A stretch of DNA of 64,000 bases. It comes from Candidatus Moraniibacteriota bacterium. Its GTDB lineage: Bacteria > Patescibacteriota > Minisyncoccia > Moranbacterales > GWC2-37-73. Made by a program: the position numbers and the translations under genes. Of this stretch, positions 1 through 64,000 are shown piece after piece (position 1 is the first letter of the stretch; each line of letters starts with the position of its first letter). The notes beneath the pieces were generated by a model that had not been told where the DNA came from, did no database searches, and worked only from the letters and a program-made list of their open reading frames with translations. The stretch spans positions 160 through 64,159 of the forward strand of contig DAOKZJ010000001.1 of NCBI GenBank assembly GCA_035325685.1. Direction: 5' to 3'.

Positions 1-803
1 CCATCGCCTATTTTGGCATTCGTTACCGCTCCGTCTTGGATTTTGAGCGTCGCCACGCTGCCGTCGGCCAATTTGATTTGGGTTACCGCGCCGTCGGCGA
101 TTTTTCCTTGCGTGATTGCTCCGTCCACAATATGCGCGGTCATTATCGCCCCATCCGCGATTTTTATAGCCGTAATTGCCCCGTCTTGGATTTTGGCCCC
201 GTTTATTCCCAAGTCGGCTATGTCTTGTGCGGTTATGGTTCCATCGGCAATCTTTGCCCCATTTACCGCTCCATCCGCAATTTCAGCGTTACCCACGGCA
301 CCGTCCGCGATAGCCGCACTGCCGACGCTGTCTGTATCCAATTTTGCTGCCGTAATCGCTCCGTCTTGGATTTTGGCACTCGTTACCGCGCCATCGGCAA
401 GCTTTACGCTTACAACCGCCCCATCCGCGATTTTACCGCTCGTTACCGAGCCCTCCAGGATCTGCACCGGCACCAAAACACCCGGTGCTAACTTGGCTGC
501 GGTGATAGCGCCGTCGCGAATATCGCGCGTGCGTATCTTTCCCTTCAAATCCAGCTTCTTGTAACTTATGTTGGCGCTGCTTGAAATGTCCTTGTCTTTT
601 ATTTTGCGCGAGACGACCTGGAAATATTCCTTGCCATCCTCATAAAGCACTTTTACGATGCGGTTACGTGCTTCGGCCTGGAAGAAAACGACTCCGAAAG
701 ACAAAAAAACCACGGCAAAAAATACCGCGGCCCCTTTTGTTGAAAGTCGCTTCTTCCACACACCACACGTTTCTCCCGCAGCAATCCTTGGCTGCTTGCC
801 CAT
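1..803 (-). CDS. Membrane-anchored tandem-repeat protein, partial (C-terminus lies beyond the window start)
   Basis: My own minus-strand translation from the ATG at 803 gives MGKQPRIAAGETCGVWKKRLSTKGAAVFFAVVFLSFGVVFF..., i.e. an N-terminal TM helix. More than 25 tandem 11-residue repeats of the form K-I-x-D-G-A-[IV]-T-x-x-x follow (e.g. SGKIADGAVVSVKLADGAVTSAKIQDGAITAAKL). The 33-nt periodicity is visible in the DNA from 13 to 560. The plus-strand track ORFs 13..564 and 36..491 are the antisense shadow. Confidence 0.6.
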   Translation of the reverse strand, partial: MGKQPRIAAGETCGVWKKRLSTKGAAVFFAVVFLSFGVVFFQAEARNRIVKVLYEDGKEYFQVVSRKIKDKDISSSANISYKKLDLKGKIRTRDIRDGAITAAKLAPGVLVPVQILEGSVTSGKIADGAVVSVKLADGAVTSAKIQDGAITAAKLDTDSVGSAAIADGAVGNAEIADGAVNGAKIADGTITAQDIADLGINGAKIQDGAITAIKIADGAIMTAHIVDGAITQGKIADGAVTQIKLADGSVATLKIQDGAVTNAKIGD

Positions 804-875
804 ACGTGTATGGATAACTACTGTTTATGACGAAACAGCATAGTCTACACTATCGCTTCGTTTTTGTCAATGACG

Positions 876-1967
876 TCAAACTCCTTCCTGCCCCAGCTCC
901 TTGATGAGCCGCTCCTGTGTGCGGGTAAGTTTTTTGGGTATGTCCACCACCACTTTCACTATTTGATCTCCCCGCCCGGAGCGCCCCAAGTGAGGAATGC
1001 CCCTGCCCTTGATGCGAAACAGTTCTCCGGATTGCGTTCCGGAAGGTATTTTCATAGTCACATCTCCATCCACTGTTTCCACTTTTATTTTATCTCCGAG
1101 CGCGGCCTGGGAAAAACCGACATGCTCCGTCGACAAAATATCATCACGCTCCCGTACGAAGCGCGCATGAGACGCAACGTGCACTGTCACGTAAAGATCG
1201 CCGCTGCGCGCACCTCTTTCGCCTGCTTCGCCCTGTCCGGCAAGGGAAATCGTTTGTCCATCCGCTATTCCGGCGGGTATTTCAATGCGCACATCTTCTT
1301 CGGTCTGAACCCGGCCGTCGCCACCGCACTCGCCGCATTTTTTTTCATAATATTTCCCGCTTCCATGGCATTCTGGACAAATAACCACCTGCTCGATAGT
1401 TCCCAGAAAACTTTGCACGCTTTTGCGCACCTGTCCAACTCCTCCGCAAGTGGGGCATTTCTGTTCTTTACTGCCCTCTTCGCCACCTGTTCCGGAACAT
1501 TTTTTGCAAACCGACCTTCTGCGCAATTTAACCAGACGTTCGGCACCATGCACCATTTCTTCAAACGTTATTTCCACGTCCACTTGGATATTCCGCCCGC
1601 TACGCGATCGTGCGGAAGCGCGACCGCCGAAACCGCCGCCGAAAATATCTTCGAAAATATCCCCAAAGCCGCCGCCGAAATCAAAACCTCCTGCGCCACC
1701 AAAGCCGCCGAAATCAAACCCGCTAAATCCCGCGCTGCCCGCACCGCCCCCGCCCTGCTCGAACGTGCGTCCAAATTGGTCGTATTGGCTTCTTTTGGTT
1801 TTGTCCGAAAGAACCTGGTAAGCTTCGTTTATTTCCTTGAATTTTTCACTGTCGCCTCCGGCTTTGTCCGGGTGGTATTTGTGTGCAAGCTTGCGGAATG
1901 CCTTTTTTATCTCATCGTCGCTGGCTTCCTTGCCTACACCCAATATGTCATAATAATTCTTTGCCAT
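876..1967 (-). CDS. dnaJ: Chaperone DnaJ (Hsp40)
   Basis: J-domain (YYDILGV...KKAFRKLAHKYHPDK), G/F-rich linker and four CxxCxGxG zinc-finger repeats. Start taken at MAKNYYD (ATG at 1967), not the upstream in-frame Met. Confidence 0.95.
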   Translation of the reverse strand: MAKNYYDILGVGKEASDDEIKKAFRKLAHKYHPDKAGGDSEKFKEINEAYQVLSDKTKRSQYDQFGRTFEQGGGGAGSAGFSGFDFGGFGGAGGFDFGGGFGDIFEDIFGGGFGGRASARSRSGRNIQVDVEITFEEMVHGAERLVKLRRRSVCKKCSGTGGEEGSKEQKCPTCGGVGQVRKSVQSFLGTIEQVVICPECHGSGKYYEKKCGECGGDGRVQTEEDVRIEIPAGIADGQTISLAGQGEAGERGARSGDLYVTVHVASHARFVRERDDILSTEHVGFSQAALGDKIKVETVDGDVTMKIPSGTQSGELFRIKGRGIPHLGRSGRGDQIVKVVVDIPKKLTRTQERLIKELGQEGV

Positions 1968-2031
1968 ATCCTCATAAAATCTTATTCTTGACCGAAGGAA
2001 TTTTAGCACGCCCTGAAACTGTTAGCAATCC

Positions 2032-2058
2032 CTCTTTGCGAGTGCTAAATCTAGTACG
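2032..2058. promoter_or_regulatory. CIRCE-like inverted repeat (HrcA operator) upstream of dnaJ
   Basis: TTAGCAATC-N9-GAGTGCTAA against consensus TTAGCACTC-N9-GAGTGCTAA. It lies 65 nt upstream of the dnaJ start. Confidence 0.7.
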
Positions 2059-2059
2059 A

Positions 2060-3121
2060 TTAACCTTGAATTATCCTTTCGCGTTCCACCGTTATTCTTT
2101 CCGTTCCGACCAAGCCAAAACGCGCCAAAACTTTAAAAACAGGATCCGCCACCCAGACCACTATTCCCGAAAGAAAAGATCCCAGTGGCAAAATAGTGAG
2201 CAAAAGAAGTGTCGCCAAGAGCAAGGGAAAAGCATTCACCTTCTGATCCGGCATGGTATCCGGAGCCAAATATTCGGCGATACGCTTGTTTATAATCAAG
2301 GTAAATATCTGCGAGACAGACTCGCTCCCTTGCAGCTCCCTTCCAGCCAAAATACCTAGCTGCCTCCTTCCCTCCGCCAAAAGAAGCGCTTGCTGCTGAG
2401 CCATTATCCTTTGGGAAAATTCCTGCGTTTTTTCCCGGGTCTCTCTTTTTGCTACCTGGCGCTGCTCCGGGGTCAATTCCGTGGGAAGATTGTCTTCAAT
2501 CAGCTGTTCCGTTTGCAAATCCATCTCTGTCGGCAAATTTTCCTGCTGGGAACTAAGGATGAATTCATCCACTGTCGCATCTTTTCGAGCCAGGGAAGAA
2601 AATTGCGGACTTACGAAAGCCAGCGCTTTGCCCAGATAATGAGCGCCGCGCGAACCCACTTGGATGCGCGGCATCGCTTTTTCTCCACTACTAGTGGAAA
2701 TGAGTGCGTAATATTGCACTGCCACCATTAGCGCAAGCGCCAAAACCACCAAAGCTTTTCCCGTACGCAAAGATTTGGCCAAATTTATGCGGATATTGAG
2801 ATCCAAATCCGTCCGGATGCGCCTGGCGCCAGCTGCAATAAGAGCTGTGGCCAAAAAGGCCGCCAGCGCCACCTCTTTAGAAGGGGAAAAAAGGAGCGCC
2901 CCGAAACAAACCGCGGCCGCAGCTATTTCCGCAAGCATGAAATCGCGGCACAGAAAGATCGCAAAAGAAAGCAAAAAGAAGACCAACAGAAACCAAAGTG
3001 CCGGCACTGTCCACGTGCTGGCTCCGACGTCAACCGCCGCCCTTTGCACGCTGTGCCAAAATCCCAGCGCCGCAAGCGGCGCAGCCACGGCCAAATAATT
3101 GGCCCATTTATTTTTACGCAT
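2060..3121 (-). CDS. Hypothetical membrane protein
   Basis: 353-aa ORF with N-terminal and C-terminal hydrophobic helices and a central Q/E-rich region. No family recognised. Confidence 0.55.
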   Translation of the reverse strand: MRKNKWANYLAVAAPLAALGFWHSVQRAAVDVGASTWTVPALWFLLVFFLLSFAIFLCRDFMLAEIAAAAVCFGALLFSPSKEVALAAFLATALIAAGARRIRTDLDLNIRINLAKSLRTGKALVVLALALMVAVQYYALISTSSGEKAMPRIQVGSRGAHYLGKALAFVSPQFSSLARKDATVDEFILSSQQENLPTEMDLQTEQLIEDNLPTELTPEQRQVAKRETREKTQEFSQRIMAQQQALLLAEGRRQLGILAGRELQGSESVSQIFTLIINKRIAEYLAPDTMPDQKVNAFPLLLATLLLLTILPLGSFLSGIVVWVADPVFKVLARFGLVGTERITVERERIIQG

Positions 3122-3566
3122 GCTTCCATCTTACCATCGATCCGCCGATAAAAAAACGGGGCAGCCTTTTGGCTACCCCCGGGGAACCGTGGATGCTCAC
3201 TGAGAGCAGATGGGATCCGGGCAATCCCCGCCGTGGATCGGACATCCCTCCTCCTTCCCCCTTCCTCCGCAAAGAGGGGTGCCCGGAGAAGTTTTGGGAC
3301 CATCCACCTTGCACCTCCCCATTTCGGGAGTCACGATTCCAACTCCCACGTCCACCGTTACTTTTTTTTCCCCACTCATACGGCTCCTCCCGCCCAATCT
3401 TCTGGCGCTTCTTTTTGGCGCGGTCTTTGCCGCGCTTAGCTGTCCTTTTCTTATCTCTTTTTTCAATATTTGTCAACACTCTTGCCTAATTTGAGATTTT
3501 CCTTATACTGCCTTAGGATGAATATCCGGCTGTTTTTTAAAATAACCTAAGTGCCAGGAGGAAAAG

Positions 3567-4091
3567 ATGGACCAAAAATCGACACCCAAAAAAGAAAATT
3601 TTTCGGAGTTGGTGGAACATTTCCGCGCCATGTACGAGCAGCTTCGCGATCTCCAAAAAGTTGAACAGCAAAAACATCTTCCTTCGGGAGAAACCACTTT
3701 GGAAGCGCTGGCGCTGCTTTGGAGGAAAACGTTCTCTCCCTTACTGCCCGTTTGCAATATCTGCTTCGTGCTCGAAGAAATCCAGCTCCGTCTCCGCAAA
3801 ATGCATCGCTTCATTTTGTCCTTGAATATCTGTTTGCACTCCGGCAAGGAAAATATTCCCACCCTTTCCCAAATAGAAGCTTCTCTTATCTCTCTTGGAG
3901 AAATAAGAACTCTTACGCGCGAAATCATATCCCTAAGCGACAAGGAACGCATCTTCGATCACACCTGGGAAGAAGCCGTGCGACTACGCCGCACACTCAC
4001 AAGGCTGGAGGCTTCACTTGCAAAGAAGCGCTCCGAAATGCTCAGCACAACAAGCCGGCATGAACTGAGTCACGATTGTCCGACCCAATGA
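3567..4091 (+). CDS. Hypothetical protein (174 aa)
   Basis: Strong SD (caGGAGGaaaag-ATG). First gene of a plus-strand run of small ORFs. No recognisable domain. Confidence 0.55.
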   Translation: MDQKSTPKKENFSELVEHFRAMYEQLRDLQKVEQQKHLPSGETTLEALALLWRKTFSPLLPVCNICFVLEEIQLRLRKMHRFILSLNICLHSGKENIPTLSQIEASLISLGEIRTLTREIISLSDKERIFDHTWEEAVRLRRTLTRLEASLAKKRSEMLSTTSRHELSHDCPTQ

Positions 4092-4108
4092 GTAAGGAGG
4101 GATGCAAA

Positions 4109-4450
4109 ATGGAGGTCATCATTTTCACTGCGGTTCTCTTTTGGGGAGCAAAAATCTGCGGCAAGCTTTACCTTTACGCCTCAACCAAAGCGACCAGCAC
4201 CGCTTGCCATCTCGAAAGATGCTCTTGGCTGCTGGGTGCTGCCAATTTTGCCTTGAGCGTTTTTGTTTTGTGCGCCTTGGGCACGCTTTTCCTTTTCGAA
4301 ATAGGCAAAGCCGCGTTCGGTTCATATCAAGAAAAGACGTGGCTTTTCAATTCCGCTTGGATTTGCGTTTCCTTGCTTTTCTCCCGCGGAATGCTTCCCC
4401 CAAAAACATCAATGCCCCCGGAGGAAAGCAATGACCTTGTCGGAACGTGA
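4109..4450 (+). CDS. Small hypothetical membrane protein (~113 aa)
   Basis: SD AAGGAGGG lies 7 nt before the internal ATG (MEVIIFTAVLF...). Two or three predicted TM helices. Confidence 0.5.
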   Translation: MEVIIFTAVLFWGAKICGKLYLYASTKATSTACHLERCSWLLGAANFALSVFVLCALGTLFLFEIGKAAFGSYQEKTWLFNSAWICVSLLFSRGMLPPKTSMPPEESNDLVGT

Positions 4451-4769
4451 CATAAAGGCCTTGGGACACCTGTTTAGCATCAAGGATCAGCGCCATGCGG
4501 AACTTTTGCTCCAAAGGCGCCTCCGCCGGGACGGTTTTCTTTTCGCGCGCATTGCCGTTTCTTACCCAGGCTTGCGCAAAAAGGCGATTCGGCGCATTTG
4601 CGGCCTTAAGGATTGCCGCGCGGATTCCCTGCGCTTCGTCTTGGAGCGTTCTTTGGCTGAAAGAAAGGAACAATGCAAGCTTGCCAAACTCTTGCTGCGC
4701 CTTGACTCGCGCAAAGATACCGCAGAGTTTGTGCGGCGCTGCTTGGTCCAAAACAAAGCCGGATCGTAA
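4431..4769 (+). CDS. Hypothetical protein (112 aa)
   Basis: SD GGAGGaaagca-ATG. Overlaps the upstream gene by 20 nt. A terminator follows. Confidence 0.5.
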   Translation: MTLSERDIKALGHLFSIKDQRHAELLLQRRLRRDGFLFARIAVSYPGLRKKAIRRICGLKDCRADSLRFVLERSLAERKEQCKLAKLLLRLDSRKDTAEFVRRCLVQNKAGS

Positions 4770-4794
4770 TTATCGATCCGGCTTTTCTTTTTTA
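4756..4794 (+). terminator. Rho-independent terminator
   Basis: Hairpin gccggatcg/cgatccggc followed by a T-run (ttttcttttttatt). Confidence 0.7.
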
Positions 4795-5204
4795 TTGCTT
4801 TCTTTTTCGCTCAGACGTCTTTTTTGCCCGATTTTTTTGGGCAAGTGCGGCCAAGATAAGCAAAAAAACAATGAGTCTGGTCTTTCCGACCTTGAGTCCT
4901 TCCGAGCTGAAGCAACCCATCCTTTGTACATCCTTCTCTAATAAAAAATCCGAAACCCTGGGTATTTCTACTACTCTGTATCTGACACCCTTCACGATCC
5001 TCTCCTCGCCTCCGGCTCCCTCTTTTTTCTTCAAAGAATCCCTCATGGCCTCCTCCTTTTTGACCAATCGAAACAGTTGTCAATATACTTTTTTGATTTT
5101 CCATGATAAATCAAAAAAACCTCTCCGTCAACTCTCTTGACTGCTTTTGGTTTTGACGCTTCAATTGTCAAAGAGTCCTTTTATAAAAATCCAAGGAGGT
5201 CCCT

Positions 5205-5621
5205 ATGGAATATGAAAATTTATACAACCGCATTCCCCAGCGCCAGGCGGCCGCAGAAAATGAGGCGTCTATCGTAATTGAGCTGCAAAAAATGCTTCTG
5301 GATCTCTGGGATGTTTTTTTCTTTTCCCAGGAAATACTCGTTCTTCCCCAAATAGCCAGCGGAACCAAAAGACACATCGTCGCTATCCAGGAAAAAATCA
5401 TGACTCACATTATGAACTTCGGTTACGCCTTAAGCTCCGCTCCTTTGCCGCAACTGGAAAAGGAAGAAGACTTGCTTTGTACCAAGATAGACTCGGTCAT
5501 CGATGAATTGAGTTTCTTTCTGGATGAATTGGAGGCTGCCTGGATGCTATTGGAACCGGATAGGCCCCTGCGAAGATTGCCCAGCGGCAAAATACAATTT
5601 CACAAAACCAGCGAGTGTTGA
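5205..5621 (+). CDS. Hypothetical protein (138 aa)
   Basis: SD AAGGAGGtcccT-ATG. No recognisable domain. Confidence 0.5.
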   Translation: MEYENLYNRIPQRQAAAENEASIVIELQKMLLDLWDVFFFSQEILVLPQIASGTKRHIVAIQEKIMTHIMNFGYALSSAPLPQLEKEEDLLCTKIDSVIDELSFFLDELEAAWMLLEPDRPLRRLPSGKIQFHKTSEC

Positions 5622-5630
5622 AAAAAAGGG

Positions 5631-5909
5631 ATGGATATAAGAGAAGCTCTCGCTCAAGTCTTAGATATCCTGTGTACAAAAATTGGGATATATTCTCCGC
5701 TAAAAAAAGCCCTCAACCTGGAATTTATCAATCGCTTATCTGTCCTGATAATGCTTTTGGTGGACGGCCGGTTTTCTTTACGCCTGCTTTTGATTTCCGA
5801 CTGCCTGCGCCGCAACAAGCATGAATGTGAACTCAGCCGCAAAGCGATCCGCTTTTTGCTTCCGACATACCGCTTACCGACATACCGTACGAGCTGGCCA
5901 GACGAGTAA
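5631..5909 (+). CDS. Hypothetical protein (92 aa)
   Basis: ORF 10 nt after the previous stop; only a weak SD (aaaaaaaggg-ATG). Called mainly from its co-orientation and spacing. Confidence 0.35.
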   Translation: MDIREALAQVLDILCTKIGIYSPLKKALNLEFINRLSVLIMLLVDGRFSLRLLLISDCLRRNKHECELSRKAIRFLLPTYRLPTYRTSWPDE

Positions 5910-6061
5910 AGTCCAGGCATGTTTTTAACCGCAAAAAGAAAGCTTTCGTACCTCGCGCGCTTCCCAGCGCCTACGCCCTTCGCCGAATGTTTGACCCTCC
6001 TAAATTATGAATTACTGCCCCCCAGCCATCCGCTGCCGGGGCTTTTTCTTTTTCCCCAACG

Positions 6062-6108
6062 CCCCACCCAAAAGCGAAGCTTTTGGGTAATGGCTCAAAT
6101 AAGGCAAA
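6062..6108. repeat. 47-bp direct repeat, copy 1, containing a GCGAAGC mini-hairpin
   Basis: ccccacccaaaagcgaagcttttgggtaatggctcaaataaggcaaa occurs again at 6765..6811. It carries a perfect hairpin cccaaaagc-GAA-gcttttggg; a third, partial hairpin is at 6112-6140. Confidence 0.85.
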
Positions 6109-6151
6109 TTCCTAAAGCGAAGCTTTTGGAGAAGCTTTAGAGCAAAAAATA

Positions 6152-6190
6152 AAGGCCGGATTATAAATTTAATCCGGCCTTTTCTTTTTT
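6152..6190. terminator. Bidirectional rho-independent terminator
   Basis: aaggccggatt-ataaa-ttaatccggcctt with an A-run before and a T-run after. Could terminate the plus-strand small-ORF run and the minus-strand gene 6621..6247. Confidence 0.75.
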
Positions 6191-6246
6191 TGCATGAGCA
6201 CCTGCTTCAATTAATTTCTGGAAATCATTTTGAAAATAAATCCCCG

Positions 6247-6621
6247 CTAGCTCCTCCTCTCCTCAGTCCGATAATTCTCCCAAAAGACATCCATAAAAGA
6301 AATAGCCTTTAGCAATTTTTCCGTCAAGCAAGAGGCATTTGCCATTACCGCCCCATTTATCCTGAAGCGCCTTTTATTCATGGAAACTCCCTGTCCATAC
6401 TCAGATAGAAAATAATCCTCTCCGTCCGGACCCTTGAAAATGAGGTTTATTTCGGAAGGACGGCCCAGATATTTTTGAGCCAGCCAAATGCGCAAAAAAT
6501 GACAATAAGCTTCGCGCAATGAACGCATGGGATTATTTGCATTCAACTTGAAATGGACTTCCAAAGCGAGCTTGCGATCCGCCAAAATAGCACAGCAATA
6601 ACTTCCGTGGCCGATTCCCAT
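6247..6621 (-). CDS. Hypothetical protein (124 aa), possibly a small nuclease-like protein
   Basis: Strong SD (aagaaGGGGGGAtttATG). Only a faint resemblance to small PD-(D/E)xK/YraN-like proteins (EINLIFKGPDGEDYFLSEYG). The gene lies between the two 47-bp direct repeats. Confidence 0.45.
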   Translation of the reverse strand: MGIGHGSYCCAILADRKLALEVHFKLNANNPMRSLREAYCHFLRIWLAQKYLGRPSEINLIFKGPDGEDYFLSEYGQGVSMNKRRFRINGAVMANASCLTEKLLKAISFMDVFWENYRTEERRS

Positions 6622-6764
6622 AAATCCCCCCTTCTTATAAAGTGAAGTGCTCTTATTTTAAAAAACTTCGTCTTAAATCCAAATATTCCTATCCCATCCT
6701 ACACCCGAAAAAAACATATGCAAAGTATCCCTCCTCCCAAAAAAATCCCCATTAATCCCAAAAA

Positions 6765-6811
6765 CCCCACCCAAAAGCGAAGCTTTTGGGTAATGGCTCA
6801 AATAAGGCAAA
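6765..6811. repeat. 47-bp direct repeat, copy 2
   Basis: Identical to 6062..6108. Confidence 0.85.
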
Positions 6812-6894
6812 AAACTCTTGGGGAAAGGGCAAAAAAGAACCTTTGCGCCATACTCCAAGGGGGTTGTTTTTTAAGTCATCCGGAAACATTCACT

Positions 6895-6925
6895 TAAAGA
6901 GCGGGGTTCAATCCCCGCTCTTTTT
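6895..6925. terminator. Hairpin / terminator at the dnaK 3' end
   Basis: agagcgggg-ttcaat-ccccgctct with a T-run on the plus side and an A-run before. It lies directly after the dnaK stop. Confidence 0.5.
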
Positions 6926-6930
6926 TCAAA

Positions 6931-8832
6931 CTATTTTTTATCGCCGTTTTCTACTTCCGCGTCTTTCACCTCACCTTCGTCTTTTTTCTCTTCGCTGCCT
7001 TCAGCGCCGGCTTGTGTGCCTTCGGCGGCTTGCGTGGCGGCATAAAGCTTCTCGCCGATCTTTTGCGCCGCTTGGGAAAGCACTTCGGTCTTGGCCTTGA
7101 TCTGCTCCAGGTCGTCGCCGTTTTTCACCTTGTTGAGCTCCTCGATCGCCTCCTTAACGGGCTTGGCTTCTTCTTCACTCACTTTGTCGCCCGCCTCCTT
7201 AAGCGCTTTTTCCGTGGTGTACACCAACGTGTCGGCCAAGTTGCGCGCTTCCACCAGTTCCTTTTTGCGCTTGTCCTCTTCGGCATGCATCTCGGCATCT
7301 TTTTTCATCTTTTCGATTTCTTCCTTGGAAAGACCGCTGGAGGCTTCAATCTTGATGGATTGCGACTTGCCGGTCGCCTTATCCTTGGCGGTCACGCTCA
7401 ATATCCCGTTTGCGTCGATATCGAAAGTTACTTCGACTTGAGGAACACCGCGAGGAGCGGGAGGAATCCCGTCAAGAATGAACCGTCCCAATGTCTTGTT
7501 CCCGCTCGCCAATTCGCGCTCGCCTTGCAGGACATGGATCTCCACGCTCGGCTGGTTGTCAGCTGCGGTTGAAAATACCTGCGACTTGGCTGTCGGTACG
7601 GTCGTGTTCCTTTCGATAAGCGGAGTGGAAATTCCGCCCATCGTTTCTATTCCGAGTGTCAACGGAGTTACGTCCAACAGTAACACGTCCTTGACGCTTC
7701 CCTCCAAGACTCCGCCCTGGATTGCGGCCCCCAGGGCCACCACTTCGTCCGGATTCACGCTGATATTGGGTTTTTTGCCAAAAAACTTCTCCACTGTCGA
7801 AAGCACTAACGGCATCCTCGTCATTCCACCGACCATCACCACCTCGTTGATATCGGCAGCGCTCAGTTTGGCATCAGCCAAGGCTTTCTTTACCGGCTCC
7901 AAGGTTTTTTCCACCAAATCTCCTACCAATTCTTCCAGTTTGGCTCGCGTGAGCTTCATAACCAGGTGCCTGGGACCCGAAGCATCGCTCGTGATGAACG
8001 GTTGGTTTATTTCCGTTTCTTGCGCGGTCGAAAGTTCGATTTTGGCTTTTTCCGCAGCTTCCTTGATGCGCTGCAGTGCCAGCGGATCCTTGGAAAGATC
8101 AATTCCTTCTGTTTTTTTGAATTCGTCGATGATCCAAGTGATGATCTTTTGGTCAAAGTCATCCCCACCCAAGTGCGTGTCGCCGTTGGTCGACTTTACC
8201 TCCACTGTGTCTCCACCCACTTCCAAGATGGAAATATCGAACGTGCCGCCTCCCAAGTCATATACGGCTATTTTCTCATCGTTTTTCTTGTCGAATCCAT
8301 AAGCCAAAGCAGCCGCCGTCGGCTCATTGATGATGCGGCGCACGTTCAGGCCGGCGATTTCGCCCGCTTCTTTGGTTGCCTTTCTTTGCGAGTCGTCAAA
8401 ATAAGCCGGCACGGTAATGACCGCATCCGTGATCGTCTCGCCCAATTTCTCCTCCGCATCCGCTTTGAGTTTTTGGAGAATCATCGCGGATATCTCCTGC
8501 GGCGTATAATCTTTGTCGCCCATCTGCACCTTGACCGTTTCGCCGGCATGCACAATTTTGTACGGCATGAGCTTTTCGTCACGCTGTACTTCGCTGTCAT
8601 GATAAGCCCGTCCGATCAAGCGCTTGATGGAAAACAAGGTATTGGTCGGATTGGTCACCGCTTGGCGCTTAGCCAAAAGACCCACCAGCCTCTCGTTAGT
8701 TTTAGAAATAGCTACCATTGAAGGTGTGGTACGCGCCCCTTCTTTGTTCTCGATTATCTCGGGTTTTCCTCCCATCACGACGGCCATCGCCGAATTGGTG
8801 GTGCCCAGGTCGATTCCCAAAATCTTGCCCAT
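6931..8832 (-). CDS. dnaK: Chaperone DnaK (Hsp70)
   Basis: [14 protein letters not shown]..., DLGGGTFD, the [11 protein letters not shown] motif, and a 633-aa length with a C-terminal lid domain. Confidence 0.97.
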
Positions 8833-9044
8833 ATTTTTTGTGAAAAATTCTTAACTTATTAATTATTGCTTTTTTTCCGGGTCATGTGCCCGGCGCGAAA
8901 TTCCCAAAAAAAGAACTTCGCGTCCAACCATGACCATTGACAATTCTCATCTTCCATGCCAGACTTACCGACGGATTGGACAGGTCAACGACCTGCCTTA
9001 GCCCTCGGCATTTTTCCTCCTTTTGCCGGGGGCGCTTTTTTTAT

Positions 9045-9073
9045 TTGACTTTTTTAATTTTATATGATATAAT
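9045..9073 (+). promoter_or_regulatory. Consensus sigma-70 promoter
   Basis: TTGACT, a 17-nt spacer, then TATAAT, about 40 nt upstream of the small ORF at 9117. Confidence 0.6.
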
Positions 9074-9116
9074 AGAAAGAACATCCGTTATTTTACATCA
9101 TCCAAAGGAGGAGATC

Positions 9117-9320
9117 ATGAGTCGCCACATCATCAAGGCCGCCAGTCCGGAAGCGGCCAAAATCCGCCCCATCGACATGTTTACCTTCGCCGCTCCGCTC
9201 ATCCTAAAGCTGGAAAAAAATCCAGCAGACCGAATCTTGAGCGGGGTGTTTGCCGTAAATCCCACTCACGCAACCGAAGAATTCACCCCTTGCGCTTGGT
9301 TTATTGCCAGGCGAAGATAA
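9117..9320 (+). CDS. Small hypothetical protein (67 aa)
   Basis: SD AGGAGGagatc-ATG and a consensus promoter upstream, with a strong terminator downstream. Sequence MSRHIIKAASPEAAKIRPIDMF... Confidence 0.5.
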   Translation: MSRHIIKAASPEAAKIRPIDMFTFAAPLILKLEKNPADRILSGVFAVNPTHATEEFTPCAWFIARRR

Positions 9321-9335
9321 TCTTCTTTTGCTCTG

Positions 9336-9371
9336 CGGGACCGCACATTGCTTGCGGTCCTTTTTTATTTT
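9336..9371 (+). terminator. Rho-independent terminator
   Basis: ggaccgca-cattgct-tgcggtcc followed by ttttttatttt. Confidence 0.75.
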
Positions 9372-9449
9372 CCCTTCAAAAAAACTCGGGACGTGCTTTG
9401 CCCGCTTGGCCGTCCCTTGCAAAAAGAGACGACCTGCCGGAAAAACACC

Positions 9450-9869
9450 TTACTTGGCCTTGATGGCGATTTTCTTGGGCTTCACTTCCTCGGCCTTAGG
9501 CAAAGATATTTTAAGGATTCCCTTTTCATACGTCGCCTCGGCCTGCTCGCCCTTGACCTGCATCGGCAAGATTACCGAACGCGAGAAGCCGCCCATCCGA
9601 ATCTCTTTGCGATAATAATCTTCGCGGCGCACCTCGCTCTTCCCCTCGGCTTTTCCGGAAATAGTAAGTACATCATTTTCAATCGATATATCCACCTTTT
9701 CCGGATCTATGCCGGAAAGCGCCGTTTCCACGATCACGTTGTCCCTGTCCTGATAAACATCAATTGCCGGAATAAAATCCGCGCCGTCCAATCCGGAGAG
9801 TTCGTCAAACATCCGGTCGAAATCCCTCCACATGAATCCTGGCGTATAGCGCATAATTCCCCTGTTCAT
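9450..9869 (-). CDS. Small heat-shock protein, Hsp20/alpha-crystallin family
   Basis: Alpha-crystallin domain (IDVYQDRDNVIVETALSGIDPEKVDISIENDVLTISGK...). SD gaaaGGGGGtgaaaaat-ATG at the internal Met (MNRGIM). Confidence 0.9.
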   Translation of the reverse strand: MNRGIMRYTPGFMWRDFDRMFDELSGLDGADFIPAIDVYQDRDNVIVETALSGIDPEKVDISIENDVLTISGKAEGKSEVRREDYYRKEIRMGGFSRSVILPMQVKGEQAEATYEKGILKISLPKAEEVKPKKIAIKAK

Positions 9870-9926
9870 ATTTTTCACCCCCTTTCTGTTTATTATTTCA
9901 ACTCTTGCTTTCATCCTCGCGATACC

Positions 9927-10517
9927 CTATTCCACCACCACCCGCGCCGGGCGGATGACGCGCTCCCCCATTTTGTAGCCTTTCTGCACGATTTTCTTTA
10001 TGCGATTGAGGTATTTCTTTTCCCCTTGGCAATGGGTGCATTCCTTATCTTCGACTGCTTCATGGAGAGCCGGATCAAAACTATCCCCTTCCTTGGCGGC
10101 TATCTCCTCCAACCCGCCGCTTTCCAGTACCTGTTCCAACTGTTTTTGGATGTGCATGATGCCTACCAACCAACCGCTCTCCTTTTGATCCTCCGGCACA
10201 TGCTCGGTCGCGCTGCGGAAATTGTCCAGCACCGGAATAAGCTCCAAGACCAGATTCTGCGTGGCATATTTGACCAAATCACGCTGCGCGTCTCCCTGAA
10301 GACGACGGTAATTTTCAAACTCCGCCTGACATCTGCGCCATCCGTCCAGATATTCATCCGCCTGTTTCCTGAGGGAAGCAATCGTTTCTTCTTGCTCCAC
10401 CACTATCTGTTCCTCCACATCCTTGATATCTTTTCTCATTTTGCTATCCTCAGCCGCAGATTCCTTCTCGCTTTTTTTATGCTTTTCGGTCATGATTTTT
10501 TGGTTAAGATTTTTCAA
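9927..10517 (-). CDS. grpE: Nucleotide exchange factor GrpE
   Basis: GrpE signature (LRKQADEYLDGWRRCQAEFENYRRL...VLDNF...SFDPALHEAV). The start is either the TTG at 10517 or the ATG at 10493. Confidence 0.9.
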   Translation of the reverse strand: MKNLNQKIMTEKHKKSEKESAAEDSKMRKDIKDVEEQIVVEQEETIASLRKQADEYLDGWRRCQAEFENYRRLQGDAQRDLVKYATQNLVLELIPVLDNFRSATEHVPEDQKESGWLVGIMHIQKQLEQVLESGGLEEIAAKEGDSFDPALHEAVEDKECTHCQGEKKYLNRIKKIVQKGYKMGERVIRPARVVVE

Positions 10518-10532
10518 ATCCGTGTTGCAATT

Positions 10533-11291
10533 TCAAAATCCCAGTACTCTTGCGGATTCAGTGGCAATTATTATTACCGCCGAACCGCTCAGCATCTTCT
10601 TTACGTATTCGATAAGCGATTTGTTCTTGTCGTAGCGCATGCGCTTGGGTCCGATAAGCGCCAAAATGCCTTTTTCCCCTTGTTTGGTGCGATACGGCGA
10701 CACGATCATCGAACAATTGGAGATGTCTGTGATGGGGTTTTCTTTGCCAATAAAGATGCGCGTCTCGCCGTCTTTCAATTCAGCCATGAGCAAATCGAAT
10801 TTCTCATCCACATAATCCAGCACTTCCGCCAAACGGCACACCTCGTCCAGTTCGCGAAATTCCGGCTGCTCCATCAGCTCGCGCATGCCGAACTCGGAAA
10901 ACTCGTCTTTGTCCAAAATGCCGCTGATTGCCAGATTGCCGCTCAGATGCGACATGAGCTTGGCGGTCGTCTTGGTTAGGCGCGTATGCTGCGCTTTGAG
11001 TTTCAAAAATTCCTTTTGCAATTTGAGCTGCTCCTCGCGCGAAAGCTCCTTGTCAGCCATCACTTTCTCCACGAAAAAGCGATACCCTTTGTCGGTCGGA
11101 ATGCGTCCGGCGCTGGTGTGCGGCTGATGCAAAAAACCTTTCTCTTCCAAGGCCGCCATATCGTTGCGGATCGTAGCCGGACTTACCTGGAAATCATATT
11201 TGTCCACCAGCACTTTGGAACCGACCGGCTCGGCGGTCTGCGTGTATTCCTCAATGATGGCCGCCAATATTTTTTCTTGTCTTGTATTCAT
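10533..11291 (-). CDS. hrcA: Heat-inducible transcription repressor HrcA
   Basis: N-terminal winged HTH (QEKILAAIIEEYTQTAEPVGSKVL...SPATIRNDMAALEEKGFL). Positioned upstream of grpE, with a CIRCE element upstream. Confidence 0.9.
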   Translation of the reverse strand: MNTRQEKILAAIIEEYTQTAEPVGSKVLVDKYDFQVSPATIRNDMAALEEKGFLHQPHTSAGRIPTDKGYRFFVEKVMADKELSREEQLKLQKEFLKLKAQHTRLTKTTAKLMSHLSGNLAISGILDKDEFSEFGMRELMEQPEFRELDEVCRLAEVLDYVDEKFDLLMAELKDGETRIFIGKENPITDISNCSMIVSPYRTKQGEKGILALIGPKRMRYDKNKSLIEYVKKMLSGSAVIIIATESARVLGF

Positions 11292-11355
11292 ATAAAACCC
11301 CGCTGTCCCGAATGAATGCACTGATTACGCTGATGAATATATCTTATCTCATAGG

Positions 11356-11382
11356 TTAGCAGTCGTCAAGTCCGAGTGCTAA
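11356..11382. promoter_or_regulatory. CIRCE-like element upstream of hrcA
   Basis: TTAGCAGTC-N9-GAGTGCTAA. A TTGACG -35-like hexamer lies within the spacer and a TAAGAT -10 follows on the minus strand. Confidence 0.75.
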
Positions 11383-11489
11383 TTCGTTATTTACTACTTC
11401 CCTTGCCGGCTTTTTCTTGCATTTCTAAGCACGAAAAAGCCGCCCGGGAGTCCCTGGCGGCTCTAAATTCGCTATTTGAGATTGTGGCC

Positions 11490-11678
11490 CTAATTAAAAC
11501 AGGCCAACTTGCACTCGTGGGTGCAAACCTCTCTCTCCCCTTCACTGGCCAATTCGTAGAAAGCCGTGACCGCATTGAAGCTGGTTATCTCCGCAACGCC
11601 GGTCTTGCTTTCGCTGAGGCGACAATTGACCGGGCGGTCGCCTGCGCATGCAAACGCTGACACGCTTGCTTTTCCCAT
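11490..11678 (-). CDS. Small cysteine-rich hypothetical protein (62 aa)
   Basis: Strong SD (aaaAAGGAGGGatggcaac-ATG). Sequence MGKASVSAFACAGDRPVNCRLSE...EVCTHECKLACFN with 5 Cys. Confidence 0.45.
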   Translation of the reverse strand: MGKASVSAFACAGDRPVNCRLSESKTGVAEITSFNAVTAFYELASEGEREVCTHECKLACFN

Positions 11679-11697
11679 GTTGCCATCCCTCCTTTTT

Positions 11698-11943
11698 TTA
11701 ACTCCTCTTATTTGGCAGACAAGCGAAGCCGCTTTGGCCGCAACCGGAAATGCACACCTCCATACGGTGGCTAGGCCCCGAGCTCATAATAACTTCGGTT
11801 GCCGAACTCACAGGGATGCTCTTTCCTGCCCGCGGACAGAAAACATGATCCCGGGCTATCTTCTTGCCGTGGCGCACCGTAACCATGGCACCAGATACTG
11901 TCAACACCACCGACCCATGAAGCGAGTTTTTAGCATGCACCAT
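11698..11943 (-). CDS. Small hypothetical protein (81 aa)
   Basis: Strong SD (aaAAGGAGagagaac-ATG). Cys-containing C-terminus (CPRAGKS...CISGCGQSGFAC). Confidence 0.5.
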   Translation of the reverse strand: MVHAKNSLHGSVVLTVSGAMVTVRHGKKIARDHVFCPRAGKSIPVSSATEVIMSSGPSHRMEVCISGCGQSGFACLPNKRS

Positions 11944-12011
11944 GTTCTCTCTCCTTTTTTCAATGAATTGAGATGCAGCGCCGCAAAGCTCCCCCTTTCC
12001 GCCCTCCTGGC

Positions 12012-12146
12012 TTAATTACCCCTCTTCTCCTGTTCGCTACGGGGATCCTCCGCTTCCTTGGGACAATCGCCCATAATGGAAACAGGGATGCTTCTTTTTG
12101 GATCACCCGCCGTCCTGCGCATTTCCTCGCAAATATCTTCTGTCAT
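12012..12146 (-). CDS. Possible micro-ORF (44 aa)
   Basis: My own translation: MTEDICEEMRRTAGDPKRSIPVSIMGDCPKEAEDPRSEQEKRGN, preceded by aaaggacagg. Not in the ORF track (under 60 aa). Confidence 0.25.
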   Translation of the reverse strand: MTEDICEEMRRTAGDPKRSIPVSIMGDCPKEAEDPRSEQEKRGN

Positions 12147-12207
12147 GACCTGTCCTTTCCCGCGTTTTTAAAAAGCGCGTATTTTGTTTTCAAAAAACCA
12201 CCTTTTC

Positions 12208-12513
12208 CTATATATTGAAATCCTCTTTTTTCCCTATTGCTTGCACATTGTCGCTTTTTTCAATCCCCCGTTCCGGCACCGGATCATATCCGCCTTCATT
12301 CCAGGGATGGCAACGCAAAACCCTCTTGGCCGCAAGCCAACCGCCGCGCACCACGCCGAATCTCCCGATAGCCGCATAGGCATATTCGCTGCAGCTAGGA
12401 TAATGCCGGCAAACGCGCAGCGGCAAAATCCTGCCCAAAAGCCCGTGGTCCAACGAAAGCGTCTTTTGGTAAGCCTTTAGCAATAAAAGTACGGCCTTGC
12501 TCATATAAGGCAT
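12208..12513 (-). CDS. yidD: Membrane protein insertion efficiency factor YidD
   Basis: YidD (haemolytic-domain) signature: [46 protein letters not shown]. Confidence 0.85.
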
Positions 12514-12536
12514 ATCCTACGTATTTTGACCATTTT

Positions 12537-12565
12537 TGTCAATAAGACTTTTTGGCTGTATAATG
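12537..12565 (+). promoter_or_regulatory. Sigma-70-like promoter for corA
   Basis: TTGTCA, a 17-nt spacer, then TATAAT, about 50 nt upstream of the corA ATG. Confidence 0.5.
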
Positions 12566-12614
12566 AAAGCTGAGCTTTCTTTAAATTACGCAAGATATTC
12601 TAAAACAAAAACTC

Positions 12615-13523
12615 ATGAAGACCGTCTCCTTCAAAAACACTACCTGGGTCGATTTTGCCAACCCGAGCGCAGACGACATTCTTTATCTGCAGGAAAATTT
12701 TGACATCCATCCGATCGCTATCGAGGAATTTGTAACGCCCACCTTCCGCCCCAAGGCTACCCAATATGACAACTGCCTTTTTCTTACCGTCCACATCCCG
12801 CTTTACGACACGGTTTCGCGCACCACTTATCCCGGAGAACTGGATATCGTACTCACCCGCGACCACCTGATCACCGGACATACCGATGAAATCTACCAAC
12901 TGGAAGAATTTTTCCAATCCCTGGAAGAAAGCGAAGGCAAAAGGCGCCTTTATATGGAAAACTCTCCAGCGCACCTGCTCTACCATTTACTCAACCTGCT
13001 CTTGGAATCATGCTTTCCGCGCCTCGACCACGTGCACCGCAAACTTACGGATATCGAGGACAAGGTTTTTCATGGCAAAGAAAAAGAAATGGTATACGAG
13101 ATCAGCGTGGTCAAACGCGATATCCTCAATTTCCGTCGCACGCTCAAGCCGCAACGCTCCGTACTGGAATCGCTCGCCCAAAAAGACACGCCATTTATTT
13201 CCGAAGACCTGCGGCCTTATTTTCAAGACCTTATCGGCACCAATATCCGCCTCTGGAATGCCCTGGAAAGCAACAAGGAAACGATCGAATCCATGGAAGA
13301 AACCAACAACTCCCTACTTTCCAACAAACTGGACCATACCATGAAGGTGCTCACCATCTTCTCGGCCATCATGATGCCCATGACCGTCTATTCCAACATC
13401 CTGGCTATGAGCGCGGACATTCCGTTTGGCAAAAACCCCAACGGCTTCTGGATCCATATGGGAATCATGATTTTCATTTCCCTGTTCACAATTTCGGTTT
13501 TTAAGGGCAAGAAGTGGCTGTAA
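12615..13523 (+). CDS. corA: CorA-family Mg2+/Co2+ transporter
   Basis: ~300 aa, with a soluble N-terminal domain and two C-terminal TM helices (MPMTVYSNILAMSAD...GIMIFISLF), as in CorA. The canonical GMN loop appears degenerate. Confidence 0.8.
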   Translation: MKTVSFKNTTWVDFANPSADDILYLQENFDIHPIAIEEFVTPTFRPKATQYDNCLFLTVHIPLYDTVSRTTYPGELDIVLTRDHLITGHTDEIYQLEEFFQSLEESEGKRRLYMENSPAHLLYHLLNLLLESCFPRLDHVHRKLTDIEDKVFHGKEKEMVYEISVVKRDILNFRRTLKPQRSVLESLAQKDTPFISEDLRPYFQDLIGTNIRLWNALESNKETIESMEETNNSLLSNKLDHTMKVLTIFSAIMMPMTVYSNILAMSADIPFGKNPNGFWIHMGIMIFISLFTISVFKGKKWL

Positions 13524-13638
13524 TAAAAAATCGTCCCGCTAATGCCCTGGCATGCCAATTTGACACCGCTCTCTTATTTTTATATTTTTCAATGAACGCG
13601 CCCACTCGCAAACCCCCTAATCGAACAAACCAAGCGCA

Positions 13639-15066
13639 ATGAAAATATACAACACCCTGTCCAAGAAAAAAGAAGTCTTTGAACCGCTCAACCCCGGCAA
13701 AGTCGGCATGTACACCTGCGGACCCACCGTTTACGGCGATGTGCATGTCGGCAACATCCGCGCTTACGTGGTAGCCGATACGCTGCGCCGTTATTTGCAA
13801 TACCTGGGATACGAGGTGCGCCACATCAAAAACATCACGGACGTGGGCCATCTGACGGCAGACGACGTGGCCCAGGGAGATAGCGGCGAAGACAAAATTG
13901 AAAAAAAGGCGCGCGCCGAGAAAAAAACTCCCGAAGAAATTGCCCGTTTTTACGAGCAGCGTTTTCGCGAGGTGGAAAAGGAGATGAACATCTTGCCGGC
14001 CAATTATTTCCCGCGCGCGACCGCGCATGTCGGACAGATGATCCGCGCGATCGAAACGCTCCTTTCCAAAGGATACGCCTACGAAAAAAACGGCAACGTC
14101 TTTTTTGACGTGACCAAATTCCCCGCTTACGGCAAATTGAGCGGCAACACCTTGGAAAAATTGAAGGTCGGGGCGCGGCTTGAAGAGCATCCGGACAAGA
14201 AAAATCCCTGGGATTTCGCCCTCTGGCTGAGCGCCCCCAAAGAGCATCTGATGAAATGGGATTCGCCCTGGGGAGTCGGTTATCCCGGCTGGCATATCGA
14301 ATGTACCGCCATGAGCACCGAATATCTGGGTTCGACGATCGACATCCATACCGGGGGCGAAGACAACATCTTTCCGCACCACGAAGCGGAGATCGCCCAG
14401 ACCGAATGCGCCACCGGCGAGCAATTCGTGCGCTACTGGCTGCATGTCCGCCATTTGCTGATGGACGGCGAAAAGATGAGCAAATCCAAGGGAAACCTGT
14501 TCACATTGGAAGATCTCATAAAAAAAGGATATTCGCCCATGGCGGTACGGCTTCTGCTTCTTTCTTCACACCACCGTTCGCAGCTCAATTTCACCTGGGA
14601 CGCGCTGGAGCAAGCCAAAAAAAACTTGCAGCGGATAAACGATTTTGCGCTCAATTTGGAAGCCTTCAAAGGCGAAGTAAAGAAAGAAAATCCAAACCCT
14701 CTGGCTATCGACTCTTTCCGCCAAAGGTTTGAAGCGGCCATGGACGACGACCTCAACACTCCGCTGGCGCTGAGCATCATCTACGAGCTGATAAGCGCCG
14801 CCAACCGCGCAGCCGATGCGGGCACGCTCGGAGCCGATGATGCCGCGCACCTTCTTTCCTTCTGGAAAAAAGCCAATTCGATTTTGGGACTGGCTCTGAG
14901 CGGCCAGGCCGAAATACCCGAAGAGATAAAAAAATTGGCTGCCGAACGGGAACAGGCCAGGGCAAAAAAGGATTTTGCCGCTTCCGACCGGCTGCGCACC
15001 CTGATTGAAAGCCGCGGCTACACGGTAGAAGACAGTCGCGACGGCATGAAAATATTCAAACATTAA
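13639..15066 (+). CDS. cysS: Cysteine--tRNA ligase
   Basis: Class I motifs HVGN(IR) and KMSKSKGN; [16 protein letters not shown] is typical of CysS. Confidence 0.97.
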
Positions 15067-15100
15067 AAAAGGCGAGGAATTTTTTCCTCGCCTTCTGTTT
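15067..15100. terminator. Bidirectional terminator hairpin
   Basis: ggcgagga-attttt-tcctcgcc, flanked by an A-run and a T-run. A near-identical hairpin recurs at 15444..15474. Confidence 0.7.
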
Positions 15101-15103
15101 CGG

Positions 15104-15352
15104 TTAGATTTTTTCAATTTCCGCCTTGGCCATTTCCTTGAGCAGATCCTTGACGATCTGCAGCAAGATGATTTCCGGAACGTGGCACTCGATCGCTTTT
15201 TTCTTGCACCATAACTCCGCCGAGCGCGGATTAACGCAGATAACATTCCCGAAAACCAGCATGCCCTCCTTCCTGATCGCATTACGAATAGAACTCATTC
15301 CCACTTCTTCGATCACATTCCGCCGTTGCTGCTCAGAAAACTCTTTTTGCAT
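15104..15352 (-). CDS. Small hypothetical protein (83 aa), faint RemA/DUF370-like resemblance
   Basis: SD aaAGGAGGGtgtt-ATG (MQKEFSEQQRRNVIEEVG...). SSIRNAIRKEGMLVFGN loosely recalls the SAPIKRxIQEAxExGxLID motif of DUF370. Confidence 0.45.
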   Translation of the reverse strand: MQKEFSEQQRRNVIEEVGMSSIRNAIRKEGMLVFGNVICVNPRSAELWCKKKAIECHVPEIILLQIVKDLLKEMAKAEIEKI

Positions 15353-15443
15353 AACACCCTCCTTTCGGCTCCGTTGAGCCATTGGTGCTCTTAAAAACCA
15401 AATTGGCGCTGACTTGCTATTATACACCTTCCGCATGAAAAAG

Positions 15444-15474
15444 TCAAGGCGAGGATTTTTTTCCTCGCCTTTGC
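15444..15474. terminator. Bidirectional terminator hairpin (second copy)
   Basis: ggcgagga-ttttttt-tcctcgcc. Confidence 0.65.
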
Positions 15475-15488
15475 AAGCTCGTGGGCGC

Positions 15489-16193
15489 TCAGAACGCAGG
15501 GAATGTTTCCCCTTTTTTCCTTCGTTGAAGCGCATATTTTATTCCTTGGTCGCTGACTCCTAGGCAAAGCAAAGCCTGGAAACGATGCGCAGCAAGCAAA
15601 ATCGCTATCGCTTCTATGGTTTTTTCGCTTATGTTCCCCAGCGGCAAATCGGGGCGGACCTCCCTTATTTTGCCGGCTACGGATTCGACAAACTCCAAGG
15701 ATCTTCCTTTGTGCCAGATCTTGAGTCTGACTCCCGCTCCATCCCGACTGTCGGGGAAAGAAAAGAGCAATATGGTTTTTCCGAGGAGTTTTTGTCTTTT
15801 GGGAGATGATGGACTGGACATCCTCAAAAAGCGCAGCACTTCATGCTTATTCGTATGCCCTTTGAAAGCAAATTCGCCCTTTCTTGCGGATGCGGCGCTG
15901 TTTTTAAGCACGCATCCCTTTTCGTAAGCGATCAGTCTGGCTACCGCCTCTCTGTTTTCTGGCGGCAGGTCAAAAAAATTGAGCGTGGCTTGCTTGTTGA
16001 TCCGCGAAGAATTCAGTTCGCCAAAACTCCTTATGCCCCGCTTGTTGCTCACCAGAAGCCTCACGTGTCCCAAGGGGTCATCTTCCGGATCCGTGAAGAT
16101 CAGCTTGTCATGCACGCTGATGCCCACATGTTTGGTTTCTGCGGCGTCCGGCATCACGAAAATCCTCCGCCACGCGGAAATATCCATTTCCAT
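15489..16193 (-). CDS. Hypothetical protein (~234 aa)
   Basis: SD aaAAGGAGGAGGAG before ATGGAAATGGAT (MEMDISAW...). No family recognised. Confidence 0.55.
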   Translation of the reverse strand: MEMDISAWRRIFVMPDAAETKHVGISVHDKLIFTDPEDDPLGHVRLLVSNKRGIRSFGELNSSRINKQATLNFFDLPPENREAVARLIAYEKGCVLKNSAASARKGEFAFKGHTNKHEVLRFLRMSSPSSPKRQKLLGKTILLFSFPDSRDGAGVRLKIWHKGRSLEFVESVAGKIREVRPDLPLGNISEKTIEAIAILLAAHRFQALLCLGVSDQGIKYALQRRKKGETFPAF

Positions 16194-16341
16194 CTCCTCC
16201 TCCTTTTGCGGCAATAAAATAAAGGTGCGAATTTTTTTTACCACATAATAATTCCTATGTCAAGAAAAAGAACCGTTCCCTGCTTTTGGTGGATAAACGG
16301 TGGTTAAACAGCGATTGCCAAGTATTGAGCGACTGGCTATA

Positions 16342-17790
16342 ATGGACTGGCTACAAAAAATCTTCCCTAAAAACATGCGCGATTCCAAATCCCTTTTCAA
16401 TAAAAACAAGCAAAACCAAAACCCCCGACCCAAACCGGCCGCTGGCGAGCTTCGCATGGCGCCCCAAAATTTGGAAGCGGAAATGTCCGTTTTAGGCTCA
16501 CTCATGCTGGACAAGGACGCGATCATCAAAATAGCCGATCTTTTGAAGGTGGGAGATTTTTACAAGGACGCCCACAACGACATCTACGAGGTAATGCTCG
16601 AACTTTACGAAGAAAGGGAACCCTTGGACGTACTGAGCATCTCCAACAAGTTGGACGAACGCAAGATTTTGGATAAGGTGGGCGGATCCAGTTATCTGGC
16701 TTCCTTGGTGAGTATGGTGCCCAGCGCTTCGCACGTCGTCCATTACGCCAAAGTTGTACAGAAAAAAGCGATCCTGCGCCGCCTCATATCGGCGGCAAGC
16801 GACATCGTGGAGGCCGGATACCAAGAAGGTGAAGAAATAGACAAGATACTGGACGAAGCCGAACAAAAACTTTTCGGCGTTTCCCAAAAATACATCAAAC
16901 AGGACTTCATCCCGATCCGCTCCGTGCTGGAGTCGGCGTTCAACCGCATCGACGAACTGCACAAACACGGCGACAAATTCCGCGGCATTCCTACCGGCTT
17001 TCCGGATCTGGACGGCATCTTGGCCGGACTGCAAAAGTCGGACTTGGTTATTTTGGCCGCGCGTCCCTCCGTCGGAAAAACTTCCTTCGCCCTGGATCTG
17101 GCCCGCCATGCGGCGGTACGCGAAGGCGCAGCCGTGGGCATCTTCTCGCTGGAAATGTCCTCCGACCAGTTGGTAGACCGCATGCTCGCCGCCGAAGCGA
17201 ACGTGGATCTTTGGCGCCTAAGGACCGGCCGGCTGAAAAGCGAAGGCGCGGACAATGATTTCCAAAGGATCGGCGAAGCGATGGGCGTGCTCAGTGAAGC
17301 GCGCATCTTCATCGACGACACGGCTTCGGCCAACATTATGGAGATGCGCACTATGGCGCGCCGCCTCCAGGCGGAACATGATTTGGGACTTATCATCATC
17401 GACTATTTGCAGCTGATGGAGGGACGCGGCGGACGCGACAACCGCGTGCAGGAAATATCCGAAATATCGCGCGGACTCAAAAACCTGGCGCGCGAATTGA
17501 ACATTCCCATCATCGCCCTTTCCCAGCTTTCCCGTGCCGTGGAAGCGCGCTCCCCGCAGATCCCCAAGCTCTCGGACCTTCGTGAATCCGGATCGATCGA
17601 GCAGGACGCGGACGTGGTTCTTTTCCTTTACCGCGAAGACCGCGAAAAACCGGATACGCCCAATAAGGGCATCGTCAAAATAATCATCGCCAAACACCGT
17701 AACGGTCCGGTCGGCGAAGTAAGCGCCTTCTTCCAAGAAGGCAGCGCATCCTTCAGGTCGCTGGAAAAAATCCACACCAACCTCCAATAA
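16342..17790 (+). CDS. dnaB: Replicative DNA helicase DnaB
   Basis: N-terminal DnaB domain (PQNLEAEMSVLGSLML), Walker A GxRPSVGKT, and RecA-like motifs. An alternative GTG start lies at 16300. Confidence 0.95.
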   Translation: MDWLQKIFPKNMRDSKSLFNKNKQNQNPRPKPAAGELRMAPQNLEAEMSVLGSLMLDKDAIIKIADLLKVGDFYKDAHNDIYEVMLELYEEREPLDVLSISNKLDERKILDKVGGSSYLASLVSMVPSASHVVHYAKVVQKKAILRRLISAASDIVEAGYQEGEEIDKILDEAEQKLFGVSQKYIKQDFIPIRSVLESAFNRIDELHKHGDKFRGIPTGFPDLDGILAGLQKSDLVILAARPSVGKTSFALDLARHAAVREGAAVGIFSLEMSSDQLVDRMLAAEANVDLWRLRTGRLKSEGADNDFQRIGEAMGVLSEARIFIDDTASANIMEMRTMARRLQAEHDLGLIIIDYLQLMEGRGGRDNRVQEISEISRGLKNLARELNIPIIALSQLSRAVEARSPQIPKLSDLRESGSIEQDADVVLFLYREDREKPDTPNKGIVKIIIAKHRNGPVGEVSAFFQEGSASFRSLEKIHTNLQ

Positions 17791-17872
17791 TCCCGATCGC
17801 AGTCAATTCCATGCCTTCTCCATTTTGTGTTATTGTTTTGATTTTTGGATTTTGATTTTTGATTTTATTAAA

Positions 17873-18457
17873 ATGCACCCCAAAGCTTTCCAAAAACTGA
17901 TCCGGAATTTTTCCTCCCTGCCTTCCGTGGGACCCAAAATGGCCGAACGGCTGGTCCTTTTTCTGTTCAAGCAAGACAAGGAGGTTCTTGAAGAATTTGC
18001 CGCAAACCTTACCGCCATCAAGGAGCTGACTGTCTGCAAGCGGTGCCACAACATCGCCCAGGACGCAGAATGTTCGATCTGCACGGACAACCGTCGTGAC
18101 AAAAAAACACTCTGCGTCGTAGAAGAGCCCTTGGACATCTTATCCATCGAACGCACCGGCGCTTACCGCGGCCTTTACCATGTGCTCGGCGGCGTCGTTT
18201 CCGGCGCAAAAGTCCAAAACCTCACCATCTCGCATCTTCTGGACCGCGTTGGCAAAGAAAATATCGCCGAAGTGATTTTGGCCACCAATCCGACCACCGA
18301 AGGCGACGCCACCGCCCTTTACCTCAGACAAAAAATGCGCCCCTTGGGCGTAAAAATAACGCGCCTGGGCCGCGGCCTATCCACCGGGGCGGACCTGGAA
18401 TACGCCGACGAAGTAACGCTTTCCGAAGCATTGACAAATCGCAAGGAACTTGCATAA
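17873..18457 (+). CDS. recR: Recombination protein RecR
   Basis: HhH motif, C4 zinc finger (CKRCHN...CSICTD) and Toprim domain (LCVVEEPLD). Confidence 0.93.
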   Translation: MHPKAFQKLIRNFSSLPSVGPKMAERLVLFLFKQDKEVLEEFAANLTAIKELTVCKRCHNIAQDAECSICTDNRRDKKTLCVVEEPLDILSIERTGAYRGLYHVLGGVVSGAKVQNLTISHLLDRVGKENIAEVILATNPTTEGDATALYLRQKMRPLGVKITRLGRGLSTGADLEYADEVTLSEALTNRKELA

Positions 18458-18507
18458 TGAGAAGTCGCTTAGATCCTTAAAAACCAAAGGTACGGAAAGG
18501 AGCATAT

Positions 18508-19011
18508 ATGCCCAAAATGGACAAATTCAATCCCCAAAAACATGGCGGAGCATCGGCACTGGGAAGAAGGGAGATTTTAACGCTCCTCAACAAGGAAGCT
18601 GGCCTGTCCTTCGACATCTTGAAAATGGCCGTGATTGAAAAAGAGAATGGCCAAATAAGGGCTTTTGCCTTCATGGAACATTCCGATCTTTTTCTGAGGC
18701 GCTGCATGGATGCGGCAGCTCTTCTTGCCTGCGCCGTTTTTAATCCCCAGGCAACTTTGCGACCGCATATCCGTTGCTTTTTGACCTCTGCAACAGAAAA
18801 TAAAAACGTGCCGCCCGGAACTGACCTGGAAATAATCGCAAAGTCGTTGGAAAGCGCAGCTCCTATCCAAAAACGTTTCGGCGTGCAAGTTTTGCGCCGG
18901 GACACGGGCCAAGAAATAGCTCGAAGTCACGTGGAAGTGGATCCGTTCGCGTCGGCCACTTATTCGCCTTATGAAAAAATTGCCGGCAAAATAAGCCGCG
19001 GTCTAATCTGA
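18508..19011 (+). CDS. Hypothetical protein (167 aa)
   Basis: SD aAAGGAGcatat-ATG. No family recognised. Confidence 0.5.
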   Translation: MPKMDKFNPQKHGGASALGRREILTLLNKEAGLSFDILKMAVIEKENGQIRAFAFMEHSDLFLRRCMDAAALLACAVFNPQATLRPHIRCFLTSATENKNVPPGTDLEIIAKSLESAAPIQKRFGVQVLRRDTGQEIARSHVEVDPFASATYSPYEKIAGKISRGLI

Positions 19012-19022
19012 AAGGAGAGCAC

Positions 19023-19361
19023 ATGAAGGAAAAAGTCAAAACCTGGGGAGAAATTGTAGCGATGTATCCGTCCAGCGAATACTTCGTCATGACTAGCAGG
19101 CTCACCCCTTTTCGGGGAAATCCCGAAGCTTTCCTGGACAAAGTCGTCTTGGAAAGATCCTTGCTTTCAGGGCATGGCATCGCCCGCCCCGTAAAGACAA
19201 TAAGCGACACCAAACACTTCCCCGTCGGACGCAGGTTCTACGGCACGAACATCATCAGCGGAATATTCTGCAAGCCGGGCGAGCACGCCGTTTTGGCTGT
19301 CCAGCTGCTCGACAGCAATAACCGCCCTCTGCGCACCCATATAACGGAGCTGCGCGCCTGA
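19023..19361 (+). CDS. Hypothetical protein (112 aa)
   Basis: SD gAAAGGAGagcac-ATG, and a terminator follows. Confidence 0.5.
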   Translation: MKEKVKTWGEIVAMYPSSEYFVMTSRLTPFRGNPEAFLDKVVLERSLLSGHGIARPVKTISDTKHFPVGRRFYGTNIISGIFCKPGEHAVLAVQLLDSNNRPLRTHITELRA

Positions 19362-19398
19362 AAAAAATCCCCCACCGGAACACCGGCGGGGGATTTTC
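19362..19398. terminator. Bidirectional rho-independent terminator
   Basis: cccccaccgg-aaca-ccggcggggg, flanked by an A-run and a T-run. It lies between a plus-strand hypothetical gene and rplU. Confidence 0.7.
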
Positions 19399-19426
19399 AT
19401 ATCATTCGAAAGTTTTTGCTATATGC

Positions 19427-19735
19427 TCAGGCTATCTTGCTGATTTCCACTTCCGTAAAAGACTGACGGTGACCGAATTTCACCTTATAACGTTTTTTGG
19501 GCTTATGCTTGATGCCCCAAACTTTGTTTGCACGATCCTGCTTGGTGATGACCGCCTCCACTTTTGCCCCGGAAACGAGCGGGGTTCCGACTCTCACCTC
19601 CTTTTCGTCCCCGACCAAAAGGACTTCTTCGAAAGAAATCTTTGCTCCTACTTCCCCTTCCAATTTTTCCACTTTGATCTTCTCCCCTTCGGAAACCTTG
19701 TATTGCTTGCCTCCGGTCTTGATAATAGCCAACAT
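19427..19735 (-). CDS. rplU: 50S ribosomal protein L21
   Basis: MLAIIKTGGKQYKVSEGEKIKVEKL...KFGHRQ is typical of bL21. Confidence 0.93.
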   Translation of the reverse strand: MLAIIKTGGKQYKVSEGEKIKVEKLEGEVGAKISFEEVLLVGDEKEVRVGTPLVSGAKVEAVITKQDRANKVWGIKHKPKKRYKVKFGHRQSFTEVEISKIA

Positions 19736-19815
19736 TGCCGTAAAAATAAGGATAATTGTTACTGGATAATTCTATCCCAAAGGCCCCGTTCTGTCAACAT
19801 CGGAAGATGCTGCGC

Positions 19816-21669
19816 CTACTCCAGCACCGCCTTGATTCTCCGCACTCCCGCGCTGGAAGCCTCCTCTTTGACGATGCGGAATTTGCCCAAAACGCCGGTC
19901 CTTTCGGCGTGCGGTCCGCCGCATATTTCCCTGCTGTAAACCACTCCGCCCTTTTCGACGGTATAGACCGTCACTTTTTCGCCGTATTTGGCCTCAAAAA
20001 CACCCATGGCTCCCGACAGCCTGGCCTTGTCCAATTCCATCTCCTCAAAGCTTACAGGGGCGTCTGCGGCGATTGCAGCGTTCACATAGCTTTCCACGGC
20101 CTCTTTTTGCTCCTGGGTCATTTTTTCGCCATGGGCAAAATCAAACCTGAGTCTTTCCGGCGTGATATTGGAACCTTTTTGGATTACATGGTCGCCCAGA
20201 ACCTTGCGAAGTCCCGCCAGCATCAGATGAGCTGCGGTATGGAGCCTTTTGGTTTCCTCTCCGCTGTCTTGGAGCCCGCCTTTGAACATGCCGGCTGAGG
20301 CCGTACGGGAAAGCTCCTGATGTTTTTTAAGCTCCTGCTCGAAAGCTTTTTCGTCTACCAAGATCCCTTTTTCTTTGGCCAACTCCTTGGTCATTTCCAA
20401 AGGAAAGCCATATGTGGCATAAAGATCAAATGCTTCCTTGCCGCCCACCTCCTGCATCTTGCCAAAAAGCCGCATGCCGTTCTCCAGCGTTCTTGAAAAT
20501 TTTTGTTCTTCTTTGGTAAGTTCTTCCAAAATAACCGTGTTTTGGGTTACGAGCTCCCCGTAAAAATCACCGAATTGACTGATAGCCACAGCAGCCACCT
20601 GGGCGGTGAAATCCCCTTCAATCCCGAGGAGTTTGCCGTAGCGCACCGCCCGACGAATCAGGCGACGCAAAACATACCCCGCTCCGGTATTGGAAGGCGT
20701 GATTCCGTCGGCAATGATGAAGGACGCGGCTCTCACGTGATCGGCGATTATGCGGAAAGCCTTGGTTGATTCCGTGCTTTCGCTGTATTTTTTGCCGCAA
20801 AGCTCCGCGATTTTGGCAAAAATCAATTCGAATATTTCCGTTTCGAATACCGTCTTTTCACCTTCGAGCACCATGAGCGTCCGTTCCACGCCCATGCCGG
20901 TGTCCACATTGGGCTTGGCCAGCTTCTCGTATTTCCCTTCGGCGGTCTTATTGAACTCCATGAACACGTCGTTCCAAACTTCAATCAGCTTAAAACTGTC
21001 CACCAAGTCCCCGAATTTCCCTTCCAGGGGATTTTCGGCGCGCTCCTCGTCGCTTCTTACGTCATAGAACATTTCCGTATCTCCCCCGCAAGGACCGGTT
21101 GTTCCCGCAATCCAAAAATTATCCTCGATGCCTAGCGGAATTATCCGGACGTTTTCTTTGACAATCTCGTCATTCGCAGCCACCTCGGCCGCCATGCCCG
21201 CTTTGGCAAAAACTTCCTGCCAGATGGCGATGGCCTCCTCATCACGCGGAATATCCTCCCCGCCTTCATCCGAAGCGGGTTCCCCTTTAAAAACGGTTAC
21301 GTACAATCTGTTTTTGTCCAAACCGAGCCATTGGGGACTGGTCAGGAATTCAAAACTCCACTCTATCGCTTCTTTTTTGAAATAATCCCCGAAACTCCAA
21401 TTGCCCATCATCTCAAAGAAAGTAAGGTGGCGATTATCCCCCACATCCTCAATGTCTCCGGTGCGCACGCATTTTTGCACGTTAGCCACCCTCTTGCCCC
21501 CCGGGTGTTCCTGGCCCAAAAGGTAAGGCACCAAGGGGTGCATACCGGCTGTCGTAAAAAGCGTGGAGGCGTCCGTTTCCCGCGGAACAAGTGAAGCGGA
21601 GGGGATGATCGTATGCCCCTTGGAGGCGAAAAAATCCAGATATTTGCGGCGCAATTCGTTGGCATTCAT
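19816..21669 (-). CDS. alaS: Alanine--tRNA ligase (short form lacking the C-terminal domain)
   Basis: Class II core (FFASKGH...TTAGMHP...FFEMMGNWSFGDYFK) and editing domain (HTAAHLMLAGLRKVL...CGGPHAERTG). About 618 aa from MNANELRRKYLDFF. Confidence 0.93.
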   Translation of the reverse strand: MNANELRRKYLDFFASKGHTIIPSASLVPRETDASTLFTTAGMHPLVPYLLGQEHPGGKRVANVQKCVRTGDIEDVGDNRHLTFFEMMGNWSFGDYFKKEAIEWSFEFLTSPQWLGLDKNRLYVTVFKGEPASDEGGEDIPRDEEAIAIWQEVFAKAGMAAEVAANDEIVKENVRIIPLGIEDNFWIAGTTGPCGGDTEMFYDVRSDEERAENPLEGKFGDLVDSFKLIEVWNDVFMEFNKTAEGKYEKLAKPNVDTGMGVERTLMVLEGEKTVFETEIFELIFAKIAELCGKKYSESTESTKAFRIIADHVRAASFIIADGITPSNTGAGYVLRRLIRRAVRYGKLLGIEGDFTAQVAAVAISQFGDFYGELVTQNTVILEELTKEEQKFSRTLENGMRLFGKMQEVGGKEAFDLYATYGFPLEMTKELAKEKGILVDEKAFEQELKKHQELSRTASAGMFKGGLQDSGEETKRLHTAAHLMLAGLRKVLGDHVIQKGSNITPERLRFDFAHGEKMTQEQKEAVESYVNAAIAADAPVSFEEMELDKARLSGAMGVFEAKYGEKVTVYTVEKGGVVYSREICGGPHAERTGVLGKFRIVKEEASSAGVRRIKAVLE

Positions 21670-21759
21670 AAAAATCAATTTGAAAATTAAAGGATGGTCT
21701 TTGGAATTTGGAATTTTTATCAAAACCCCTGTTGCATGTTATAAATTGTCGCTGCCTTC

Positions 21760-22038
21760 CTAAAGCAACTGCACTTCTCGCTTGAGTCGGCGCATTTCGT
21801 TGGCCAAAGCTATCTGCGCGGCACCGATTCTGGCCATATCTCCTTCGGCCTTTTTGATATCCATTTCAAGCTGAATCTTTTTGCGCTTCAACTCACGAAT
21901 CATTCCTTCCAGCTCCGTCTTTTTGCGTTCATTCTTGCGATATTCCGATTCGCGCAAAATAGCCTCCATCTGCAGCGAGCGCTTCTTAGCTTCTTTTTGC
22001 GGATCGCGGGTTCTGCTTTGCATACTTTTTCTGAACAA
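21760..22038 (-). CDS. Hypothetical coiled-coil protein
   Basis: 92-aa K/E/R-rich ORF with heptad character. No TM helix. Confidence 0.4.
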   Translation of the reverse strand: MFRKSMQSRTRDPQKEAKKRSLQMEAILRESEYRKNERKKTELEGMIRELKRKKIQLEMDIKKAEGDMARIGAAQIALANEMRRLKREVQLL

Positions 22039-22066
22039 ATATTAAGGTCTAACGAGGCTTAGCAAA

Positions 22067-23164
22067 TCATAATGCTTCCTCTATGCTTCCGCCGCCGTAT
22101 ATCTCTCCGTCCTCGCCATAAAAAACCGCGCTCTGCCCAATGGTCACCGCGCGCTGCGGCTCTGAAAATCTAACTTCATACACATCATCCCCTTCTGCGC
22201 GCTCCACCAAACATGCCACGTTCGGATGCCGGTAACGGATCTTTACAAGGGCTTTCAGCGGCAACTTGGGTTCAAAGGCAACCCAGTTGGTCATTTTCAC
22301 TTTCATTCCCTTGCGCAAAATGAGCGGATCGCTTTCATTGTTTGTAACCACCAGCGCATTCGCGCCGAAATCGCGGTCAACCACGTAATACGGACCCGTA
22401 CCGCCGATATTTATGCCTTTGCGCTGGCCTATCGTATAAAGCTCCAACCCCTGATGCTCTCCCAGAACTTTGCCGGCCGTGTCTATTATTTTGCCTGGCG
22501 TGAGTTGCAAGTTGCGCTTCAGAAATTCTGTCGGATATTTTTCCGGCGTAAAGCAAAGACCCTGGGAATCATCCTTGTCGAAAACTGGCAGGTTGAATTC
22601 CTGGGCCATTTCCCGCACCCTGGCCTTGTCGTAACCGCCCACCGGAAAAAGGACTTTTTCCAGCTGGCCCTGCGTCAAATTGTACAAAAAGTAAGTTTGG
22701 TCCTTTTCGTCATCGATCGAAGTATAAAGATGTTTTCTGCCGCCCTTTTCGCGCACTGTCGCATAGTGGCCCGTAGCCACATAGTCAGCGTCCATCTCCA
22801 GCATTTTGCGCATAAGCACCTGGAACTTGATGCGCTGATTGCAAACCACGCAAGGATTGGGCGTGCGCCCGTTCTTGGTCCCTTCCAGATATGCATCCAC
22901 CACTTCGCGTTTAAATTCCGCAGCCACATTCGCCGTGTAAAGCGGGATGTCCAGAATATGCGCAACCGTACGCGCGTCTTGTTGCGATTCCAAAGAGCAG
23001 CATTTATTTTCCCTCAATTCGTCTTGACCCGGCTCTTTCCAAAAATGCATGAACACGCCGATAACTTCGTATCCTTGCTTTTTGAGCAAAGCGGCGGCCA
23101 CCGACGAATCCACGCCGGCGCTCATCCCCAAAACCACTCTTTTTTTCCTAATTTCTTTCTTCAT
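22067..23164 (-). CDS. mnmA: tRNA-specific 2-thiouridylase MnmA
   Basis: PP-loop SAGVDSSV, and the catalytic cysteines (NKCCSLE...NPCVVCNQRIKF). Confidence 0.93.
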   Translation of the reverse strand: MKKEIRKKRVVLGMSAGVDSSVAAALLKKQGYEVIGVFMHFWKEPGQDELRENKCCSLESQQDARTVAHILDIPLYTANVAAEFKREVVDAYLEGTKNGRTPNPCVVCNQRIKFQVLMRKMLEMDADYVATGHYATVREKGGRKHLYTSIDDEKDQTYFLYNLTQGQLEKVLFPVGGYDKARVREMAQEFNLPVFDKDDSQGLCFTPEKYPTEFLKRNLQLTPGKIIDTAGKVLGEHQGLELYTIGQRKGINIGGTGPYYVVDRDFGANALVVTNNESDPLILRKGMKVKMTNWVAFEPKLPLKALVKIRYRHPNVACLVERAEGDDVYEVRFSEPQRAVTIGQSAVFYGEDGEIYGGGSIEEAL

Positions 23165-23252
23165 ATGATATCCATGATATCAGCAAAAAAAGGCTTTGTA
23201 AACAAAAAGCTAAGCTTTAAACACGCTTTAAAGCTTAGCTTTGAAAAGAAAT

Positions 23253-25163
23253 TTAGTCCTTGCGCATCGAGCCGATCATGGAACGAATGTCCTCCAAATT
23301 GGATTCCACTTTTTTGCGTGTCGGTTCAAACTTCTTGGGACCCAGTCCGCTGAGCGAAGAAAGCGACATTGGTTTTTCTTCCGGGGCGATGACCTTGCGC
23401 TCTACCTGGCGCACGGACTTAGCCGGCGCGGATTGGATTGGCCGCTGGCGCATTTCAGGACCTTTGGGCGCAAAAGGCTTTCTGCCGATAGGCTTGGATG
23501 CGGCGTTCATTCCTTGCCGAAAGTCGTTCCGCCCGGAAGGCGCGCTTTGCGAAGCCGGTCTGGCAGCCGCCTGAACCGGTACGATTTTGTCCTGAATTAA
23601 GGGCTTGCCCATGGCAGCAAAACGCTCTTCCTTGAGCTTGGCTTTGGCTTGCATTCTTTGGAAATCCTTAAGGCAATCCTTGCAGAAAGTGGGTCTTTTG
23701 CCGTCCGGCTTGAAAGGCACTTTTATCTGGTCGCCGCATGTTTCACACAGCGCATCAAAAAGTTCCTTTTCTTCTTTGGGCGGATCAGCCGGAGCGGGAT
23801 TTGCGGAAAAATCCTCACTCGACGCAACTTGGCTCGCCTGGATCGATACTCCCGCACCGCCGCTTTGTACCGGAGCGGAAACGGGCGGCATCATTCCAGC
23901 CCAACGCGCAATCTTTTCTTCCACTTCCGCGCGAGGCGATCCATAGCGTTCGCGCGACACGGCTATCACCTTCTCCTCATTTTCCTTGGTGTCATCTATA
24001 TAGATCGGCGGCAATGTGGTGGCCGAAAAAGCGTCTCCGGCGATACCGTCGATCATCAGCTTGAGATATATGTTGTATTTGGGCAGATTGACGATATCGT
24101 TCTGCATGAAAACGGGCGCAAATTCCTTTTCCAAAAATTCCGCATCCATCGCGCCCACCCGAAACGAAATGATGGAACCCACGTTGCCAAAGATGGCATT
24201 GCGCACCGTTTCGGCGATCTGCTCGACGTACTGGTTGGCCAAAATAAGGTTAAGCCGGTATTTGCGCGCTTCCGAAAGGATGTTGGCAAAAGATTCGGTC
24301 GAGAAATTTTGAAACTCGTCCACGTACAGGTAAAAATCCTTGCGCGTTTCCTCCGGAATGTCCACGCGACCCATCGCCGCCAGCTGAATCTTAGTGATCA
24401 TCATGGCGCCAAGCAACGCGCTGGCATCCTCCCCGATTCTTCCTTTGGAGAGGTTCATGATCAAAATCTTGCGCTCATCCATGATGGTACGCACATCAAA
24501 AGAAGATTGGGGTTGTCCCACGATATTGCGGATAAGCGAATTGGACAAAAACTGCCCCACTTTATTTTGAATCGGAGAAACCACTTCTTGGAGCACTTTG
24601 TCGCTCCACTTGGGAAACTCATCCACCCAGAACTGGCGGATGACCGGATCGGTAATCCTTTCCACCACCTTGTCGCGGTATTTTTTATCCACCAAGATGC
24701 GGGTCACGCCCAAGAGCGTACTGCCCGGATATTCCAAAAGACCCATAATGGCGTTGCGCAAGATATATTCCAATCGCGGCCCCCATGAATCCGCCCAGAT
24801 CTTTTTAAACACCCCGACCAAACCGGAAGCCACCAAGTGGCGATATTCCGGATCGATCGATTCCATCGCGTTAAATGCAATCGGAAAGCCTTGGTCAGCC
24901 GGATTGAAATAAATGACATCATTGATGCGTTCGGACGGAATGGCTTTGAGCAGCTTTTCGGCGGTGTCGCCGTGCGGATCGATGTAACAAACCCCGTGTC
25001 CGTTGCGGATATCTTGGACGGCCATGTTTTCGAGCAAATTAGTTTTGCCCATGCCGGTCTTTCCAATGATATACATGTGCCTCCTGCGGTCGTCCGTCTT
25101 GATACCAAACACCCTCTCCTGGTTGCGGAAATTTGTTTTGGCAAAAAAAGTGATTTCATCCAT
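23253..25163 (-). CDS. VirD4/TraD/TrwB-like (type IV coupling protein family) P-loop ATPase with a C-terminal zinc ribbon and a basic low-complexity tail
   Basis: Walker A IIGKTGMGKTNLL followed by CYIDPHGD, Walker B LYVDEFQNF, and ARKYRLNLILANQY. A CxxC-x17-CxxC zinc ribbon (CETCGDQ...FCKDCL) follows, then a ~130-aa P/K/R/S-rich tail. No N-terminal TM helix. Confidence 0.75.
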   Translation of the reverse strand: MDEITFFAKTNFRNQERVFGIKTDDRRRHMYIIGKTGMGKTNLLENMAVQDIRNGHGVCYIDPHGDTAEKLLKAIPSERINDVIYFNPADQGFPIAFNAMESIDPEYRHLVASGLVGVFKKIWADSWGPRLEYILRNAIMGLLEYPGSTLLGVTRILVDKKYRDKVVERITDPVIRQFWVDEFPKWSDKVLQEVVSPIQNKVGQFLSNSLIRNIVGQPQSSFDVRTIMDERKILIMNLSKGRIGEDASALLGAMMITKIQLAAMGRVDIPEETRKDFYLYVDEFQNFSTESFANILSEARKYRLNLILANQYVEQIAETVRNAIFGNVGSIISFRVGAMDAEFLEKEFAPVFMQNDIVNLPKYNIYLKLMIDGIAGDAFSATTLPPIYIDDTKENEEKVIAVSRERYGSPRAEVEEKIARWAGMMPPVSAPVQSGGAGVSIQASQVASSEDFSANPAPADPPKEEKELFDALCETCGDQIKVPFKPDGKRPTFCKDCLKDFQRMQAKAKLKEERFAAMGKPLIQDKIVPVQAAARPASQSAPSGRNDFRQGMNAASKPIGRKPFAPKGPEMRQRPIQSAPAKSVRQVERKVIAPEEKPMSLSSLSGLGPKKFEPTRKKVESNLEDIRSMIGSMRKD

Positions 25164-25231
25164 AAAAAGTTTTTTCTCCTTGCTTCCCTCCCCTTTTTAA
25201 GGAGAGAGCCAGGGTGAGGTTTTTCCCTTTT

Positions 25232-26524
25232 TTATTCAATAGGCAAATTGGCTGGCGCGCCACTGCGACGAGCTTCCACGCGCGTCACCGAAGGAGCGAC
25301 CACTTGCATATCCGGCAAATGAAAAACCGTGGCCAATTCTTCCGTGTTGAGCGCAAATGTTTTGCCCGCGTCACTGCGACTGCGATAACGACCTAAGATC
25401 TTGCGCTGGCGAAAACGCAAGCGCGGCTTGATGAATACGAAGTTGGCGAAAGTCTTGGAATCGTTATCCGGCTTGAACCCATTGAGGTTGTCGTCATTGA
25501 ATTGCTTGATTCCTCCGATAAAGGAACTGACGAAAGTTTTGTCAAATCCCTGCTTGCGCCCAATAAGAATCATGCGCATCTTCACATCATAAAATATCTT
25601 GCCCAAGCTGTCCTCCACGGCTTTGAGCACGTCCCTTTCCACGGGAGAAAGACGAAATTCCAAGGGCTGATCTTCTTTTTTGCTTTTTTCAGTAAGTTTC
25701 ACCTCGCCCTTGAGCGCTCCGATACTGAATGCGTTAAAAATGACGTCCTTAAGATCCGTCCAGACTTTGCTTAAAAAGCTTTCCTCCTCCACGACTTTTC
25801 CTTTAAGCTTATCCGCCGCTTTTCGGCCCTCTTTCGCCGCCCACGCTGGCGAAAGAGGGGTGATCACATACTGAAGCCAGATTTTTTGGCCCGGCGGAAG
25901 TTTGCCCATCGCTTCCACCAATCCGGACAGGGGATCGATCATCTTGCCGGTAACCGATTCTTCAAACCTGTCGTAAGTGCGGATCGGAAAAGCGTCTGCC
26001 TTGGTCAATTCAAAATCGGTACCCCAAAGATCCCACTGCTTGTTGGGCACAACCTTGGGCACGTCATTGACGTAATCCTCCGCTTCGCGCACTTCCACAT
26101 CCGGATATTGCGCGTAAAGATGCGCTTCCACCAAGTGGCGGTATTTGCGCAGCGTACGGATATAAAAGTGTACCTGTCCGCCGTCACTGACCAATTCCAA
26201 ACTGAAAGAGTCTGCAAACATGCCCTGGACATATATTTCCGTAGGCAAAAATCCTTTTTCCACCCCCGCCATGCCGGCAAAAAGCGCCTCCATCGGCTTG
26301 GGACTTTTTTCAATATCCTTGGGCGGAATTATTTCCAAAAGCATCCAATCCAAACTAAGCCAATACTGTACCCTTATATGATACAGCCAGAAAATCATAA
26401 AAATGGGAAAAAGCATCGCCGGTAAAGCGACGTACCACGCGTAAGAAAACACGTGCAAAGTCTGCGACAGCGAAGTTCCCAAATTAACTGCTGCTTGGCT
26501 GAATGCCTGTTGGACAAGTTCCAT
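25232..26524 (-). CDS. Membrane-anchored hypothetical protein (430 aa)
   Basis: One N-terminal TM helix (YAWYVALPAMLFPIFMIFWLY), then a large soluble domain. It lies 68 nt upstream of the ATPase and co-oriented with it. Confidence 0.6.
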   Translation of the reverse strand: MELVQQAFSQAAVNLGTSLSQTLHVFSYAWYVALPAMLFPIFMIFWLYHIRVQYWLSLDWMLLEIIPPKDIEKSPKPMEALFAGMAGVEKGFLPTEIYVQGMFADSFSLELVSDGGQVHFYIRTLRKYRHLVEAHLYAQYPDVEVREAEDYVNDVPKVVPNKQWDLWGTDFELTKADAFPIRTYDRFEESVTGKMIDPLSGLVEAMGKLPPGQKIWLQYVITPLSPAWAAKEGRKAADKLKGKVVEEESFLSKVWTDLKDVIFNAFSIGALKGEVKLTEKSKKEDQPLEFRLSPVERDVLKAVEDSLGKIFYDVKMRMILIGRKQGFDKTFVSSFIGGIKQFNDDNLNGFKPDNDSKTFANFVFIKPRLRFRQRKILGRYRSRSDAGKTFALNTEELATVFHLPDMQVVAPSVTRVEARRSGAPANLPIE

Positions 26525-26575
26525 GTGCCTATTTCGCCCGAGAAACGCCCGGGCGGCCTTTTTGCAAAAGGTGCC

Positions 26576-27628
26576 CTATTTGCCGAGCGTATAATGGCCG
26601 GCGGCGTTCTTGCGGAAAAAATTGTTCAGATTTATAACTACCGTGGACTTTTTCACTTGGCGTACTTTCAACACTTCTTCGATCACCTGGTCGCGACTGA
26701 GTCCCTTGGGATTCTTTTTGAGAATATCTTCAATGACATCCTTGACCGTTCCGGTTTTATACCCCCATTCACTCAGAGCGTATATGCCGCGTCCGACCAG
26801 CACGAAATTGTCATCCTTGATCAGTTCATTATGCACGGTTTGCGGATGAGTGGCGCGCTTGCCCAATTTAAAACTGTCTATGCGCTTGGCTATCTCGCGG
26901 AAATGAAGCGGCTCCTTGGCCTCCTTGAGTATCAAATATGCCCTCTCGCGGGTCCCCTTGGGAGTAACTTCCTTCCACCTGCTAAGACCCCACTTACCGA
27001 AGGTGTTACTCTTTATATCTTCAGCCGCCCCCAAAAAATTCCTGATGGATTTTTCCGTGGCCACACCCTTACCCAAAGATGCCACCATCTTGGAAACAAG
27101 CTCGGCCTCTTCCAGGGGACGCTCTTCTTTTTCCAAAACCGCCCGCGCCGCCGCATGCACTCTCTCCCAATCCTTAAGCTCGAAAGAATTCAAGGCGTAA
27201 GAATATTTGAGCTTCCCTCTTATTTCCACGCCCTTGACGTCGCTAAGACATTCCAGAAAAAACCGCGCCGCGCCGGCCTCTTTGGAATCATTGGCGCCGA
27301 GGGCCGCGATGAGCGACTCTTCATCCATTATACCATCATGTGCCGAAACTTCATAGCGGATAGCCTCCCTTACCGGTGCCAGCGCTTCTTCGTCTTTAAT
27401 TTGGGACACCTTGCGACATATTTCGCGAATAATCTGACGGATACGTTCGCGTGTCACGCCGTATTTGTTGCCGATTTCTTCGAGCGTAAGCATCTTGGCT
27501 TTGCCGATGCCGTAACGCGATCTGACTATTTCGCCGCTCCGCTCGGGAAAGTGTACCGACAACGCTTCCAGCGCTGCCAGAAAACTCACTTTTTTTTCGA
27601 ATTTTTCGCCACCTTGGGTGTTTTTCAT
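26576..27628 (-). CDS. Sigma-70 region 4-like HTH + HARE-HTH domain protein (putative DNA-binding regulator)
   Basis: The N-terminus has a sigma70_r4-type HTH (IVRSRYGIGKAKMLTLEEIGNKYGVTRERIRQI). The C-terminus resembles HARE-HTH (LHFREIAKRI...FVLVGRGIYALSEWGY). Confidence 0.65.
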   Translation of the reverse strand: MKNTQGGEKFEKKVSFLAALEALSVHFPERSGEIVRSRYGIGKAKMLTLEEIGNKYGVTRERIRQIIREICRKVSQIKDEEALAPVREAIRYEVSAHDGIMDEESLIAALGANDSKEAGAARFFLECLSDVKGVEIRGKLKYSYALNSFELKDWERVHAAARAVLEKEERPLEEAELVSKMVASLGKGVATEKSIRNFLGAAEDIKSNTFGKWGLSRWKEVTPKGTRERAYLILKEAKEPLHFREIAKRIDSFKLGKRATHPQTVHNELIKDDNFVLVGRGIYALSEWGYKTGTVKDVIEDILKKNPKGLSRDQVIEEVLKVRQVKKSTVVINLNNFFRKNAAGHYTLGK

Positions 27629-27707
27629 ATATTTGCCTTAAGAAAATATGGATTATCGCATTCACATTATACTAACATATATTATAATTTTGTCAATGAT
27701 TTATTTC

Positions 27708-27748
27708 CTTATCCCAAAAAACGACTTATTCCCCCATGAATAAGTCGT
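27708..27748 (-). terminator. Rho-independent terminator after pheT
   Basis: On the minus strand: cgacttattc-atggggg-aataagtcg followed by ttttttggg. Confidence 0.6.
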
Positions 27749-27776
27749 TTTTGCTTTTTTGCGAAGATTTCGCCGT

Positions 27777-30215
27777 CTACTTTCGCAGCGCCACCGGAAG
27801 TTCTTTTTCCATCTGGGCAATAATTTTTTCCAGCGCCACTTCCGCTTCCTGCCCGCTAAGCGTGCGTTCTTTGGAACCAAGCGTGATGTGCAACGCGTAA
27901 CTCACCGTCCCATCCTTGGAAACAAAGGTGTCGAAAAGCTCCACTTCCCTAACCAGGGGATCGCTTTGCTTGATTATCTTTTCCAATTCAGCCGCTTTGA
28001 GAGATCCGCGCACCTCCAAAGACAGGTCGCGCCGTACATAAGGAAATTTGGGAGCTTCTTCATATTCCCTTTTTTGTCGTGCTGCTGCTTCGCGCCATTT
28101 GTCTATTTCCAATTCGCAAAGAGCCAAGCCTTCCGGAATATCCGCGGCGGCGGCGACAAAAGGATTGACTTCGCCGCAATACCCGAGCGGTTCATCCATT
28201 CCTTCCACTCTTATTTCGGCACTCCGCCCCTTGCGCCAAAAAGATTTCCATTGCCCCGCGGGCGCACCGTCCAGATCGGAAAGGTACCAATCCTTAATCC
28301 CCGCCGCTTCCAAAAGCGCCCCGCAGCTGTGCTTGATTGCAAAAAAGATCTGTCCGCTGCGCACATCCGCAGCAGGAAAACTTTCTTCAGGGATATCCCC
28401 GCTCAAAGCAAGCAGCAGCATTTCCTTTTCCTCTATTTCCCCTTGCGCATTGTACCGGTAAACCCTGCCCTCTTCAAAAGCACGTATCTGCCTTCGGTAT
28501 TTAAGGTTTTCCCTGATCGCCTTGAGCATATTGGGAACCAGACTTGCTCTCATCAAAGAAAGTTCCGGACTTTGCGGGTTTTCAATTTCCACATGCGCTA
28601 CTCCTTCCAATCCGCCCATATTGGCTTCCTTTGGGCCATAAAAAGCATAGTTGTACACTTCGGAAAATTTCTCACCGGCCGCCCAATGCTTGGCTTTGCG
28701 CACAAAAACACGGCGCTCATTAACCTGCGGCGAAGCAACGGAAACCAACGGGGCAGCCGGCCCTATCTTGTCATAACCGGCGATCCGGCCGATTTCCTCA
28801 ATCAAATCTTCCGCGCTAACTACATCCAACCGAAAAGCAGGGACCTGGACTTTCAATTTTGCGCCGCCGGACATAACAACAAAGCCCAAGGAAGAAAGAA
28901 TCCTTTTGGCCTCTTTTTCTTTCAAGACAATGCCCAAGAGTTTTTGGGCCTTTTCCATTTCCAAGGAAAGAAGAGGTGTTTTTTCCTTTTTTAACTTCTC
29001 CATAGCAACCCCCTCCAACTTCCCTCCGGCCGTGTGAGTTATAATTTCCACGCAACGCACCAACGCCTTTTCGGCAATGCTCGGCGATATTCCTTTTTCG
29101 AACCGGAGTGCCGCATCGGTGGCAAAACCGCTACGCATGCGGCTGCGCCTGATCGTGGCCCCATCAAAAGTGGCTGCCTCCAGCACGATATTTTCGGTTC
29201 TGTCACTAACGGCACTTTCTACTCCCCCCATGATACCGGCCAAGGCGATCGCTCCCTTGCTGTCCGCGATTACGATATCTTCCCCGGCGCATAGCGCAGC
29301 ATCGACTCCGTCCAACAAGGAAATCCTCTCTCCTTCCTTGGCCAGACGCACCATTATTCCTCCGGAAAGCTTGTCGGCATCAAAAGCGTGCAGCGGATTG
29401 CCCAGTTCCAGCATCACGTAATTTGTCGCATCCACGACGTTGTTGATCGGTTTTATGCCGCAAGCCCTCAGTCTGCGAACAAGCCAATCCGGCGAAGGGC
29501 CGACTTTCACCCCTTCGATAAGCGCGCAGCTATAAAAAGGCGTTTTGGCGTTTTTGGCAACTGACACTTTTATCTTCTTGCTTTTTTGCGAAAGGGGCTT
29601 TATCTCGTCATAGGCATACTCCATTTTTGTGCCTTCAATGGCCGCTATTTCCCGCGCCATACCGACATGGCTGAGCGCATCATGCGCGCGGTTAGCCAAA
29701 ACATCTATTTCCAAAACGATGTCTTCCAGACCCAGTTGCTTGGCCAAAGATTCACCCACTTTGGCTTTTCGATCCAAGATCATTATTCCGCTGTGATCCT
29801 CGCCCAACCCCAATTCGTCCTTCGCGCACAGCATCCCAAAAGAACGCACGCCGCGGATTTCAGCTTCCTTTATCTCTAATCCGCCGGGAAGCTTGGCACC
29901 CACCAAAGCCAGCGGCACCTTATCGCCCACCGCTATATTATGCGCGCCGCACACGACCGTAAGCGAATCGCGCCTTTTTTGCTCGCTTCCCCAAAAAGAA
30001 AATTTTCCAGCATCGACTTGTACGACCTGCAACCTATCCGCATTCGGATGCTTTGCTATTTCCAATATCTCGCCCACCACCACGTTCTCCAAGGAAGCAT
30101 CCTGCCTGGACATGCCCTCCACCTCAAAAGCATGCATCATGATACGCTCACCAAGTTCTTTGGCGGAAAGAGAGGTGTTTGTAAGCTCCTTGAGCCATTT
30201 ATAGGAATATTTCAT
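27777..30215 (-). CDS. pheT: Phenylalanine--tRNA ligase beta subunit
   Basis: Begins MKYSYKWLKEL, the typical PheT N-terminus, with tRNA-binding, B3/B4, B5 and FDX-ACB regions. The upstream in-frame extension in the track is ignored. Confidence 0.93.
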   Translation of the reverse strand: MKYSYKWLKELTNTSLSAKELGERIMMHAFEVEGMSRQDASLENVVVGEILEIAKHPNADRLQVVQVDAGKFSFWGSEQKRRDSLTVVCGAHNIAVGDKVPLALVGAKLPGGLEIKEAEIRGVRSFGMLCAKDELGLGEDHSGIMILDRKAKVGESLAKQLGLEDIVLEIDVLANRAHDALSHVGMAREIAAIEGTKMEYAYDEIKPLSQKSKKIKVSVAKNAKTPFYSCALIEGVKVGPSPDWLVRRLRACGIKPINNVVDATNYVMLELGNPLHAFDADKLSGGIMVRLAKEGERISLLDGVDAALCAGEDIVIADSKGAIALAGIMGGVESAVSDRTENIVLEAATFDGATIRRSRMRSGFATDAALRFEKGISPSIAEKALVRCVEIITHTAGGKLEGVAMEKLKKEKTPLLSLEMEKAQKLLGIVLKEKEAKRILSSLGFVVMSGGAKLKVQVPAFRLDVVSAEDLIEEIGRIAGYDKIGPAAPLVSVASPQVNERRVFVRKAKHWAAGEKFSEVYNYAFYGPKEANMGGLEGVAHVEIENPQSPELSLMRASLVPNMLKAIRENLKYRRQIRAFEEGRVYRYNAQGEIEEKEMLLLALSGDIPEESFPAADVRSGQIFFAIKHSCGALLEAAGIKDWYLSDLDGAPAGQWKSFWRKGRSAEIRVEGMDEPLGYCGEVNPFVAAAADIPEGLALCELEIDKWREAAARQKREYEEAPKFPYVRRDLSLEVRGSLKAAELEKIIKQSDPLVREVELFDTFVSKDGTVSYALHITLGSKERTLSGQEAEVALEKIIAQMEKELPVALRK

Positions 30216-30265
30216 ATTCGTTTTACAATCTGCGCAAGAAAAGAAAAGCGCAGCCGTTGCATTTA

Positions 30266-31315
30266 TTAGAATTGTTCGGTAAACCTCAGATCTCCACTGT
30301 GGAAAAGACGGATGTCCGGGATGCGACTGCGCATCATCAAAAGCCTTTCCAAGCCGAACCCCCAGGCGAATCCTTGCCATTGTCCGCGCCTGTATCCGGC
30401 AGCGACAAACACTTCCTGGTTGACCATGCCGGCGCCGCCCACTTCCAGCCAGCCGGTATGCTTGCAAGAAGCGCATCCTCGCCCTCCGCAAACCGTACAG
30501 CTGATATCAAATTCAAAGCTCGGCTCCGTAAACGGAAAGAAGCTGGGACGCAACCTCACGGTCACATCCTGCCCAAAAAAACGCGAAAAAAACTCCTGCG
30601 CCACATGCTTGAAGTTGCCCACATTTATTTCTTTATCCACCATCAGCGCCTCGAACTGGTAAAAAGTATGTTCGTGTGTCGCATCCGTCGCCTCGTTACG
30701 AAAGCATTTCCCCGGAGCAATGATGCGCAGCGGCGGCTTATGGGTCTGCATATAACGCACCTGCACCGGCGAAGTGTGCGTGCGCAAAAGAATCCTTTCT
30801 CTCTTTTTCTCCGCTCTGAAATTTGGATTTTCGGATTTTATCCAAAAAGTATCCCATTTGTCGCGTGCCGGATGATCTTTGGGTATGTTGAGCGCGTCAA
30901 AATTGTGCCATTCCGTTTCTATGTCCGGACCATCCGCAACCGCAAAGCCCATCGCCCCGAAAATATCTTCAATTTCTTCCTGAATAAGCGTAAGTGGGTG
31001 CAGATGCCCTCTTTTGATTTTCTTGGCCGGGAGCGTCACGTCCAGATTTTTAGCTGCCGCACCCAACTGCAAGTTCCTGAGCTCTTCTTCCTTTCGGGCA
31101 AAGGCCGCCTCTATTTCCGCCCTCGCTTCGTTGGCTACCTTACCCGCCTCAAAACGCTCCTTTTCTTCCATATCTTTAAGGGAGCGGAGCAGCGCCGTCA
31201 GTTCACTTTTACGCCCGGCGTATTTTACCCGCGCACTTTCCAAATCAGCCAAAGATGAAGCTGCTGCCGCGGCGGCCAATGCCTTGCTTTTGAGATCGAA
31301 GATTTTTTGCTGCAT
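30266..31315 (-). CDS. pheS: Phenylalanine--tRNA ligase alpha subunit
   Basis: Class II motifs (LRTHTSPVQVR, FRNEATDATHEHTFYQFE, GFAWGFGLERL). Start at MQQKIFDL. Confidence 0.95.
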   Translation of the reverse strand: MQQKIFDLKSKALAAAAAASSLADLESARVKYAGRKSELTALLRSLKDMEEKERFEAGKVANEARAEIEAAFARKEEELRNLQLGAAAKNLDVTLPAKKIKRGHLHPLTLIQEEIEDIFGAMGFAVADGPDIETEWHNFDALNIPKDHPARDKWDTFWIKSENPNFRAEKKRERILLRTHTSPVQVRYMQTHKPPLRIIAPGKCFRNEATDATHEHTFYQFEALMVDKEINVGNFKHVAQEFFSRFFGQDVTVRLRPSFFPFTEPSFEFDISCTVCGGRGCASCKHTGWLEVGGAGMVNQEVFVAAGYRRGQWQGFAWGFGLERLLMMRSRIPDIRLFHSGDLRFTEQF

Positions 31316-31528
31316 AAACGTAAAAAAAGAAAAATATGCGCCGCTGCCAAACGGCGACGATACTGTAATACTACCAAGGCACCCCTTGATTTGCAACTGC
31401 CGTTTTTGAGCCAAGGAAAAGTCTTTTTCGCGCTTCTCTTGACTTTAAATTATTTTAGGTGTATAATTAGAGATTACGTCCCCTGGTTACCCAAGTTTTT
31501 TGACAAAAATGAAAGAGAGGAAGAACTC

Positions 31529-32299
31529 ATGCTTTCCAAAACAGCGCTACTTACCCGCAAAGCGGAACATTGTCTCCATAAGCACTGGGAAAAAACGTGC
31601 GCTTGGTGGTCGGAAAAGCCTAATTCCAGGCAAATAATCTGGGCCCTTGCTTGCGCCTCAACCGCTTCCTTGTTGTTTTTATGGATTCATCATTTTTTGG
31701 CTTTCACGATTTTGCGCCTTTGGGCGGATGTGCTGATGCTCCTGCTGAGCATATCCGTAATGATGCTTTTCTTTTTGCTCATAACCAAAACTCTTCGCCT
31801 CAAAAGCGAAGTGGAAAAGGTTTCCGTGAAAGATCCCCTTACCGGGCTGTACAACCGCCGCTTCCTGGAAATGCAACGGGATGCGATAGAAGAGCAAGCT
31901 AGGCGTACCGGACTGCCTTACGGCGTAGCCATGATCGATGTCGACAACCTCAAACCCATCAACGACACTTTCGGCCACGCAAGCGGAGACCGGTTGCTTA
32001 AGGAAGTAGCCGCGCTCATCAAAGGAACTATCCGTAAAAACGACCAAGCCTTTCGCCTGGGCGGGGACGAATTCATGATCATCTGTTTTTTTGGGAAAGA
32101 CGAATCGTCCGACTCCTTCGAAGACAGGCTGCGCGAATCCCTGGGCAGATTTCCCTTCCGCGAACAAGGAGTGGACGTCGTGGCCTCCGCCTCTTTGGGA
32201 GTCGCCATCTGTGTGGATGCGCGAAAAAATTCGCTTGAAAGCGTCATCCATGTAGCGGACATGAACATGTACCGCGAAAAAGCGGCGCGTAAACGCTGA
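31529..32299 (+). CDS. GGDEF-domain diguanylate cyclase with an N-terminal membrane anchor
   Basis: DPLTGLYNRR...IDVDNLKPINDTFGHASGD...RLGGDEF. SD aaAGAGAGGaagaactc-ATG. Two N-terminal TM helices. Confidence 0.85.
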   Translation: MLSKTALLTRKAEHCLHKHWEKTCAWWSEKPNSRQIIWALACASTASLLFLWIHHFLAFTILRLWADVLMLLLSISVMMLFFLLITKTLRLKSEVEKVSVKDPLTGLYNRRFLEMQRDAIEEQARRTGLPYGVAMIDVDNLKPINDTFGHASGDRLLKEVAALIKGTIRKNDQAFRLGGDEFMIICFFGKDESSDSFEDRLRESLGRFPFREQGVDVVASASLGVAICVDARKNSLESVIHVADMNMYREKAARKR

Positions 32300-32360
32300 G
32301 CCCACCGAATACAAAAGGGAGCTGGAAAATATCCAACTCCCTTTTTCCTTTTCAACCTCC

Positions 32361-32636
32361 CTACAAAAGGCCCAGTCTTTTTTTGGCTTCGAATACCTGG
32401 TGGCGGTTCATCTGCCCGCTTTTTTCCATTTGTTCAAGCATTTCCACTATTTGTTTCTTGTTCTTTTGGATGTTGTCTGGCGAAAGCATCTTGCGCATCA
32501 GCGCTTCGCGCTCGCTTGGATTCATCTTCATGATCTTTTTGTACGCGATGCGCTGGAGCATCCCCATATTCTGAGGATCCAGGGGATTTGCGGCAGAGCT
32601 TTCCTTTTTTTTCTTAAACTTGTCCAAAATTCCCAT
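32361..32636 (-). CDS. Hypothetical protein (91 aa)
   Basis: Met- and Lys-rich small ORF downstream of secF. No family recognised. Confidence 0.4.
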   Translation of the reverse strand: MGILDKFKKKKESSAANPLDPQNMGMLQRIAYKKIMKMNPSEREALMRKMLSPDNIQKNKKQIVEMLEQMEKSGQMNRHQVFEAKKRLGLL

Positions 32637-32708
32637 ATCTTATAGAAAAATTCGAATCTTCCTGCCTTGCCAAGATGGCCAAGGAAAGCGGCGGTTCGAA
32701 ATTTTTAA

Positions 32709-33611
32709 TTATTTGTTATGCTTTTTTGCCATCCAGTCCCGACTTGTCACCAAAAGCGAAGAAGCGATAAAGATGGACGAATAAGTGCCGAACGTGATGC
32801 CGATAAGCAATGCCAACGAGAAGTCCCGGATCGATTCGCCGCCGAAAAGATAGATGGCCAGCAGCGTGATAATCACCGTGAGCGAAGTGTTGATCGAGCG
32901 CACGATCGTTTCATTGAGACTGCGATTAACCGTGGCGGCAAAAGTCTTTTCCGGCGAGCGCAACAGATTTTCGCGCGTACGGTCGTATACCACGATCGTG
33001 TCATGTACCGAAAATCCCAAAATGGTAAGGAGCGCGGCCACAAACGGAATGCCCACTTCCACCGAATAAAAATGGCCCAGCGCAGCGAATGCGCCGACCG
33101 TGATAAGGATGTCGTGTACCAGTGCCACTACCGCCAATGCGCCATATTGCCAAGAAGGCACGGGACGCGACACTTTGCGAAAAGCCCAGGCAATATACGC
33201 CATAATTGCCGCAACTGCCCAAAAAATCGCCAACAAAGAATTGCGCTTCAATTCGCCCGAAACGGTCGAATTGATGAAATCCACCCTGAGTCGTACCGCG
33301 TCTGTCCATTTGGCGGAAATTGCTTGCCAGGCTTTCTCGTTAACCGCGTCATCTTCGCTGGCATAGCGCAAAAGGGCGCTGCCGTCACCGGAAGCCTGGA
33401 TGGTAAGACTTTGCAAATTTTCTCCTTGCAAAACCTCGCTTATTTCCGTATTTTGCGGCACGCCGGACGGGAAACGCACTTCCATAAGCGTTCCTCCGGA
33501 AAAGTCGATGCCGAACTTAAGACCCCAGGTGGCAACGCTTAGGATAGCCGCTGCGGTAATAACGAGGGAAAAGGCATAGGCGTAGCGCCTTTTGGAAACT
33601 ATATCTATCAT
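32709..33611 (-). CDS. secF: Protein translocase subunit SecF
   Basis: SecF architecture with six TM helices and conserved FGIDFSGGT. Confidence 0.93.
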   Translation of the reverse strand: MIDIVSKRRYAYAFSLVITAAAILSVATWGLKFGIDFSGGTLMEVRFPSGVPQNTEISEVLQGENLQSLTIQASGDGSALLRYASEDDAVNEKAWQAISAKWTDAVRLRVDFINSTVSGELKRNSLLAIFWAVAAIMAYIAWAFRKVSRPVPSWQYGALAVVALVHDILITVGAFAALGHFYSVEVGIPFVAALLTILGFSVHDTIVVYDRTRENLLRSPEKTFAATVNRSLNETIVRSINTSLTVIITLLAIYLFGGESIRDFSLALLIGITFGTYSSIFIASSLLVTSRDWMAKKHNK

Positions 33612-33616
33612 ATTTT

Positions 33617-35311
33617 TTACTTTTTTTCGGTCTTATTTTCAATATATCCTCCTTTTGCCACATGCATAAACACCCAGGGATGTTTATCCGCCCAATCTCC
33701 GGAAATAAAGCGAAGGATGGTGCGACTCACCACTACCGCCGTAAACATGGACACCACCACGCCCAAAAAGAGCGTGGCCGCAAATCCTTTGACAAATCCC
33801 GTACCCATGCCGTAAAGAATGGCTGCCGTGATAAGTGAAGAAACGTTACCATCTCTGATCGATGTCCAGGCGCGCACAAATCCTTCCTCCAGCGCTGCGC
33901 GCGAAGATCTTCCGCGCCTGAGCTCTTCCTTGGTTCGCTCAAAGATGAGAATGTTGGCATCCACCGCCATCCCGATAGACAAAATGAAACCGGCAATGCC
34001 CGAAAGAGTCAACGTGATGCCCGGAAAAATCTTGAAGATGGAAATCATCAGCGCCGTGTAAATGACAAGCGCCAAAGAAGCGGCCAGGCCTAAAAAGCGG
34101 TAATAGACGACCATGAAAAAGATCACCGTGCCCAGACCAATCGCGCCCGCTTTCAAGCTTTGCCGCAAAGAAGCTTCCCCCAAGGAAGCTTCGATGCTGC
34201 TTTGGCTGACCAAAGTCAAGGGCACCGGCAAAGCTCCCTGGTTGAGATTCTTGGCCAATTCCTTAGCTTCAGTCACGGTAAAGCTCCCGGTAATGACGGC
34301 TTCGCCGTTGGTTATTTCTGTCTGCACGGTGGGGCTGGAAAGGAGTTCGCCGTCCAAAAAGATCGCCAACGGCTTACCGATATTATTCTTGGTAAGCTCC
34401 GCGAACATCTTCGTTCCTTCGTCGTCAAATTTTAAAGAAATTTGCGGCTCACTTATGCCTTGGCTGGCAAAAACCACCGTCGCACTCTTCAGGTTTCTGC
34501 CCGTAAGGCCGGTATCGACGAATTTGAATTCACTGTATTGTTCGGGCGACTGCTTGGCAAACAAGATATGCCTGGCACGCACTTCCTTTTCCTCTCCTTC
34601 GCCGCGCGATTCTTCGAATTTGATAATGTGCCAGCCAAATTGGGTTTCCACCAATTGACCATAGACCTCCCCGGCTTTGAGGTTTTTGCCAAAAAGGACT
34701 TCGTCAAATTCCGGAACAAATGTTCCTTTTTTAACGAAATCCAGATCCCCGCCTTTTTCCTTGGTTCCCGGATCTTGACTCAACTCTTTGGCCAAAGCCG
34801 CAAAATCCTGCCCGGCCAAAGCTTTTTTGAGCGTTTCTTCAGCTTGGGACTTGGCCTCCTCGTTGAGATTATCAAACATCTCCTTTATTTCCGCACTCGG
34901 CTCCCCTTCCTGTTTGAATTCCAACAAAGGCGTTTCTTTTATTTTTTGCTTGGCTTGTTCTATATCCTTTATTCCCGGAAGTTCCACAATGATGCGGTAA
35001 TCATCGCCGCGGCGCGCTGCCTGCACCAATGGTTCACCCACCCCGAACGCATTGACGCGCCTTTCGATCACGTCCTGCGCCCCGCTCAAAGATTCGGAAA
35101 TTTTGTCCGCCTCTATCTTACTCACGTCCGCTTGGTATTCCAGGTGGATTCCTCCTTGCAAATCCAAACCCAAACTGAGTTTCAGCTTGGCAAGGGAATT
35201 ATGAAGATATGGCACCCCCCGAACAGCTTCCGGGTAAGAAACCAAAGCGCTGGCCGCAAAAAGTAGCATGACCAGGGCGAATTTGAGACGCAATTTTGAT
35301 TTGGTATTCAT
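33617..35311 (-). CDS. secD: Protein translocase subunit SecD carrying an inserted parvulin-type PPIase domain
   Basis: SecD signature LGLDLQGGIHLEY and a C-terminal 6-TM SSD-like region. Residues ~160-255 read as a PpiC/parvulin domain (GQDFAALAKELSQDPGTKEKGGDLDFVKKGTFVPEFDEVLF...GEVYGQLVETQFGWHIIKF). Confidence 0.9.
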   Translation of the reverse strand: MNTKSKLRLKFALVMLLFAASALVSYPEAVRGVPYLHNSLAKLKLSLGLDLQGGIHLEYQADVSKIEADKISESLSGAQDVIERRVNAFGVGEPLVQAARRGDDYRIIVELPGIKDIEQAKQKIKETPLLEFKQEGEPSAEIKEMFDNLNEEAKSQAEETLKKALAGQDFAALAKELSQDPGTKEKGGDLDFVKKGTFVPEFDEVLFGKNLKAGEVYGQLVETQFGWHIIKFEESRGEGEEKEVRARHILFAKQSPEQYSEFKFVDTGLTGRNLKSATVVFASQGISEPQISLKFDDEGTKMFAELTKNNIGKPLAIFLDGELLSSPTVQTEITNGEAVITGSFTVTEAKELAKNLNQGALPVPLTLVSQSSIEASLGEASLRQSLKAGAIGLGTVIFFMVVYYRFLGLAASLALVIYTALMISIFKIFPGITLTLSGIAGFILSIGMAVDANILIFERTKEELRRGRSSRAALEEGFVRAWTSIRDGNVSSLITAAILYGMGTGFVKGFAATLFLGVVVSMFTAVVVSRTILRFISGDWADKHPWVFMHVAKGGYIENKTEKK

Positions 35312-35390
35312 AGGATGCATTATAGAATGAGGCGGCAAATAAGGCAAATAAAAGAAGCGGGACAAATTTTATCCCGCTTTTTCCAAAAAC

Positions 35391-35942
35391 TCAGGTCAAC
35401 GCAGTCTTTTTCGGATAACCGCCCAATTCGGCTTCCCCGACAAGTTTGGCAAAGATTGCCTTACTCAGCTCCTCGGCACGCCCCGTTAGGGCCAGATAAG
35501 AAACGCAGCCGCGCCGCAGACTTCTAAGCAATTCTTTTCGACCACGACAAACGGCTTTGAAACTGGCCAATTCCTGATAAGAAAGCCGGTATTCTTTTTG
35601 CCACAACCCCTTTTCTATTTTTTCGTAAAGGACAAGCAATTCACAAACAAGACCGTATTGCTCCGTCAGTTTTTCCAAATAAAGGCCTACCCGCGCCGCC
35701 TTGGACCAAGGGAAAAAATCGATAAATGGGCCCAAGAAAAAAACTTTGCTCTTGGCCTGCGCCAATTCCCCCTTGGCGAAAGAAATTTTCTCTTCCAGAT
35801 GCGCTTTGAGGTCCTCGAAATCACCCCTGAGTCTTAGAAAAAGCTTTCCCCAAAAACAAAGATTCTCCATACATCCTCCCTTGTATGCGCCTTTCGGGCA
35901 AAAATAAGCGCCATCGCCAAGCGATATCGCTTCAAATCCCAT
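35391..35942 (-). CDS. Hypothetical protein (183 aa)
   Basis: ORF from the track. No family recognised. Confidence 0.45.
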   Translation of the reverse strand: MGFEAISLGDGAYFCPKGAYKGGCMENLCFWGKLFLRLRGDFEDLKAHLEEKISFAKGELAQAKSKVFFLGPFIDFFPWSKAARVGLYLEKLTEQYGLVCELLVLYEKIEKGLWQKEYRLSYQELASFKAVCRGRKELLRSLRRGCVSYLALTGRAEELSKAIFAKLVGEAELGGYPKKTALT

Positions 35943-36009
35943 TGTTTGTTCAAAAACAAGAACTGCTTCCAGTATACCTGGGCTAAAATTACACGCAAGC
36001 TTACCCGCT

Positions 36010-36276
36010 TTATTTAACCAAAAACTTCCAGCGACTTTCCAGATCTCGCTCGATCTGCACTAGATCTTCCTCGTCCCGAAAAAAACCGTAGCCGCGTTTT
36101 TCTTCGATCAATCCGCGCACCATATCCCGGTAAGCATCGAAATCCTCTATTCCTTCCTCCTCCACTTTTTCTTTAAGCTCGCGAAAAAGCTGCTGAGAAG
36201 AGTATTCCGCTCCTGAATATTGTATGTTTTCCATATATTTTTTTGGGAAAATACTCCACCTTGGAAATACCCCCAA
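36010..36276 (-). CDS. Hypothetical small acidic protein
   Basis: ORF from the track; the start is uncertain (possibly MENIQYS). Confidence 0.35.
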   Translation of the reverse strand: MGVFPRWSIFPKKYMENIQYSGAEYSSQQLFRELKEKVEEEGIEDFDAYRDMVRGLIEEKRGYGFFRDEEDLVQIERDLESRWKFLVK

Positions 36277-36279
36277 AAA

Positions 36280-36786
36280 TTACCGCTTCTTATGCGGTAA
36301 TACATCCGAAAAAAAACCCTCTTTCCCTTTCCGAGAAATGAAAAGATGTGCTTTTTGAAGAATGCGCCGCGTTCCCTTGGCGCGGACCTTTTGGAGCGCT
36401 TGCTCTATGTTGCTCCAGGAATAAGCTGAATTTTCGTGATCAAGTGTGACCTTTTCGGTATCCGTGACAGTGAGGTAATAAACAGCTTTTTTGCCTATGA
36501 ATATGCCGCGTCCTTCCTCCCGCCGTTCCTTCAATTCGTTTCCCTTGGCGCGATAAGCATAAAAACTGCTCTTCCTGAAACCCAAAGCTCTCTCGATATC
36601 CCTCAGGCCGGTTTCTTCTTGCACCTCGCGTTGAAGCGTGTCTTCTTCCTTTTCTCCTTTTTCCATGTGGCCCTTGGGCAAATCCCATTGACCGCTGCGA
36701 TATTTGAGCAGCAAATAAAGAGGTGTTTCATTTTCGAACCTCACAATGACAGCACCCACTGATTTTTCGAAGGAAATAAACTTCAT
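36280..36786 (-). CDS. NUDIX hydrolase
   Basis: Nudix box GHMEKGEKEEDTLQREVQEETGL. Start at MKFISFEK. Confidence 0.85.
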   Translation of the reverse strand: MKFISFEKSVGAVIVRFENETPLYLLLKYRSGQWDLPKGHMEKGEKEEDTLQREVQEETGLRDIERALGFRKSSFYAYRAKGNELKERREEGRGIFIGKKAVYYLTVTDTEKVTLDHENSAYSWSNIEQALQKVRAKGTRRILQKAHLFISRKGKEGFFSDVLPHKKR

Positions 36787-36847
36787 AAGGACATCATAAC
36801 ATGAAGATGCATCCCGTCCCAGGATGCATCTTTGCACAACTTACAAG

Positions 36848-37249
36848 CTATTTCGCTTTGGTAGTGGCGCTGCGCGATTCGGAATAAGAGCTATAACCGC
36901 TGTCTCCCGAAGCTTTTTTGATCTTAACCTTGAACGAGTATTTCACTCCCGGCTTCAAGTCGTCGATCACCAGCTTCTTGCGCCCTTCGTCTTCGCTAAG
37001 CGTCTTACGGTAAGTACGCGTTTCCACCATGCCGGTGGAATTGTCACGAATCCTTACCTTTATGACAACCCTTTCATCCTCCCGCTCCTCGTACTTAAGA
37101 GGAAGCGTTATGCTCGTGGTCGTCCGCTTAGTTATCTCCTTAATCTTCGGCTTGGACGCAAGTGCTCCAGAAAACGGAGCCAACAATATCGTCATCGCAA
37201 AAGCTGAAACCAATCCCGCCAAAGCGACTTTTCTACTTATGCTACGCAT
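36848..37249 (-). CDS. Secreted fibronectin type III-like domain protein
   Basis: Signal peptide (MRSISRKVALAGLVSAFAMTILLAPFSGALA) and an FN3-like strand pattern (LKPGVKYSFKVKIKK). Confidence 0.55.
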   Translation of the reverse strand: MRSISRKVALAGLVSAFAMTILLAPFSGALASKPKIKEITKRTTTSITLPLKYEEREDERVVIKVRIRDNSTGMVETRTYRKTLSEDEGRKKLVIDDLKPGVKYSFKVKIKKASGDSGYSSYSESRSATTKAK

Positions 37250-37456
37250 AAAATTATGTCGCTTTAGGAAATAAAGTCTTTTCCAGGCCGGATACCGACC
37301 TTTGTTTTAATACCCGGACCGAGAAAACGGTTGCAAATGGGCAACTTTTTCTTTCCTTTCCCTTTTGTCCCCTTGCCCCCAAAGACCCAAGGAATTCCTT
37401 TCTTTTCGTTCGTCAGTTATTACAACTGAGAAGCTTTTTTATTTTCCTCAAAACGC

Positions 37457-37482
37457 CAAAAGCGACGAAAAGTCGCTTTTTT
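37457..37482. terminator. Terminator hairpin distal to secA
   Basis: agcgac-gaaaa-gtcgct with T-runs on both strands (the minus strand reads ...cgtcgcttttggcgtttt). Confidence 0.6.
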
Positions 37483-37498
37483 AAAAACAAACCTCTTG

Positions 37499-37598
37499 CC
37501 GACCCCTTTCCTGGCCGCAACAATTAAAAAACCTTCTCACTTCCCGCAGCACTTTTTGAATTTCTTGTCGCTGCCGCACGGACAAGGATCGTTGCGGC
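37499..37598. repeat. 100-bp direct repeat, copy 1 (duplicate of the secA 3' end plus 3' UTR)
   Basis: Differs at one base from 37662..37761. In one minus-strand frame it still encodes ...[19 protein letters not shown]. Confidence 0.85.
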
Positions 37599-37661
37599 GT
37601 CGTTTCGCTCCTTAAAACCTTGCGGTTTTAATATTTCCACCCCGGGAAAACCCAGGTTTTC

Positions 37662-37761
37662 CCGACCCCTTTCCTGGCCGCAACAATTAAAAAACCTTCT
37701 TACTTCCCGCAGCACTTTTTGAATTTCTTGTCGCTGCCGCACGGACAAGGATCGTTGCGGC
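37662..37761. repeat. 100-bp direct repeat, copy 2 (authentic secA 3' end plus 3' UTR)
   Basis: Spans the last ~20 codons of secA and ~38 nt downstream. The copies are separated by a 63-nt spacer that holds the hairpin cgggaaaacc-ca-ggttttcccg. Confidence 0.85.
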
Positions 37762-40324
37762 CTACTGTAGAAGTATTTTTTTGGGGAAGCGTGGCTCCTT
37801 TTTGCGGGGAGACCGCAAATTGCCCCACCTCCTCGTCCGCGCCGCTGTAGCGCAACCCTTCGGGCACCTTTGTTTCCTTGGCCGGCGTTTCCACGCTCAC
37901 TTGACTGATATGGAAAATGGTGCGCAGCACCGTGGTGCGGATGTTTTCTACCAGATGGGAAAAGAGGTTGAAAGCTTCCCGCTTGTACTCAATAAGCGGA
38001 TCGCGTTGACCATAACCTCTAAGCCCTATTCCTTGCCTCAAATAATCTATTTCATCCAAATGATTCATCCAGAGCGTATCTATCGTTTGCAGCAAAATGC
38101 TTTTTTCCACCGAGCGCATCAGTTCCGCTCCGAGCGCGCTTTCCTTGGCTATATAAGCTTCCTTGGCTGCCTGGATAACCTCCCCCGTAAGCGCGGTCGC
38201 TTTTTCGGAATCATTTTTGGATCTGTCTTCCCCGATCGCCTTAAGTTTGACTCTTATCTCCTCCGAAATTGCAAACACTGCCGCCGCATCCGCCGCAACA
38301 CCCTCCGTGTCCCAAAAAGTTCCCTCCCCCCCGGCAATACGTGCCGAAACCATCCGCTCTGCCGCTTCTTCCGTGTATTTAAGTATGTCCTGCTTCACCT
38401 CTTTCTTTTCCAGCGCTTCGCGACGCTTCCGGTATATCACTTCGCGCTGCTTATTCATCACGTCGTCATACTCCAGAACATGTTTGCGCATATCGAAGTT
38501 ATACCCTTCGATTTTGGTCTGGGCGCTTTCGATTGTTTTGGAAATGAGCGCGTTTTGAATCGGTTGATCTTCCGGAAGACCCAGTTTATCCATCATCCCC
38601 TTGAGTCGGTCTCCGCCGAAACGCCGCATCAACTCATCTTCCAGGGAAACATAGAACTGGCTCACCCCCGGATCTCCTTGGCGTCCGGCGCGACCGCGCA
38701 ACTGATTATCGATGCGCCGCGCTTCATGTCTTTCCGTACCGATAATAAAAAGCCCGCCTTTTTCACGCACACCCTCCCCTAATTTTATGTCCGTTCCGCG
38801 CCCCGCCATATTGGTGGCGATAGTCACCGCCCCCATTCTTCCAGCGTCAGCCACGATTGCTGCTTCCCTTTCGTGCTGCTTGGCGTTGAGCACTTCGTGC
38901 CTTACTCCTTCCTTTTTGAGCAATGCGCTCAAATATTCGGATTTCTCGATGGCGATAGTACCGACCAATACCGGCTGCCCTTTGGCATGCACCTCTTTTA
39001 TTCTTTCCACAATAGCGGCAAACTTCCCTTTTTCCGTTTTATAAACCACATCTCCCAAATCCTTGCGGACAAGTGATTTATTGGTGGGTATCTCCAAGAC
39101 ATCCAGTTTGTACACTTTGGAAAATTCTTCCGCACTGGTGGAAGCCGTTCCGGTCATGCCGGCAAGCTTTTCATACATGCGAAAATAATTTTGGAAAGTG
39201 ATTGTGGCCAAAGTGCGGGATTCTTTTTGCACCTCCACTCCTTCCTTGGCCTCGATCGCCTGATGCAAGCCGTCGCTGTAACGCCTGCCCGGCATAAGCC
39301 GCCCCGTAAAGTCATCCACGATAATCACCTCTCCATCTTTCACTACATAATCGCGATCCAGCTTATAAAGCGCGTGTGCACGGAGTGATTGCTCCAGATG
39401 ATGCACATAGTTGATCTTTCCGGGATCGTAAATATTGCCCATGCCTAAGGCATTTTCCACCTTGGCTATTCCGGATTCAGTAAGAACCGCCGCACGCATT
39501 TTTTCGTCCACTTCGTAATCAACCCCTTCCTTAAGGAGAGGCACGATTCCGGCAAAACGCTGGTAGAGTTTGGTCGACTCGCTGTCCGGCGCCGAAATAA
39601 TGAGCGGCGTGCGCGCTTCATCGATCAAGATGGAGTCCACTTCGTCCACGATTGCGAAATTAAGGGGGCGCTGCACCATCTGGGCAAGCGATTGCGCCAT
39701 GTTGTCGCGCAGATAATCAAATCCGAACTCATTATTGGTACCGTAAGTTATATCCGCTTCGTAAGCTTGCCTGCGTGAAACGGGAGTAAGATTTTCCATT
39801 TCCACCGTAACCTCGTCCGCATCCCGCACTTTGGGCTGAAAAAGATAGGAAGCATCATGCATTATGCAAGCCGTCGTAAGGCCCAAAAAATGATAAATTG
39901 ATCCCATCCAGTTGCAGTCACGCCTGGCCAGATAATCATTGACCGTCACCACATGTACTCCCTTGCCGCTCAAAGCATTCAGATAAATAGGCAACGTGGA
40001 GGTAAGGGTTTTTCCTTCCCCTGTTTTCATTTCCGCTATTTTGCCTTGGTGCAAAACAATTCCTCCGATCAACTGCACTTCGTAATGACGCTCGCCGATG
40101 ACCCGCTCCGCCGCCTCACGCACCACCGCAAAAGCTTCCGGCAAAATATCTTCCAGCGTTTCTCCTTTGGCCAGTCTTTGGCGAAACTCCCCTGTCTTGG
40201 CGGCAAGCTCTTCGTCCGAAAGACGTCTTGTCGCTTCTTCCAGCGAGTTTATTTTGCCCGCCAAGGGGCGCAATTTGGCTATCTCCCTTTCGTTTGAACC
40301 GAAAATATTGCTCAAAAATCCCAT
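37700..40324 (-). CDS. secA: Protein translocase ATPase SecA
   Basis: DEAD-like motor domains, preprotein cross-linking domain, and the C-terminal zinc-binding [14 protein letters not shown]. Confidence 0.97.
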
Positions 40325-40361
40325 AAGTTCTCTTTTTTAACATATTTTTCCACTCGCTCGA

Positions 40362-40389
40362 ATATACCATTCCCGCAAGACCGCGTCAA
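40362..40389 (-). promoter_or_regulatory. Putative sigma-70 promoter for secA
   Basis: On the minus strand: TTGACG, a 17-nt spacer, then TATATT, ~35 nt upstream of the secA ATG. Confidence 0.45.
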
Positions 40390-40550
40390 AACCCCAAGCG
40401 CTCCGCACCTCATATCTGGTGCTTGGCATCTTACATCCTCGAACTTGAAACTTAAAGCTCGCGACCAAACCCGCCAGCTCGCTAAAGCATTGACCGTTTA
40501 ATGTGCAACTTTTTTAACTTTTAACTTTTGCCTTTTACCTTTTCACCCGC

Positions 40551-41795
40551 CTATTCCCACCCGCTCATCAGGATGCCCAAATCCTTGGTATTAACTATGC
40601 CGTCGCTGTTTTTGTCCGAAGCGGCGTTGGCAGTGAGCCAAGCAGCAATAAACTGAAGAAAGTCAAAGATGTCATAAGATGCCCCCTGGGAAGAACCGAA
40701 AGTTATCGGATAGCCGCTTGCATTGGCGGAGCCATTGGCGTCTACCACGTAAAGATAGGCAGAAGAGCCATCGGAAAAAGATCCTTGGTTGACACTTATC
40801 TCCAGTGCCGTATCCGCCCATTGGTTTTGGGGTAGTTGGATTTCACAATGACTACTTGCTGCTTTGGTCGAGCTTTCGCATATCTCCACCCTGGCCAAAG
40901 TGTTATCCACGTATATTTCTCCAAAATCTACCGTTGCCGCATCGGGGCTATAATCAAATTCCGGCATCCAGCCTAGGGCGCCTATGCCGTTGATGCTGGC
41001 AAGATTTCCCTCCGAAGCTCCTCCGCTCATACAATCGACTTTGCCCGAATAACAATCTAAAAATTCCTCGTTATTTACAGAAAGTCTTATTCTGGGATGA
41101 TAAGGTAAAGATCCGTTATCTAAAATCTTTTCCATCCTGTTCCAAGCGCCTCTGTTTATAAATGATTCGTGCCAGGCGCCAAACCTGTACCCTTGGGAAA
41201 AATCATAACCGGTAGTGTGCTCCGGCGACCAAATAATGGAAGCAATTTCCCATTGTCCTGTTGGCGTAAATCTTGTAAATTTATTTTGCGAATTATCCAG
41301 GGTACCATTTGCACTCACCCAATTCCACCAAGTAACATACATGCTCTTATTATTCGCTTCAGGAAAAACTTCTCCTCCCACGGCCGCCCATTCATGTGCC
41401 GCGTCAATATTTGAATTTGGATTGTTGCTGTATTTTGCAGTCCATTTTCCCCTGGGGTTTATGGTTTTATAATAGGGGGATTCTCCGGCATAACCTTCGT
41501 TCCAAGGATAACTTGCCCCGACAGGAATCCTATTTCCGTTTGACAAGCCAGCATACATGCCGTCTACCGGGTCCCACTTGAGAGGAGCTACCGGATTTTT
41601 TATTCCAAATCCATTCCCCGAAATTGTCACGCTCTGTCCATGCCGCAAGGCATTGCTCACGCTTGAAATGCTTGGCGCGGCAAAAGCAGTCTGCGCGGCA
41701 AAAAAAGACCCTACTGATATAGCCAAACATATTTTATTACGTAACTCGTTACGTAATAAGTTACGTAATTTCTTTTTCTTCATTTCTATATGCAT
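40551..41795 (-). CDS. Secreted protein with a C-terminal dockerin-like Ca-binding segment (paralog A)
   Basis: Signal peptide, then AAPSISS...GQSVTISGNGFG (TIG-like), a W/G/N-rich body, and the C-terminus SDKNSDGIVNTKDLGILMSGWE. The last ~95 nt are identical to paralog B. Confidence 0.7.
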   Translation of the reverse strand: MHIEMKKKKLRNLLRNELRNKICLAISVGSFFAAQTAFAAPSISSVSNALRHGQSVTISGNGFGIKNPVAPLKWDPVDGMYAGLSNGNRIPVGASYPWNEGYAGESPYYKTINPRGKWTAKYSNNPNSNIDAAHEWAAVGGEVFPEANNKSMYVTWWNWVSANGTLDNSQNKFTRFTPTGQWEIASIIWSPEHTTGYDFSQGYRFGAWHESFINRGAWNRMEKILDNGSLPYHPRIRLSVNNEEFLDCYSGKVDCMSGGASEGNLASINGIGALGWMPEFDYSPDAATVDFGEIYVDNTLARVEICESSTKAASSHCEIQLPQNQWADTALEISVNQGSFSDGSSAYLYVVDANGSANASGYPITFGSSQGASYDIFDFLQFIAAWLTANAASDKNSDGIVNTKDLGILMSGWE

Positions 41796-41891
41796 GTCGT
41801 ATTGATTATTTCGTATTTCCTTTCTGCAACTCTCTACTTGTATCTTGTACTTTTCACCTTTTAACTTTTTAACTTTTAACTTTTCGCCCGC

Positions 41892-43142
41892 CTATTCCCA
41901 CCCGCTCATCAGGATGCCCAAATCCTTGGTATTAACTATGCCGTCGCTGTTTTTGTCCGAAGCGGCGTTGGCAGTGAGCCAATTCACCACTAGTTGCAAA
42001 AAGTCAGAAACAGAATAAGTCTGCGGCTGCGCTTGGCTGCCAATGGTAATTGGATATCCCTGACTTACGGAATTGTTCTGATCCGTCACAAAAAGATAAG
42101 CTGTCGCACCGTTGCTGAAGCTGCCTTGATTGACCGTGAAAGATACCTGGGAACTGTTCCATGCGCTCGGTATCTGGATTTCGCGATGCGTACAGTCCGC
42201 ATAAACCGGCGCATTTCCTATCTCCACCCGCGCCCATGTCCGATCTATATACAAATCGTCTATGTACGCATCCGCGCCGGTATTGGCCGGCATGGAAATA
42301 GGATCACCCGGATCTTCATCAGTCGCCCAATAATGTCCGATGCGTATTTCCGTGGGCAGGACATTGCGCAAACGGAATACAACGGTATTGGAAAAGGGAG
42401 TTGAAGGACGCGAATTTACATAGCGATACATGACCCCGTCGCCCACGCCGGGAGTCGACGTCTTGTAAATGACTTGCTCATGCTTCCAGGTGCCATACAT
42501 GCGATCCTCGTCATTCCAAAGCTCCACGCCCGGTGGCTGCGTCGGATACGCATCATCCCAAATCGCAAAAAGCCCCCCATTTCCGGGCCTGAATATGCCC
42601 GGATTCATTTGCAAAGTTATGTCATTGGTCCACACCCGCCAGGGTTTGTAATTGCGCCCATTTGTCCCGCTGCTATCCAACGGCGTCAAGCGATACCAAT
42701 AATCCAAATACAGTAACGGATAGCCGTTATCGTAATCATTGACACAAAGCGAAACGTTTTCCGTGGCAGGACGAAAGGAATGCTTGCTGGAAATTGAATG
42801 ACCCGAAGATCCGCGTGAAACTTCGGAAGAATAGCGCGCCAGATCGGATCCCGTTCCGCCACTCCAGCCGGTAACCAACTGGCCGGAAGCTCCTTGTTCA
42901 AAATTATCCCAGCGATAAGGAGCGGCGCTGCTCTTTGTTCCGAAATTGCTTCCCGAAACGGTGATTGTCTGCCCTTGCTGGACAGTGCCTTGCAAAGAAG
43001 AGATGCTTGGCGCAGCATGAGCCACATTCATCCCCCAAAAGATTGCGCTCAGCGCACCCAAAAGCGTTCCGCCATATAACAAGCCGGGTAATTTATTTTT
43101 TCTCGCTCCTGTTGCCATAAAAATAGTTGTAGTAGGGGACAT
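41892..43142 (-). CDS. Secreted protein with a C-terminal dockerin-like segment (paralog B)
   Basis: Same N-terminal AAPSISS...GQTITVSGSNFG module and an identical C-terminus. The start is uncertain (ATG 43142, ATG 43118, or TTG 43208). Confidence 0.65.
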   Translation of the reverse strand: MSPTTTIFMATGARKNKLPGLLYGGTLLGALSAIFWGMNVAHAAPSISSLQGTVQQGQTITVSGSNFGTKSSAAPYRWDNFEQGASGQLVTGWSGGTGSDLARYSSEVSRGSSGHSISSKHSFRPATENVSLCVNDYDNGYPLLYLDYWYRLTPLDSSGTNGRNYKPWRVWTNDITLQMNPGIFRPGNGGLFAIWDDAYPTQPPGVELWNDEDRMYGTWKHEQVIYKTSTPGVGDGVMYRYVNSRPSTPFSNTVVFRLRNVLPTEIRIGHYWATDEDPGDPISMPANTGADAYIDDLYIDRTWARVEIGNAPVYADCTHREIQIPSAWNSSQVSFTVNQGSFSNGATAYLFVTDQNNSVSQGYPITIGSQAQPQTYSVSDFLQLVVNWLTANAASDKNSDGIVNTKDLGILMSGWE

Positions 43143-43208
43143 ATATCTTTTTATTTGCACCTTGCCCCTTATCTTTTCTATTATACCACCTCTCCTTGTT
43201 TGACCCAA

Positions 43209-43246
43209 AAAAAGAAAGGGGCTGCCCGCTCAGGCAGCCCCCCTCA
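43209..43246 (-). terminator. Rho-independent terminator after hpf
   Basis: On the minus strand: gggggctgcc-tgagcg-ggcagcccc followed by tttcttttttt. Confidence 0.65.
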
Positions 43247-43256
43247 CCACACCTTT

Positions 43257-43601
43257 TTAGAAACGCGCATTCTCGTCAATGACGGTTTTCTTTTTTATGG
43301 ATCTTCCGCCTCTTTTTTGCAGCGTAAGCAACTTATCCTTAAGATGGGCTATTTGGTCTTGAATTTCATCCACCACCAGATCGGTTGAACCCTCGATGCT
43401 TTCCGTCGTATTTTCGGCACGGAACAAGTCGCGCGGCGTCCTGACCATTACTTCCACCCGGAACTTGCCTTTTTTATCCACGCCTATCTCCACTTCGGTT
43501 TGTAATATGTTTTCCGTCATCTTGCCTATGGATTCGAGCCTCTTGCTTACGTACTCCCGCGTTCGCTCATCCACTTCCACCCCCTTGAACAAAAATCTCA
43601 T
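43257..43601 (-). CDS. hpf: Ribosome hibernation promoting factor (HPF/RaiA family)
   Basis: MRFLFKGVEVDERTREYVSKRLESIGK...FRVEVMV... shows the S30AE/HPF beta-alpha-beta-beta-beta-alpha pattern. Confidence 0.85.
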   Translation of the reverse strand: MRFLFKGVEVDERTREYVSKRLESIGKMTENILQTEVEIGVDKKGKFRVEVMVRTPRDLFRAENTTESIEGSTDLVVDEIQDQIAHLKDKLLTLQKRGGRSIKKKTVIDENARF

Positions 43602-43697
43602 GTTGCTCGTTGCTCCGTTTGGCATATGTTTGTCTTTAAGGAATTACCGGACCATTTTAACATAATACAACTTTGAAAGCCAAAAATTCTTTTTTTC

Positions 43698-44627
43698 TCA
43701 AAATCCCAAATAACTGACCTCTTCCTGCAGCTGTACGCCGAATTTGTCGCGCACCTGTTGTTTTACGAAACTGGAAAGCATAGCCACATCGCTGGCAGTC
43801 GCATCTTGAAAATTTATGATGTAATTGGCATGGTCCTTGCTCACCATCGCTCCGCCTATCCTTTTGCCCCCGAGGCCAGCCTTGTCCACAAACCACCCGG
43901 CTGGCAACCGCTCATCCTTGGGCTCCTTTCCTTGATCCAAAGAAAATTCCTGCCTGAGATTTTCATCTTCCACTATCGGGTTCATAAAAAAGGAACCGGC
44001 GCTGCGCATCCCGTGCAGTCCTCTTTCGGCTCTTTGCTTAACTATGCCAGCTGTCTTTTCCTGCACCTCTTTGGCCTCGCTTGCAGTCAAAACAAATTTC
44101 GCTCCCGTTATTATCTTACCCGCATCCCCTTTGAAAACGCTGCTGCGATAAGCGAACGCGCAGCTCTCTTTTGGAAGTTCTCTTATGGTTTTTTGCTGCA
44201 GATCATAAAAAGTCACGGCTTCAAGCTTATCGGCAGTTTGAGCACCAAACGCTCCGGCATTGCCCCTTACCGCCCCGCCCAGACTACCCGGAATGCCGGC
44301 AAGCCCCTCCATCCCGCCAAGACCGCTCTCGGCAGCCATATTGACTACTTTTATAAGCGGAGCTCCGGCATCTGCAAAAATGGTGTGGCCTTCTACGCTT
44401 ATCTTATTCATCTTCATGCGAACAACTAACCCCTTCACCCCGACGTCATTTACCAATACATTGCTGCATCCGCCCAAAACTACCAAGGGAACCCTCTTAT
44501 CTTCGGCCCAACGCACCGCTTCTTCCAAATCTTCCACATCCCAAATGGTGCAATAAAACTCAGCCCTGCCTCCTATCCTGAAGGAAGTCATCGGTCCCAA
44601 GGGAATATTTTCTTCTATTTTTAGCAT
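43698..44627 (-). CDS. murB: UDP-N-acetylenolpyruvoylglucosamine reductase
   Basis: FAD-binding N-terminus (TSFRIGGRAEFY...VLGGCSNVLV) and the MurB C-terminal domain. Confidence 0.93.
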   Translation of the reverse strand: MLKIEENIPLGPMTSFRIGGRAEFYCTIWDVEDLEEAVRWAEDKRVPLVVLGGCSNVLVNDVGVKGLVVRMKMNKISVEGHTIFADAGAPLIKVVNMAAESGLGGMEGLAGIPGSLGGAVRGNAGAFGAQTADKLEAVTFYDLQQKTIRELPKESCAFAYRSSVFKGDAGKIITGAKFVLTASEAKEVQEKTAGIVKQRAERGLHGMRSAGSFFMNPIVEDENLRQEFSLDQGKEPKDERLPAGWFVDKAGLGGKRIGGAMVSKDHANYIINFQDATASDVAMLSSFVKQQVRDKFGVQLQEEVSYLGF

Positions 44628-44644
44628 ATTTTTATCGTTATTAT

Positions 44645-47380
44645 TTACGGAGAAAATTCTTTTCCGTTAGCTTTACGCGCCTCTTCGTAAAGGAAAACTG
44701 CTACCGTAACTCCCCCGGCAAACAGCCATTCCCTCGGTCCGATAGGATAAAGCCCCAAAAGGCCAGAAATCTGCGGCACGTAAATGAATGCTGCCAAAAT
44801 ACCAACCGAAGCACAGATGGCATATATGGCGGCACGGTTGGAAAAAAATCCGAGTTTAAAAACAGAAATTGTTTCGCTGCGCGCCGCCAAAAGATTGGCC
44901 ATCTGGCTAAGCGCCAAGACCGCGTAAGCTGCCGTGGTGGACTTAGCATAAAGTACGCTTGAGACATCTATTTCCTTTCCGAATTCCCAGCCTCCTGCAA
45001 GCATGGTAACCAAAAAAGCGGCTATTGCCCCGGTGGCCATAAGCAAGCCAACCCGCATCAACCGCCAAAATCCCGCGGCTGTGAGCACTTTAGCTGCCGG
45101 CACAAAAGGCCTTCGACGCATAATGCCGGGCTCAGGTTTTTCCGCACTCAGTGAAAAAGAAGGAAAAATATCCGTTCCCAAATCGATTGCCAATATTTGC
45201 ACCGCGGTTATCGGAGCCGGAAGCCCCAAAAGCACTCCCATAACGACTGTCAGAAATTCACTGGCATTGGAAGTGAACACATAATAAACAAATTTTCGAA
45301 GATTTTGGTAAATGGTGCGTCCCTCTCGCACCACCCGCACAATGGAAGCAAAATTATCATCCAAAAGAATCATGTCCGCGGCTTCCTTGGCCACGTCGCT
45401 GCCTATTTTGCCCATAGCGATCCCTATGCTTGCTTTTTTAAGCGCCGGCGCATCATTGACCCCGTCCCCCGTCATGGCGATAACCGCACCGCTTGTCGTA
45501 AGGATGCGAGCTATCCTTAGCTTCTGCTCAGGAGCGATCCGCGCAAAAACCACCTCTTTGCTGCACAGCACCCCCAAAAGCTCTTCGTCGGAAATGTTAT
45601 CCAGCTGCTTGCCGCTTATGATCTGGTAATTTCCCGGACTTATCATGCCCACCGCACGCGCAATCGCTTCAGCCGTTTTTTCATAATCGCCCGTTATCAT
45701 GATCACTTTTATCCCCCCGCTTCTGCATTCTTCTACCGCCTTGCCCACATCCGCGCGGGGCGAATCAATCATCCCCGCCACACCCAGCCATGTAAGGCCT
45801 TTTTCCGCCTCCTCTTCCCATTCCGCCTTCCCAACACAATTTAGCTCCCGCTCAGCCAGGGCTAACACGCGCAACGCTTGCGAAGAATAGCGATCGTAAT
45901 TTCTTTTTAGCCTTTCTTTATCCTCGGGCGTTATGATCCTCGGCTTATTTCCTGCAAAAATGTGCGTACATCTTTCTATAAGAACATCCGGCGAGCCTTT
46001 GACGTAAGAAAATGCCTTACCGGAAGAATCCTCTTTGAAAATCACGCTCATGCGCATTCTTTCCGAAGAAAACGGCACCATTCCCACTTTGGAAAAACCT
46101 TCCTGGAAATAATTTTCGCCTGGGGCGTATTTGCGCGAAGCCACAACCAGAGCTCCTTCCGTGGGATCGCCGGTTATTTGCCAAGATCCTTCTGCTTGCC
46201 CGAGAGTCGCTTCACTGCATAGCGCACTCACGCGCATGCATTTGCTTATTGCCAAAAAATTCTTAGGATCGATTTTTCTGCCGAATTGCCAAAAATCCCC
46301 TTTTATATCGTAACCTTCGCCGGTCAAAGAAAACTCTCCTTCGGCCGTACTTAAAACCGTCACCATGAGCTCGTTGCGCGTGATCGTTCCGGTTTTATCC
46401 GTGCAAATGACCGACACGGAAGAAAGGGTTTCCACCGCGTTCAATTTCTTGGCCAAGACATTGCTTTTGAGCAGACGCCGCATCCCCAAAGAAAGCGCGA
46501 CCGATACGGCCGCCGGCAAGCCTTCCGGAACAACCGAAACCGACAGAGCCAAGGCAAACAAAAAAGTTTCATACCAACCGATTCCTTGCGAAATGCCGGC
46601 CACCAAGACCAAGACAGCAATCAGCAGTGAAAGCACGGTGACGTCTTTTCCCAAAACGCGCATCTGTTTTTGCAGTGGCGTTTCTTCTTCTTCCACCTTG
46701 GCCACCATGTCCGCAATTTTGCCCAACTCCGTTCCCATGCCGGTAGCAGTCACCAACATCACGGCCTCTCCGCGCGTAAGAGAAGTCCCCATATGCAACA
46801 TATTGCCGCGTTCGGCCACTGCTTCCTCCTTTTCGCTTCCTTTTTTGCGCACCTCTTTGCGTTTTGGCTTGGATTCCCCCGTGAATACGAATTCATTGGC
46901 ATAAACTTCATATCCTTCTATAAGCAGACCGTCCGCAGGCACACTGTCGCCGGCGCTCAACATAACGATATCTCCCGCAACCAAAAGGCTGCTGTCTATT
47001 TCTCGCCGTACTCCGCTTCGCTTAACTACCGCCCTATCGGCCGAAAGTTTACGAATACTTTCGAGTGTCCGCTCAGCCTTGTATTCCTGAAAAAAACCGA
47101 TGAGCGCGTTAACCAGCACTATGCAAATAATGATACCGAAGTCCCTTTTTTCCCCAAAAATAAGAGCCAGCAGCGCTGCCACCAAAAGTATCCACACCAG
47201 CGCGCTGTTGAACTGTCCCCCGAATATCTTGGCAACAGAAAAACCTTTTTTGCTTTTGAGGATATTGCGTCCGTTTTTTTTGAGTCGCAAAGCGGCTTCA
47301 CCGTCCGAAAGACCTTCCGGAAAAGATTTCAGCTCGACAAAAGCTTCCTCGATGCCCAGCAAGTATTGTTTCTTTTCCAT
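44645..47380 (-). CDS. P-type cation-transporting ATPase (type II-like)
   Basis: DKTGTIT, TGDGVNDAPALKKA, a TGES-like segment, and about 10 TM helices. Start at MEKKQYLL. Confidence 0.93.
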   Translation of the reverse strand: MEKKQYLLGIEEAFVELKSFPEGLSDGEAALRLKKNGRNILKSKKGFSVAKIFGGQFNSALVWILLVAALLALIFGEKRDFGIIICIVLVNALIGFFQEYKAERTLESIRKLSADRAVVKRSGVRREIDSSLLVAGDIVMLSAGDSVPADGLLIEGYEVYANEFVFTGESKPKRKEVRKKGSEKEEAVAERGNMLHMGTSLTRGEAVMLVTATGMGTELGKIADMVAKVEEEETPLQKQMRVLGKDVTVLSLLIAVLVLVAGISQGIGWYETFLFALALSVSVVPEGLPAAVSVALSLGMRRLLKSNVLAKKLNAVETLSSVSVICTDKTGTITRNELMVTVLSTAEGEFSLTGEGYDIKGDFWQFGRKIDPKNFLAISKCMRVSALCSEATLGQAEGSWQITGDPTEGALVVASRKYAPGENYFQEGFSKVGMVPFSSERMRMSVIFKEDSSGKAFSYVKGSPDVLIERCTHIFAGNKPRIITPEDKERLKRNYDRYSSQALRVLALAERELNCVGKAEWEEEAEKGLTWLGVAGMIDSPRADVGKAVEECRSGGIKVIMITGDYEKTAEAIARAVGMISPGNYQIISGKQLDNISDEELLGVLCSKEVVFARIAPEQKLRIARILTTSGAVIAMTGDGVNDAPALKKASIGIAMGKIGSDVAKEAADMILLDDNFASIVRVVREGRTIYQNLRKFVYYVFTSNASEFLTVVMGVLLGLPAPITAVQILAIDLGTDIFPSFSLSAEKPEPGIMRRRPFVPAAKVLTAAGFWRLMRVGLLMATGAIAAFLVTMLAGGWEFGKEIDVSSVLYAKSTTAAYAVLALSQMANLLAARSETISVFKLGFFSNRAAIYAICASVGILAAFIYVPQISGLLGLYPIGPREWLFAGGVTVAVFLYEEARKANGKEFSP

Positions 47381-47436
47381 TTTTTTGGTTTTTAGTTCGA
47401 AAGATTCCTTGTTGAAGAAAATAAAATCAGCCAAAG

Positions 47437-48831
47437 TTAATCTTTCAGCTTGTGAGAAATTTCCCACACATTTCCCGCCCCCATCGTGATAAGAACATCT
47501 CCTTCGCCCAAGATTTTCTCCAAAACCTCTACGGTCTCGAGCACCGTTGGAACATGTTCGGCCTTGTTGGGGATAAACCTGTTAATCAAGCGCACCAAAT
47601 CCTGCGAAGAAACCCCTCCTTGGGTTTCGCGCGCGCTACCGTAAATGTCCAACACATAAACCAAATCCGCATCGTCAAAACTCTGGGCAAATTCTTCCAA
47701 GAGAGCTTTGGTGCGCGTGAAAGTGTGCGGATGGAAAACCACCACGATACGCTTTTTCTCGAACATGGCGCGTGCGCCGGCTAACGTCGCTCTTATTTCT
47801 TCCGGATGATGGGCGAAATCATCAATCAAAATACTCCCCTTTCTTTTGCCCACATATTCAAAGCGCCGCGCCGTCCCCGCAAAAACGCTTATCGCCAATC
47901 GCACCTTTTCCATATCAAGTCCCATGTGGTGGCACACGGCAATCGCCGCGGCAGCATTGAGCACGTTGTGCTTTCCGGAAAGTTTCGTTTCAAAAAAACC
48001 CAAGCTATCCTCTTGGCAAACCACCTCAAAAACCTGCTTGGCTCCGACACCTTCCGCGGGATCTTTTTCCAATCTGTGCCCTTTGATGCTATAGCCGTTA
48101 TCCTCTCCGAAACCGTACGTAAGCACTTTGCAGGAAGCATCTTCGGCCACCTCCTGCGTATCCACGCTATCTCCCCACACCGCCAAAAATCCGGCTTTGG
48201 GGATGCGTGATACGAAGCGTTTAAAGGTTTCCTTGTATGAAGCAAAGTTCTTAAAAAAATCCGGATGATCCCAGTCCGCGCTGGTCAATACCGCGCCCCA
48301 AGGGGCATAAAAACGCAATTTATCTTGATATTCATCAGCTTCGATCAACATATATTCCCCTTTTCCGATGCGGGCATTTCCATTCCATTGCGGCACCGCG
48401 CTTCCCACGATAACCGTCGGATCTGCTCCTGCCATTTCCAAAGCTGTCCCCAGCAACGCCGTCGTCGTGGTTTTGCCGTGCGTTCCGCAAACCGCAAGAC
48501 CAACCTTGGTAGAAAGTATTTCACCCAAAGCTTCCGGATAGCTGAGCAGCCGCATGCCGCGTGCCTTGGCTGCACGCATTTCAGCATTGTTTTCTTCATT
48601 GTAAGCGGTCGAATAAATAACCGCATCCACATCTGGCGGAATATTTTCAGGCGCGAAATGCTCCACAAAAGGTATCCCCGCCGCACTCAATATCGCGTCC
48701 GTGGTAAATTTTTCTTCCGTATCGGATCCGGTTATCCTTATGCCCTGCGCCCCCAAAAACTGCGCCAAAGCTGTCGTCCCTTGTCCTTTGATTCCTATGA
48801 TGTGCACGTTCCTTGCGCTCTTTAAATCCAT
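47437..48831 (-). CDS. murC: UDP-N-acetylmuramate--L-alanine ligase
   Basis: HIIGIKGQGTTALAQ... and GTHGKTTTT (Mur ligase P-loop). Confidence 0.95.
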   Translation of the reverse strand: MDLKSARNVHIIGIKGQGTTALAQFLGAQGIRITGSDTEEKFTTDAILSAAGIPFVEHFAPENIPPDVDAVIYSTAYNEENNAEMRAAKARGMRLLSYPEALGEILSTKVGLAVCGTHGKTTTTALLGTALEMAGADPTVIVGSAVPQWNGNARIGKGEYMLIEADEYQDKLRFYAPWGAVLTSADWDHPDFFKNFASYKETFKRFVSRIPKAGFLAVWGDSVDTQEVAEDASCKVLTYGFGEDNGYSIKGHRLEKDPAEGVGAKQVFEVVCQEDSLGFFETKLSGKHNVLNAAAAIAVCHHMGLDMEKVRLAISVFAGTARRFEYVGKRKGSILIDDFAHHPEEIRATLAGARAMFEKKRIVVVFHPHTFTRTKALLEEFAQSFDDADLVYVLDIYGSARETQGGVSSQDLVRLINRFIPNKAEHVPTVLETVEVLEKILGEGDVLITMGAGNVWEISHKLKD

Positions 48832-48836
48832 ATTGG

Positions 48837-49943
48837 TTACAAAGTTAACTCGATTATTCCGTTGGCGATTATATCCGCTGCCGCTTGATTATAAAAAGCG
48901 CGGATATTGCGTGAAAGCGCTCTATTTAAATCATCATCTCCCAAAACCTCTCCTATTTTTTGCAAAAGCAGATTCTGTCCCAAATTGTTTTCATCGATGA
49001 CTATCGCCGCGCCCTGCGTAGAAAGCGCATGCGCGTTAAGGCGCTGATGATCATTGGCTGCCCCTTCCAAAGGAATGAGGATGAGCGGCTTGCCCACTGC
49101 CGCGCTTTCGGCTATGGCCGTGGCTCCAGCACGGCTAACAATTGCATCTGCAAGCGCATAAGCATCGCGTAACATCGCTTCATCCAAAAAAGCAACCGGA
49201 TAGTAACCCTCCCGCTCAGCTTTTATTCCTTGCGTCGCCGCGAGCCGTACCACCGCTTCATAATTAGCCTTGCCCGTCTGGTGGATTATTTGCATTTTGG
49301 GCAAAAGTTGCGGCAAAGCACGCACGATAATGCCATTTATAGCGCTTGCGCCCTGACTGCCGCCCAAAACCAAAAGGACCGGCTTGGACTGGGTGAATCC
49401 CAGCTTGGAACGCAACGCTTGCGCACTTCCCTCCAAAAGCGCGGGCCTGACCGGATTGCCCACCAAGGCGGTTTTCGCCGCGGGAAAATATTCTTTGGCT
49501 GAAGGGTAAGCAACCGCAATCCTTTGGGCGAAACGCGCCAAAAATTGATTGGCCACTCCGGGAACCGCATCTGATTCATGAATCATCACCGGGATGCGAT
49601 AAGTGCGAGCGGCAAGCACAACCGGCAAGGCGGCATACCCCCCCTTGGAAAAGACTGCGTCCGGCATGTTCCAGAGCAATATCCACAGAGATTGCAAAAA
49701 TCCTGCGGGAATTTTAAAGATATCCGTAAAATTTTTAAGCGAAGGATACCTGCGCCATTTACCGCTGAGTACGAACCGCATCGGGATGTTGGCCGCGCCC
49801 ATTACTTCCTTTTCCAATGGCGCCCCGCTGCCTATGTACAAAAACTCCGCTTCCGGGCCTAGTTTTTCTTTGAGTTTTTCCGCCACGGCCACTAAGGGGA
49901 AAAGATGTCCTCCCGTTCCTCCGCCCGTAAGTATTATCCGCAT
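48837..49943 (-). CDS. murG: Undecaprenyldiphospho-muramoylpentapeptide beta-N-acetylglucosaminyltransferase
   Basis: MRIILTGGGTGGHLFPLVAVAEKL, GT28 family. Confidence 0.93.
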   Translation of the reverse strand: MRIILTGGGTGGHLFPLVAVAEKLKEKLGPEAEFLYIGSGAPLEKEVMGAANIPMRFVLSGKWRRYPSLKNFTDIFKIPAGFLQSLWILLWNMPDAVFSKGGYAALPVVLAARTYRIPVMIHESDAVPGVANQFLARFAQRIAVAYPSAKEYFPAAKTALVGNPVRPALLEGSAQALRSKLGFTQSKPVLLVLGGSQGASAINGIIVRALPQLLPKMQIIHQTGKANYEAVVRLAATQGIKAEREGYYPVAFLDEAMLRDAYALADAIVSRAGATAIAESAAVGKPLILIPLEGAANDHQRLNAHALSTQGAAIVIDENNLGQNLLLQKIGEVLGDDDLNRALSRNIRAFYNQAAADIIANGIIELTL

Positions 49944-50051
49944 ATTTTTAAAAAATAATTCTAAATGACTTTTTTTATTTTCAGCCCTTTTGTCCGCTTA
50001 ACTTGCTTATTGTTTTTTATGTTTTCATATTTACCTGCCTACACACTTCAA

Positions 50052-51164
50052 TCACGCGCCCGACCTTCGGGAAATACTGAGCAAAATCCCCACCGATGCC
50101 AACAAAAAAAGCAGCGATGTCCCTCCGTAACTTACAAAAGGAAGCGGAATCCCGGTCAGCGGAATAAGCGCGACGTTGGCGCCTATATTGACGAATGCCT
50201 GCAGCACTATCCAGGCAGTAACACCCACGGCCACATATCTGCCGAATTCGTCCGGCGCATTTTTGGCGATACGCAGCCCCCTCATGGCGATAAATACAAA
50301 AAGTCCCACGAGCAAAAATGCGCCGACAAACCCCAGTTCTTCCGAAATGACCGCAAAAATGGAATCCGTTACCGGCTCCGGCAGATAATTGAACTTTTGC
50401 CGGCTATGCCCTAAGCCGTTTCCCCAAAAACCGCCGCTTCCCACCGCCAAAAGCGCCTGCGTAACTTGATATCCTATTCCTTGCGGATCTCCGGCGGGAT
50501 TGAGGAAGGCCAAGAGCCTGTTAAGCCGGTATGGCTCCATCGCGACAAGCAGCCCCAAAAGGGCCACTCCTCCGGCCAAAATCCCAGCTATATGCGAAAA
50601 ACGTGCACCGGCTACGAAAAAAATAGCGAAAGCACTGAGCGCGATCACGCCGAAAGTGCCGGTGTCGGGCTGCTTAAGCACCAAAAGGCCCACCACGCCC
50701 ACTATACCCAAAAAAGGAACCAGTCCTTCCAAGAAATCCGCCACCTGCCTGGAAGTGCGCGAAGAAAGCCAGGCGCTCACGTACAAAATAACACTCAGCT
50801 TAGCCATTTCGGACGGCTGAAAAGAAAAAGATCCGAGTTGCAGCCAGCGGCTCGCTCCGTAAACGCGCGAACCCACCCCGGGAACAAAAACCAACAAAAG
50901 CAAAACTATCATTAACATGAAAATAGGTACGGCAAATTTCTTCCAAATACGGTAATCGATGCGAGCCATAAGCCACATAGCCGCAAGTCCGGGCAATACC
51001 CCAAAAACCAATTGGTGCTTGAAAAACCAATAGGAATCGCCAAACCTGGTCGTGGAATAGATGATCCCCGCGCTGGAAATCATGACTAGCCCGAAAACCA
51101 GCAGCGCGATTACCGCGCCTAAAAAAGCTTTTTCCTCCTTAGGCTTTTGTTCACTTCTTGTCAT
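50052..51164 (-). CDS. ftsW: SEDS-family peptidoglycan glycosyltransferase FtsW
   Basis: 10-TM SEDS protein; called FtsW because it lies directly upstream of murG. Its start overlaps the trmD stop (ATGA). Confidence 0.88.
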
Positions 51165-51865
51165 TTGATTTCTCTTGCGTTTTCACTGTCCGAAAAACTC
51201 GCTTCGCCGGACATGCCCAGGCGCCATTTTTCTATCTCCGCATGATTGCCGCTCAAAAGAATTTCCGGAACCTTCCATCCGTTAAACTCTTCCGGCTTGG
51301 TATATTGCGGGTACTCCAAATACCCTCGTTTGCTGTGCGATTCAATTTCCGCGCTTTGCTTGTTGCCCAACACTCCCGGAAGCAATCTGGTTATGCTATC
51401 CACCAAAGCCATTGCCGGTATTTCTCCGCCAGTCAGCACGAAGTCACCCAAAGAAATCTCCTCGTCCGCAACATACTGGGCCACCCTTTCATCTACGCCT
51501 TCGTATCTTCCGCAAATAAGAATGAGCTGGTCATATTTCGAAAGTCTTCGGGCGTCTTCTTGCGAAAATCTTTTGCCCTTGGCCGAAAACAAAATCACCT
51601 TGACTTTTTTCTCGCTTTTTTCTCCCTCTCCCTCCTTTTGCTTGAGCGCCTTCACGCAGCTATATATCGGCTCCACTTGCATCACCATTCCCGCCCCTCC
51701 GCCATAGGGGGTGTCGTCCACATTGCGATGCTTGTTCGTCGAATAGAAGCGCAGATCGTGCGCCGCTATTTCAACCGCACCAGCCTCTCGGGCACGCTTC
51801 ATAATGGACTCGCCGAAGTAAGAATCAAAAATCTTGGGAAAAATTGTAAGGATATCGAAACGCAT
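51161..51865 (-). CDS. trmD: tRNA (guanine37-N1)-methyltransferase
   Basis: [10 protein letters not shown]...[13 protein letters not shown]...[13 protein letters not shown] is the typical TrmD SPOUT fold. Confidence 0.95.
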
Positions 51866-52007
51866 AAAATGTGCTTTAGCTTTGCAAATTGTCCTCAGCC
51901 GGATACGTATATATCTTATTTTATCACGACTTAAAAAATAAAAAAAGGGCTTACAAAAAAGAAAAACGGCCCCCGCGATAACGAGAGCCGTACAATTTCA
52001 AAGCTGC

Positions 52008-52502
52008 TCACTCCACATATTTGAAGCAATAGAGCGCCAGATGGAAAGATTCTTCTCCGCCCTGTTGGTGGCAAAGCTGCAGCATGCACTCCTGTGCCTT
52101 GGCATAATCCTGGAACGGACGAAGGCCATTTTCCCTAAGGCTGTTACCGCCTTGGGATGCCCAGCGGGCCGTGCTCTTTTTCCGGGCGCCGATTAGGTCA
52201 TATTCTTTGAAGTTCTTGGCAATGACCACAAAGGAACCGTTTTCATTCTTACGAAACAATTTCCGATCCCGCACATCTTCGGCAATTATGAGTTGCATAT
52301 GCCCCAGAAAAATTTCCTGGAAAATGCCTCGCCGCGAAAGTTCTTCCCTTGCTTTTTCAGCTTGCCTTTTGCAAAAAAAGAATTCCAATCCGTTTTCCTG
52401 GATATTTTCGCAAAAACAACCTTTCGCCTTGCCTTTACCCCAAAAAACAACCCTATCCCTTCCAAGCAAAGCGATACACAAATACCCTTTTTTCACTTTC
52501 AT
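52008..52502 (-). CDS. Hypothetical protein (164 aa) in the position RimM would occupy
   Basis: SD gAAAGGAGactgggg-ATG. It lies between khpA and trmD, where rimM normally sits, but the sequence resemblance to RimM is weak. Confidence 0.45.
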   Translation of the reverse strand: MKVKKGYLCIALLGRDRVVFWGKGKAKGCFCENIQENGLEFFFCKRQAEKAREELSRRGIFQEIFLGHMQLIIAEDVRDRKLFRKNENGSFVVIAKNFKEYDLIGARKKSTARWASQGGNSLRENGLRPFQDYAKAQECMLQLCHQQGGEESFHLALYCFKYVE

Positions 52503-52687
52503 CCCCAGTCTCCTTTCAGCTTGTTTTCAAAGAATACCGCTACTTAAGCCAGATTTTTTATTTCAGCGCCCAAGCAAGGCTAAGCCAAAGCCTTATTCCC
52601 GACATAAAACCGGAGTCTTGCTCCGGTTTTTAACTATAACTCCTTTTATAATTATACACCCAAATCAGAATTTAGTCAAGCACAAAA

Positions 52688-52714
52688 AACCCCGCTGCAA
52701 GCGGGGCTTTTATT
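52688..52714. terminator. Hairpin terminator downstream of khpA
   Basis: ccccgct-gcaa-gcgggg, flanked by an A-run and a T-run. Confidence 0.6.
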
Positions 52715-52723
52715 GCGCTGATA

Positions 52724-53059
52724 TTACATGCTCAGGTCTCCCATCACGTCATCGATGCTCTTGGGAGCATCGCCGGCAGGAGCTGCGCTGCCACGGGTGG
52801 AACCGGCAGGTTCATTGATTTTGAGATTCACGCGTGCATTGTTGCGTGCGCCGATCACGCGCAAAAGGGTGCGCAGCGCTTTGGCTGTCTGTCCTTCGCG
52901 TCCGATAACCATGCCCATATCCGCAGGATTCACGTCGAGCGTGATAAGCACTCCCATCTCGTCTATCTTGCGCTCCACCTTCACATCTTCCGGACTGTCC
53001 ACAAGAGCCTTGACGGCGAATTCGAGGAATTCCTGATCTGTTGGTCTTTTGTCTGTCAT
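52724..53059 (-). CDS. khpA: KH-domain RNA-binding protein KhpA-like
   Basis: KH domain carrying the GXXG loop (VIGREGQTAKALRTLL). Sits upstream of trmD, as in rpsP-khpA-rimM-trmD operons. Confidence 0.8.
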   Translation of the reverse strand: MTDKRPTDQEFLEFAVKALVDSPEDVKVERKIDEMGVLITLDVNPADMGMVIGREGQTAKALRTLLRVIGARNNARVNLKINEPAGSTRGSAAPAGDAPKSIDDVMGDLSM

Positions 53060-53169
53060 ATTCTTATCTTTTTACTGCTATTTAACACTCCCGGAGTCCC
53101 GCAGTCGGCCGACTACCGCCCTTGGAAACCCTCCTTCCTTCTTATTATGCCCTTGACCGATATCTCTTG

Positions 53170-54603
53170 TCAATTGCGCCTTCTGCGCAAAAGAACTACT
53201 GCGGTTTTAAGGCCTATTTGGATATCCAGCCATAGCGACCAGTTCTCTATGTAATACAAATCAAGCTTATATTCGTCCTCAAAATCCAGGTCTGAGCGCC
53301 CGGAAATCTGAGCCATCCCGGTGATACCCGGCTTGATAGTAAGCAAGCGGCGATGATATTCATGATATTTATCCACCTCCCGCTGCTGGTGTGGCCGCGG
53401 ACCAACCAAGCTCATCTCACCCTTCAGGACATTGAACAGCTGCGGCAATTCGTCGATGGAATAACGCTCCAAAAAGGAACCTACTCGCGTTTTGCGCGGA
53501 TCGTCTTTTATTTTGTAAAGAGGTCCTTTACGGATGCTGCGCTGCCTAATGAGTTGCTGCTCATAAAGAAGCGCTTTTTTACCCTCGGGCGTATTGGGGT
53601 CCGTACAAAACTCCCACTTCATATATCGAAATTTGAGCACGTCAAATTTTTCCCCGTTAGCGCCTATACGCTCATTGCGATAAATGATCGGCCCGCCCTT
53701 TTTCCTCTCAAAAAAAGATTCCGCCTTCACCGCCAAAGCGGCCAAAGTCATCAGCGGCGAAAAGAGAACGATAAGCACTGAAGATCCCGTAAGGTCGAAA
53801 ACTCTCTTGAGGATGCGTCCCCAACCTTCCAAGGGGGTGTGCCTTATTTCAATGATCGGCTCGCCCATGAGGATGCCGGTTTCGAAGCGGGATGTTTGCA
53901 ATGTGGTCGGAATGAACTTGTACGCGATATTGTTGATGGCCGAGTAGTCAATGAGCTTTTCCTGTTCCGCATCCGTCAACATGGAATCGCATACGATGAT
54001 TTCATCTATGCCCTTGGCTTGCCGCATTTCCCGTACGGCTCGAATGCTTCCGCTATCGAGATGCCCCACGACCTTGTATCCAAGTTCTTTGCGTTTTTTA
54101 AGTATTTCACTGATACGCTTCATTTTGCCGTTACTGCCGATAAGCAATACGCGATGCACGCCCATCCCCTTGTGTACCAAAAGCCATTTCTGAACCAAAT
54201 GCAACAAATAACGCCCGAAAGTGACATAGAAAGCGGCCAAAATCCAGCCAGAAAGAATGATAAAGCGGGAAGAAAACCATTCGCGCTTCAAAAAAATAGT
54301 AACGATGATCGCCACCAAAACCAGCGAGGTGGCCGTAAACACCTTGCGCGCTTCATGTGAAAAGCGCCGGGTCACTTGGGTATTGTAAAGACCCTCCAAA
54401 GCAAACACTGCCAAAAAAAGCGGCAGCACGTAAAGCACTATTTTGAGATATTGATCGAAAGGAAAATTGTAAAGCTTGGGTTTGAGAGCCAAAATTTCCG
54501 GAATATTGCGGATAGCGAAAGCGCTGAGTGCGGCCAGCATCACCATCCCCGCATCCAACGGCACTTGTACTGCGCTAAAAAGCAGTTCACTGCGTTTTTT
54601 CAT
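53170..54603 (-). CDS. Polyprenyl-phosphate sugar phosphotransferase (bacterial sugar transferase, WbaP/CpsE-like)
   Basis: C-terminal Bac_transf domain ([19 protein letters not shown]...KFRYMKW...VGPRPHQ...[16 protein letters not shown]). Several N-terminal TM helices. Confidence 0.92.
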
Positions 54604-54649
54604 ATTTGATTTCTTTTAGAGTTGGCCGGAAGACCCCTGGCAAAAGGGA

Positions 54650-55117
54650 GGGGAAAATGAGTATGTTGCCTGCCCAAGCAAACATGTAAGCCGGATTCTG
54701 TCACTTCCGCAAAACAGAAGCGGACAACTATTTATCTAGCTCTGGCGTTTCCGCCAGAATCAAGCGGCACTCCGCCGACGCAAAAGCGTCGCCGGCACGG
54801 CCTTGCACCACGCAGGGTTTGCCATCTTCCGCCGTCGCCGGCGGAGAACTGCCGTAGCCCACATCCTTTGCTAATCAGCTGATGAAGCAAAGTCGTGTAC
54901 CTCGGCAAACTTTTCACCTTTTGCCAGCGCTGCGCACTGGCTAGTATAGTCTCTGTGGCACTTTCCCTTCCACGGCGTCACCGCTGTGGCGGTGGGCGTT
55001 ACCCACTGCGCCTAATCCCGACAAGTCGGAATTGGTGTCCGGACTTTCCTCTCTCCGCCTAAGCGGACAGCAGCTGTCCCGCCTGCTACGACAGGCAACA
55101 CACTCATCTTTTCCCGG
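54650..55117 (-). ncRNA. rnpB: RNase P RNA (bacterial-type)
   Basis: The minus strand has GGCGGAGAGAGGAAAGTCCGGACACC (P4 5' strand) and ACAGAATCCGGCTTAC (P4 3' strand / CR-V). An extended P1 pairs 5' GAGUGUGUUGCCUG with 3' CAGGCAACAUACUC. Length is about 450 nt; the ends are approximate. Confidence 0.8.
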
Positions 55118-55150
55118 CTGTCAAAAAACTCTTTTGGGCCCATTTTTTCC

Positions 55151-55179
55151 ATTATGTATCCCTCTTGGTCTTTTGTCAA
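55151..55179 (-). promoter_or_regulatory. Putative sigma-70 promoter for rnpB
   Basis: On the minus strand: TTGACA, a 17-nt spacer, then CATAAT, upstream of the RNase P RNA 5' end. Confidence 0.45.
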
Positions 55180-55211
55180 TCCCTTTTAGTATTTTTTTGG
55201 CTTATTTAAAG

Positions 55212-57092
55212 CTAATTTCTCCCACCAAAATACCATTCGTAAACCTCTTTGGTAACTGGAACGGCTCCTGACTGCCCTTCTCCGGCTCCTTCCACCAAAA
55301 CAACCATGGCTATCTCCGGATTTTCATACGGAGCAAAGGAAACAAACCAGGAATGCGTCCTATTCTCGTTTCCAAATTGCGCCGTACCCGTTTTGCCAGC
55401 TACCGCCACCGGAAGATCCTTGAGCTGCTGTGCCGTACCGTCCGTTATGGTTTTGCGCATCCCCTCCAGCACGACTTGCATGATGCGCTTGTCCATTATG
55501 CCGCTTCTTATTTTTTCAGACTTGACTGAAGATTCCTCTCCGTTTTGGTTTTTGATTTTACTTACGATATGCGGCCTCCAAAGTGTTCCGCCGTTAGCCA
55601 GCGCCGCCGTATAATTAGCCAACTGCAACGGAGTGGACGTTACGTATCCTTGCCCTATGGAAGCATGGTAACTGTTACCGATATACCACTTCTCCCCCAA
55701 TTTATCCAACTTCCATTGCTCATTCGGAATAAAACCGCTTGCCTCTCCTCCCATATCCACTCCTGTCGGATGACCGAAACCAAAAAGCTCATAATATTTT
55801 TTCATCCTGGTCATACCCATTCCTCCGATAGAGCCGTATCCTCCGCCAATCGTATAAAAAAAGATGTCATTACTTTCGGCAATAGCCGTACGCACATCGC
55901 TTGGACCATGCACCTTCCAATCCCCAAACGAAAAACTTCCTATCCGAAGCGTACCTCCGAGTCCGTCTATGATTGTCTCGGGGGTTATAATTCCTTCCGC
56001 CAAAGCTCCGGCGGCGATTGCCGGCTTTATTGTTGAACCGGGCGCGTATTCTCCAGCCACGGCTCGGTTGAAAAGCGGCTTGTCCTTGTCAGCAATAAGT
56101 GCGGCATATTGTTCGGACGGAATCTTTTTGGCAAAAAGGTTATTGTCAAAACTAGGCACATTGACCAGGGCCAACACTTCTCCATTACGCGGATCGATAG
56201 CTACTGCCGCGCCCGTTCGCGTTTGGGCTCCTTCCAATTTGGAAGTCAGGCTATCATATAGCTTCTTTTGCAATTGAGCATCTATCCCTAAAAAAAGATC
56301 GCTGCCCGGCGTGGGATTGATAATGCCCAATTCGCGCTTGGCATTGCCGCGCGAATCCACTTCTAACTGCCTGGCGCCATGCACGCCGCGAAGTTCTTTC
56401 TCGTAAGATTTTTCTATCCCTTGTTTTCCGATATAATCCGTGAGCAAATAACCTTGCGCGGCATTTTCTTCATATTCTTTGCGCTCTATCTTTCCTTCGT
56501 ATCCCAACACATGCGCAAAAATAACACTATCCGCATATTCGCGGATTGCCGTCTTTTCAATACTTACGCCGCCAAGTTGCGCCTCCTTTTCCATCAAAAC
56601 CAGCGCTTCACTGTGCGTGATGTTTTCCTTAAGGAGCACCGCTGCCGAAGATTTGCGATCAGTATTTTCCATTCGCACCATCACATCTTCCTCATTCATT
56701 CCCAAAACATTCGCCGCCTCCTTGGCTATCGTATTTCTCAACTGGCCGTCTTCGGGAAGATCCGACGGAACAATCACCGCATCGATGCTGGGGATATTGC
56801 TGACCAGTGGCGTGCCAAAACGATCGAATATTCTTCCGCGCGGAGCCTTGATTACCACCGAGCGCACACTGTTCCCTTTCGCCACCTGGGCATAATAAGG
56901 ACCTTTTACCACGGCCAAGTAAGTGGCGCGAAGACTTAACAAGAAAGCGGCAATCAAGGCGATCCACCAAAGCATCTCCAGCCCTTTCTGTCCGAGCGGA
57001 CGCTCCATCTTGGCTGCTTCGCGTTCAGTCGCCGTAAGCACATAATCTTCTATTTCCATCCCGGCATTGCCTGATCTTCTTCTTTTGAACAT
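55212..57092 (-). CDS. mrdA: Penicillin-binding protein 2 (class B transpeptidase)
   Basis: PBP dimerisation domain and transpeptidase motifs (STIKP, SxN, KTGT). Lies downstream of mreBCD. Confidence 0.92.
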   Translation of the reverse strand: MFKRRRSGNAGMEIEDYVLTATEREAAKMERPLGQKGLEMLWWIALIAAFLLSLRATYLAVVKGPYYAQVAKGNSVRSVVIKAPRGRIFDRFGTPLVSNIPSIDAVIVPSDLPEDGQLRNTIAKEAANVLGMNEEDVMVRMENTDRKSSAAVLLKENITHSEALVLMEKEAQLGGVSIEKTAIREYADSVIFAHVLGYEGKIERKEYEENAAQGYLLTDYIGKQGIEKSYEKELRGVHGARQLEVDSRGNAKRELGIINPTPGSDLFLGIDAQLQKKLYDSLTSKLEGAQTRTGAAVAIDPRNGEVLALVNVPSFDNNLFAKKIPSEQYAALIADKDKPLFNRAVAGEYAPGSTIKPAIAAGALAEGIITPETIIDGLGGTLRIGSFSFGDWKVHGPSDVRTAIAESNDIFFYTIGGGYGSIGGMGMTRMKKYYELFGFGHPTGVDMGGEASGFIPNEQWKLDKLGEKWYIGNSYHASIGQGYVTSTPLQLANYTAALANGGTLWRPHIVSKIKNQNGEESSVKSEKIRSGIMDKRIMQVVLEGMRKTITDGTAQQLKDLPVAVAGKTGTAQFGNENRTHSWFVSFAPYENPEIAMVVLVEGAGEGQSGAVPVTKEVYEWYFGGRN

Positions 57093-57115
57093 TTCTTTGC
57101 TTTTATATCCGCCTT

Positions 57116-57646
57116 TTATTTAAGCACCAATCCTGCTGTGGGCGCAAAGCGCCTCTTCAATGCTCGGATTATCCATATACCCAAAACCATAGCCGCAAAA
57201 TTGGCAAACCATTGCGAAAAAAGCGCCTGCATGCTAAAAGCTTGTTTCACCGCATCAACAATCGCCATTCCCTCTTTTTGCCAATACAAAGCATGGGAAA
57301 AGCGCAGCAGTAAGGTGGCTGCCAATGCCCATCCTGCCATAAGCAGAATTCCTCCGGCTTGAGCATCCGCAACCAATCTTCGGGAAAAAAAACTTACCAA
57401 ATATATGCTCGCAATAAGAGGAAGCACATGAAAACCAATTTTCGAAAAAGTAGCCGTATCATAAACAAGTCCCGCCACCACAGACCACCCCAGCGAAGCT
57501 TCAAACCCCAAGACTCTGGCTGCAGCCATAGCGAACATCAAAACGATATCCGGTCCGCGATCCGCTCCAAAAAGAGGAGCCACGAAACCGGTCTGCAAAA
57601 AAACAAGCAAAGAGATGACGGCTAATATGAGAAAACGTCTTTTCAT
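57116..57646 (-). CDS. mreD: Rod shape-determining protein MreD
   Basis: 176-aa polytopic membrane protein directly after mreC; the start overlaps the mreC stop. Confidence 0.75.
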   Translation of the reverse strand: MKRRFLILAVISLLVFLQTGFVAPLFGADRGPDIVLMFAMAAARVLGFEASLGWSVVAGLVYDTATFSKIGFHVLPLIASIYLVSFFSRRLVADAQAGGILLMAGWALAATLLLRFSHALYWQKEGMAIVDAVKQAFSMQALFSQWFANFAAMVLGIWIIRALKRRFAPTAGLVLK

Positions 57647-58467
57647 TTATTTTTTTCCTCAAGCGCTCCTTTAACCACAAAGACGTGTTCCAAGGCAGAA
57701 AAACGCACCGGTGAAGAAATCACCGCTTGCTGGAAAAGATGGTCTTCCGAGGGATGGGTCTGTTGCACCCCCCCTACCAAAAGACCTCTGGGCATTTCAC
57801 TGCCAATGCCTGAAGTAACTATGCTATCCCCTTTGTTTAAAACATCCATTTGCAAAACCATATCCATTATCATCCCCAAGCCGTATTCGCCTTTGAGCAC
57901 GCCTTTGGCCCCCGTCTGGGCCGAAACGACATTAATCGCGCTCTTGGGATTGGACAAAAGCATCACCTTGGCACGCGATTCATAAACCTCCTCCACCCTC
58001 CCGATTAATATGGAACGCGACACCACAACCGCCATACCGCTCCTTATGCCAGCCTCTTCCCCTTTGTTTATTTCTATCCAAGTCCCCCTGCCGGCCTCGT
58101 CCATGCTCAAAATACTAGCCGCTATCAATGCATACTTATCGCGGGGCAAAAGCTCCAGCTGCTCCCGCAAAAGCGCATTCTCCCTTTGCATATCTTTGAG
58201 AAGCGCATTTTCCGCTTCCAAATCAAGATTATGCATTCTTATCTGTTCATTCTCTTTTTTAAGGCTGCCGATGGCACCCAAAAATCCGCCCACCTCTTTA
58301 AAAGTAAGCGCCGCGGAATGTATGGCGGATCTTACCGGAGCGGTCAAAGACAAAAAGATGTTCGAAACCCCTTTGGGCGCATAATTGCCAAAGAAAACCA
58401 AGAAGCCCCCCCAAAAAGCTCCCAACAAAAGTACCTTAAAAAGCCTGGTGGCAAAAAATTTCCGCAT
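57643..58467 (-). CDS. mreC: Rod shape-determining protein MreC
   Basis: N-terminal TM helix, coiled coil (LEAENALLKDMQRENALLREQLELL), and a beta-rich C-terminal domain. Confidence 0.85.
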   Translation of the reverse strand: MRKFFATRLFKVLLLGAFWGGFLVFFGNYAPKGVSNIFLSLTAPVRSAIHSAALTFKEVGGFLGAIGSLKKENEQIRMHNLDLEAENALLKDMQRENALLREQLELLPRDKYALIAASILSMDEAGRGTWIEINKGEEAGIRSGMAVVVSRSILIGRVEEVYESRAKVMLLSNPKSAINVVSAQTGAKGVLKGEYGLGMIMDMVLQMDVLNKGDSIVTSGIGSEMPRGLLVGGVQQTHPSEDHLFQQAVISSPVRFSALEHVFVVKGALEEKNK

Positions 58468-58508
58468 CCCTTTTTCTCTTTAAATTTAGGCTTTTGCGGA
58501 TAAACTTT

Positions 58509-59600
58509 TCAGATGAATGACTTGGACCGCTGATCTTCTACCAATACCTCGCTTAGGGTGTCCAAATCTTCCAAAACAATACCCGCCCCCCTCACTACTG
58601 CCGTAAGGGGATCTTCCATAGTACGCACTGGCATTTCCGTCTGATTCGCAATCAAAGTGTCAAAACCTCGAATAAGTCCGCCGCCTCCGGCCAGCACTAT
58701 TCCACGCTGCATGATATCTGCCAAAAGTTCAGGGGGCGTTTCCTCGATAACCGTCTTTATATTATTTACGATTATCCTGACTGATCTGGAAATGGCTTCG
58801 CGCACCTGCTCGTCTGTTATAGTGACTTCCTTGGGCAAACCGCTGACCAGATCGCGTCCCCGTATGGGCATAGTCAATTGTTCCTTCAAAGGATGGGCGC
58901 TCCCAATTGCTATTTTAACATCCTCGGCCGTCTTTTCTCCGACAAGAAGATTGAATTCGTCACGACAATACCTGACGATATCTTCGTTCATCTCATCCCC
59001 CGCCACGCGCAAACTCCGTGCGCTCACTATTCCTCCGAGTGAAATAACGGCTATCTCGCTGGTCCCTCCTCCTATGTCCACTATCATATTGCCGCGCGCT
59101 TCAGTAACCGGAAGCCTTGCTCCGATTGCTGCCGCCATCGGCTCCTCGATCAAAAAAGCTTCGCGCGCACCCGCATTGAGCGCCGCATCCGTAACCGCTT
59201 TTTTCTCCACCTCGGTTATCCCCGAAGGAATTCCGATAAGCACCCGCGGGCGCGGCATAAACGAAAAAGATTCGCTATGCACCTTTTCAATAAAGAAACG
59301 GAGCATCTGCTCAGTCACCTCAAAATCACTGACCACACCGTCAACTAAAGGACGGGTTGCCACTATATGGCCGGGGGTCTTGCCCACCATGCGCTTGGCG
59401 TCTTTGCCGATCGCCAACACCTGCCCGGTCCGTTTATTCACGGCAACCACGGACGGCTCGTTGATCATAATACCCTTGCCTTGCACATACACAAGCGTAT
59501 TGGCCGTACCCAAATCTATCCCGATATCTCTGGAAAGATTACCGAAAGCATTGCCCGTGAGCTTGCCGATTAAGCTTTTTAGCACCGCATATTTAGCCAT
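58509..59600 (-). CDS. mreB: Rod shape-determining protein MreB
   Basis: Actin-like ATPase (IGIDLGTANTLVYV, DIGGGTSEIAVISLGGIV). Start at MAKYAVLK. Confidence 0.95.
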   Translation of the reverse strand: MAKYAVLKSLIGKLTGNAFGNLSRDIGIDLGTANTLVYVQGKGIMINEPSVVAVNKRTGQVLAIGKDAKRMVGKTPGHIVATRPLVDGVVSDFEVTEQMLRFFIEKVHSESFSFMPRPRVLIGIPSGITEVEKKAVTDAALNAGAREAFLIEEPMAAAIGARLPVTEARGNMIVDIGGGTSEIAVISLGGIVSARSLRVAGDEMNEDIVRYCRDEFNLLVGEKTAEDVKIAIGSAHPLKEQLTMPIRGRDLVSGLPKEVTITDEQVREAISRSVRIIVNNIKTVIEETPPELLADIMQRGIVLAGGGGLIRGFDTLIANQTEMPVRTMEDPLTAVVRGAGIVLEDLDTLSEVLVEDQRSKSFI

Positions 59601-59718
59601 AAACAGCTGGGAAAAGATTAAGCCTGGCGCCACTTAGGACTCCACGCCATACTGTCGTCAATAATACCGGACTGCGTCAGCACTGTCAAAATAACCCGCT
59701 CCTTTCCAAGTAACATTT

Positions 59719-60744
59719 TTATAAACCATATTTTCCCTTATTGGCAACATGCTCCTCAAATGTCCTTGAGAAAATGGTTTCTCCCGTCTCAGTGTCGCTC
59801 AAAAAGAAAAAATATTCGCTTTTTTGAGGATAAATAGCTGCAGCAATAGCTGAAATTCCCGGATTATTGATGGGTCCTGGAGGAAGGCCGAAGGCGCGAT
59901 AAGTGTTGTACGGAGAATCCGCTCCGGTTTCCGCCACGGAATGCTGCTTTTTGCGCTCTCCGCCCAAGGCATAGGCCAGCGTAGCGTCGCTTTCCAGCCT
60001 CATTCCCACCTGCAAGCGCTTCCAAAATATACCACTTACGATATATCTGTCCTCTTCGCGCGGCACTTCTCCTTCTATTACGCTGGCCATAACCAGAACG
60101 TCAAAAAACTTTTTTTCCTGCGCAGATATTTCCGCGATCATATCAGGACTCACCTTGCGTTCAAAATTGGCAAGCATTCTGGCTATCACCTCTTCGGCAG
60201 GACTTCCGTAAAGAAAAAGATACGTGTCCGGAAAAAGAAAACCTTCCAAGGAAGAACCTTCGGGAAGATTTTCCTTTACGAGCGGATAGTTGGCCAAAAG
60301 AGCAGCTGGGGGATTTTTTGCAATGCGTAAAAATTCTTCCCCTTCGAATCCGTTTTCCTCCAGACGTTTGGCCATATCCGCCATCGTCCAGCCTTCCGGA
60401 AAAGTAATTCTCACCTGCCTCTTGTCCCCACCCTCTTCTGTAAGCAAGAAAGCGACTTCGGGAATGGTAAGCAAAGGAGGAATATCATATTCTCCCGCCT
60501 TAAGTTCATGGAGTTTATTTTCTTTCCAAAGATAAGCTCCGAAATAAATCCAGTGAGAAATAAGCCCTTCAGCCTGAAGCGCCTTGCCGACCTCTAGTGC
60601 ATTTTTCCCGCGCTCCAAAACAAAATGAGTCTTTTCTGTCGCGTTTCCTTGCGAAAAAAGCATGCGGTTACGAACATAAAAATATCCCGTCCCCAAAAAA
60701 AGCACTGCGACCAGTGCGATGCTCACATTTCTACGCAATGTCAT
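59719..60744 (-). CDS. mltG: Endolytic murein transglycosylase MltG (YceG family)
   Basis: N-terminal TM helix and a YceG-like domain (SGIFWKRLQVGMRLESDATLAYALG...YNTYRAFGLPPGPINNPG). Confidence 0.9.
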   Translation of the reverse strand: MTLRRNVSIALVAVLFLGTGYFYVRNRMLFSQGNATEKTHFVLERGKNALEVGKALQAEGLISHWIYFGAYLWKENKLHELKAGEYDIPPLLTIPEVAFLLTEEGGDKRQVRITFPEGWTMADMAKRLEENGFEGEEFLRIAKNPPAALLANYPLVKENLPEGSSLEGFLFPDTYLFLYGSPAEEVIARMLANFERKVSPDMIAEISAQEKKFFDVLVMASVIEGEVPREEDRYIVSGIFWKRLQVGMRLESDATLAYALGGERKKQHSVAETGADSPYNTYRAFGLPPGPINNPGISAIAAAIYPQKSEYFFFLSDTETGETIFSRTFEEHVANKGKYGL

Positions 60745-60821
60745 AAAATGTTTTTCTTTTTTCAGAAATTAAGCTTTTATTTCCCGACTCCCTTTTAAAA
60801 TGCCCTTAGGAGTACGGCCGC

Positions 60822-61442
60822 CTATCTTCGCTCCAGAAGCGGCACAAAGGAAAATCCTCCGAACTTCTCTTGCGCAAAAGAACCGTCTTCCTTTTTTTCC
60901 AAATAACAAATGTTGTTACGGATGGGAATTACCATTTTCCCCCCAATTTTAAGCTGCTCCTTGAGGGCCTGGGGGACTTTTTCTGCGGCGGCGGAAACCA
61001 AAATGCGATCATAAGGCGCATAAGGAGCATATCCCTTGCTGCCATCCAGGCAATGAAATGAGGCTACCCCGGCGGAAACAAAGCCGAATTTTTCCACATT
61101 GTGCTCTCCGCGCTGACATAATTGCGCTATTAATTCCAGCGAGGTGACCTGTCCGGTTTGTCCAACTATGTGCGCAAGTAATGCCGTGGTCCAACCACTG
61201 CCGCTACCCACATCCAAAACCTTGTTGCCTTTGCGGGGATCAAGCAATTCCATCATGAAAGCCACCGTGAGCGGTTGCGAGATGGTCTGGCCATGACCTA
61301 TAGGTAGCGGGATATCCATCTCTGCCGCGCCTATCAGATCATCGGGCACAAATTCTACTCGACTTATTTGCGCAAAAGCGTCTATTATCGGATCGCTTCT
61401 CAAATATCCCGTCCGGATAAGCTCATTGATTAGCCTGCTCAT
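60822..61442 (-). CDS. pcm: Protein-L-isoaspartate O-methyltransferase
   Basis: GHGQTISQP, VLDVGSGSGWTTALLA, and SAM-MTase motifs. Confidence 0.9.
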   Translation of the reverse strand: MSRLINELIRTGYLRSDPIIDAFAQISRVEFVPDDLIGAAEMDIPLPIGHGQTISQPLTVAFMMELLDPRKGNKVLDVGSGSGWTTALLAHIVGQTGQVTSLELIAQLCQRGEHNVEKFGFVSAGVASFHCLDGSKGYAPYAPYDRILVSAAAEKVPQALKEQLKIGGKMVIPIRNNICYLEKKEDGSFAQEKFGGFSFVPLLERR

Positions 61443-61454
61443 ATACCGCCTCCT

Positions 61455-61901
61455 TTAAGCCCCAATCACGCTGACCACTATGTCACGCGTCCTGGCTCCG
61501 TCAAATTCCACCGCAAAGATACTTTGCCTTTCGGTAAGCATAAGCATTCCGCTCGTCAAAGGGATTGTCTCGCTTGCGCCCAAAAGGAGCGATTTGCAAT
61601 GCGAATGGCCATTGCTGCGCGCATCCGATTTGCTGTCTCTCCTTAATTCAAAAAGGTCGTGAGAATAGCGATCATCCATGGGGACCAATTTATACAGCAC
61701 CCGCATAAAATCCTGGATGAGCATTGGCTCATTGTGATTGATGGAAACTGCCATGGTGGTATGCGGAGCGTAAACAGTAACTTGTCCTTCCCGGATTCCA
61801 CTTTTTTCCACTGCTTCCTGCACCCTGGCCGTAATATCCAAAAATTCGATCTGGGTAGTGCTTTTCACTTCGATCTTTTGGGTGTGTATTTTTATGTTCA
61901 T
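61455..61901 (-). CDS. YjbQ/UPF0047 family protein (secondary thiamine-phosphate synthase-like)
   Basis: ITARVQEAVEKSGIREGQVTVYAPHTTMAVSINHNE...RSNGHSHCKSLLLGASETIPLTSGMLMLTERQSIFAVEFDG. Confidence 0.85.
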   Translation of the reverse strand: MNIKIHTQKIEVKSTTQIEFLDITARVQEAVEKSGIREGQVTVYAPHTTMAVSINHNEPMLIQDFMRVLYKLVPMDDRYSHDLFELRRDSKSDARSNGHSHCKSLLLGASETIPLTSGMLMLTERQSIFAVEFDGARTRDIVVSVIGA

Positions 61902-61993
61902 CTCAATTCCCCACGGATATACAATTTTTACAAAACCGCAAAAAGAGTTTGTCACTTTTGCAGTTTTGCATTCTTTGTAGTTTCGCAGGCTTA

Positions 61994-63124
61994 TTATTTT
62001 TTAAAAACTGCCGAAACCGCTTTCACGGCGCGCTTGTCCAGAGCGTCCGGTATTATTTTACCACGGCTGGGTCTTTTCACTAAAGCCGCCAAGGCAATCG
62101 CCGCCTTCAATTTGTGAGTATCCGTTATCTTGGCCGTACGACTATCCAAAGCTCCCCGAAATATCCCCGGAAAAGCCAATACGTTATTAAGCTGATTAGG
62201 ATAGTCGCTTCGTCCCGTAGCCACCACCGCTGCTCCGCCAGCAAGAGCTTCCTCCGGCATTATTTCCGGAACCGGATTGGAGAGGGCGAAGACGACAGCT
62301 CCTTTCGCCATCAGGCGTACCTCTTTTTCCCCGATAAGTTTCGGAGCGCTTACCCCAACAAACACATCCGCTCCTCGAAGCGCATCCGCCAAGGTCCCCT
62401 TGATATTGTCCGGATTGGTTATTGCCGCAATTTCCACTTTGTGATCACTTAACCCCTCCGCACGTTCGCGGTAAATAACTCCTTTGCTGTCCACCATTAC
62501 AATATTCTTCGCTCCGTAATTCATCAGGAGGTTCATGATTGCCACACCAGCCGCGCCGGCTCCAGAAATGACTATGCGGATTTTTCCCATTTCTTTACCC
62601 ACCACCCGGAGCGCATTGATAAGGCCGGCCAAAACGACGATCGCCGTACCGTGCTGGTCGTCATGCATAACCGGAATATCCAATTCCTCTTTGAGTCTTT
62701 TTTCTATTTCAAAACACCTGGGCGCGCTTATGTCTTCCAGATTAATCCCGCCGAAAGTGGGCGCCACGGATCGCACTATTTTGATTATCTCTTCCGTATC
62801 TTGCGTGCGCAAAACAAGAGGAAAAGCGTCCACCCCTCCCAGTTCCTTGAAAAGCAAAGCCTTCCCTTCCATGACCGGCAACGCTCCTTCCGGACCGATG
62901 TTGCCCAACCCCAAAACTGCGCTGCCATCGGAAACGACCGCTACGCTGTTACGCCGGATGGTGTATTCAAAAGACAATTCCCTTTTTTTAGCCACAGCCA
63001 AAGAAACTTCCGCCACACCGGGAGTATACAAAACCTTGAGCGTCTCAGCCGTTAATTTTTTCTTGGATCTCGTTTCTATCTTGCCGCCAAGCTTTTTGGA
63101 CAATTCTATAGCATTCATATTCAT
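61994..63124 (-). CDS. NAD(P)-dependent malic enzyme (short form)
   Basis: LYTPGVAEVSLAV..., FNDDQHGTA-like (VMHDDQHGTAIV), and a GAGAAGVAI Rossmann motif. Confidence 0.9.
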   Translation of the reverse strand: MNMNAIELSKKLGGKIETRSKKKLTAETLKVLYTPGVAEVSLAVAKKRELSFEYTIRRNSVAVVSDGSAVLGLGNIGPEGALPVMEGKALLFKELGGVDAFPLVLRTQDTEEIIKIVRSVAPTFGGINLEDISAPRCFEIEKRLKEELDIPVMHDDQHGTAIVVLAGLINALRVVGKEMGKIRIVISGAGAAGVAIMNLLMNYGAKNIVMVDSKGVIYRERAEGLSDHKVEIAAITNPDNIKGTLADALRGADVFVGVSAPKLIGEKEVRLMAKGAVVFALSNPVPEIMPEEALAGGAAVVATGRSDYPNQLNNVLAFPGIFRGALDSRTAKITDTHKLKAAIALAALVKRPSRGKIIPDALDKRAVKAVSAVFKK

Positions 63125-63220
63125 TTACCGATGTTTGCGCTTTTGCAATTTGCCACCTGAAAGCAACCGCGCAAGCATCTCCCTGAAACCTTAGTCTATT
63201 CCCAGCTCATACGCCCCTGG

Positions 63221-64000
63221 TCACTTTTTGTTAATTTTAAGCTTCTTGTAAATACTTCCGGCTGCTACCGCACCTTCGGCTACCGCCGTTATGATTTGAC
63301 GGAATTTATTGGAACCCGTAGTTACGTCTCCGGCAGCCCACACCCCCGGCACGCTTGTTTCCTGTGTCTGATCTACGATTATGTATCCCTGCTCATCAGT
63401 TTCCACCCCCAACTCCTTGGCGATAGCCACTCCGGGAACAGTGCCCACCTCTATGAATACCCCTTGGACCGGAAGTTCTTTCTCTTGGGAATTTTCTTCA
63501 TACGTTATGGATGAAACGGCACCCTCCCCTTTAATCTCCTTTATATCCGTACAGCAAAGCATCTTGAGCTTGCTTTGCCCATTGGCTTCATCCACCCACG
63601 AAGGCTCGCAAGTTAGCTTTTCCCGGTAAAGCAAATACACCTTATTGGCGAACTCTCCCAGATGGATAGCGGCCGTAATCGCACTGTCTCCTCCGCCAAT
63701 AACAGCCACATCCTTGCCGCGAAAAAACATTGCGTCGCAAGTGGCGCAATAACTCACCCCTTTGCCCAAAAAAGCATCTTCTCCCTTGACATTCATCTTG
63801 CGGGGCTTCATTCCTAAGGCGAAAATAAGCGCCTTAGCCTCATGCACGGCACCGTCGGCATGCACCGCAAAACCTTCTTTTGTGCGCTCAACTTTGCGCA
63901 CACTTTCCTGCACAATCTTGCCTCCCAAATCCTCGGTCTGCTTGCGGAATTTGTCCATCAATTCCTTGCCGGAGATGGAATCGAAACCGGCGTAATTTTC
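63221..64000 (-). CDS. trxB: Thioredoxin-disulfide reductase, partial (N-terminus lies beyond the window end)
   Basis: CATCD redox motif (VSYCATCDAMFFRGK), the NADPH-binding GGGDSA motif, and a C-terminal FAD segment (GVWAAGDV). The reading frame continues through 64000. Confidence 0.9.
   Translation of the reverse strand, partial: ENYAGFDSISGKELMDKFRKQTEDLGGKIVQESVRKVERTKEGFAVHADGAVHEAKALIFALGMKPRKMNVKGEDAFLGKGVSYCATCDAMFFRGKDVAVIGGGDSAITAAIHLGEFANKVYLLYREKLTCEPSWVDEANGQSKLKMLCCTDIKEIKGEGAVSSITYEENSQEKELPVQGVFIEVGTVPGVAIAKELGVETDEQGYIIVDQTQETSVPGVWAAGDVTTGSNKFRQIITAVAEGAVAAGSIYKKLKINKK

Follow-up and report, generated by a model that had tools for sequence, protein, structure and literature searches.

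Among the systems described so far, the shafts of phage tail fibres (PHROG 892, 28766 and 21412, with the T7-like Synechococcus phage S-TIP37 and gp28 of P-SCSP1u as examples) share with the protein considered here the same 10-residue unit, at 40-48% identity over 170 residues, and likewise repeat it without indels over a long stretch from the attachment end to the distal tip. The fibre gp28 of cyanophage P-SCSP1u is trimeric, with its distal parts unresolved (PMC10575957). Cellular counterparts are the MAT (mosaic adhesive trimer) fibres of Bdellovibrio, a bacterium living on other bacteria, which combine tail-fibre-like shafts with an N-terminal module that is conserved and a C-terminal tip that varies or is specific to the lineage (PMC10769870). 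Units of the same type, K-[IL]-A-D-x-A-V-T-T-A, are what the Pfam model PF25296, 'Decapeptide repeat region' (gathering cut-off 45 bits), marks in the relatives P0124 and P0151, and relatives score 40.8 and 25.8 bits with it; close to this family stand the Bacteroidota beta strand repeat proteins that also carry DUF5907 (PF19264). Furthermore, a 290-residue trimeric autotransporter of the YadA family of adhesins (P0066) uses an array of this decapeptide as its passenger stalk, followed by a coiled-coil neck and the YadA anchor. Finally, pentapeptide-repeat proteins (Rfr fold; HetL, Qnr, PipB2) show weak sequence similarity to our protein and have, as it does, hydrophobic residues five positions apart with a small residue two positions before. 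A literature search returned nothing relevant on decapeptide repeats of phage, tail-fibre or trimer proteins, or on surface fibres of Patescibacteria. To our knowledge, little is known, beyond type IV pili, of the ways in which the ultrasmall bacteria of the CPR (Candidate Phyla Radiation, or Patescibacteria) recognise and attach to their hosts.

The protein differs from each of these systems. Unlike phage fibres, it has a signal peptide, is encoded between housekeeping genes and contains no virion-attachment domain, and none of its N-terminal module, linker, tip and partner gene matches a PHROG family. PF25296 stayed silent on the window fragment (E <=10), on the full protein (E <=1) and on four 70-residue slices of the array (E <=10), and DUF5907 was not found; since the model reports nothing even at these permissive thresholds, we do not assign the protein to PF25296. 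As to the MAT fibres, neither their N-terminal domain NF053851 (full protein, E <=0.01; sub-threshold in one distant relative) nor an S74 chaperone was detected, and the capping loops of the beta-helix regions by which MAT shafts are described (PMC10769870) are not seen here. The likeness to MAT fibres bears on how the protein may work, not on membership. The YadA-type anchor (PF03895) and neck are lacking as well. The bacterium that carries the gene, as a member of the CPR, probably lacks the outer membrane that such an anchor would need. In contrast to pentapeptide-repeat proteins, the repeat has a true period of 10, every second pentapeptide carrying an invariant D-G; it belongs to an exported protein, and its scores lie far below the family cut-offs.

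The protein is a modular fibre built on a widespread decapeptide shaft repeat, and surface fibres of this type have precedent. The reading that we favour, with a probability of roughly 0.6, is that of a secreted, modular, probably trimeric, fibrous surface protein (a fibre or adhesin) of a Moranbacteria-like CPR bacterium.

The fibre gene and its modules

The window, by which we mean the whole 64-kb stretch of DNA that was analysed, holds the 5' part of the gene at its very edge, and no second gene of this kind was found in it. The following features were assigned in the window (the evidence is given in brackets):

1..803, minus strand: 5' part of the fibre gene, 267 codons (translation; alignment to contig L002; full ORF in L002)
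669..803, minus strand: predicted signal peptide, residues 1-45 (hydropathy maximum; residues -3/-1 in seven orthologues)
612..668, minus strand: N-terminal module of the mature protein, residues 46-64, a predicted beta-hairpin (AlphaFold; conserved in orthologues)
522..611, minus strand: single copy of a fibre repeat of ~20 residues, residues 65-94 (matches in 125 representative proteins)
3..521, minus strand: window part of decapeptide array 1, residues 95-267 (periodicity; PHROG tail-fibre matches)
842..870, minus strand: promoter-like site TTGACA-17 nt-TAGACT (consensus scan, 10/12 matches)
876..1967, minus strand: dnaJ, upstream and on the same strand, given for context (Pfam DnaJ, DnaJ_C and DnaJ_CXXCXGXG on an identical product)

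As the initial annotation had described, the gene lies on the minus strand and continues off the window edge; it starts with an ATG at position 803 and leaves the window at position 1. Its complete form was recovered through its neighbour: an exact look-up of the DnaJ protein with an ATG start returned seven contigs, while the same look-up with the GTG start of the ORF list gave no match. One of the seven, L002 (ENA ERZ794915 NODE_111, 107 kb), matches the window at 99% identity over the gene, and the alignment shows 6 differences in 803 nt, all of them synonymous and at third-codon positions. In L002 the gene occupies 11165-15031 and consists of 1,288 uninterrupted codons; this is the full gene that the initial annotation called for, free in L002 of the stop codons that would have marked a pseudogene. 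Counts past codon 320 come from this one assembly, since L004, L005 and L006 break off at gene nt 962, the start of a run of tetrapeptides. The promoter-like site is a pattern match only and lies in the 72 nt that separate dnaJ from the fibre gene. Downstream of residue 94, the protein encoded in L002 is composed of the following modules:

residues 95-274: decapeptide array 1, 18 units
residues 313-416: 26 tetrapeptides G-[ND]-x-x (also written G-N-x-T) in exact register
residues ~417-536: linker domain
residues 537-976: decapeptide array 2, 44 units with zero indels
residues 977-1288: C-terminal tip, 312 residues

The sole hydrophobic segment spans residues 25-43 (window 675-731; Kyte-Doolittle mean over 19 residues 2.32). 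It had been taken for a transmembrane helix anchoring the protein; the single segment is indeed there, and the anchor is probably not. Small residues at positions -3 and -1 mark a Sec signal peptide that signal peptidase I can cleave. The N-terminus has this layout, with a basic n-region, an h-region (25-43) and a c-region with a predicted cut after A-E-A45. Across orthologues, the motif behind the h-region reads AEA, TDA, ADA, VDA, VNA, VQA or LNA; hence Ala occupies -1 in 7/7 and A, T, V or L occupies -3, and the small-x-small motif directly abuts the conserved mature N-terminus in all seven. Because this A-x-A-type site is conserved in 7/7 orthologues, the segment is, judging from sequence, most likely a cleaved signal peptide rather than a permanent anchor. 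Translation could also begin at a GTG, residue 15 (window 759-761), which would give a more typical short n-region and the same mature protein.

Residues 46-64 were modelled by AlphaFold as a hairpin with strands at 49-55 and 58-64 (pLDDT about 50-66). A 51-residue query containing this module found full-length matches only in P0002, P0308 and P0359 among 1.84 billion representatives, and the module is also common to the other orthologues. The stretch that leads from it into the decapeptides, residues 65-94, is of the type 'DIxxxAxIAYSKLNLxGxI'; present once here, it finds 3-12 matches in each of 125 representative proteins, and the repeat is visible in the sequences of P0246 and P0254.

The arrays have a period of 10 residues. 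Identity at lag 10 is 0.436, against 0.108 +/- 0.024 in 5,000 shuffles (z = 13.8), and at lag 11 it is 0.08, the chance level; D-G dipeptides recur at exact multiples of 10. The motif and the extreme regularity noted by the initial annotation were therefore borne out, and its 11-residue period was not. The unit consensus is [IL]-A-D-G-[AS]-[VI]-T-[ST]-A-K. Seventeen complete units (residues 95-264) and the first 3 residues of an eighteenth lie in the window, in perfect register and with no indels. Array 1 stops 7 residues past the window edge, so the "more than 25" repeats first claimed hold true of the gene, with its 62 decapeptides (18 + 44), and not of the window. Unit positions 1 and 6 are I, L or V in nearly all 62 units, which places large hydrophobic residues 5 apart, and the residue two before each of them is small (Ala or Gly), fitting an A-x-L-x-x logic. 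Only two cysteines, 1249 and 1277, occur in the mature protein; both belong to the C-terminal tip, and the pair is kept in orthologues. An idea that the tetrapeptide run is a string of N-x-T glycosylation sequons was dropped, because only 8 sequons occur in residues 305-425.

Relatives and fold of the decapeptide repeat

The strongest family matches were to PHROG tail-fibre families, phrog_892 (2e-39, 4 stretches), phrog_28766 (2.7e-30) and phrog_21412 (1.6e-23), all confined to the repeat array. Pfam and NCBIfam returned nothing above curated thresholds for the window fragment, the full protein or array slices. The array also matched 132 phage records, most of them labelled tail fibre or minor tail protein; among them are records of T7-like cyanophages, Thermus phage MN1 and Geobacillus, Lactobacillus and Gordonia phages. 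In a large protein database, 3,342 relatives of the window fragment were found, and the decapeptide repeat as such is carried by thousands of proteins of phages, Bacteroidota, CPR bacteria and Bathyarchaeia. Together with the export signal, these tail-fibre matches and fibre relatives support in kind the fibre-like or beta-solenoid-like surface structure that the initial annotation had proposed.

Several relatives combine the repeat with domains of trimeric fibres, and there it forms the stalk, at 45-52% identity to our array. Besides the YadA-anchored autotransporter mentioned above, they include fibres with a Peptidase_S74 intramolecular chaperone (P0080, P0106), a fibre with the T7 tail-fibre N-domain (P0049), a C1q-tipped protein (P0219), a Collar-domain protein (P0104) and prophage tail-spike proteins with Prophage_tail (P0136, P0138).

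Structure prediction gave low confidence throughout. The window fragment, modelled by AlphaFold from an alignment of 62 sequences, appeared as an extended chain in which each unit makes one helical turn of 3 residues (pLDDT 62.8, pTM 0.29), and the closest full-length orthologue, P0122, modelled from 10 sequences (pLDDT 45.7), showed one strand of 6-7 residues per unit; the two models thus disagree on the secondary structure of the array. Foldseek found nothing below E = 0.1 in the PDB for either. In our experience, obligate trimers submitted to single-chain prediction tend to come out as a regular, low-confidence extended chain, whereas true pentapeptide-repeat proteins usually fold confidently.

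Searches of the PDB by sequence and profile with the decapeptide repeat returned 9EG4 orf16 (6e-8) and, weakly, gp28 of P-SCSP1u (1e-3). The former, a chain of 269 residues, occurs 7 times in the model of the capsid of Legionella phage LME-1. It would correspond to the trimeric head decoration protein of this phage, and the distal regions of both the head decoration proteins and the tail fibres were left unmodelled (PMC12407071). No PDB entry with more than about four decapeptide units in the deposited chain was found by sequence searches. With the repeat present in thousands of proteins and scarce in the PDB, the structure of one array would inform many annotations.

The main alternative to a trimeric shaft is that the arrays adopt the pentapeptide-repeat fold in a variant of two pentapeptides per unit. 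They would then wind into a monomeric, right-handed quadrilateral beta-helix, each coil taking up 20 residues, and form a solenoid rod on the surface. Weak matches to designed pentapeptide (beta1) solenoids (4yfo, 1.7e-5; 5dra, 3.1e-5) speak for it, as do the spacing of hydrophobic and small residues in the unit, an identity at lag 20 slightly above that at lag 10, and the low-confidence model of P0122, with its strands at period 10 and with solenoids as its best, insignificant matches. Similarity to natural members of the fold points the same way and is at the same time too low to be convincing: HetL reached 35.5 bits against a cut-off of 260 (E 6.6e-9) and PipB2 15.8 against 354, Pentapeptide_4 stayed below threshold on the decapeptide repeat of relatives (about 36 vs 38 bits), and the Pfam pentapeptide families PF00805 and PF13599 had no match on the fibre protein or on array slices. 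Moreover, the low AlphaFold confidence, even with 62 aligned sequences, is not what pentapeptide proteins usually give. Because decapeptide stalks of relatives sit in proteins with trimeric-fibre domains, we prefer the trimer, weighting it over the solenoid by about 3 to 1 from sequence evidence, and regard the solenoid rod as unlikely.

A second alternative is an S-layer or another purely structural coat of the envelope in place of a projecting adhesive fibre. It would be in keeping with a large, exported, repetitive and Cys-poor protein whose gene has its own strong promoter-like site, and the S-layer protein RsaA was the top Foldseek match of the P0122 model. The latter carries no weight, because the match is insignificant (E = 0.24, TM 0.12) and the pLDDT of the model is 45.7. 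Furthermore, no S-layer or cell-wall-binding domain was found with Pfam and NCBIfam, and those relatives of the repeat that bear a name are called fibre, adhesin or beta-strand-repeat proteins, with no lattice-forming protein among the names. We therefore consider a coat distinctly less probable than a solenoid rod.

Chromosomal setting and the proposed fibre

Upstream of the fibre gene lie the chaperone genes hrcA, grpE, hsp20, dnaK and dnaJ. The last of these is the upstream neighbour in three loci, including L008 and L087, and in two other loci this place is taken by EPSP synthase or peptidase M3. The best genome matches to the DnaJ of the window, at <=63% identity, come from Candidatus Moranbacteria / Moraniibacteriota and other Parcubacteria. 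The window also encodes a bacterial class A RNase P RNA. Taken together, these results point to a CPR lineage that is not yet represented.

With tail-fibre PHROGs as the strongest family matches and 132 phage records carrying the repeat, one might suspect that the gene is of phage or prophage origin, an intact or relic tail-fibre gene that adjoins dnaJ by chance and has no cellular surface role. Three observations argue against this, apart from the four modules, partner gene included, that have no counterpart among PHROGs. Firstly, all 7/7 orthologues have a Sec signal peptide. Secondly, the surroundings of the gene were free of phage genes in five loci, and the flanks encode chaperones, EPSP synthase, NrdD, RecJ and similar housekeeping functions. 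Thirdly, adjacency to dnaJ is kept between genomes the DnaJ proteins of which are only 62% identical. A stray phage gene is thus very unlikely.

The next gene downstream is co-oriented and begins 2-33 nt away in 5/5 loci (15043-15684 in L002); its product has 213-238 residues and a TM segment at the N-terminus. In 4/5 loci this protein has PsbP-family Pfam matches (PF18933 or PF01789); the copy in L002 has no Pfam match and is 46% identical to that in L008. On the basis of gene linkage, the PsbP-like neighbour is the best candidate for a tether or an assembly partner of the fibre. As to the C-terminal tip, every named carrier belongs to Moranbacteria / Moraniibacteriota. This CPR-specific tip and the conserved PsbP-like partner are the most interesting lead to come from the locus.

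Under the favoured reading of a secreted, probably trimeric surface fibre, the protein would be exported through Sec and cut after A45, leaving a mature chain of ~1,240 residues that starts with the hairpin module. The shaft would comprise the 62 decapeptides in their two arrays, split by the 26 tetrapeptides and the small linker domain, and would, to judge from the relatives, most likely form a homotrimer, with one short strand from each decapeptide. The outcome may be a thin rod of some tens of nanometres that keeps the tip clear of the cell. One rung of a beta-helix measures about 4.8 Å, and with one rung per unit, 62 units would come to ~30 nm as a rough estimate. The lineage-specific tip of ~310 residues, probably closed by one disulfide in view of the conserved cysteine pair, would bind a ligand on another surface, for which the host cell is the obvious candidate in a CPR bacterium; such binding to another cell is suggested because cultivated CPR bacteria are episymbiotic and by analogy with phage fibres and the MAT fibres of Bdellovibrio (PMC10769870). 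The membrane-anchored PsbP-like protein may hold the cleaved fibre on the cell or aid its assembly.

A more far-reaching and tentative extension, which we consider rather unlikely when taken as a whole, is that Moranbacteria, and perhaps other CPR bacteria, have a host-recognition fibre made from shaft modules of phage tail fibres. The trimeric rod would be docked by a co-transcribed PsbP-like protein, its disulfide-bearing tip would select the host, and the system would be functionally parallel to, and evolutionarily separate from, the MAT fibres. Independently of this, the cassette of two genes, for the fibre and for the membrane-anchored PsbP-like protein, represents a concrete and testable candidate for host attachment in one CPR lineage.

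Variation among assemblies and orthologues

Tandem Repeats Finder detected no DNA-level tandem repeat in the window part of the gene. Its 17 units share a mean nucleotide identity of ~50% (maximum 83%), and the longest exact direct repeat measures 19 nt. The first 247-320 residues of the protein are the same in six assemblies (the window and L002-L006), and all 7 SNPs between these assemblies are synonymous. Five of these synonymous differences cluster at gene nt 363-405, and no better match elsewhere in the gene was found that could have served as donor in a gene conversion. Since the units have diverged in DNA and the six assemblies give one and the same protein, slipped-strand or phase variation of the array is not supported by the sequences; the recombination-prone, phase-variable array that the initial annotation expected does not fit these data, and the copy-number variation that it proposed to look for did not appear in this part of the protein.

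An assembly artefact or a pseudogene is scarcely credible: even though three assemblies break off exactly where the tetrapeptide run starts, a frameshift divides the L008 orthologue in a comparable region and the L001 orthologue contains an in-frame TGA, array 1 in the window part was reproduced in six assemblies, its collapse or expansion is unlikely because the units have diverged at the DNA level, and both the gene in L002 and the orthologues of 777-1,080 residues are intact.

The same order of modules is found in the orthologues P0121 (1,080 aa), P0122 (1,048 aa), P0123 (915 aa, Moraniibacteriota), P0127 (777 aa) and P0002 and in the gene of L008. Unit numbers differ between orthologues of different species: from reading the sequences, P0127 has ~4 units in array 1, and P0121 and P0122 have a far shorter run of tetrapeptides than L002 with its 26.

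Repeat region of the fibre gene and its assembly

On L002, the contig 99% identical to the window that carries the whole fibre gene, residues 313-416 of the fibre protein, which lie outside the window, are made up of the tetrapeptide G-[ND]-[VLI]-x repeated 26 times in a row with the register kept perfectly throughout, a count taken from this single contig. Tetrapeptide runs of the same kind were found in many unrelated large proteins, some of them flagged as Gly-zipper (PF13441). This run is the part of the fibre gene hardest to assemble: contigs L004, L005 and L006, from three independent assemblies, all stop at gene nt 962, counted from the ATG (codon 320), where the run begins. In Parcubacteria bacterium GW2011_GWD2_38_11 (L008), the fibre orthologue is located downstream of dnaJ at 7296-11532. 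Within its G-N-x-T repeat region the reading frame is broken, leaving one part at 7296-7997 and another, in a different frame, at 8059-11532; either a frameshift or an error in assembling the repeats accounts for this.

The called stop of another orthologue, P0002, is an in-frame TGA (1765-1767 of L001, a contig from JGI 3300013232), beyond which the reading frame stays open as far as the contig end. Because this TGA aligns with the Gly of two earlier copies of the A-T-T-A-G-I-A-N-D motif, the sequence suggests either that UGA is read as Gly, as in genetic code 25, or that a sequencing error is present. Genetic code 25 is that of Gracilibacteria and Absconditabacteria.

Within the window, five synonymous differences from all five other assemblies are concentrated in 43 nt (window 399-441, gene nt 363-405), while the remainder of the 803 nt holds 1-2 differences at most. 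No donor sequence for this cluster was detected elsewhere in the fibre gene.

Relatives and the downstream neighbour

The best matches to the window fragment of the fibre protein were P0001, P0003, P0005, P0006, P0020 and P0099, which belong to a large family of proteins of 330-460 residues, encoded outside the window and including members named Bathyarchaeota or Bathyarchaeia. Each of them has an N-terminal TM helix, uncleaved in appearance, followed by a decapeptide array of approximately 20 units; at the C-terminus stands a conserved domain, some 110 residues long, with V-I-A-L-P-A as its last residues. Pfam annotation was absent from these proteins.

Directly after the fibre gene, and always at a distance of 2-33 nt, lies a gene for a TM-anchored protein, at 15043-15684 in L002 and with counterparts in the orthologue-bearing loci L008, L087 and L088. 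PsbP-family Pfam matches were obtained for its counterparts in the other loci. The L002 product returned no Pfam match at E up to 1, despite its 46% identity to the L008 copy.

Other features of the window

Two further features were recorded:

54671-55089, minus strand: full-length match to bacterial class A RNase P RNA, scoring 177 bits
about 3500-6900 (5358-8401 on L002), both strands: seven small called genes of 89-174 residues

None of the seven small genes had a Pfam match, and their run is situated between dnaK and the gene for a 353-residue membrane protein.

Follow-up and report, generated by a model that had tools for sequence, protein, structure and literature searches.

Genomic islets at integration hotspots carry accessory cargo at a fixed position between core genes and are found in enterobacteria and pseudomonads. 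The chaperone genes, in turn, form the Bacillus-type HrcA-CIRCE heat-shock operon, hrcA-grpE-dnaK-dnaJ. A locus comparable with both arrangements lies in the window, a 64-kb stretch of DNA from the metagenome-assembled genome of an uncultured Candidatus Moranbacteria bacterium. On the minus strand the order is hrcA-grpE-hsp20-dnaK, a 3.8-kb insert (3122–6930), the gene of a 353-aa membrane protein (mem353) and dnaJ:

876–1967, minus strand: dnaJ, 363 aa from the ATG at 1967; Pfam DnaJ, DnaJ_C and DnaJ_CXXCXGXG
2022–2048: second CIRCE, an HrcA operator with one mismatch, within the 92 nt that separate mem353 from dnaJ
2060–3121, minus strand: mem353, conserved flank of the insert with homologues in related loci
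6931–8832, minus strand: dnaK, Pfam HSP70; the other conserved flank, closing hrcA-grpE-hsp20-dnaK
11356–11382: CIRCE operator upstream of hrcA

As in the Bacillus-type operon, the order hrcA-grpE-(hsp20)-dnaK...dnaJ is kept and a CIRCE precedes hrcA. Unlike that operon, the locus has a break behind dnaK, a separate CIRCE for dnaJ, and a conserved Patescibacteria membrane-protein gene ahead of dnaJ. With hotspot islets the locus shares fixed flanks (dnaK on one side, mem353 with dnaJ on the other), cargo that is unrelated from genome to genome, sites that are empty in some genomes, a mild compositional deviation and orphan genes. It differs from them in its very small size (3.8 kb), in the absence of an integrase, a tRNA gene, border direct repeats and recognisable defence or mobility genes, and in its host, a reduced-genome CPR bacterium; a literature search turned up no report of this type of hotspot in such bacteria. 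The insert is probably a lineage-specific accessory islet of eight small, mostly orphan genes, placed at a spacer where unrelated DNA comes and goes among Moranbacteria.

The original prediction placed dnaK and dnaJ 3.8 kb apart, but dnaJ does not adjoin the insert: because mem353 intervenes, the separation is about 4.96 kb. The adjacency that it took as the norm also needs qualification, since the two genes are often non-adjacent in this phylum, with gaps of about 0 to 6.9 kb across 77 loci. The islet occupies the spacer between dnaK and a conserved mem353-dnaJ pair. Its genes, hairpins, repeats and promoter-like sites, the last called by consensus matches only, are the following:

3158–3179, minus strand: terminator-like hairpin (o60m/mem353), 9 pairs, 7 of them GC, T7 tail
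3197–3379, minus strand: o60m, 60 aa (PKA31_00020); GGAGG ribosome-binding site, five cysteines, GC-rich stretch
3482–3519, plus strand: promoter-like sites upstream of o174, weak (9 of 12 consensus matches)
3567–4091, plus strand: o174, 174 aa (PKA31_00025), predicted all-helical; AGGAGG ribosome-binding site; orphan
4109–4450, plus strand: o113, 113 aa, hydrophobic, small membrane-protein candidate; absent from the NCBI annotation
4431–4769, plus strand: o112, 112 aa (PKA31_00030), very basic (pI 10.7); GGAGG ribosome-binding site
4755–4785: terminator-like hairpin where o112 and o84m converge, 12 pairs, 7 of them GC
4792–5046, minus strand: o84m, 84 aa (PKA31_00035), basic; GGAGG ribosome-binding site, putative C-terminal hydrophobic anchor
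5060–5131: divergent, overlapping promoter-like sites, 5060–5089 on the plus and 5131–5103 on the minus strand, 10 of 12 consensus matches each
5205–5621, plus strand: o138, 138 aa (PKA31_00040), acidic (pI 4.8), predicted helical; AGGAGG ribosome-binding site
5631–5909, plus strand: o92, 92 aa, basic (pI 9.5); central hydrophobic segment, weak ribosome-binding site
6053–6108: 56-nt repeat, copy 1
6151–6182: bidirectional intrinsic-terminator-like hairpin, 13 pairs, T-runs on both strands
6247–6621, minus strand: o124m, 124 aa (PKA31_00050); GGGGGG ribosome-binding site 4–5 nt before the ATG; orphan
6756–6811: 56-nt repeat, copy 2, a direct repeat with sharp bounds, 47 nt of it exact
6896–6925, plus strand: GC-rich hairpin (stem 6903–6915) with a T-run, from terminator scan and folding; abuts the dnaK stop codon

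ORF calling recovers all five plus-strand ORFs that had been predicted (174, about 113, 112, 138 and 92 aa), including the overlap of 20 nt between o113 and o112. The strong ribosome-binding sites that had been noted for most of them are found in four of the five, with GGAGG 5–8 nt before the ATG; o92 lacks a good site. The insert had been described as running opposite to the chaperone genes, which holds for these five ORFs, but o60m, o84m and o124m lie on the dnaK strand, have ribosome-binding sites and are annotated by NCBI. An alternative start of o113 at ATG 4088 (120 aa) shares an ATGA with the o174 stop codon, and o92 starts 9 nt downstream of o138. The eight genes would be arranged in about five self-contained transcription units, each followed by a terminator-like hairpin in the terminator scan. 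Both predicted terminators, at about 4756 and 6152, are present; the bidirectional one is common to the o138/o92 operon on the plus strand and o124m on the minus strand.

The islet ORFs are probably real genes, with translation signals far above chance. Against 2000 first-order Markov simulations of the gap, five combinations of GGAGG, ATG and an ORF of at least 80 aa stand against a mean of 0.03 and a maximum of 2, which is about 150 times expectation. ATG-initiated ORFs of at least 110 aa number eight, with 0.95 expected, and of the nine GGAGG motifs on the plus strand, four precede by 5–8 nt the start codon (ATG) of an ORF at least 112 aa long. In a leave-one-out test the plus-strand ORFs have codon usage in common. 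A coding model trained on the host, however, gives them scores of only −0.15 to +0.10 bits per codon. Other small ORFs of the window score 0.005–0.36, and the islet ORFs rank at the low end of that span or beneath it; nowhere else in the window does so long a stretch as 3122–4791 lack a positive-scoring ORF. The caveat that the ORFs might lack coding signal is therefore half borne out: host-model scores are weak, while the ribosome-binding-site statistics and one homologue argue for genes. The shift in composition is present but small: the GC content of the insert is 0.468 versus 0.494 for the window, which ranks it among the lowest 0.7% of 3.8-kb segments; the deviation lies in the 4770–6930 half. 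Operon 1 (3567–4769) is not clearly foreign because its GC content of 0.504 is typical of the host.

None of the eight proteins matches an entry in Pfam, NCBIfam, PHROGs, PADLOC or the PDB, which agrees with the prediction that they resemble no known family; in the first four libraries this holds even at E ≤ 1. Three proteins were searched deeply, and the other five were covered by curated libraries and scans of close relatives. Among 5.8 billion proteins o174 and o124m match only themselves, and the 90%-identity clusters of the islet proteins have one or two members each, all from this species. The AF2 model of o174 has five helices (pLDDT 64) and gave no significant match in a fold search; o124m reaches a pLDDT of 50. 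The sole islet protein with a detected homologue is o138. Its deep search yields one distant relative, P0017 (25% identity, E 3.4e-5), encoded on an unrelated contig, full-length, of equal size and with the same C-terminus. Judged by this similarity, o138 is a member of a real, if tiny, protein family.

The block is missing from about 160 related dnaK loci at both the DNA and the protein level (blastn, tblastx, tblastn, phmmer), and the site is empty or differently filled in relatives, which bears out its description as an accessory insert; a conserved, syntenic block with housekeeping functions is not found among these loci. In three relatives (L011, L091/L092 and L143) dnaK, the membrane-protein gene and dnaJ form an uninterrupted run; the counterpart between dnaK and dnaJ in L011 has the length of mem353, and in L143 the mem353 homologue adjoins dnaK. 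Homologues of mem353 lie directly upstream of dnaJ in L010, L097, L091/L092, L113 and L046. Unrelated cargo of 1–5.5 kb occupies the same site in L010 (5.5 kb encoding a trypsin-like peptidase, PP2C and YdjM), L097 (1.1 kb), L113 (3.8 kb), L087 (at least 4.2 kb, low-GC) and L090 (an HNH-like ORF). L014 and L016 carry an SDH-type ClpP-like protease and DUF6602 there, respectively. As relatives have other, unrelated inserts or none, the block is best read as an ordinary accessory islet and not as a recognisable phage, toxin-antitoxin or defence system.

Differences between strains bear on whether the genes are maintained. In one assembly (L001) an 11-nt deletion (5543–5553) shifts the frame of o138 and truncates it, removing residues conserved with P0017. 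The gene o92 is a substitution hotspot with five of the 21 strain substitutions, all five non-synonymous, and together with o112 it accounts for seven changes, again all non-synonymous. The frameshift allele and these exclusively non-synonymous changes suggest that the islet genes are dispensable. They are also what would be expected if the region were drifting, its ORFs being remnants or young accidental ORFs no longer under selection. The near-zero host-model scores, the low AF2 confidence and the lack of a relative for six or seven of the eight ORFs in the searches run point the same way. Such decay is nevertheless unlikely given the excess of translation signals and the common codon usage of the plus-strand ORFs; furthermore, the coupled starts and matched terminators are still intact, strains that differ at other positions have o174, o113 and o138 in identical form, and o138 has its family. 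Still less probable is a toxin-antitoxin, anti-phage defence, anti-defence or otherwise phage-derived module, for example o138 with o92 as a pair, or o174, o113 and o112 as a membrane-acting module. The small co-directional genes, spaced by 9 nt or overlapping, would suit it, and an acidic protein followed by a basic one, both within 92–138 aa, near a palindrome (30 nt, 5089–5118) amid the divergent promoter-like sites between o84m and o138, recalls type II toxin-antitoxin operons. The fast evolution of o92 and the defence-flavoured cargo of L014, L016 and L090 could be read likewise. Unlike those operons, however, the pair has no toxin or antitoxin domain, and o92 combines a poor ribosome-binding site with accumulating non-synonymous changes. 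The P0017 gene is monocistronic and has a terminator of its own, and no o92-like gene turned up on any part of its contig; because the only homologue of o138 stands without a partner, the toxin-antitoxin reading is weakened.

A phage origin fares no better. Short autonomous units (putative promoter, ribosome-binding site, ORF, terminator) on alternating strands and small membrane-protein candidates are reminiscent of phage morons and cryptic-prophage remnants, but similarity to phage protein families or genomes is absent, as are structural, replication and integration genes nearby. No match is found among 50,697 phage genomes, 72,556 plasmids and IMG/VR, and no integrase or flanking attachment-site repeat was detected, so the phage-derived, toxin/antitoxin and anti-defence labels of the original prediction gain no positive support. 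It is very improbable that the functional content is RNA, with 6053–6190 and 6756–6925 as two paralogous small RNAs or as cis-regulatory hairpins acting on neighboring genes. Both copies of the 56-nt repeat, which occurs only twice in the window and has a perfect 10-bp palindrome around a GAA loop, lie 43–85 nt upstream of a plus-strand intrinsic terminator; gene callers report no gene on either unit, and both have predicted folds much more stable than those of shuffled controls (z = −6.3 and −4.7). These z-scores, however, owe their size to the palindrome and the terminators; Rfam gives no match above noise, and the units would account for under 10% of the block, leaving every ORF with a ribosome-binding site unexplained.

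Within the accessory islet, the cargo genes may be young or foreign. Two hydrophobic proteins, a very basic one and several helical ones allow a tentative guess, itself rather unlikely to be right, that a mobile element left them behind and that they are small proteins, membrane-associated and regulatory; against it, the islet has no similarity to any mobile element. The original prediction included one small multi-TM protein; o113 is indeed hydrophobic (GRAVY 0.61), with a strong hydrophobic stretch of 34 residues (38–71).

The chaperone genes themselves may account for the tolerance of the site. The second CIRCE overlaps a promoter-like site (2028–2000). One CIRCE promoter would serve hrcA-grpE-hsp20-dnaK, and dnaJ would have a separate one. 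Among close relatives a second CIRCE occurs only in loci with extra DNA between dnaK and dnaJ, an association based on about four versus three related genomes; it is absent in more distant taxa with large dnaK-dnaJ gaps, and the association could be just a clade trait. Each edge of the islet carries a terminator-like hairpin. The one at 6896–6925 would halt plus-strand islet transcripts before they enter dnaK in antisense, and together the edge terminators may insulate the chaperone genes from islet transcription. On this view, transcriptional uncoupling of the chaperone genes would be what allows the insert to be tolerated.

The gap behind dnaK (3122-6930, referred to as the islet) belongs to a chaperone locus in which hrcA (10533-11321, minus strand) is followed by grpE, hsp20, dnaK (6931-8832), the 3.8-kb gap, the membrane-protein gene mem353 (2060-3121), and dnaJ (876-1967). 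The original prediction placed dnaJ at the far edge of the gap, but it is mem353 that adjoins it. Exact look-ups assign the window to a Candidatus Moranbacteria MAG (NCBI proteins HMN18967-HMN18976, locus tags PKA31_000xx), and contigs near-identical to the window are present in ENA and Logan assemblies. All five predicted plus-strand ORFs are found at their places, and the two described as overlapping, o113 and o112, share 20 nt. The strong Shine-Dalgarno sequences hold for o174, o113, o112, and o138, in which GGAGG lies 5-8 nt before the ATG, but not for o92, which has no good ribosome-binding site. If o113 instead starts at 4088, its start codon and the o174 stop codon overlap in an ATGA. 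The opposite-strand orientation likewise applies to these five, but three further ORFs on the dnaK strand (o60m, o84m, and o124m) had been overlooked; each has a ribosome-binding site, and all three are annotated by NCBI. The hairpins proposed at 4756 and 6152 correspond to terminator-like structures at 4755-4785 and 6151-6182, the latter bidirectional. Together, the layout suggests about five units (the numbers in the ORF names are lengths in aa):

3197-3379, minus strand: o60m, ending at the terminator 3179-3158
3482-3519: promoter-like sites
3567-4769, plus strand: operon 1, with o174 (3567-4091), o113 (4109-4450), and o112 (4431-4769), ending at 4785
4792-5046, minus strand: o84m, converging on the hairpin 4755-4785 that it has in common with operon 1
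5060-5131: overlapping divergent promoter-like pair around a 30-nt palindrome (5089-5118)
5205-5909, plus strand: o138 (5205-5621) and o92 (5631-5909), ending at 6182
6247-6621, minus strand: o124m, converging on the hairpin 6151-6182 that it has in common with the o138-o92 unit
6896-6925, plus strand: hairpin and T-run abutting the dnaK stop codon

The imperfect palindrome at 5089-5118 (TTTTTTGATTT...AAATCAAAAAA) sits exactly where the predicted o84m and o138 divergent promoters overlap and is a candidate operator. The 14-nt sequence GTTTTTTAAAATAA occurs at 3532-3545 and 6653-6666, oriented alike with respect to o174 and o124m, whose start codons follow after 21 nt and 31 nt, respectively; it may be a shared -10-like element. 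Three other ORFs were rejected as genes. Those at 4871-5140 (89 aa) and 5919-6140 (73 aa, o73) have no ribosome-binding site and a negative coding-model score; the one at 6718-6897 (59 aa, o59), to which the coding model was not applied, has no ribosome-binding site. Paralogy among the islet ORFs was also dismissed, as no pair exceeds z = 3 except o73 and o59, whose mutual similarity stems from a 56-nt DNA repeat.

This direct repeat (6053-6108 and 6756-6811) is sharply bounded, with 47 nt exact, and includes a perfect 10-bp palindrome whose loop is GAA. Its copies flank o124m and the bidirectional terminator, each is followed by an intrinsic terminator on the plus strand, and there is a third, weaker hairpin at 6111-6129. 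The repeats are also break points of Logan contigs. A diversity-generating retroelement was considered and discarded: the repeat is only 56 nt long with three mismatches, and its flanks are unrelated, with mismatches that are not adenine-specific. The block contains no reverse-transcriptase ORF.

The ORFs exceed chance expectation. When the gap was simulated 2000 times with a first-order Markov model, the combination of GGAGG, a spacing of 4-10 nt, and an ATG opening an ORF of 80 aa or more appeared on average 0.03 times and never more than twice, whereas the real gap has five; the same simulations predict 0.95 ATG-ORFs of at least 110 aa, and eight are present. The islet ORFs show a weak coding signal when the models are built from the housekeeping genes of the window, and they score at or below the host range. 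Their scores in a periodic Markov model are -0.15 to +0.10 bits per codon (0.005-0.36 for other small positive-scoring ORFs of the window, mean 0.25 for long genes), and 3122-4791 is the window's longest stretch without a positive-scoring ORF. In a codon-usage model they reach 0.01-0.24, and the control host genes 0.25-0.48. The plus-strand soluble ORFs have a codon usage common to one another in a leave-one-out test. The suggested check for a GC shift across the gap shows a dip (0.468 versus 0.494 for the window, within the lowest 0.7% of 3.8-kb windows) that is modest and confined to 4770-6930; operon 1 has a GC content typical of the host. The compositional deviation expected of an accessory islet is present, with a modest effect.

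The decisive test is the comparison with relatives, for which 80 genome loci and 80 metagenome loci were collected through DnaK-anchored scans (DnaK identity up to 87%). The content of the gap does not recur in these approximately 160 dnaK loci at the DNA, translated-DNA, or protein level (blastn, tblastx, tblastn, phmmer). Close relatives lack the cargo, and the same flanks enclose different content or none:

Distance from dnaK to the mem353 homologue in the window and in related loci (L numbers), and content of the interval
L011: 69 nt; none
L091/L092: 98 nt; none
L143: about 220 nt; none
L046: about 560 nt
L097: 1.1 kb; a 154-aa ORF and a homologue of a 96-aa ORF, presumably DUF3467-like, also present downstream of dnaK in L013-L016
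Window: 3.8 kb; the islet
L113: 3.8 kb; unrelated ORFs, including opposite-strand ones
L010: 5.5 kb; trypsin-like peptidase, PP2C phosphatase, YdjM, hypothetical proteins

Further loci vary as well. At least 4.2 kb of cargo with 39% GC follows a dnaK with 53% GC in L087 (85% DnaK identity), L090 carries an HNH-like ORF and no mem353, and L013-L016 hold varied cargo with no dnaJ within 10 kb. Because the relatives' intervals are empty or differently filled, this is an insert in a position subject to turnover and not a conserved housekeeping cluster. Literature searches gave nothing on the dnaK loci of Moranbacteria or on Patescibacteria hotspots.

Two observations concern neighboring positions. 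In L009 (83% DnaK identity) the gene right after dnaK (11944-12576) matches PF05635 below the family cut-off, and the contig ends soon after; PF05635 is a 23S rRNA-intervening-sequence/four-helix-bundle family that includes accessory proteins of diversity-generating retroelements. In the window, the 617-nt hsp20-dnaK spacer (8833-9449) holds a second opposite-strand orphan cassette:

9045-9073: promoter match (11/12), the best of the region
9117-9320, plus strand: 67-aa ORF PKA31_00060
9337-9361: terminator

Elsewhere this spacer measures about 100-136 nt (L011, L013) or 469-1197 nt (L047, L093, L090).

The flank on the dnaJ side is conserved. A mem353 homologue lies directly upstream of dnaJ in L010 (12402-13472), L097 (8137-9195), L091/L092 (6725-7759 in L091), L113 (9399-10451), and L046 (10222-11382), and next to dnaK in L143 (12010-13035); in L011, the dnaK-dnaJ interval encodes a 350-aa protein (11995-13047) that aligns with mem353 end to end, weakly. 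Genes for such proteins, about 350 aa long and without a Pfam family, directly precede dnaJ across Moranbacteria and other Patescibacteria, and mem353 looks like a conserved, uncharacterized partner of the chaperone operon. A scan of genome contigs with mem353 gave no match.

Two CIRCE operators are present in the window, one upstream of hrcA (11356-11382) and one in the 92-nt mem353-dnaJ spacer (2022-2048). The latter, which overlaps a promoter-like site, reads TTAGCACTC-N9-GAGTGCTAA with one mismatch and is located 55-81 nt before the dnaJ ATG; chance alone would be expected to produce no such site. dnaJ thus carries the upstream inverted repeat of an HrcA-CIRCE regulon member and would here form an independent HrcA-controlled unit, with the terminators at 6896-6925 and 3179-3158 predicted to shield the chaperone genes from transcription arising in the islet. 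When relatives at 81% DnaK identity or more are compared, a dnaJ-proximal CIRCE is seen in the window, L010 (13594-13620), L090 (5809-5835), and L097 (9368-9394), each with additional DNA between the two chaperone genes. It is absent from L011, L091/L092, and L143, in which dnaK, the membrane-protein gene, and dnaJ are contiguous, and also from more distant genomes with large gaps. The association of CIRCE and insert may be confounded by phylogeny, and either direction of cause is possible.

As originally predicted, the islet proteins resemble no known families: Pfam, NCBIfam, PHROGs, and PADLOC return no match at E ≤ 1 beyond noise. Among 5.8 billion proteins, o174 and o124m match only themselves, and the 90%-identity clusters of the islet proteins have one or two members each, all of this species. 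An exhaustive HMMER search yields one convincing relative of o138, the 135-aa protein P0017 (25% identity over the full length, E 3.4e-5), whose C-terminus is alike (S-(A)-E-C); two further matches were repetitive junk. P0017 is encoded on contig L086 (40% GC) by a monocistronic gene with its own terminator, followed by a convergent unrelated ORF. The neighbors are other small helical hypothetical proteins, dnaK is not near, and the other islet proteins, including any o92-like sequence, were not found on this contig. The o138 alignment had no match in metagenomes. PDB sequence searches were negative save for a sub-threshold SUMO resemblance of o124m. AF2 models built without an alignment are of low confidence, with a pLDDT of 50 for o124m and 64 for o174; Foldseek against the PDB finds nothing for the former and only generic helical bundles for the latter, none significant. 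These include BAG domains at E 0.3, and no link of o174 to Hsp70 was drawn from such generic matches. Rfam matches in the gap all fall under the gathering thresholds and sit on terminators; the window's only above-threshold match is the bacterial class A RNase P RNA (54671-55089, minus strand, 177 bits).

The layout had been likened to phage-derived, toxin/antitoxin, or anti-defense islands, and nothing ties the islet to any of these or to defense systems. The mobility signature of an accessory islet would be an integrase, a tRNA target, or flanking direct repeats. No integrase-like ORF or Pfam match was found, the 64-kb window has no tRNA gene, and the sole direct repeat pair (6053, 6756) is internal to the islet and not flanking. 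PHROGs give no match below E 0.06, and no DNA or protein match was obtained to 50,697 phage genomes (INPHARED, blastn and tblastn), 72,556 plasmids, or IMG/VR, where the search comprised five protein-based scans, together taking in five of the eight ORFs, and a DNA-pattern scan with the 56-nt repeat. With type II toxin-antitoxin systems the islet shares small adjacent gene pairs (o138/o92 lie 9 nt apart, o113/o112 overlap by 20 nt), but the o138/o92 pair is not kept on L086, where P0017 is solitary, which argues against an obligate pair, and no type II toxin-antitoxin domain is detected (Pfam, NCBIfam, PADLOC, E ≤ 1). The anti-phage defense models of PADLOC-DB match none of seven islet ORFs (all but o84m). 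A ubiquitin/SUMO-like beta-grasp fold was considered for o124m on account of two collinear SUMO-1/2-like stretches (residues 5-41 and 77-114, 35 residues between, with motifs such as VHFKL..L.EAYC and QGVSM..RFR..G...DVF) and phmmer E-values of 0.006-0.3 to PDB SUMO chains. The assignment was rejected: Pfam ubiquitin reaches just E 0.28 with residues 42-76 removed, Rad60-SLD does not match, and the Foldseek search with the pLDDT-50 model is empty.

Variation between strains bears on whether the islet is cargo or debris, and plain decay is the main rival explanation. The comparison covers near-identical variants (at least 99.6% identity), and its counts are too small for a formal test. An 11-nt deletion in L001 (5543-5553, TGG microhomology at its flanks) cuts o138 short at residue 112, with loss of residues that are conserved in P0017. 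In another assembly, L002, a contig terminates precisely at 5553, suggesting two haplotypes in the population. In L005 (99.6% identical), o92 has five non-synonymous changes of 21 substitutions, where a Poisson estimate from the background rate expects about 0.8; o112 has two non-synonymous changes, o84m one synonymous, mem353 three non-synonymous and one synonymous, and dnaJ two synonymous. These changes fit dispensable, fast-evolving cargo. A 15-nt tandem duplication lies within o92 (5858-5887, LPTYRLPTYR). Downstream of dnaJ, a repeat-rich gene of 1288 aa (3′ part at 1-800, minus strand) has seven strain differences clustered in 180 nt (261-441); a long shadow ORF there (13-564, plus strand) was judged not coding.

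The function of the islet can be guessed at from the protein properties, which are the only clues. They comprise a hydrophobic o113, an o84m tail-anchored by a C-terminal hydrophobic segment, a very basic o112 (pI 10.7), an acidic helical o138, a helical o174, and a cysteine-rich o60m (five cysteines). With low confidence, the islet is read as the remains of a mobile element, a set of small membrane-associated and regulatory proteins that are now dispensable. A more ambitious and improbable reading treats the dnaK-proximal spacers of this Moranbacteria clade as a dedicated landing site for small autonomous cassettes and the islet as a CPR-specific small-protein system, e.g., a membrane-acting phage exclusion or host-interaction module. 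In it, o138 would be the first member of a new family and o124m a divergent beta-grasp protein of SUMO/ubiquitin-like type that carries a 35-residue insertion. The second CIRCE would have been acquired to restore control of dnaJ once the operon had been broken up.

The islet is of low surprise value, since clusters of orphan genes are frequent in CPR genomes, and the locus reveals no new mechanism. Reusable observations are the plastic dnaK-mem353 interval, the second CIRCE, and the conserved mem353-dnaJ pairing, and o138 and P0017 constitute a new protein family of two members. If the accessory-insert reading is right, the locus would be a small, clean case of a reduced CPR genome tolerating accessory DNA inside a core stress operon, with a fixed insertion site, cargo turnover between relatives, and a downstream chaperone gene that has its own HrcA operator. 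The dnaK-mem353 interval could then serve for harvesting accessory genes from Moranbacteria metagenomes.

Follow-up and report, generated by a model that had tools for sequence, protein, structure and literature searches.

A perfect hairpin-bearing repeat brackets a single rare gene in the hypervariable dnaK-dnaJ spacer of a Candidatus Moraniibacteriota bacterium

Streamlined CPR genomes carry very few recognisable mobile elements. [quoted passage not shown] Here we analyse 64,000 nucleotides from a Candidatus Moraniibacteriota bacterium (the window), in which a gene for a protein of 124 amino acids (ORF124), lying next to dnaK, is enclosed by two identical repeats. The repeat does not look like a new family of mobile DNA, but like the product of a single event in one population. 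Our preferred reading, which we hold tentatively and at somewhat less than an even chance, is that it was left behind by a single recombination event, recent and local, in which the ORF124 unit entered or re-entered a hairpin site once and thereby duplicated it.

The 47-mer CCCCACCCAAAAGCGAAGCTTTTGGGTAATGGCTCAAATAAGGCAAA is present exactly twice in the window and still only twice when three mismatches are allowed, against a chance expectation for such a pair of 0.00 in 100 shuffles. Similarity between the two full copies, A and C, runs to 56 nt (53/56, 95%), and the edges of the repeat are sharp, with flank alignments at background level (p=0.05 and 0.48). The arrangement is that of att sites in one respect, since an identical core (47/47) is directly repeated at both ends between unrelated flanks. 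Each full copy holds the hairpin ACCCAAAAGC-GAA-GCTTTTGGGT, a perfect 10-bp stem closed by a GAA loop, which is predicted to fold on both strands, and a third copy, B, which comprises the hairpin only, starts 3 nt past copy A. The coordinates of these and the other features are collected in Table 1. A preliminary description had reported the 47-mer at 6062 and 6765, the perfect hairpins, a third partial copy with AAGCTT palindromes, and about 700 bp enclosed by the repeats with one Shine-Dalgarno-supported gene and a bidirectional terminator, and all of this is borne out. The weight that it had placed on the GCGAAGC core of the hairpin is justified only in part: this heptamer is a documented stable DNA mini-hairpin (PMC13037366), but, counted with its complement, it occurs 24 times in the window against about 8 expected and is therefore not distinctive here.

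Table 1. Features of the repeat-bracketed locus and its surroundings (positions in the window).
Feature	Position	Strand	Remarks
CIRCE (HrcA operator) upstream of dnaJ	2022..2048	+	sequence site
Hypervariable dnaK-to-o353/dnaJ spacer	3122..6930	.	six plus-strand orphan ORFs (3567-5909) and the ORF124 unit
Outer left flank TTTTTCTTTTTCCCCAA	6043..6059	+	complementary to outer right flank
Repeat copy A	6053..6108	+	exact 47-mer 6062-6108, extended similarity from 6053; hairpin 6066-6088
Copy B, hairpin-only partial copy	6111..6129	+	18/19 nt; nested AAGCTT palindromes on to 6140
Bidirectional intrinsic terminator	6151..6182	both	13-bp stem, T-runs on both strands
ORF124	6247..6621	-	124 aa, basic, pI 9.2; function unknown; rare 8-member family
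Shine-Dalgarno AAGGGGGG of ORF124	6626..6633	-	4 nt upstream of ATG
Inverted half-copy CCATTAATCCCAAAA	6749..6763	+	15 nt, abuts copy C
Repeat copy C	6756..6811	+	exact 47-mer 6765-6811, extended similarity from 6756; hairpin 6769-6791
Outer right flank TTGGGGAAAGGGCAAAA	6818..6834	+	complementary to outer left flank, 14/17
Palindromic terminator AAAGAGCGGGG-TTCAA-TCCCCGCTCTTT	6896..6923	.	just downstream of dnaK stop
dnaK	6931..8832	-	conserved gene, one boundary of variable region
Second CIRCE, upstream of hrcA	11356-11382		sequence site

Further symmetry surrounds the copies. The inverted half-copy can pair with TTTTGGGTAATGG (6781-6794), which provides an alternative to the main hairpin of copy C. 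The degree of complementarity between the two outer flanks was reached by 0/300 shuffles, and because of it the empty site, when reconstructed, folds as a single compound hairpin (dG -43.7 kcal/mol, z = -5.1). A simple source of this complementarity may be the tails of two convergent terminators, one T-rich and the other A-rich.

ORF124 is a real gene. It has a coding signal in its own frame only, with atypical codon usage, and a plausible candidate promoter is present; the terminator at its 3' end also serves the convergent plus-strand block. Control by HrcA was considered and set aside, CIRCE being found only upstream of hrcA and dnaJ. The product gave no match in Pfam, PHROG or NCBIfam, and a faint resemblance to small PD-(D/E)xK nucleases, suggested at first, is backed by neither sequence nor fold evidence; the conserved D...(D/E)xK motif on an alpha-beta-beta-beta-alpha-beta core was not found. 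An H-hydrophobic-H (HUH) motif is likewise absent from the sequence, the family alignment contains no invariant His or Tyr, and the predicted fold has no recognisable DNA-binding motif. In composition the gene is poorer in GC than its neighbours (GC 0.445 and GC3 0.49, against 0.525 and 0.63 for dnaK), and no other 656-nt stretch of the window has a GC content as low as that of the unit (40.4%). We have nevertheless downgraded this sign of foreign origin, because the 35% GC of the unit's non-coding part is normal in a genome whose intergenic DNA averages 0.43 (SD 0.08) and has several segments at 26-35%.

That the repeat is an assembly artefact, in which two strains or organisms were joined at a shared 47-mer, has next to no probability. 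The sequence does come from low-coverage metagenome assemblies (~6-7x), with an 11-bp indel and the end of a contig some 500 bp from the repeat (5542-5553). However, two independent assemblies, ERZ794915 and ERZ794933, show the same structure, ORF124 is recorded on a third contig, and with SPAdes k-mers longer than 47 both junctions must have been spanned by reads. A further ENA assembly of the genome, considered for its k value alone, was built at k=141, which exceeds the repeat length. Two Logan contigs built at k=31 stop exactly 30 nt inside copy C, which is where a genuine repeat predicts that they should break.

According to our preferred reading, ORF124 together with its promoter region, Shine-Dalgarno sequence and terminator would have formed a unit of about 656 bp. 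The point at which this unit was inserted, or re-inserted, would have been an intergenic hairpin site flanked by the dnaK terminator region on one side and by the end of the convergent block of orphan genes on the other. If the intermediate was circular or looped, a Campbell-type reciprocal crossover through the 47-56 bp that it shared with this site could have achieved the insertion, and would have left the shared sequence as direct repeats on either side, in the manner of attL and attR. The crossover may have been RecA-dependent or catalysed in trans, with no dedicated recombinase nearby. With two perfect repeats in place, the 703-bp unit could by the same token be deleted or excised by recombination. 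In favour of insertion we count the 47/47 identity and its abrupt edges, the gene's own Shine-Dalgarno sequence, plausible promoter and strong terminator, its atypical codon usage and low GC, the complementary outer flanks, the variable spacer in which the unit lies, the relocation of related units and the distance of ORF124 from its homolog in the nearest genome (both described below), and the presence of the structure in several assemblies.

The searches for a second locus weigh on the other side. The preliminary description had proposed looking for more copies of the 47-mer elsewhere and for empty sites in related genomes, and neither was found. We looked in the window for the 47-mer, the 19-nt hairpin (≤3 mismatches) and the 23-nt tail, and in genomes, metagenomes and viral contigs for exact 19-23-mers. 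No further copy of the 47-mer or the hairpin exists in ~74 kb of this genome with three mismatches allowed, none of the 99 retrieved loci contains a repeat copy, exact 23-mers were absent from GTDB species genomes, JGI metagenomes and IMG/VR, and a blastn comparison of the entire unit with phages and plasmids returned no copy. The sole 19-mer match lies inside a viral coding region between unrelated flanks and was dismissed as chance. Contigs with an identical DnaK all carry ORF124 or break inside copy C, so that no empty variant is among them; both junctions are present in every assembly that extends beyond dnaK; and the available relatives, with GrpE identities of ≤67%, are too distant for a true empty-site comparison. 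The called genes of the 64 kb include no integrase, transposase or other recombinase; ARAGORN found neither tRNA nor tmRNA in the window, and hence no tRNA target; and, apart from the symmetry inside the hairpin, the unit shows no terminal inverted repeats, nor is there a target-site duplication. We count against insertion the lack of a second locus, donor or empty site with the 47-mer and of a recombinase in the window, together with the relocated homologs that have no flanking repeats, the normal intergenic GC and the existence of local duplication of the kind seen at SecA. The idea of att-like cassette boundaries therefore survives in what concerns the perfect repeat, its sharp edges, the self-contained gene and the variable region, but not in what concerns other copies, an empty site, an integrase or transposase, attC cores or a tRNA target, and the homologs have no repeat.

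The alternative first put forward, that of a REP- or MITE-like element, fares worse, as the repeat is confined to one locus in the ~74 kb examined, has neither terminal inverted repeats nor target-site duplication, encloses a gene and is accompanied there by no RAYT. A low-copy REP-like or other dispersed intergenic family that is locally clustered here and has its further copies outside the window is accordingly improbable. Such a family would explain the palindromic unit of ~23 nt, its intergenic position after gene ends and between convergent genes and its BIME-like clustering, and the DNA examined is only ~7% of a roughly 1-Mb genome. It is opposed by the failure to find any other copy in the searches above, by the lack of a visible RAYT or Y1 transposase, ORF124 having no HUH motif, and by the identity itself, since 100% over 47 nt is rare between copies of a dispersed family.

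Could the repeat instead be maintained by selection as a functional cis-element? It might be an operator, a 10-3-10 palindrome bound by a dimeric regulator that is possibly ORF124 itself, or the shared 5' part of two plus-strand small RNAs that would end at the two terminators 6151-6182 and 6896-6923. The three hairpin copies do cluster around one gene and are found nowhere else, each full copy is followed on the plus strand within 40-110 nt by hairpins and a T-rich terminator (z = -6.6 and -5.0), and the ORF124 product is small and basic. We nevertheless consider selection unlikely. A convincing promoter precedes neither copy, and no Rfam family scores usefully: a scan of the window at gathering thresholds identified only RNase P, at 54.7 kb, and a permissive scan gave sub-threshold matches that ride on the terminator hairpin. 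Moreover, 47/47 identity with razor-sharp edges is not a normal outcome of selection, the element is absent around all ORF124 homologs, and the predicted fold of the protein is without a recognisable DNA-binding motif. The repeat could also be coding sequence shared by two small plus-strand paralogs, 5919..6140 (73 aa) and 6718..6897 (59 aa), which are both open and read through the repeat in one and the same frame, both contain PTQKRSFWVMAQIRQ and both stop ≤10 nt before a terminator. This we regard as highly improbable: their coding potential (-12 and -13 bits) has no edge over the other five frames and falls short of the 5th percentile for genuine coding pieces of equal length, neither has a Shine-Dalgarno sequence, and a perfect hairpin inside a coding region would be unusual.

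The gene's surroundings are themselves variable. Many Moranbacteria loci share the conserved flanks grpE-(hsp20)-dnaK and o353-dnaJ, and between these flanks the gene content differs from relative to relative; across 80 related loci the spacer measures 0.4 to 6 kb and its content is unrelated. None of the seven spacer ORFs of the window had a tblastn match in the 80 loci, and a later profile search recovered one ORF124 homolog among them, in the locus designated L004. In Moranbacteria this spacer is hypervariable across the lineage and occupied by orphan genes. Regulation of the split heat-shock cluster is separate for its two halves, as one CIRCE precedes dnaJ and another hrcA. Local duplications occur in the same region of relatives: L004 has a 31-nt terminator hairpin twice (94%), and another locus, L034, has promoter, terminator and 150-nt modules, three of each. 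Elsewhere in the genome of the window, the 3' end of SecA has a 100-nt duplication whose members lie 163 nt apart with a unique segment between them and no cassette, and generic local duplication therefore does take place in this genome. A 96-nt repeat in the window (40546/41887) is not an instance of the same process; it is the C-terminal coding end that two tandem paralogous genes have in common.

The ORF124 family has eight members among billions of sequences, at six distinct loci, and profile scans of JGI metagenomes and IMG/VR added none. ORF124 is 27-33% identical to the other members, and the homolog in the nearest genome (L004, DnaK 90%) is no closer to it than the rest. Some members are 72-86% identical at the nucleotide level and adjoin different genes, with synteny lost ~20-60 nt upstream of the gene, from which we conclude that gene-sized units of this family relocate. 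Three of the six loci lie downstream of dnaK in other Moranbacteria, L004 and a further locus, L086, among them, and none of these has the repeat; neither does any other homolog, the relocated ones included. What the 3' flank of ORF124 shares with those of its homologs, including a AGCGAAGCTT core in the L004 terminator, proved to be a similarity generic to terminators.

That homologs are located downstream of dnaK in both L004 and L086 raises the possibility that ORF124 is an old resident of the region, and this introduces the main rival to our reading, one that is doubtful but deserves serious weight. It holds that there was no insertion, and that short-patch gene conversion or replication template-switching copied 47-56 nt between local hairpins. 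The hairpins of copies A, B and C and the half-copy would have pre-existed as transcript-boundary or RNA-stabilising elements, with the 19-nt hairpin homology as the seed for copying. Homogenisation of only two hairpins would leave copy B as it is, hairpin-only and diverged (18/19); homologs of ORF124 downstream of dnaK in two other species, the duplicated intergenic modules of L004 and L034 and the SecA duplication all fit; and copy C is weakly terminator-like on the strand of dnaK, where it is followed by GGGGTTTTTGGG and flagged as a candidate intrinsic terminator, with the tail GGTTTTTGGG. However, a T-tract is missing from copy A on both strands, and each full copy follows closely on a strong terminator, so that a terminator role for either would be redundant. 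In addition, a tract of 47 nt between wholly unrelated flanks is short for RecA-type conversion, and copying leaves unexplained both the complementary outer flanks and the low GC of the enclosed gene.

If insertion is the correct reading, the locus offers a clean snapshot of a streamlined CPR genome gaining a single orphan gene at a heat-shock-gene hotspot. Two by-products of the analysis are more solid, namely the hypervariable dnaK-dnaJ spacer of Moranbacteria, with its own CIRCE for each half of the split operon, and a very rare protein family of eight members that is repeatedly associated with this spacer; neither overturns current understanding. A bolder extension of the insertion reading, that CPR bacteria or Moranbacteria possess an undescribed integrase-less system of single-gene cassettes, in which units of ~0.7 kb move at the locus beside dnaK by way of ~50-bp hairpin sites, seems to us a long shot. 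Such a system would operate by recombination of folded single-stranded DNA, functionally akin to that of integron attC sites or IS200/IS605 ends, but with unrelated sequence and an unknown recombinase. Its signature would be the recurrence of repeat-bracketed single small ORFs after dnaK, for which the spacings are 683 bp in L034, 897 bp in L004 and 703 bp here.

Several described systems resemble the locus in part. IS200/IS605 elements and their non-autonomous derivatives can likewise be ~700 bp long with one small ORF and similar hairpins in direct orientation near their ends, without terminal inverted repeats or target duplication. ORF124 is not, however, a Y1 HUH transposase (TnpA), having no Pfam match, no HUH motif and no Tyr conserved in its family; the identity reaches 20 nt past the hairpin, which that mechanism does not require, and the element is single-copy. 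REP sequences and BIMEs are also short GC-containing palindromes grouped after gene ends and between convergent genes, but here three copies share one 750-bp locus, with none in the other ~73 kb and no RAYT. MITEs are non-coding and multicopy, whereas this unit contains a gene, occupies a single locus and has neither terminal inverted repeats nor target-site duplication. The spacer of the palindrome, at 3 nt, differs from that of the 28-bp dif-like site used by IMEX elements, which are Xer-dependent and lack an integrase; that site has a central region of 6-8 bp and lies at the replication terminus. Near 6 kb the cumulative GC skew, monotonic over the whole window, shows no switch. The likeness to an integron cassette lies in a single-gene unit of ~0.7 kb with a boundary sequence that folds as a hairpin in single-stranded DNA. 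Unlike a cassette, the unit has no R''/R' core sites (RYYYAAC / GTTRRRY) on either strand within ~80 nt of any copy, its stem is a perfect 10 bp with a 3-nt loop where attC forms a long, imperfect, bulged hairpin with extrahelical bases, no IntI is encoded in the 64 kb, the gene comes with its own terminator and, probably, promoter, and there is one unit only.

The two systems with which we began come nearer in organisation. CIMEs are decayed ICEs or IMEs of kilobase size, located at the 3' end of a tRNA or protein gene in species where the cognate integrase family is known; the ORF124 unit is 0.7 kb long, has one gene and an intergenic hairpin target, and for it neither an integrase nor a second att copy is known. 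Like a CIME, it is bounded by direct att-like repeats and has no recombination gene of its own, so that a recombinase acting in trans, or homologous recombination, could excise it. Minimal mobile elements are exchanged by homologous recombination in their conserved flanks, a process that neither needs nor leaves 47-bp direct repeats. CPR bacteria, like Neisseria, are thought to depend on DNA uptake, and the interval from dnaK to o353/dnaJ resembles a minimal mobile element in having conserved flanks between which whole-gene content is different in each relative.

The 47-mer CCCCACCCAAAAGCGAAGCTTTTGGGTAATGGCTCAAATAAGGCAAA is present twice in the window as an exact direct repeat (copies A and C) and has no third site there even with up to three mismatches, the number of chance matches expected from shuffles being 0.00. 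The likeness of the two copies runs 9 nt further left, giving 56 nt at 95%, and outside them similarity is at background level (upstream alignment p = 0.48, downstream p = 0.05). Within each copy, ten uninterrupted base pairs close a GAA loop, and folding predictions for either strand are dominated by this hairpin. The preliminary description of this locus is borne out as regards the repeats, the partial third copy beside copy A (copy B) and the enclosure of one Shine-Dalgarno-supported gene, ORF124, with a bidirectional terminator. It had also singled out the hairpin core, and d(GCGAAGC) is indeed a documented DNA mini-hairpin of unusual stability (PMC13037366), but the window has 24 occurrences of GCGAAGC or its complement where ~8 are expected, so that the motif is no distinguishing mark in it.

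Features of the repeat locus and its surroundings (window coordinates)
Feature	Position	Strand	Remarks
CIRCE (HrcA operator), 5' of dnaJ	2022-2048		near-consensus, one mismatch
Six small orphan ORFs	3567-5909	plus	convergent
o353			353-aa membrane protein
Copy A	6062-6108	plus	exact 47-mer
Copy B	6111-6129		19-nt hairpin only (18/19); 3 nt past copy A
Strong bidirectional terminator	6151-6182		between copies, with ORF124
ORF124	6247..6621	minus	124 aa; AAGGGGGG 4 nt ahead of ATG
Inverted half-copy	6749-6763		15 nt; abuts copy C; alternative pairing possible
Copy C	6765-6811	plus	exact 47-mer
dnaK terminator palindrome	6896-6923		11-bp stem; better T-run on plus strand, opposite to dnaK
CIRCE, 5' of hrcA	11356-11382		near-consensus, one mismatch
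SecA-end duplication	37499-37761		SecA on minus strand, ends 37700

The window derives from a Candidatus Moranbacteria MAG, and both copies are found in two separate ENA assemblies, within sequence 99.9-100% identical to it, with ORF124 also on a third contig. Two Logan contigs from further runs, which encode an identical DnaK, both stop at window position 6782, after 30 nt of repeat and one unique base; given both junctions of a repeat, this is an obligatory k=31 graph branch point. A repeat created by misassembly is therefore very unlikely. No empty-site variant was seen in the same ENA and Logan data. An 11-bp indel (GGATGCTATTG, 5542-5552) distinguishes the window from assembly ERZ794915 and frameshifts the C-terminus of the orphan ORF o138 (138 aa versus 112 aa), and the ERZ794933 contig ends right beside it at 5553; this may point to differences between strains or to relaxed constraint on the block of orphan genes.

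NCBI labels ORF124 hypothetical protein PKA31_00050. A Markov model that takes account of frame and was built from the long genes of the window gave its reading frame +7 bits, against -20 to -70 for the five alternative frames; it is coding, though atypical in usage. That the repeats are themselves coding is unlikely, since the 73-aa and 59-aa plus-strand ORFs with an in-frame 47-mer scored -12 and -13 bits with no frame advantage and are probably not genes.

The likeliest account of the structure, which we advance tentatively, is that the ORF124 unit (the gene and its flanking segment inside the repeats) was inserted or re-inserted by recombination, once and recently, at a hairpin-bearing intergenic site, an event that would have duplicated 47-56 bp there. 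This account is favoured by the perfect identity and sharp edges of the copies and by the transcriptional self-containment of the unit. It is favoured also by base composition: no other 656-nt stretch of the 64 kb is as low in GC as the unit, and ORF124 lies under its neighbours in GC and GC3. Against this, the 35% GC of the non-coding part is normal, because intergenic GC in the source genome averages 43% (SD 8%) and several segments fall at 26-35%. Finally, the outer flanks of the two copies are complementary at 14/17 positions, which 0/300 shuffles matched, and when joined via one 47-mer they fold as a single long compound hairpin (dG -43.7 kcal/mol, z = -5.1). Two weak terminators facing each other, with tails rich in T and in A, could by themselves account for this complementarity.

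The unit lies in a spacer that interrupts the heat-shock genes. In the direction of dnaK the order is CIRCE, hrcA, grpE, hsp20, dnaK, the dnaK terminator, copy C, ORF124 with its terminator, copies B and A, the orphan ORFs, o353, CIRCE and dnaJ, so that ~3.8 kb of orphan genes split the cluster into halves that each have their own HrcA operator. The spacer proteins had no match in Pfam, PHROGs, PADLOC or NCBIfam. Among 80 related loci recovered through GrpE, the grpE-(hsp20)-dnaK ... o353-dnaJ layout recurs with a spacer of ~0.4 to 6 kb, and tblastn found none of the window's spacer ORFs; the spacer is thus a lineage-wide hypervariable region. Part of the dnaK terminator palindrome, GGGGTTCAATCCCC, looks like the T-arm of a tRNA; ARAGORN called no tRNA there.

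No close relatives of ORF124 exist among 5.8 billion clustered proteins. Exhaustive HMMER searches with profile iterations yielded a small but real family of eight members in total, with the clear motifs NNPxRSLRKA..FL..W and R.P.INLFF. In three of the six distinct family loci with context the gene follows dnaK on the same strand: the window, L086 (dnaK - DUF3467 - ORF124 homolog) and L004/L096 (Moranbacteria GW2011_GWC2_37_8, DnaK 90% identical, homolog 2.6 kb past dnaK); neighbours differ at the remainder. The copies at the loci L084 (3268), L086 (943) and L099 (523) share 72-86% nucleotide identity, yet what precedes them differs (a PMT_2 glycosyltransferase, dnaK-DUF3467 or an 86-aa ORF), synteny being lost 20-60 nt 5' of the start codon. 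Both L086 and L099 derive from one sample, which would fit a family that is multicopy or relocates. ORF124 is about equally distant (27-33%) from every other member, that of the closest genome included, and together these loci and distances indicate a family tied to a dnaK-downstream hotspot that is also relocating or multicopy. The 47-mer or comparable flanking repeats are absent from every homolog locus, and the 3' flanks share nothing with the window beyond generic terminator-like similarity. Behind the L004 homolog lies a perfect 34-nt palindrome that includes AGCGAAGCTTCGCT.

Downstream of dnaK, other genomes commonly have duplicated intergenic modules, with no cassette implied. Just past the dnaK terminator of L004, a 31-nt bidirectional terminator hairpin (AAAAAGCCTCGCG…CGCGAGGCTTT) occurs twice (13064-13094 and 13961-13991, 897 bp apart, 94% identity), bracketing two small convergent ORFs. 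In L034 (Patescibacteria SAG AM-311-N19) a ~150-nt module with a sharp left edge (TTGTCATCTCGACCGAAATGGAGCGACGGAGG…) and no Rfam match occurs three times (14033-14180, 14716-14863 and 17839-17897; 88-97% identity), and two of the copies, spaced 683 bp apart, enclose a lone 106-aa ORF; also in that region are a sigma-70-like promoter module and a terminator module, each present three times, and paralogous 161-aa and 135-aa genes. Such repeat-bracketed ORFs at similar spacing hint at an integrase-less single-gene cassette system using hairpin sites at a dnaK hotspot of CPR bacteria, which we nevertheless regard as very improbable.

In the window itself, ~100 nt of the SecA 3' end (C-terminal zinc-finger tail and 3' flank) recurs 163 nt downstream, differing at one position; the 63 nt between the copies are unrelated, rich in hairpins and include two perfect small ones. 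This is a second structure in the same genome in which long direct repeats flank a unique segment. These duplications at L004, L034 and SecA temper the insertion reading. Its main rival, a possible though doubtful one, holds that ORF124 is an old resident and that several local stem-loops were there before, two of which became identical through a short patch of conversion or template switching. A 96-nt exact direct repeat (40546-40641 and 41887-41982, 1341 bp apart) is ordinary gene duplication or conversion, being the common dockerin-like C-terminal coding end (…WLTANAASDKNSDGIVNTKDLGILMSGWE) of a tandem pair of paralogous genes for secreted proteins (414 and 438 aa), which lie in the window's other low-GC bin.

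An integron attC is rejected (no R''/R' core sites, a short and perfect stem, no IntI), as is dif/IMEX (wrong spacer length, no GC-skew switch). Of the REP- or MITE-like alternatives proposed earlier, a MITE is rejected (a single locus with no TIRs or TSD and a gene inside). As for REP/BIME, the 47-mer is undispersed in ~74 kb of the source genome, and scans of public collections located it in none of them; that it represents a low-copy dispersed family is very unlikely. Its sole outside match, a 19-mer in a viral contig with unrelated flanks, is as expected by chance. A cis-regulatory or small-RNA role for the 47-mer is improbable; the repeat locus matched no known RNA family, the sole above-threshold Rfam family in the window being bacterial class A RNase P RNA (RF00010, 177 bits, 54671-55089 minus). 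The sole conjugation-like gene of the otherwise housekeeping window encodes a TrwB/VirD4-type coupling-protein-like ATPase (636 aa, 22067-25163 region, minus strand), adjoining a DUF8128 protein (353 aa) and a sigma-70 region-4/HARE-HTH protein.

The repeat structure is genuine, but it is one event in one population with relatives undetected. Of the att-like cassette boundaries first proposed, the direct repeats, sharp edges and self-contained unit stand, but no empty site was seen in the ENA and Logan data, no called gene of the 64 kb has integrase, transposase or other recombinase domains, the window has no tRNA, and nothing at the locus points to a mobility system that is dedicated or active at present. 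In its ~700 bp, one small ORF and similar directly oriented hairpins at both ends the unit recalls IS200/IS605, a class rejected because ORF124 is not a Y1 transposase. On the insertion account, closest in kind is the CIME, an integrase-less att-flanked element (PMC5704250), the ORF124 unit being att-like in topology and placed within a variable region of the minimal mobile element type: the dnaK-dnaJ spacer matches the definition of such regions, variable content between conserved flanking genes (PMC3787668).

Follow-up and report, generated by a model that had tools for sequence, protein, structure and literature searches.

Evidence for three small cysteine-containing protein genes between yidD and hrcA in a Candidatus Moranbacteria genome

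Several described systems offer points of comparison for small proteins with closely spaced cysteines. The WhiB-like (Wbl) proteins of Actinobacteria are small cytoplasmic [4Fe-4S] proteins with four invariant cysteines, in which a remote Cys lies about 27-30 residues before a CxxCx5C triad, with a GVWGG turn and a basic tail after it. The C-terminal zinc redox-switch domain of Hsp33 and the small archaeal and bacterial Cys4 zinc-finger micro-proteins carry four Cys in two groups about 27-32 residues apart within a small domain, with Hsp33 and zinc ribbons using CxC or CxxC knuckles. Precursor peptides of the SCIFF, ranthipeptide and sactipeptide types are about 45-80 aa long, are sometimes encoded in tandem and have a three-residue-spaced Cys run near one end; SCIFF and thuricin-CD-type peptides are examples with such Cys runs. 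YidD (PF01809) is a small protein with conserved cysteines and is universal. The thioether chemistry of sactipeptides has been reviewed (PMC5682303).

The locus described here lies in a metagenome-assembled genome of Candidatus Moranbacteria (CPR/Patescibacteria), within a 64-kb stretch of DNA that was analysed as a whole (hereafter the window) and has ENA contig ERZ794915 NODE_111 as its counterpart. An earlier note had pointed to an apparently gene-free stretch of about 900 bp between yidD and hrcA on the minus strand and proposed that it holds three small Cys-containing ORFs. Between the stop codon of yidD and the ATG of hrcA lie 916 nt (12207..11292), Pfam identifies YidD upstream and HrcA downstream of this interval, and the three minus-strand ORFs (ORF44, ORF81 and ORF62) were found with the coordinates, lengths, Cys counts and C-terminal motifs that had been claimed (Table 1). 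The order on the minus strand is yidD promoter, yidD, ORF44, ORF81, ORF62, terminator, CIRCE/hrcA promoter, hrcA, grpE, hsp20 and dnaK, with corA and cysS transcribed divergently on the other side of yidD. HrcA is only about 252 aa long here, a length that is identical in all clade relatives; the usual length of HrcA is about 340 aa. As for rnpA and rpmH, which the earlier note had called absent, neither gene was detectable anywhere in the 64-kb window when L34 of E. coli and RnpA of B. subtilis served as tblastn queries (best E about 2). Apart from the terminator hairpin described below, Rfam matched the window only at an RNase P RNA of the bacterial class A type (177 bits), far from yidD, and a tRNA/tmRNA scan found none.

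Table 1. Coordinates of genes and predicted elements around the yidD-hrcA interval and elsewhere in the window. SD, Shine-Dalgarno site, read from the sequence.
Feature	Coordinates	Strand	Description
corA promoter (putative)	12536..12564	+	TTGTCA-17-TATAAT; consensus scan, pattern match only
yidD promoter (putative)	12542..12514	-	Sigma-70-like TTGACA-17-TAGGAT; consensus scan, pattern match only
yidD	12208..12513	-	Membrane protein insertion efficiency factor; Pfam PF01809; NCBI HMN18982.1; 98 aa from ATG at 12504, or 101 aa from 12513
ORF44	12146..12012	-	44 aa, acidic, pI 4.8; 2 Cys (C6, C28); SD AAGGA, 6 nt ahead of ATG; NCBI HMN18981.1
ORF81	11943..11698	-	81 aa, basic, pI 9.95; 4 Cys (C36, C64, C68, C75); SD AGGAG, 7 nt ahead of ATG
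ORF62	11678..11490	-	62 aa, pI 5.2; 5 Cys (11, 19, 52, 56, 60); SD GGAGG, 9 nt ahead of ATG; NCBI HMN18980.1
Intrinsic terminator (predicted)	11461..11434	-	GCCGCCAGGGACUCCCGGGCGGC then UUUUU; folding
CIRCE-like operator (presumed)	11382..11356	-	TTAGCACTC-N9-GACTGCTAA; read from sequence
hrcA promoter (putative)	11369..11341	-	TTGACG-17-TAAGAT; promoter scan
hrcA	10533..11291	-	ATG at 11291; Pfam HrcA match
dnaK	6931..8832	-	
RNase P class A RNA	54671..55089	-	Rfam, whole window

Each of the three starts is preceded by an SD site, in agreement with the near-consensus sites claimed earlier. Cysteine makes up 4.5-8% of the residues in the small ORFs as against about 1% in the long ORFs of the window. 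The Cys region of ORF81 reads CPRAG ... CISGCGQSGFAC, and ORF62 ends in CTHECKLACFN (VCTHECKLACFN). The GRAVY values of all three proteins are about 0 or negative. The small ORFs are called as genes by Prodigal-type callers, and ORF62 and ORF44 also by NCBI. ORF81 carries no NCBI/PGAP annotation, the locus tags PKA31_00080 (ORF62) and PKA31_00085 (ORF44) being consecutive, and only gene calls of ENA and Logan include its protein.

The comparison that proved decisive was with the Logan contig L028, which encodes an HrcA of 94% identity to that of the window; near-identical contigs (99.6%) were too close to inform on selection. L028 keeps all three ORFs open, with 43 aa for ORF44, 80 aa for ORF81 (71% identity) and 61 aa for ORF62. 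Substitutions in the nucleotide alignment are visibly three-periodic: the differences at the three codon positions were 15/12/38 in ORF81, 12/10/25 in ORF62 and 10/9/23 in ORF44, as compared to 23/19/41 in yidD and 13/5/75 in hrcA. The third position thus takes 38 of 65, 25 of 47 and 23 of 42 differences in the three small ORFs, respectively (chi-square on the codon-position counts, p about 1e-4, 0.015 and 0.013). By the Nei-Gojobori method, dN/dS was 0.148 for ORF81 and 0.113 for ORF62, as compared to 0.185 for yidD and 0.042 for hrcA; for ORF44, pN was 0.23 and pS 0.75 (pN/pS 0.30). Across the three ORFs, pN/pS was 0.23-0.30 versus 0.35 for yidD. The indels, a single one of 3 nt in ORF44 and two of 9 and 3 nt in ORF81, are all multiples of three, and an 11-nt indel at the N-terminus of ORF62 is absorbed through a shifted start codon. 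Other pairs in the family and cassette described below gave pN/pS values of 0.17-0.64, which is coding-type divergence. Since the frames are kept in L028, the substitutions are three-periodic and dN/dS is low, we conclude from the alignments that ORF44, ORF81 and ORF62 are real protein-coding genes under purifying selection of about the same strength as that on yidD. The stretch that had looked empty thus holds small protein genes, as the earlier note had supposed. As a separate observation, 7 of the 30 SNPs that were counted over 8.3 kb against the 99.6%-identical strains (L002/L003) fall within 410 bp (11574-11984), a local excess of polymorphism; those in ORF62 comprise three synonymous and two non-synonymous changes.

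HrcA-based scans of genomes and metagenomes gave 45 loci. Where HrcA is 72-81% identical, most loci of the clade have corA and cysS running in one direction and, divergently, yidD followed after 0.6-1.3 kb by hrcA, and these same housekeeping neighbours are found in about 22 related loci. The arrangement was absent from distant HrcA loci (34-49% identity), and six close relatives (L009, L010, L014, L016, L017 and L020) have other genes in the yidD-hrcA slot instead. When a panel of 24 relatives was searched by blastn and tblastn, only CIRCE and yidD were conserved; the CIRCE/hrcA promoter segment was the only part of the interval conserved in blastn (18 relatives), and tblastn with the three ORFs gave no match in relatives with 72-81% identical HrcA. 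Homologs missed by these searches were recovered through ORF listing and profiles, and about 15 distinct loci of related Moranbacteria proved to have SD-preceded homologs of ORF81 and ORF62 in this gap between yidD and hrcA.

The members of this four-Cys family are 60-140 aa long, including 'long' variants of 108-140 aa in L018 and L019, and share the pattern C-x~27-C-x3-C-x3/6-C, in which the third spacing is x6 in ORF81 and x3 otherwise. In an alignment of 17 members no positions are better conserved than the cysteines: C64 and C68 (ORF81 numbering) do not vary, and at least 90% of the members retain C36 and C75. A check for homologs in related genomes and for retention of their cysteines, which the earlier note had suggested, was positive. 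The corresponding cysteines of ORF62 are C19, C52, C56 and C60, with C11 additional. Many members further show a V-x-V-x-x-GKG strand region near the N-terminus, and the signature is completed by (V/F)(F/Y)-C in the middle and [VI]-C-x3-C-x3(6)-C at the C-terminus. No signal peptide or hydrophobic (membrane) segment was evident when the sequences of the family proteins were inspected. An HMM of eight ORF81-like sequences without ORF62, searched against 6380 six-frame ORFs, gave its best matches outside the training set to the 61-aa ORF of L028 (E=2e-5) and to ORF62 (E=9.5e-5), with the long variants of L018 and L019 next (E=0.002-0.07). When a profile of ORF81, ORF62 and P0009 was used, the untrained L006, L036, L005 and L004 proteins were the top non-training matches (E 2e-4 to 0.055), these links between distant members being of weak E-value in a small local database with alignments partly assembled by eye. 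The 85-aa protein of L036 bridges the two paralogs, having 'FTCPIRGDVP' like ORF81 and 'VCIHECNCSC' like ORF62. Since profiles that exclude the tested sequence recover family members, ORF81 and ORF62 are, as judged from these matches, tandem paralogs of one four-Cys family.

Among 5.8 billion proteins, ORF62 found one homolog, and the family profile found six proteins, all from the yidD-hrcA loci identified here, with no others added at a looser cut-off. In a search of 1.84 billion representatives that was read exhaustively, P0009, P0008 and P0012 were real matches and the other three were tandem-repeat artefacts. No recognisable relatives outside the clade were present among the 5.8 billion and 1.84 billion proteins, searches of the ORFs and their relatives against Pfam, NCBIfam and PDB sequences gave nothing significant, and the literature searched for small Cys proteins and RiPPs in Patescibacteria offered nothing relevant. 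The four-Cys family is previously undescribed, fast-evolving and restricted to one Moranbacteria clade. ORF44 has relatives only in L028 and near-identical strains and is an orphan. A kinship of ORF44 to the 'IECSH' small proteins (L021 N-terminus), seen by eye, was not significant (E=2.6) and was rejected.

Further small Cys-rich families recur in the same slot. In the gaps of L004-L049 (for example, L007 3054-3763, L013 3137-3760, L018 3011-3879 and L012 2845-3493), SD-preceded families were observed with the signatures 'MC(V/I)SSGGCxGVYxDxEFR' (44-54 aa), 'CDGKMx4CxxCQFx3C' (59-62 aa), 'I(V/I)ECSH' (54-73 aa) and 'MKKR..VVTYGALCIQDICRRGVPADN' (37 aa, 'MKKR...ADN'), as well as very basic Cys-rich proteins of 50-70 aa in L012, L037, L038 and L042. 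Each further family was recovered by its own HMM at E < 1e-20, within the slot only, and cassette content varies strongly between related genomes. At L021 (2952-3701), a 249-aa ORF consists of an 'IECSH'-type small protein fused to a long four-Cys-family protein, the two parts of which are separate adjacent genes in L019 (3144-3365 and 3442-3768). Such a fusion may point to joint function in the Rosetta-stone sense, or it may come from an assembly frameshift.

The three small genes are probably co-transcribed with yidD, which promoter pattern scans suggest to be the first gene of the unit; the consensus scan gave no promoter match inside the interval besides that of hrcA, and L019 has a promoter-like site of its own ahead of the cassette. 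Closing the predicted yidD-ORF44-ORF81-ORF62 unit is an intrinsic terminator whose hairpin has an MFE of -24.5 kcal/mol (z -4.1; none of 200 shuffles equally stable) and is conserved in L028. Downstream of it, an operator that we take to be CIRCE-like and the putative hrcA promoter, which overlap, would mark the start of a separate hrcA-grpE-hsp20-dnaK unit; the CIRCE spacer contains the -35 element of this promoter. The putative promoters of corA (+) and yidD (-) stand face-to-face and overlap, likewise in L028, L004 and L019, which suggests coupled or mutually exclusive transcription of the two genes. Between yidD and ORF44, positions 12161-12181 form a near-perfect palindrome, ACGCGCTTTTTAAAAACGCG(G), which is probably not functional because it is not conserved in L028. 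Downstream of dnaK, about 2.8 kb (4100-6930) contain no ORF of at least 150 aa in any frame (the longest being 148, 138, 134 and 124 aa) and no Rfam gathering match; this gene-poor segment may hide small genes or an uncatalogued RNA.

On these observations, the reading that we consider probable is that yidD, ORF44, ORF81 and ORF62 form an operon encoding, next to YidD, small intracellular thiolate proteins that bind a metal or an Fe-S cluster or act as redox switches. Transcription would start at the yidD promoter, run through ORF44, ORF81 and ORF62, and end at the terminator before the CIRCE-controlled hrcA operon. The four conserved thiols would form one cytoplasmic site, namely a Zn(Cys)4 site, an Fe-S cluster or a thiol/disulfide switch; the proteins would act as small metal- or redox-active factors alongside YidD, neither secreted nor post-translationally tailored, and ORF44 would be an acidic two-Cys orphan partner. 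Since the divergent corA is conserved, the role is perhaps in metal handling; perhaps it is exerted with YidD, which has conserved cysteines itself. The linkage to yidD, corA or hrcA could also be plain inherited synteny without functional meaning. AlphaFold2 models, which were based on shallow alignments, reached pLDDT values of 43 for ORF81 and 49 for ORF62, which do not permit a site to be read, and at this low confidence hint at N-terminal strands and, for ORF62, at a C-terminal helix carrying the Cys triad. The spacing of a lone Cys and Cx3Cx3C matches no classical zinc-ribbon or ferredoxin motif, ORF81 and ORF62 have no CxxC pair, and they gave no zinc-finger Pfam match.

With the Wbl proteins the four-Cys family shares small size, four cysteines and the distance of the remote Cys from the triad, but its Cx3Cx3(6)C motif stands at the very C-terminus, it gave no Pfam Whib match and it belongs to a different phylum; the resemblance is architectural only. 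The separation of two Cys groups recalls the Hsp33 domain and the Cys4 micro-proteins, but the family is without CxC or CxxC knuckles and no sequence similarity was detected. The small Cys genes lie close to heat-shock genes, but a terminator separates the cassette from the hrcA operon. The likeness to SCIFF, ranthipeptide and sactipeptide precursors lies in length, tandem arrangement and the three-residue-spaced Cys run, but the family differs in its additional conserved Cys at the centre, its strand region at the N-terminus, members of up to 140 aa and its housekeeping neighbours; no rSAM/SPASM maturase appeared next to it or among the annotated genes of the window, and no NCBIfam precursor model matched. 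For the SCIFF/ranthipeptide/sactipeptide, zinc-ribbon and WhiB groups, every testable hallmark of membership was absent. YidD is encoded with the ORFs in what would be one transcription unit and evolves at a similar rate (dN/dS 0.19), but it has no sequence similarity to ORF44, ORF81 or ORF62, and unlike it the small ORFs are clade-specific.

Other explanations have to be weighed against these small metal- or redox-active proteins. That the ORFs arose by chance in a non-coding interval, be it a structured RNA or decaying DNA, would fit the lack of tblastn matches in relatives with 72-81% identical HrcA, the missing NCBI annotation of ORF81 and the higher SNP density (7/30 SNPs in 410 bp) between 99.6%-identical strains. 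We give this reading next to no credence, since L028 preserves the three ORFs with codon-periodic substitutions and low dN/dS, profile searches recover homologs and a strong SD site precedes every start. In the Rfam search of the interval (E up to 1) only the terminator hairpin was hit, by two sub-threshold sRNA models, RcsR1 and ncS54 (23 and 18 bits, with gathering scores of 60 and 43, respectively), weak matches that are explained by the hairpin itself; no match reached the gathering level, and the non-coding RNA reading was rejected. The earlier note had named a conserved RNA in place of conserved ORFs as grounds for giving up its proposal, and homologous ORFs with codon-periodic substitutions were found instead. 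Its suggestion of RiPP-like precursors fared less well. In that reading, the ORFs would encode precursors of sactipeptide, ranthipeptide or SCIFF type whose Cys triads are cross-linked by an rSAM/SPASM maturase; the small tandem genes with a C-terminal Cx3Cx3C triad, the strong differences in cassette content among related genomes and the fact that no other function is evident for small Cys proteins speak for it. As the earlier note had already observed, however, no maturase gene is nearby: among the annotated genes of the window and about 4-6 kb of flank at each end, no Pfam match to radical SAM, SPASM, LanM, MNIO, protease or ABC exporter families was found, in a scan that covered the window in part and in which some ORFs had no Pfam match. 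With no radical SAM/SPASM or LanM gene among those annotated there, the precursor reading lacks support, and an NCBIfam scan of the three ORFs and seven relatives (E up to 10) gave no precursor family match. The neighbours in about 22 syntenic loci are always cysS, corA, yidD and hrcA, conservation spans the N-terminal strand region and the central Cys with no leader/core pattern, lengths of 108-140 aa occur, as does a fusion protein of 249 aa, and the dN/dS of the small ORFs is similar to that of yidD. Since a maturase could sit elsewhere in the genome, the precursor reading is retained as an improbable one.

It is also conceivable, though unlikely, that these are small nucleic-acid-binding or regulatory proteins that control neighbouring genes, with the GKG strand region acting as a CAT/BglG-type RNA-binding domain or with the whole resembling a WhiB-like Fe-S factor. 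ORF81 is basic (pI 9.95), very basic Cys-rich ORFs occupy the same slot in L012, L037, L038 and L042, and one remote Cys followed by a Cys triad resembles the WhiB layout. The homolog of L004 showed a weak CAT_RBD match (PF03123, E=0.12) over the 'IITSGKGICFAKKPEA' segment, but this was seen in just one of 17 members and none was significant, and the lead was rejected. Against nucleic-acid binding, ORF62 and ORF44 are acidic, no WhiB Pfam match was obtained at E up to 10, and there was no match among PDB sequences, the best being C2H2 zinc fingers at E 0.05 or worse. A broader proposal, which we regard as rather unlikely, is that the slot is a diversifying cassette of several unrelated small Cys-rich families, among them the four-Cys family and the 'MCxSSGGC', 'CDGKMx4CxxCQF', 'IECSH' and 37-aa 'MKKR...ADN' proteins, that would form a CPR-specific thiol- or metal-based system with YidD.

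The genomes of CPR/Patescibacteria are tiny, and a large share of them consists of unexplained lineage-specific genes. Here, an interval that had seemed empty proves to carry several genes for small cysteine proteins, a cassette that is linked to yidD and under selection. Small genes of this kind diverge so fast that BLAST does not detect them at 75-80% HrcA identity, and the absence of ORF81 from GenBank calls for a correction of the annotation. The result is a new, narrowly distributed small-protein family that can be defined by its signature and about 15 loci, a modest and descriptive advance; its interest would rise if metal or Fe-S binding, a partnership with YidD or peptide tailoring proved true. 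The four-Cys family offers a putative link to the poorly understood YidD and putative candidates for metal or Fe-S binding. If the broader proposal were true, the cassette and YidD could handle Fe-S clusters or metals in a relay of a new kind, or the products could be small effectors for the episymbiotic lifestyle, modified by an enzyme whose gene lies in another part of the genome.
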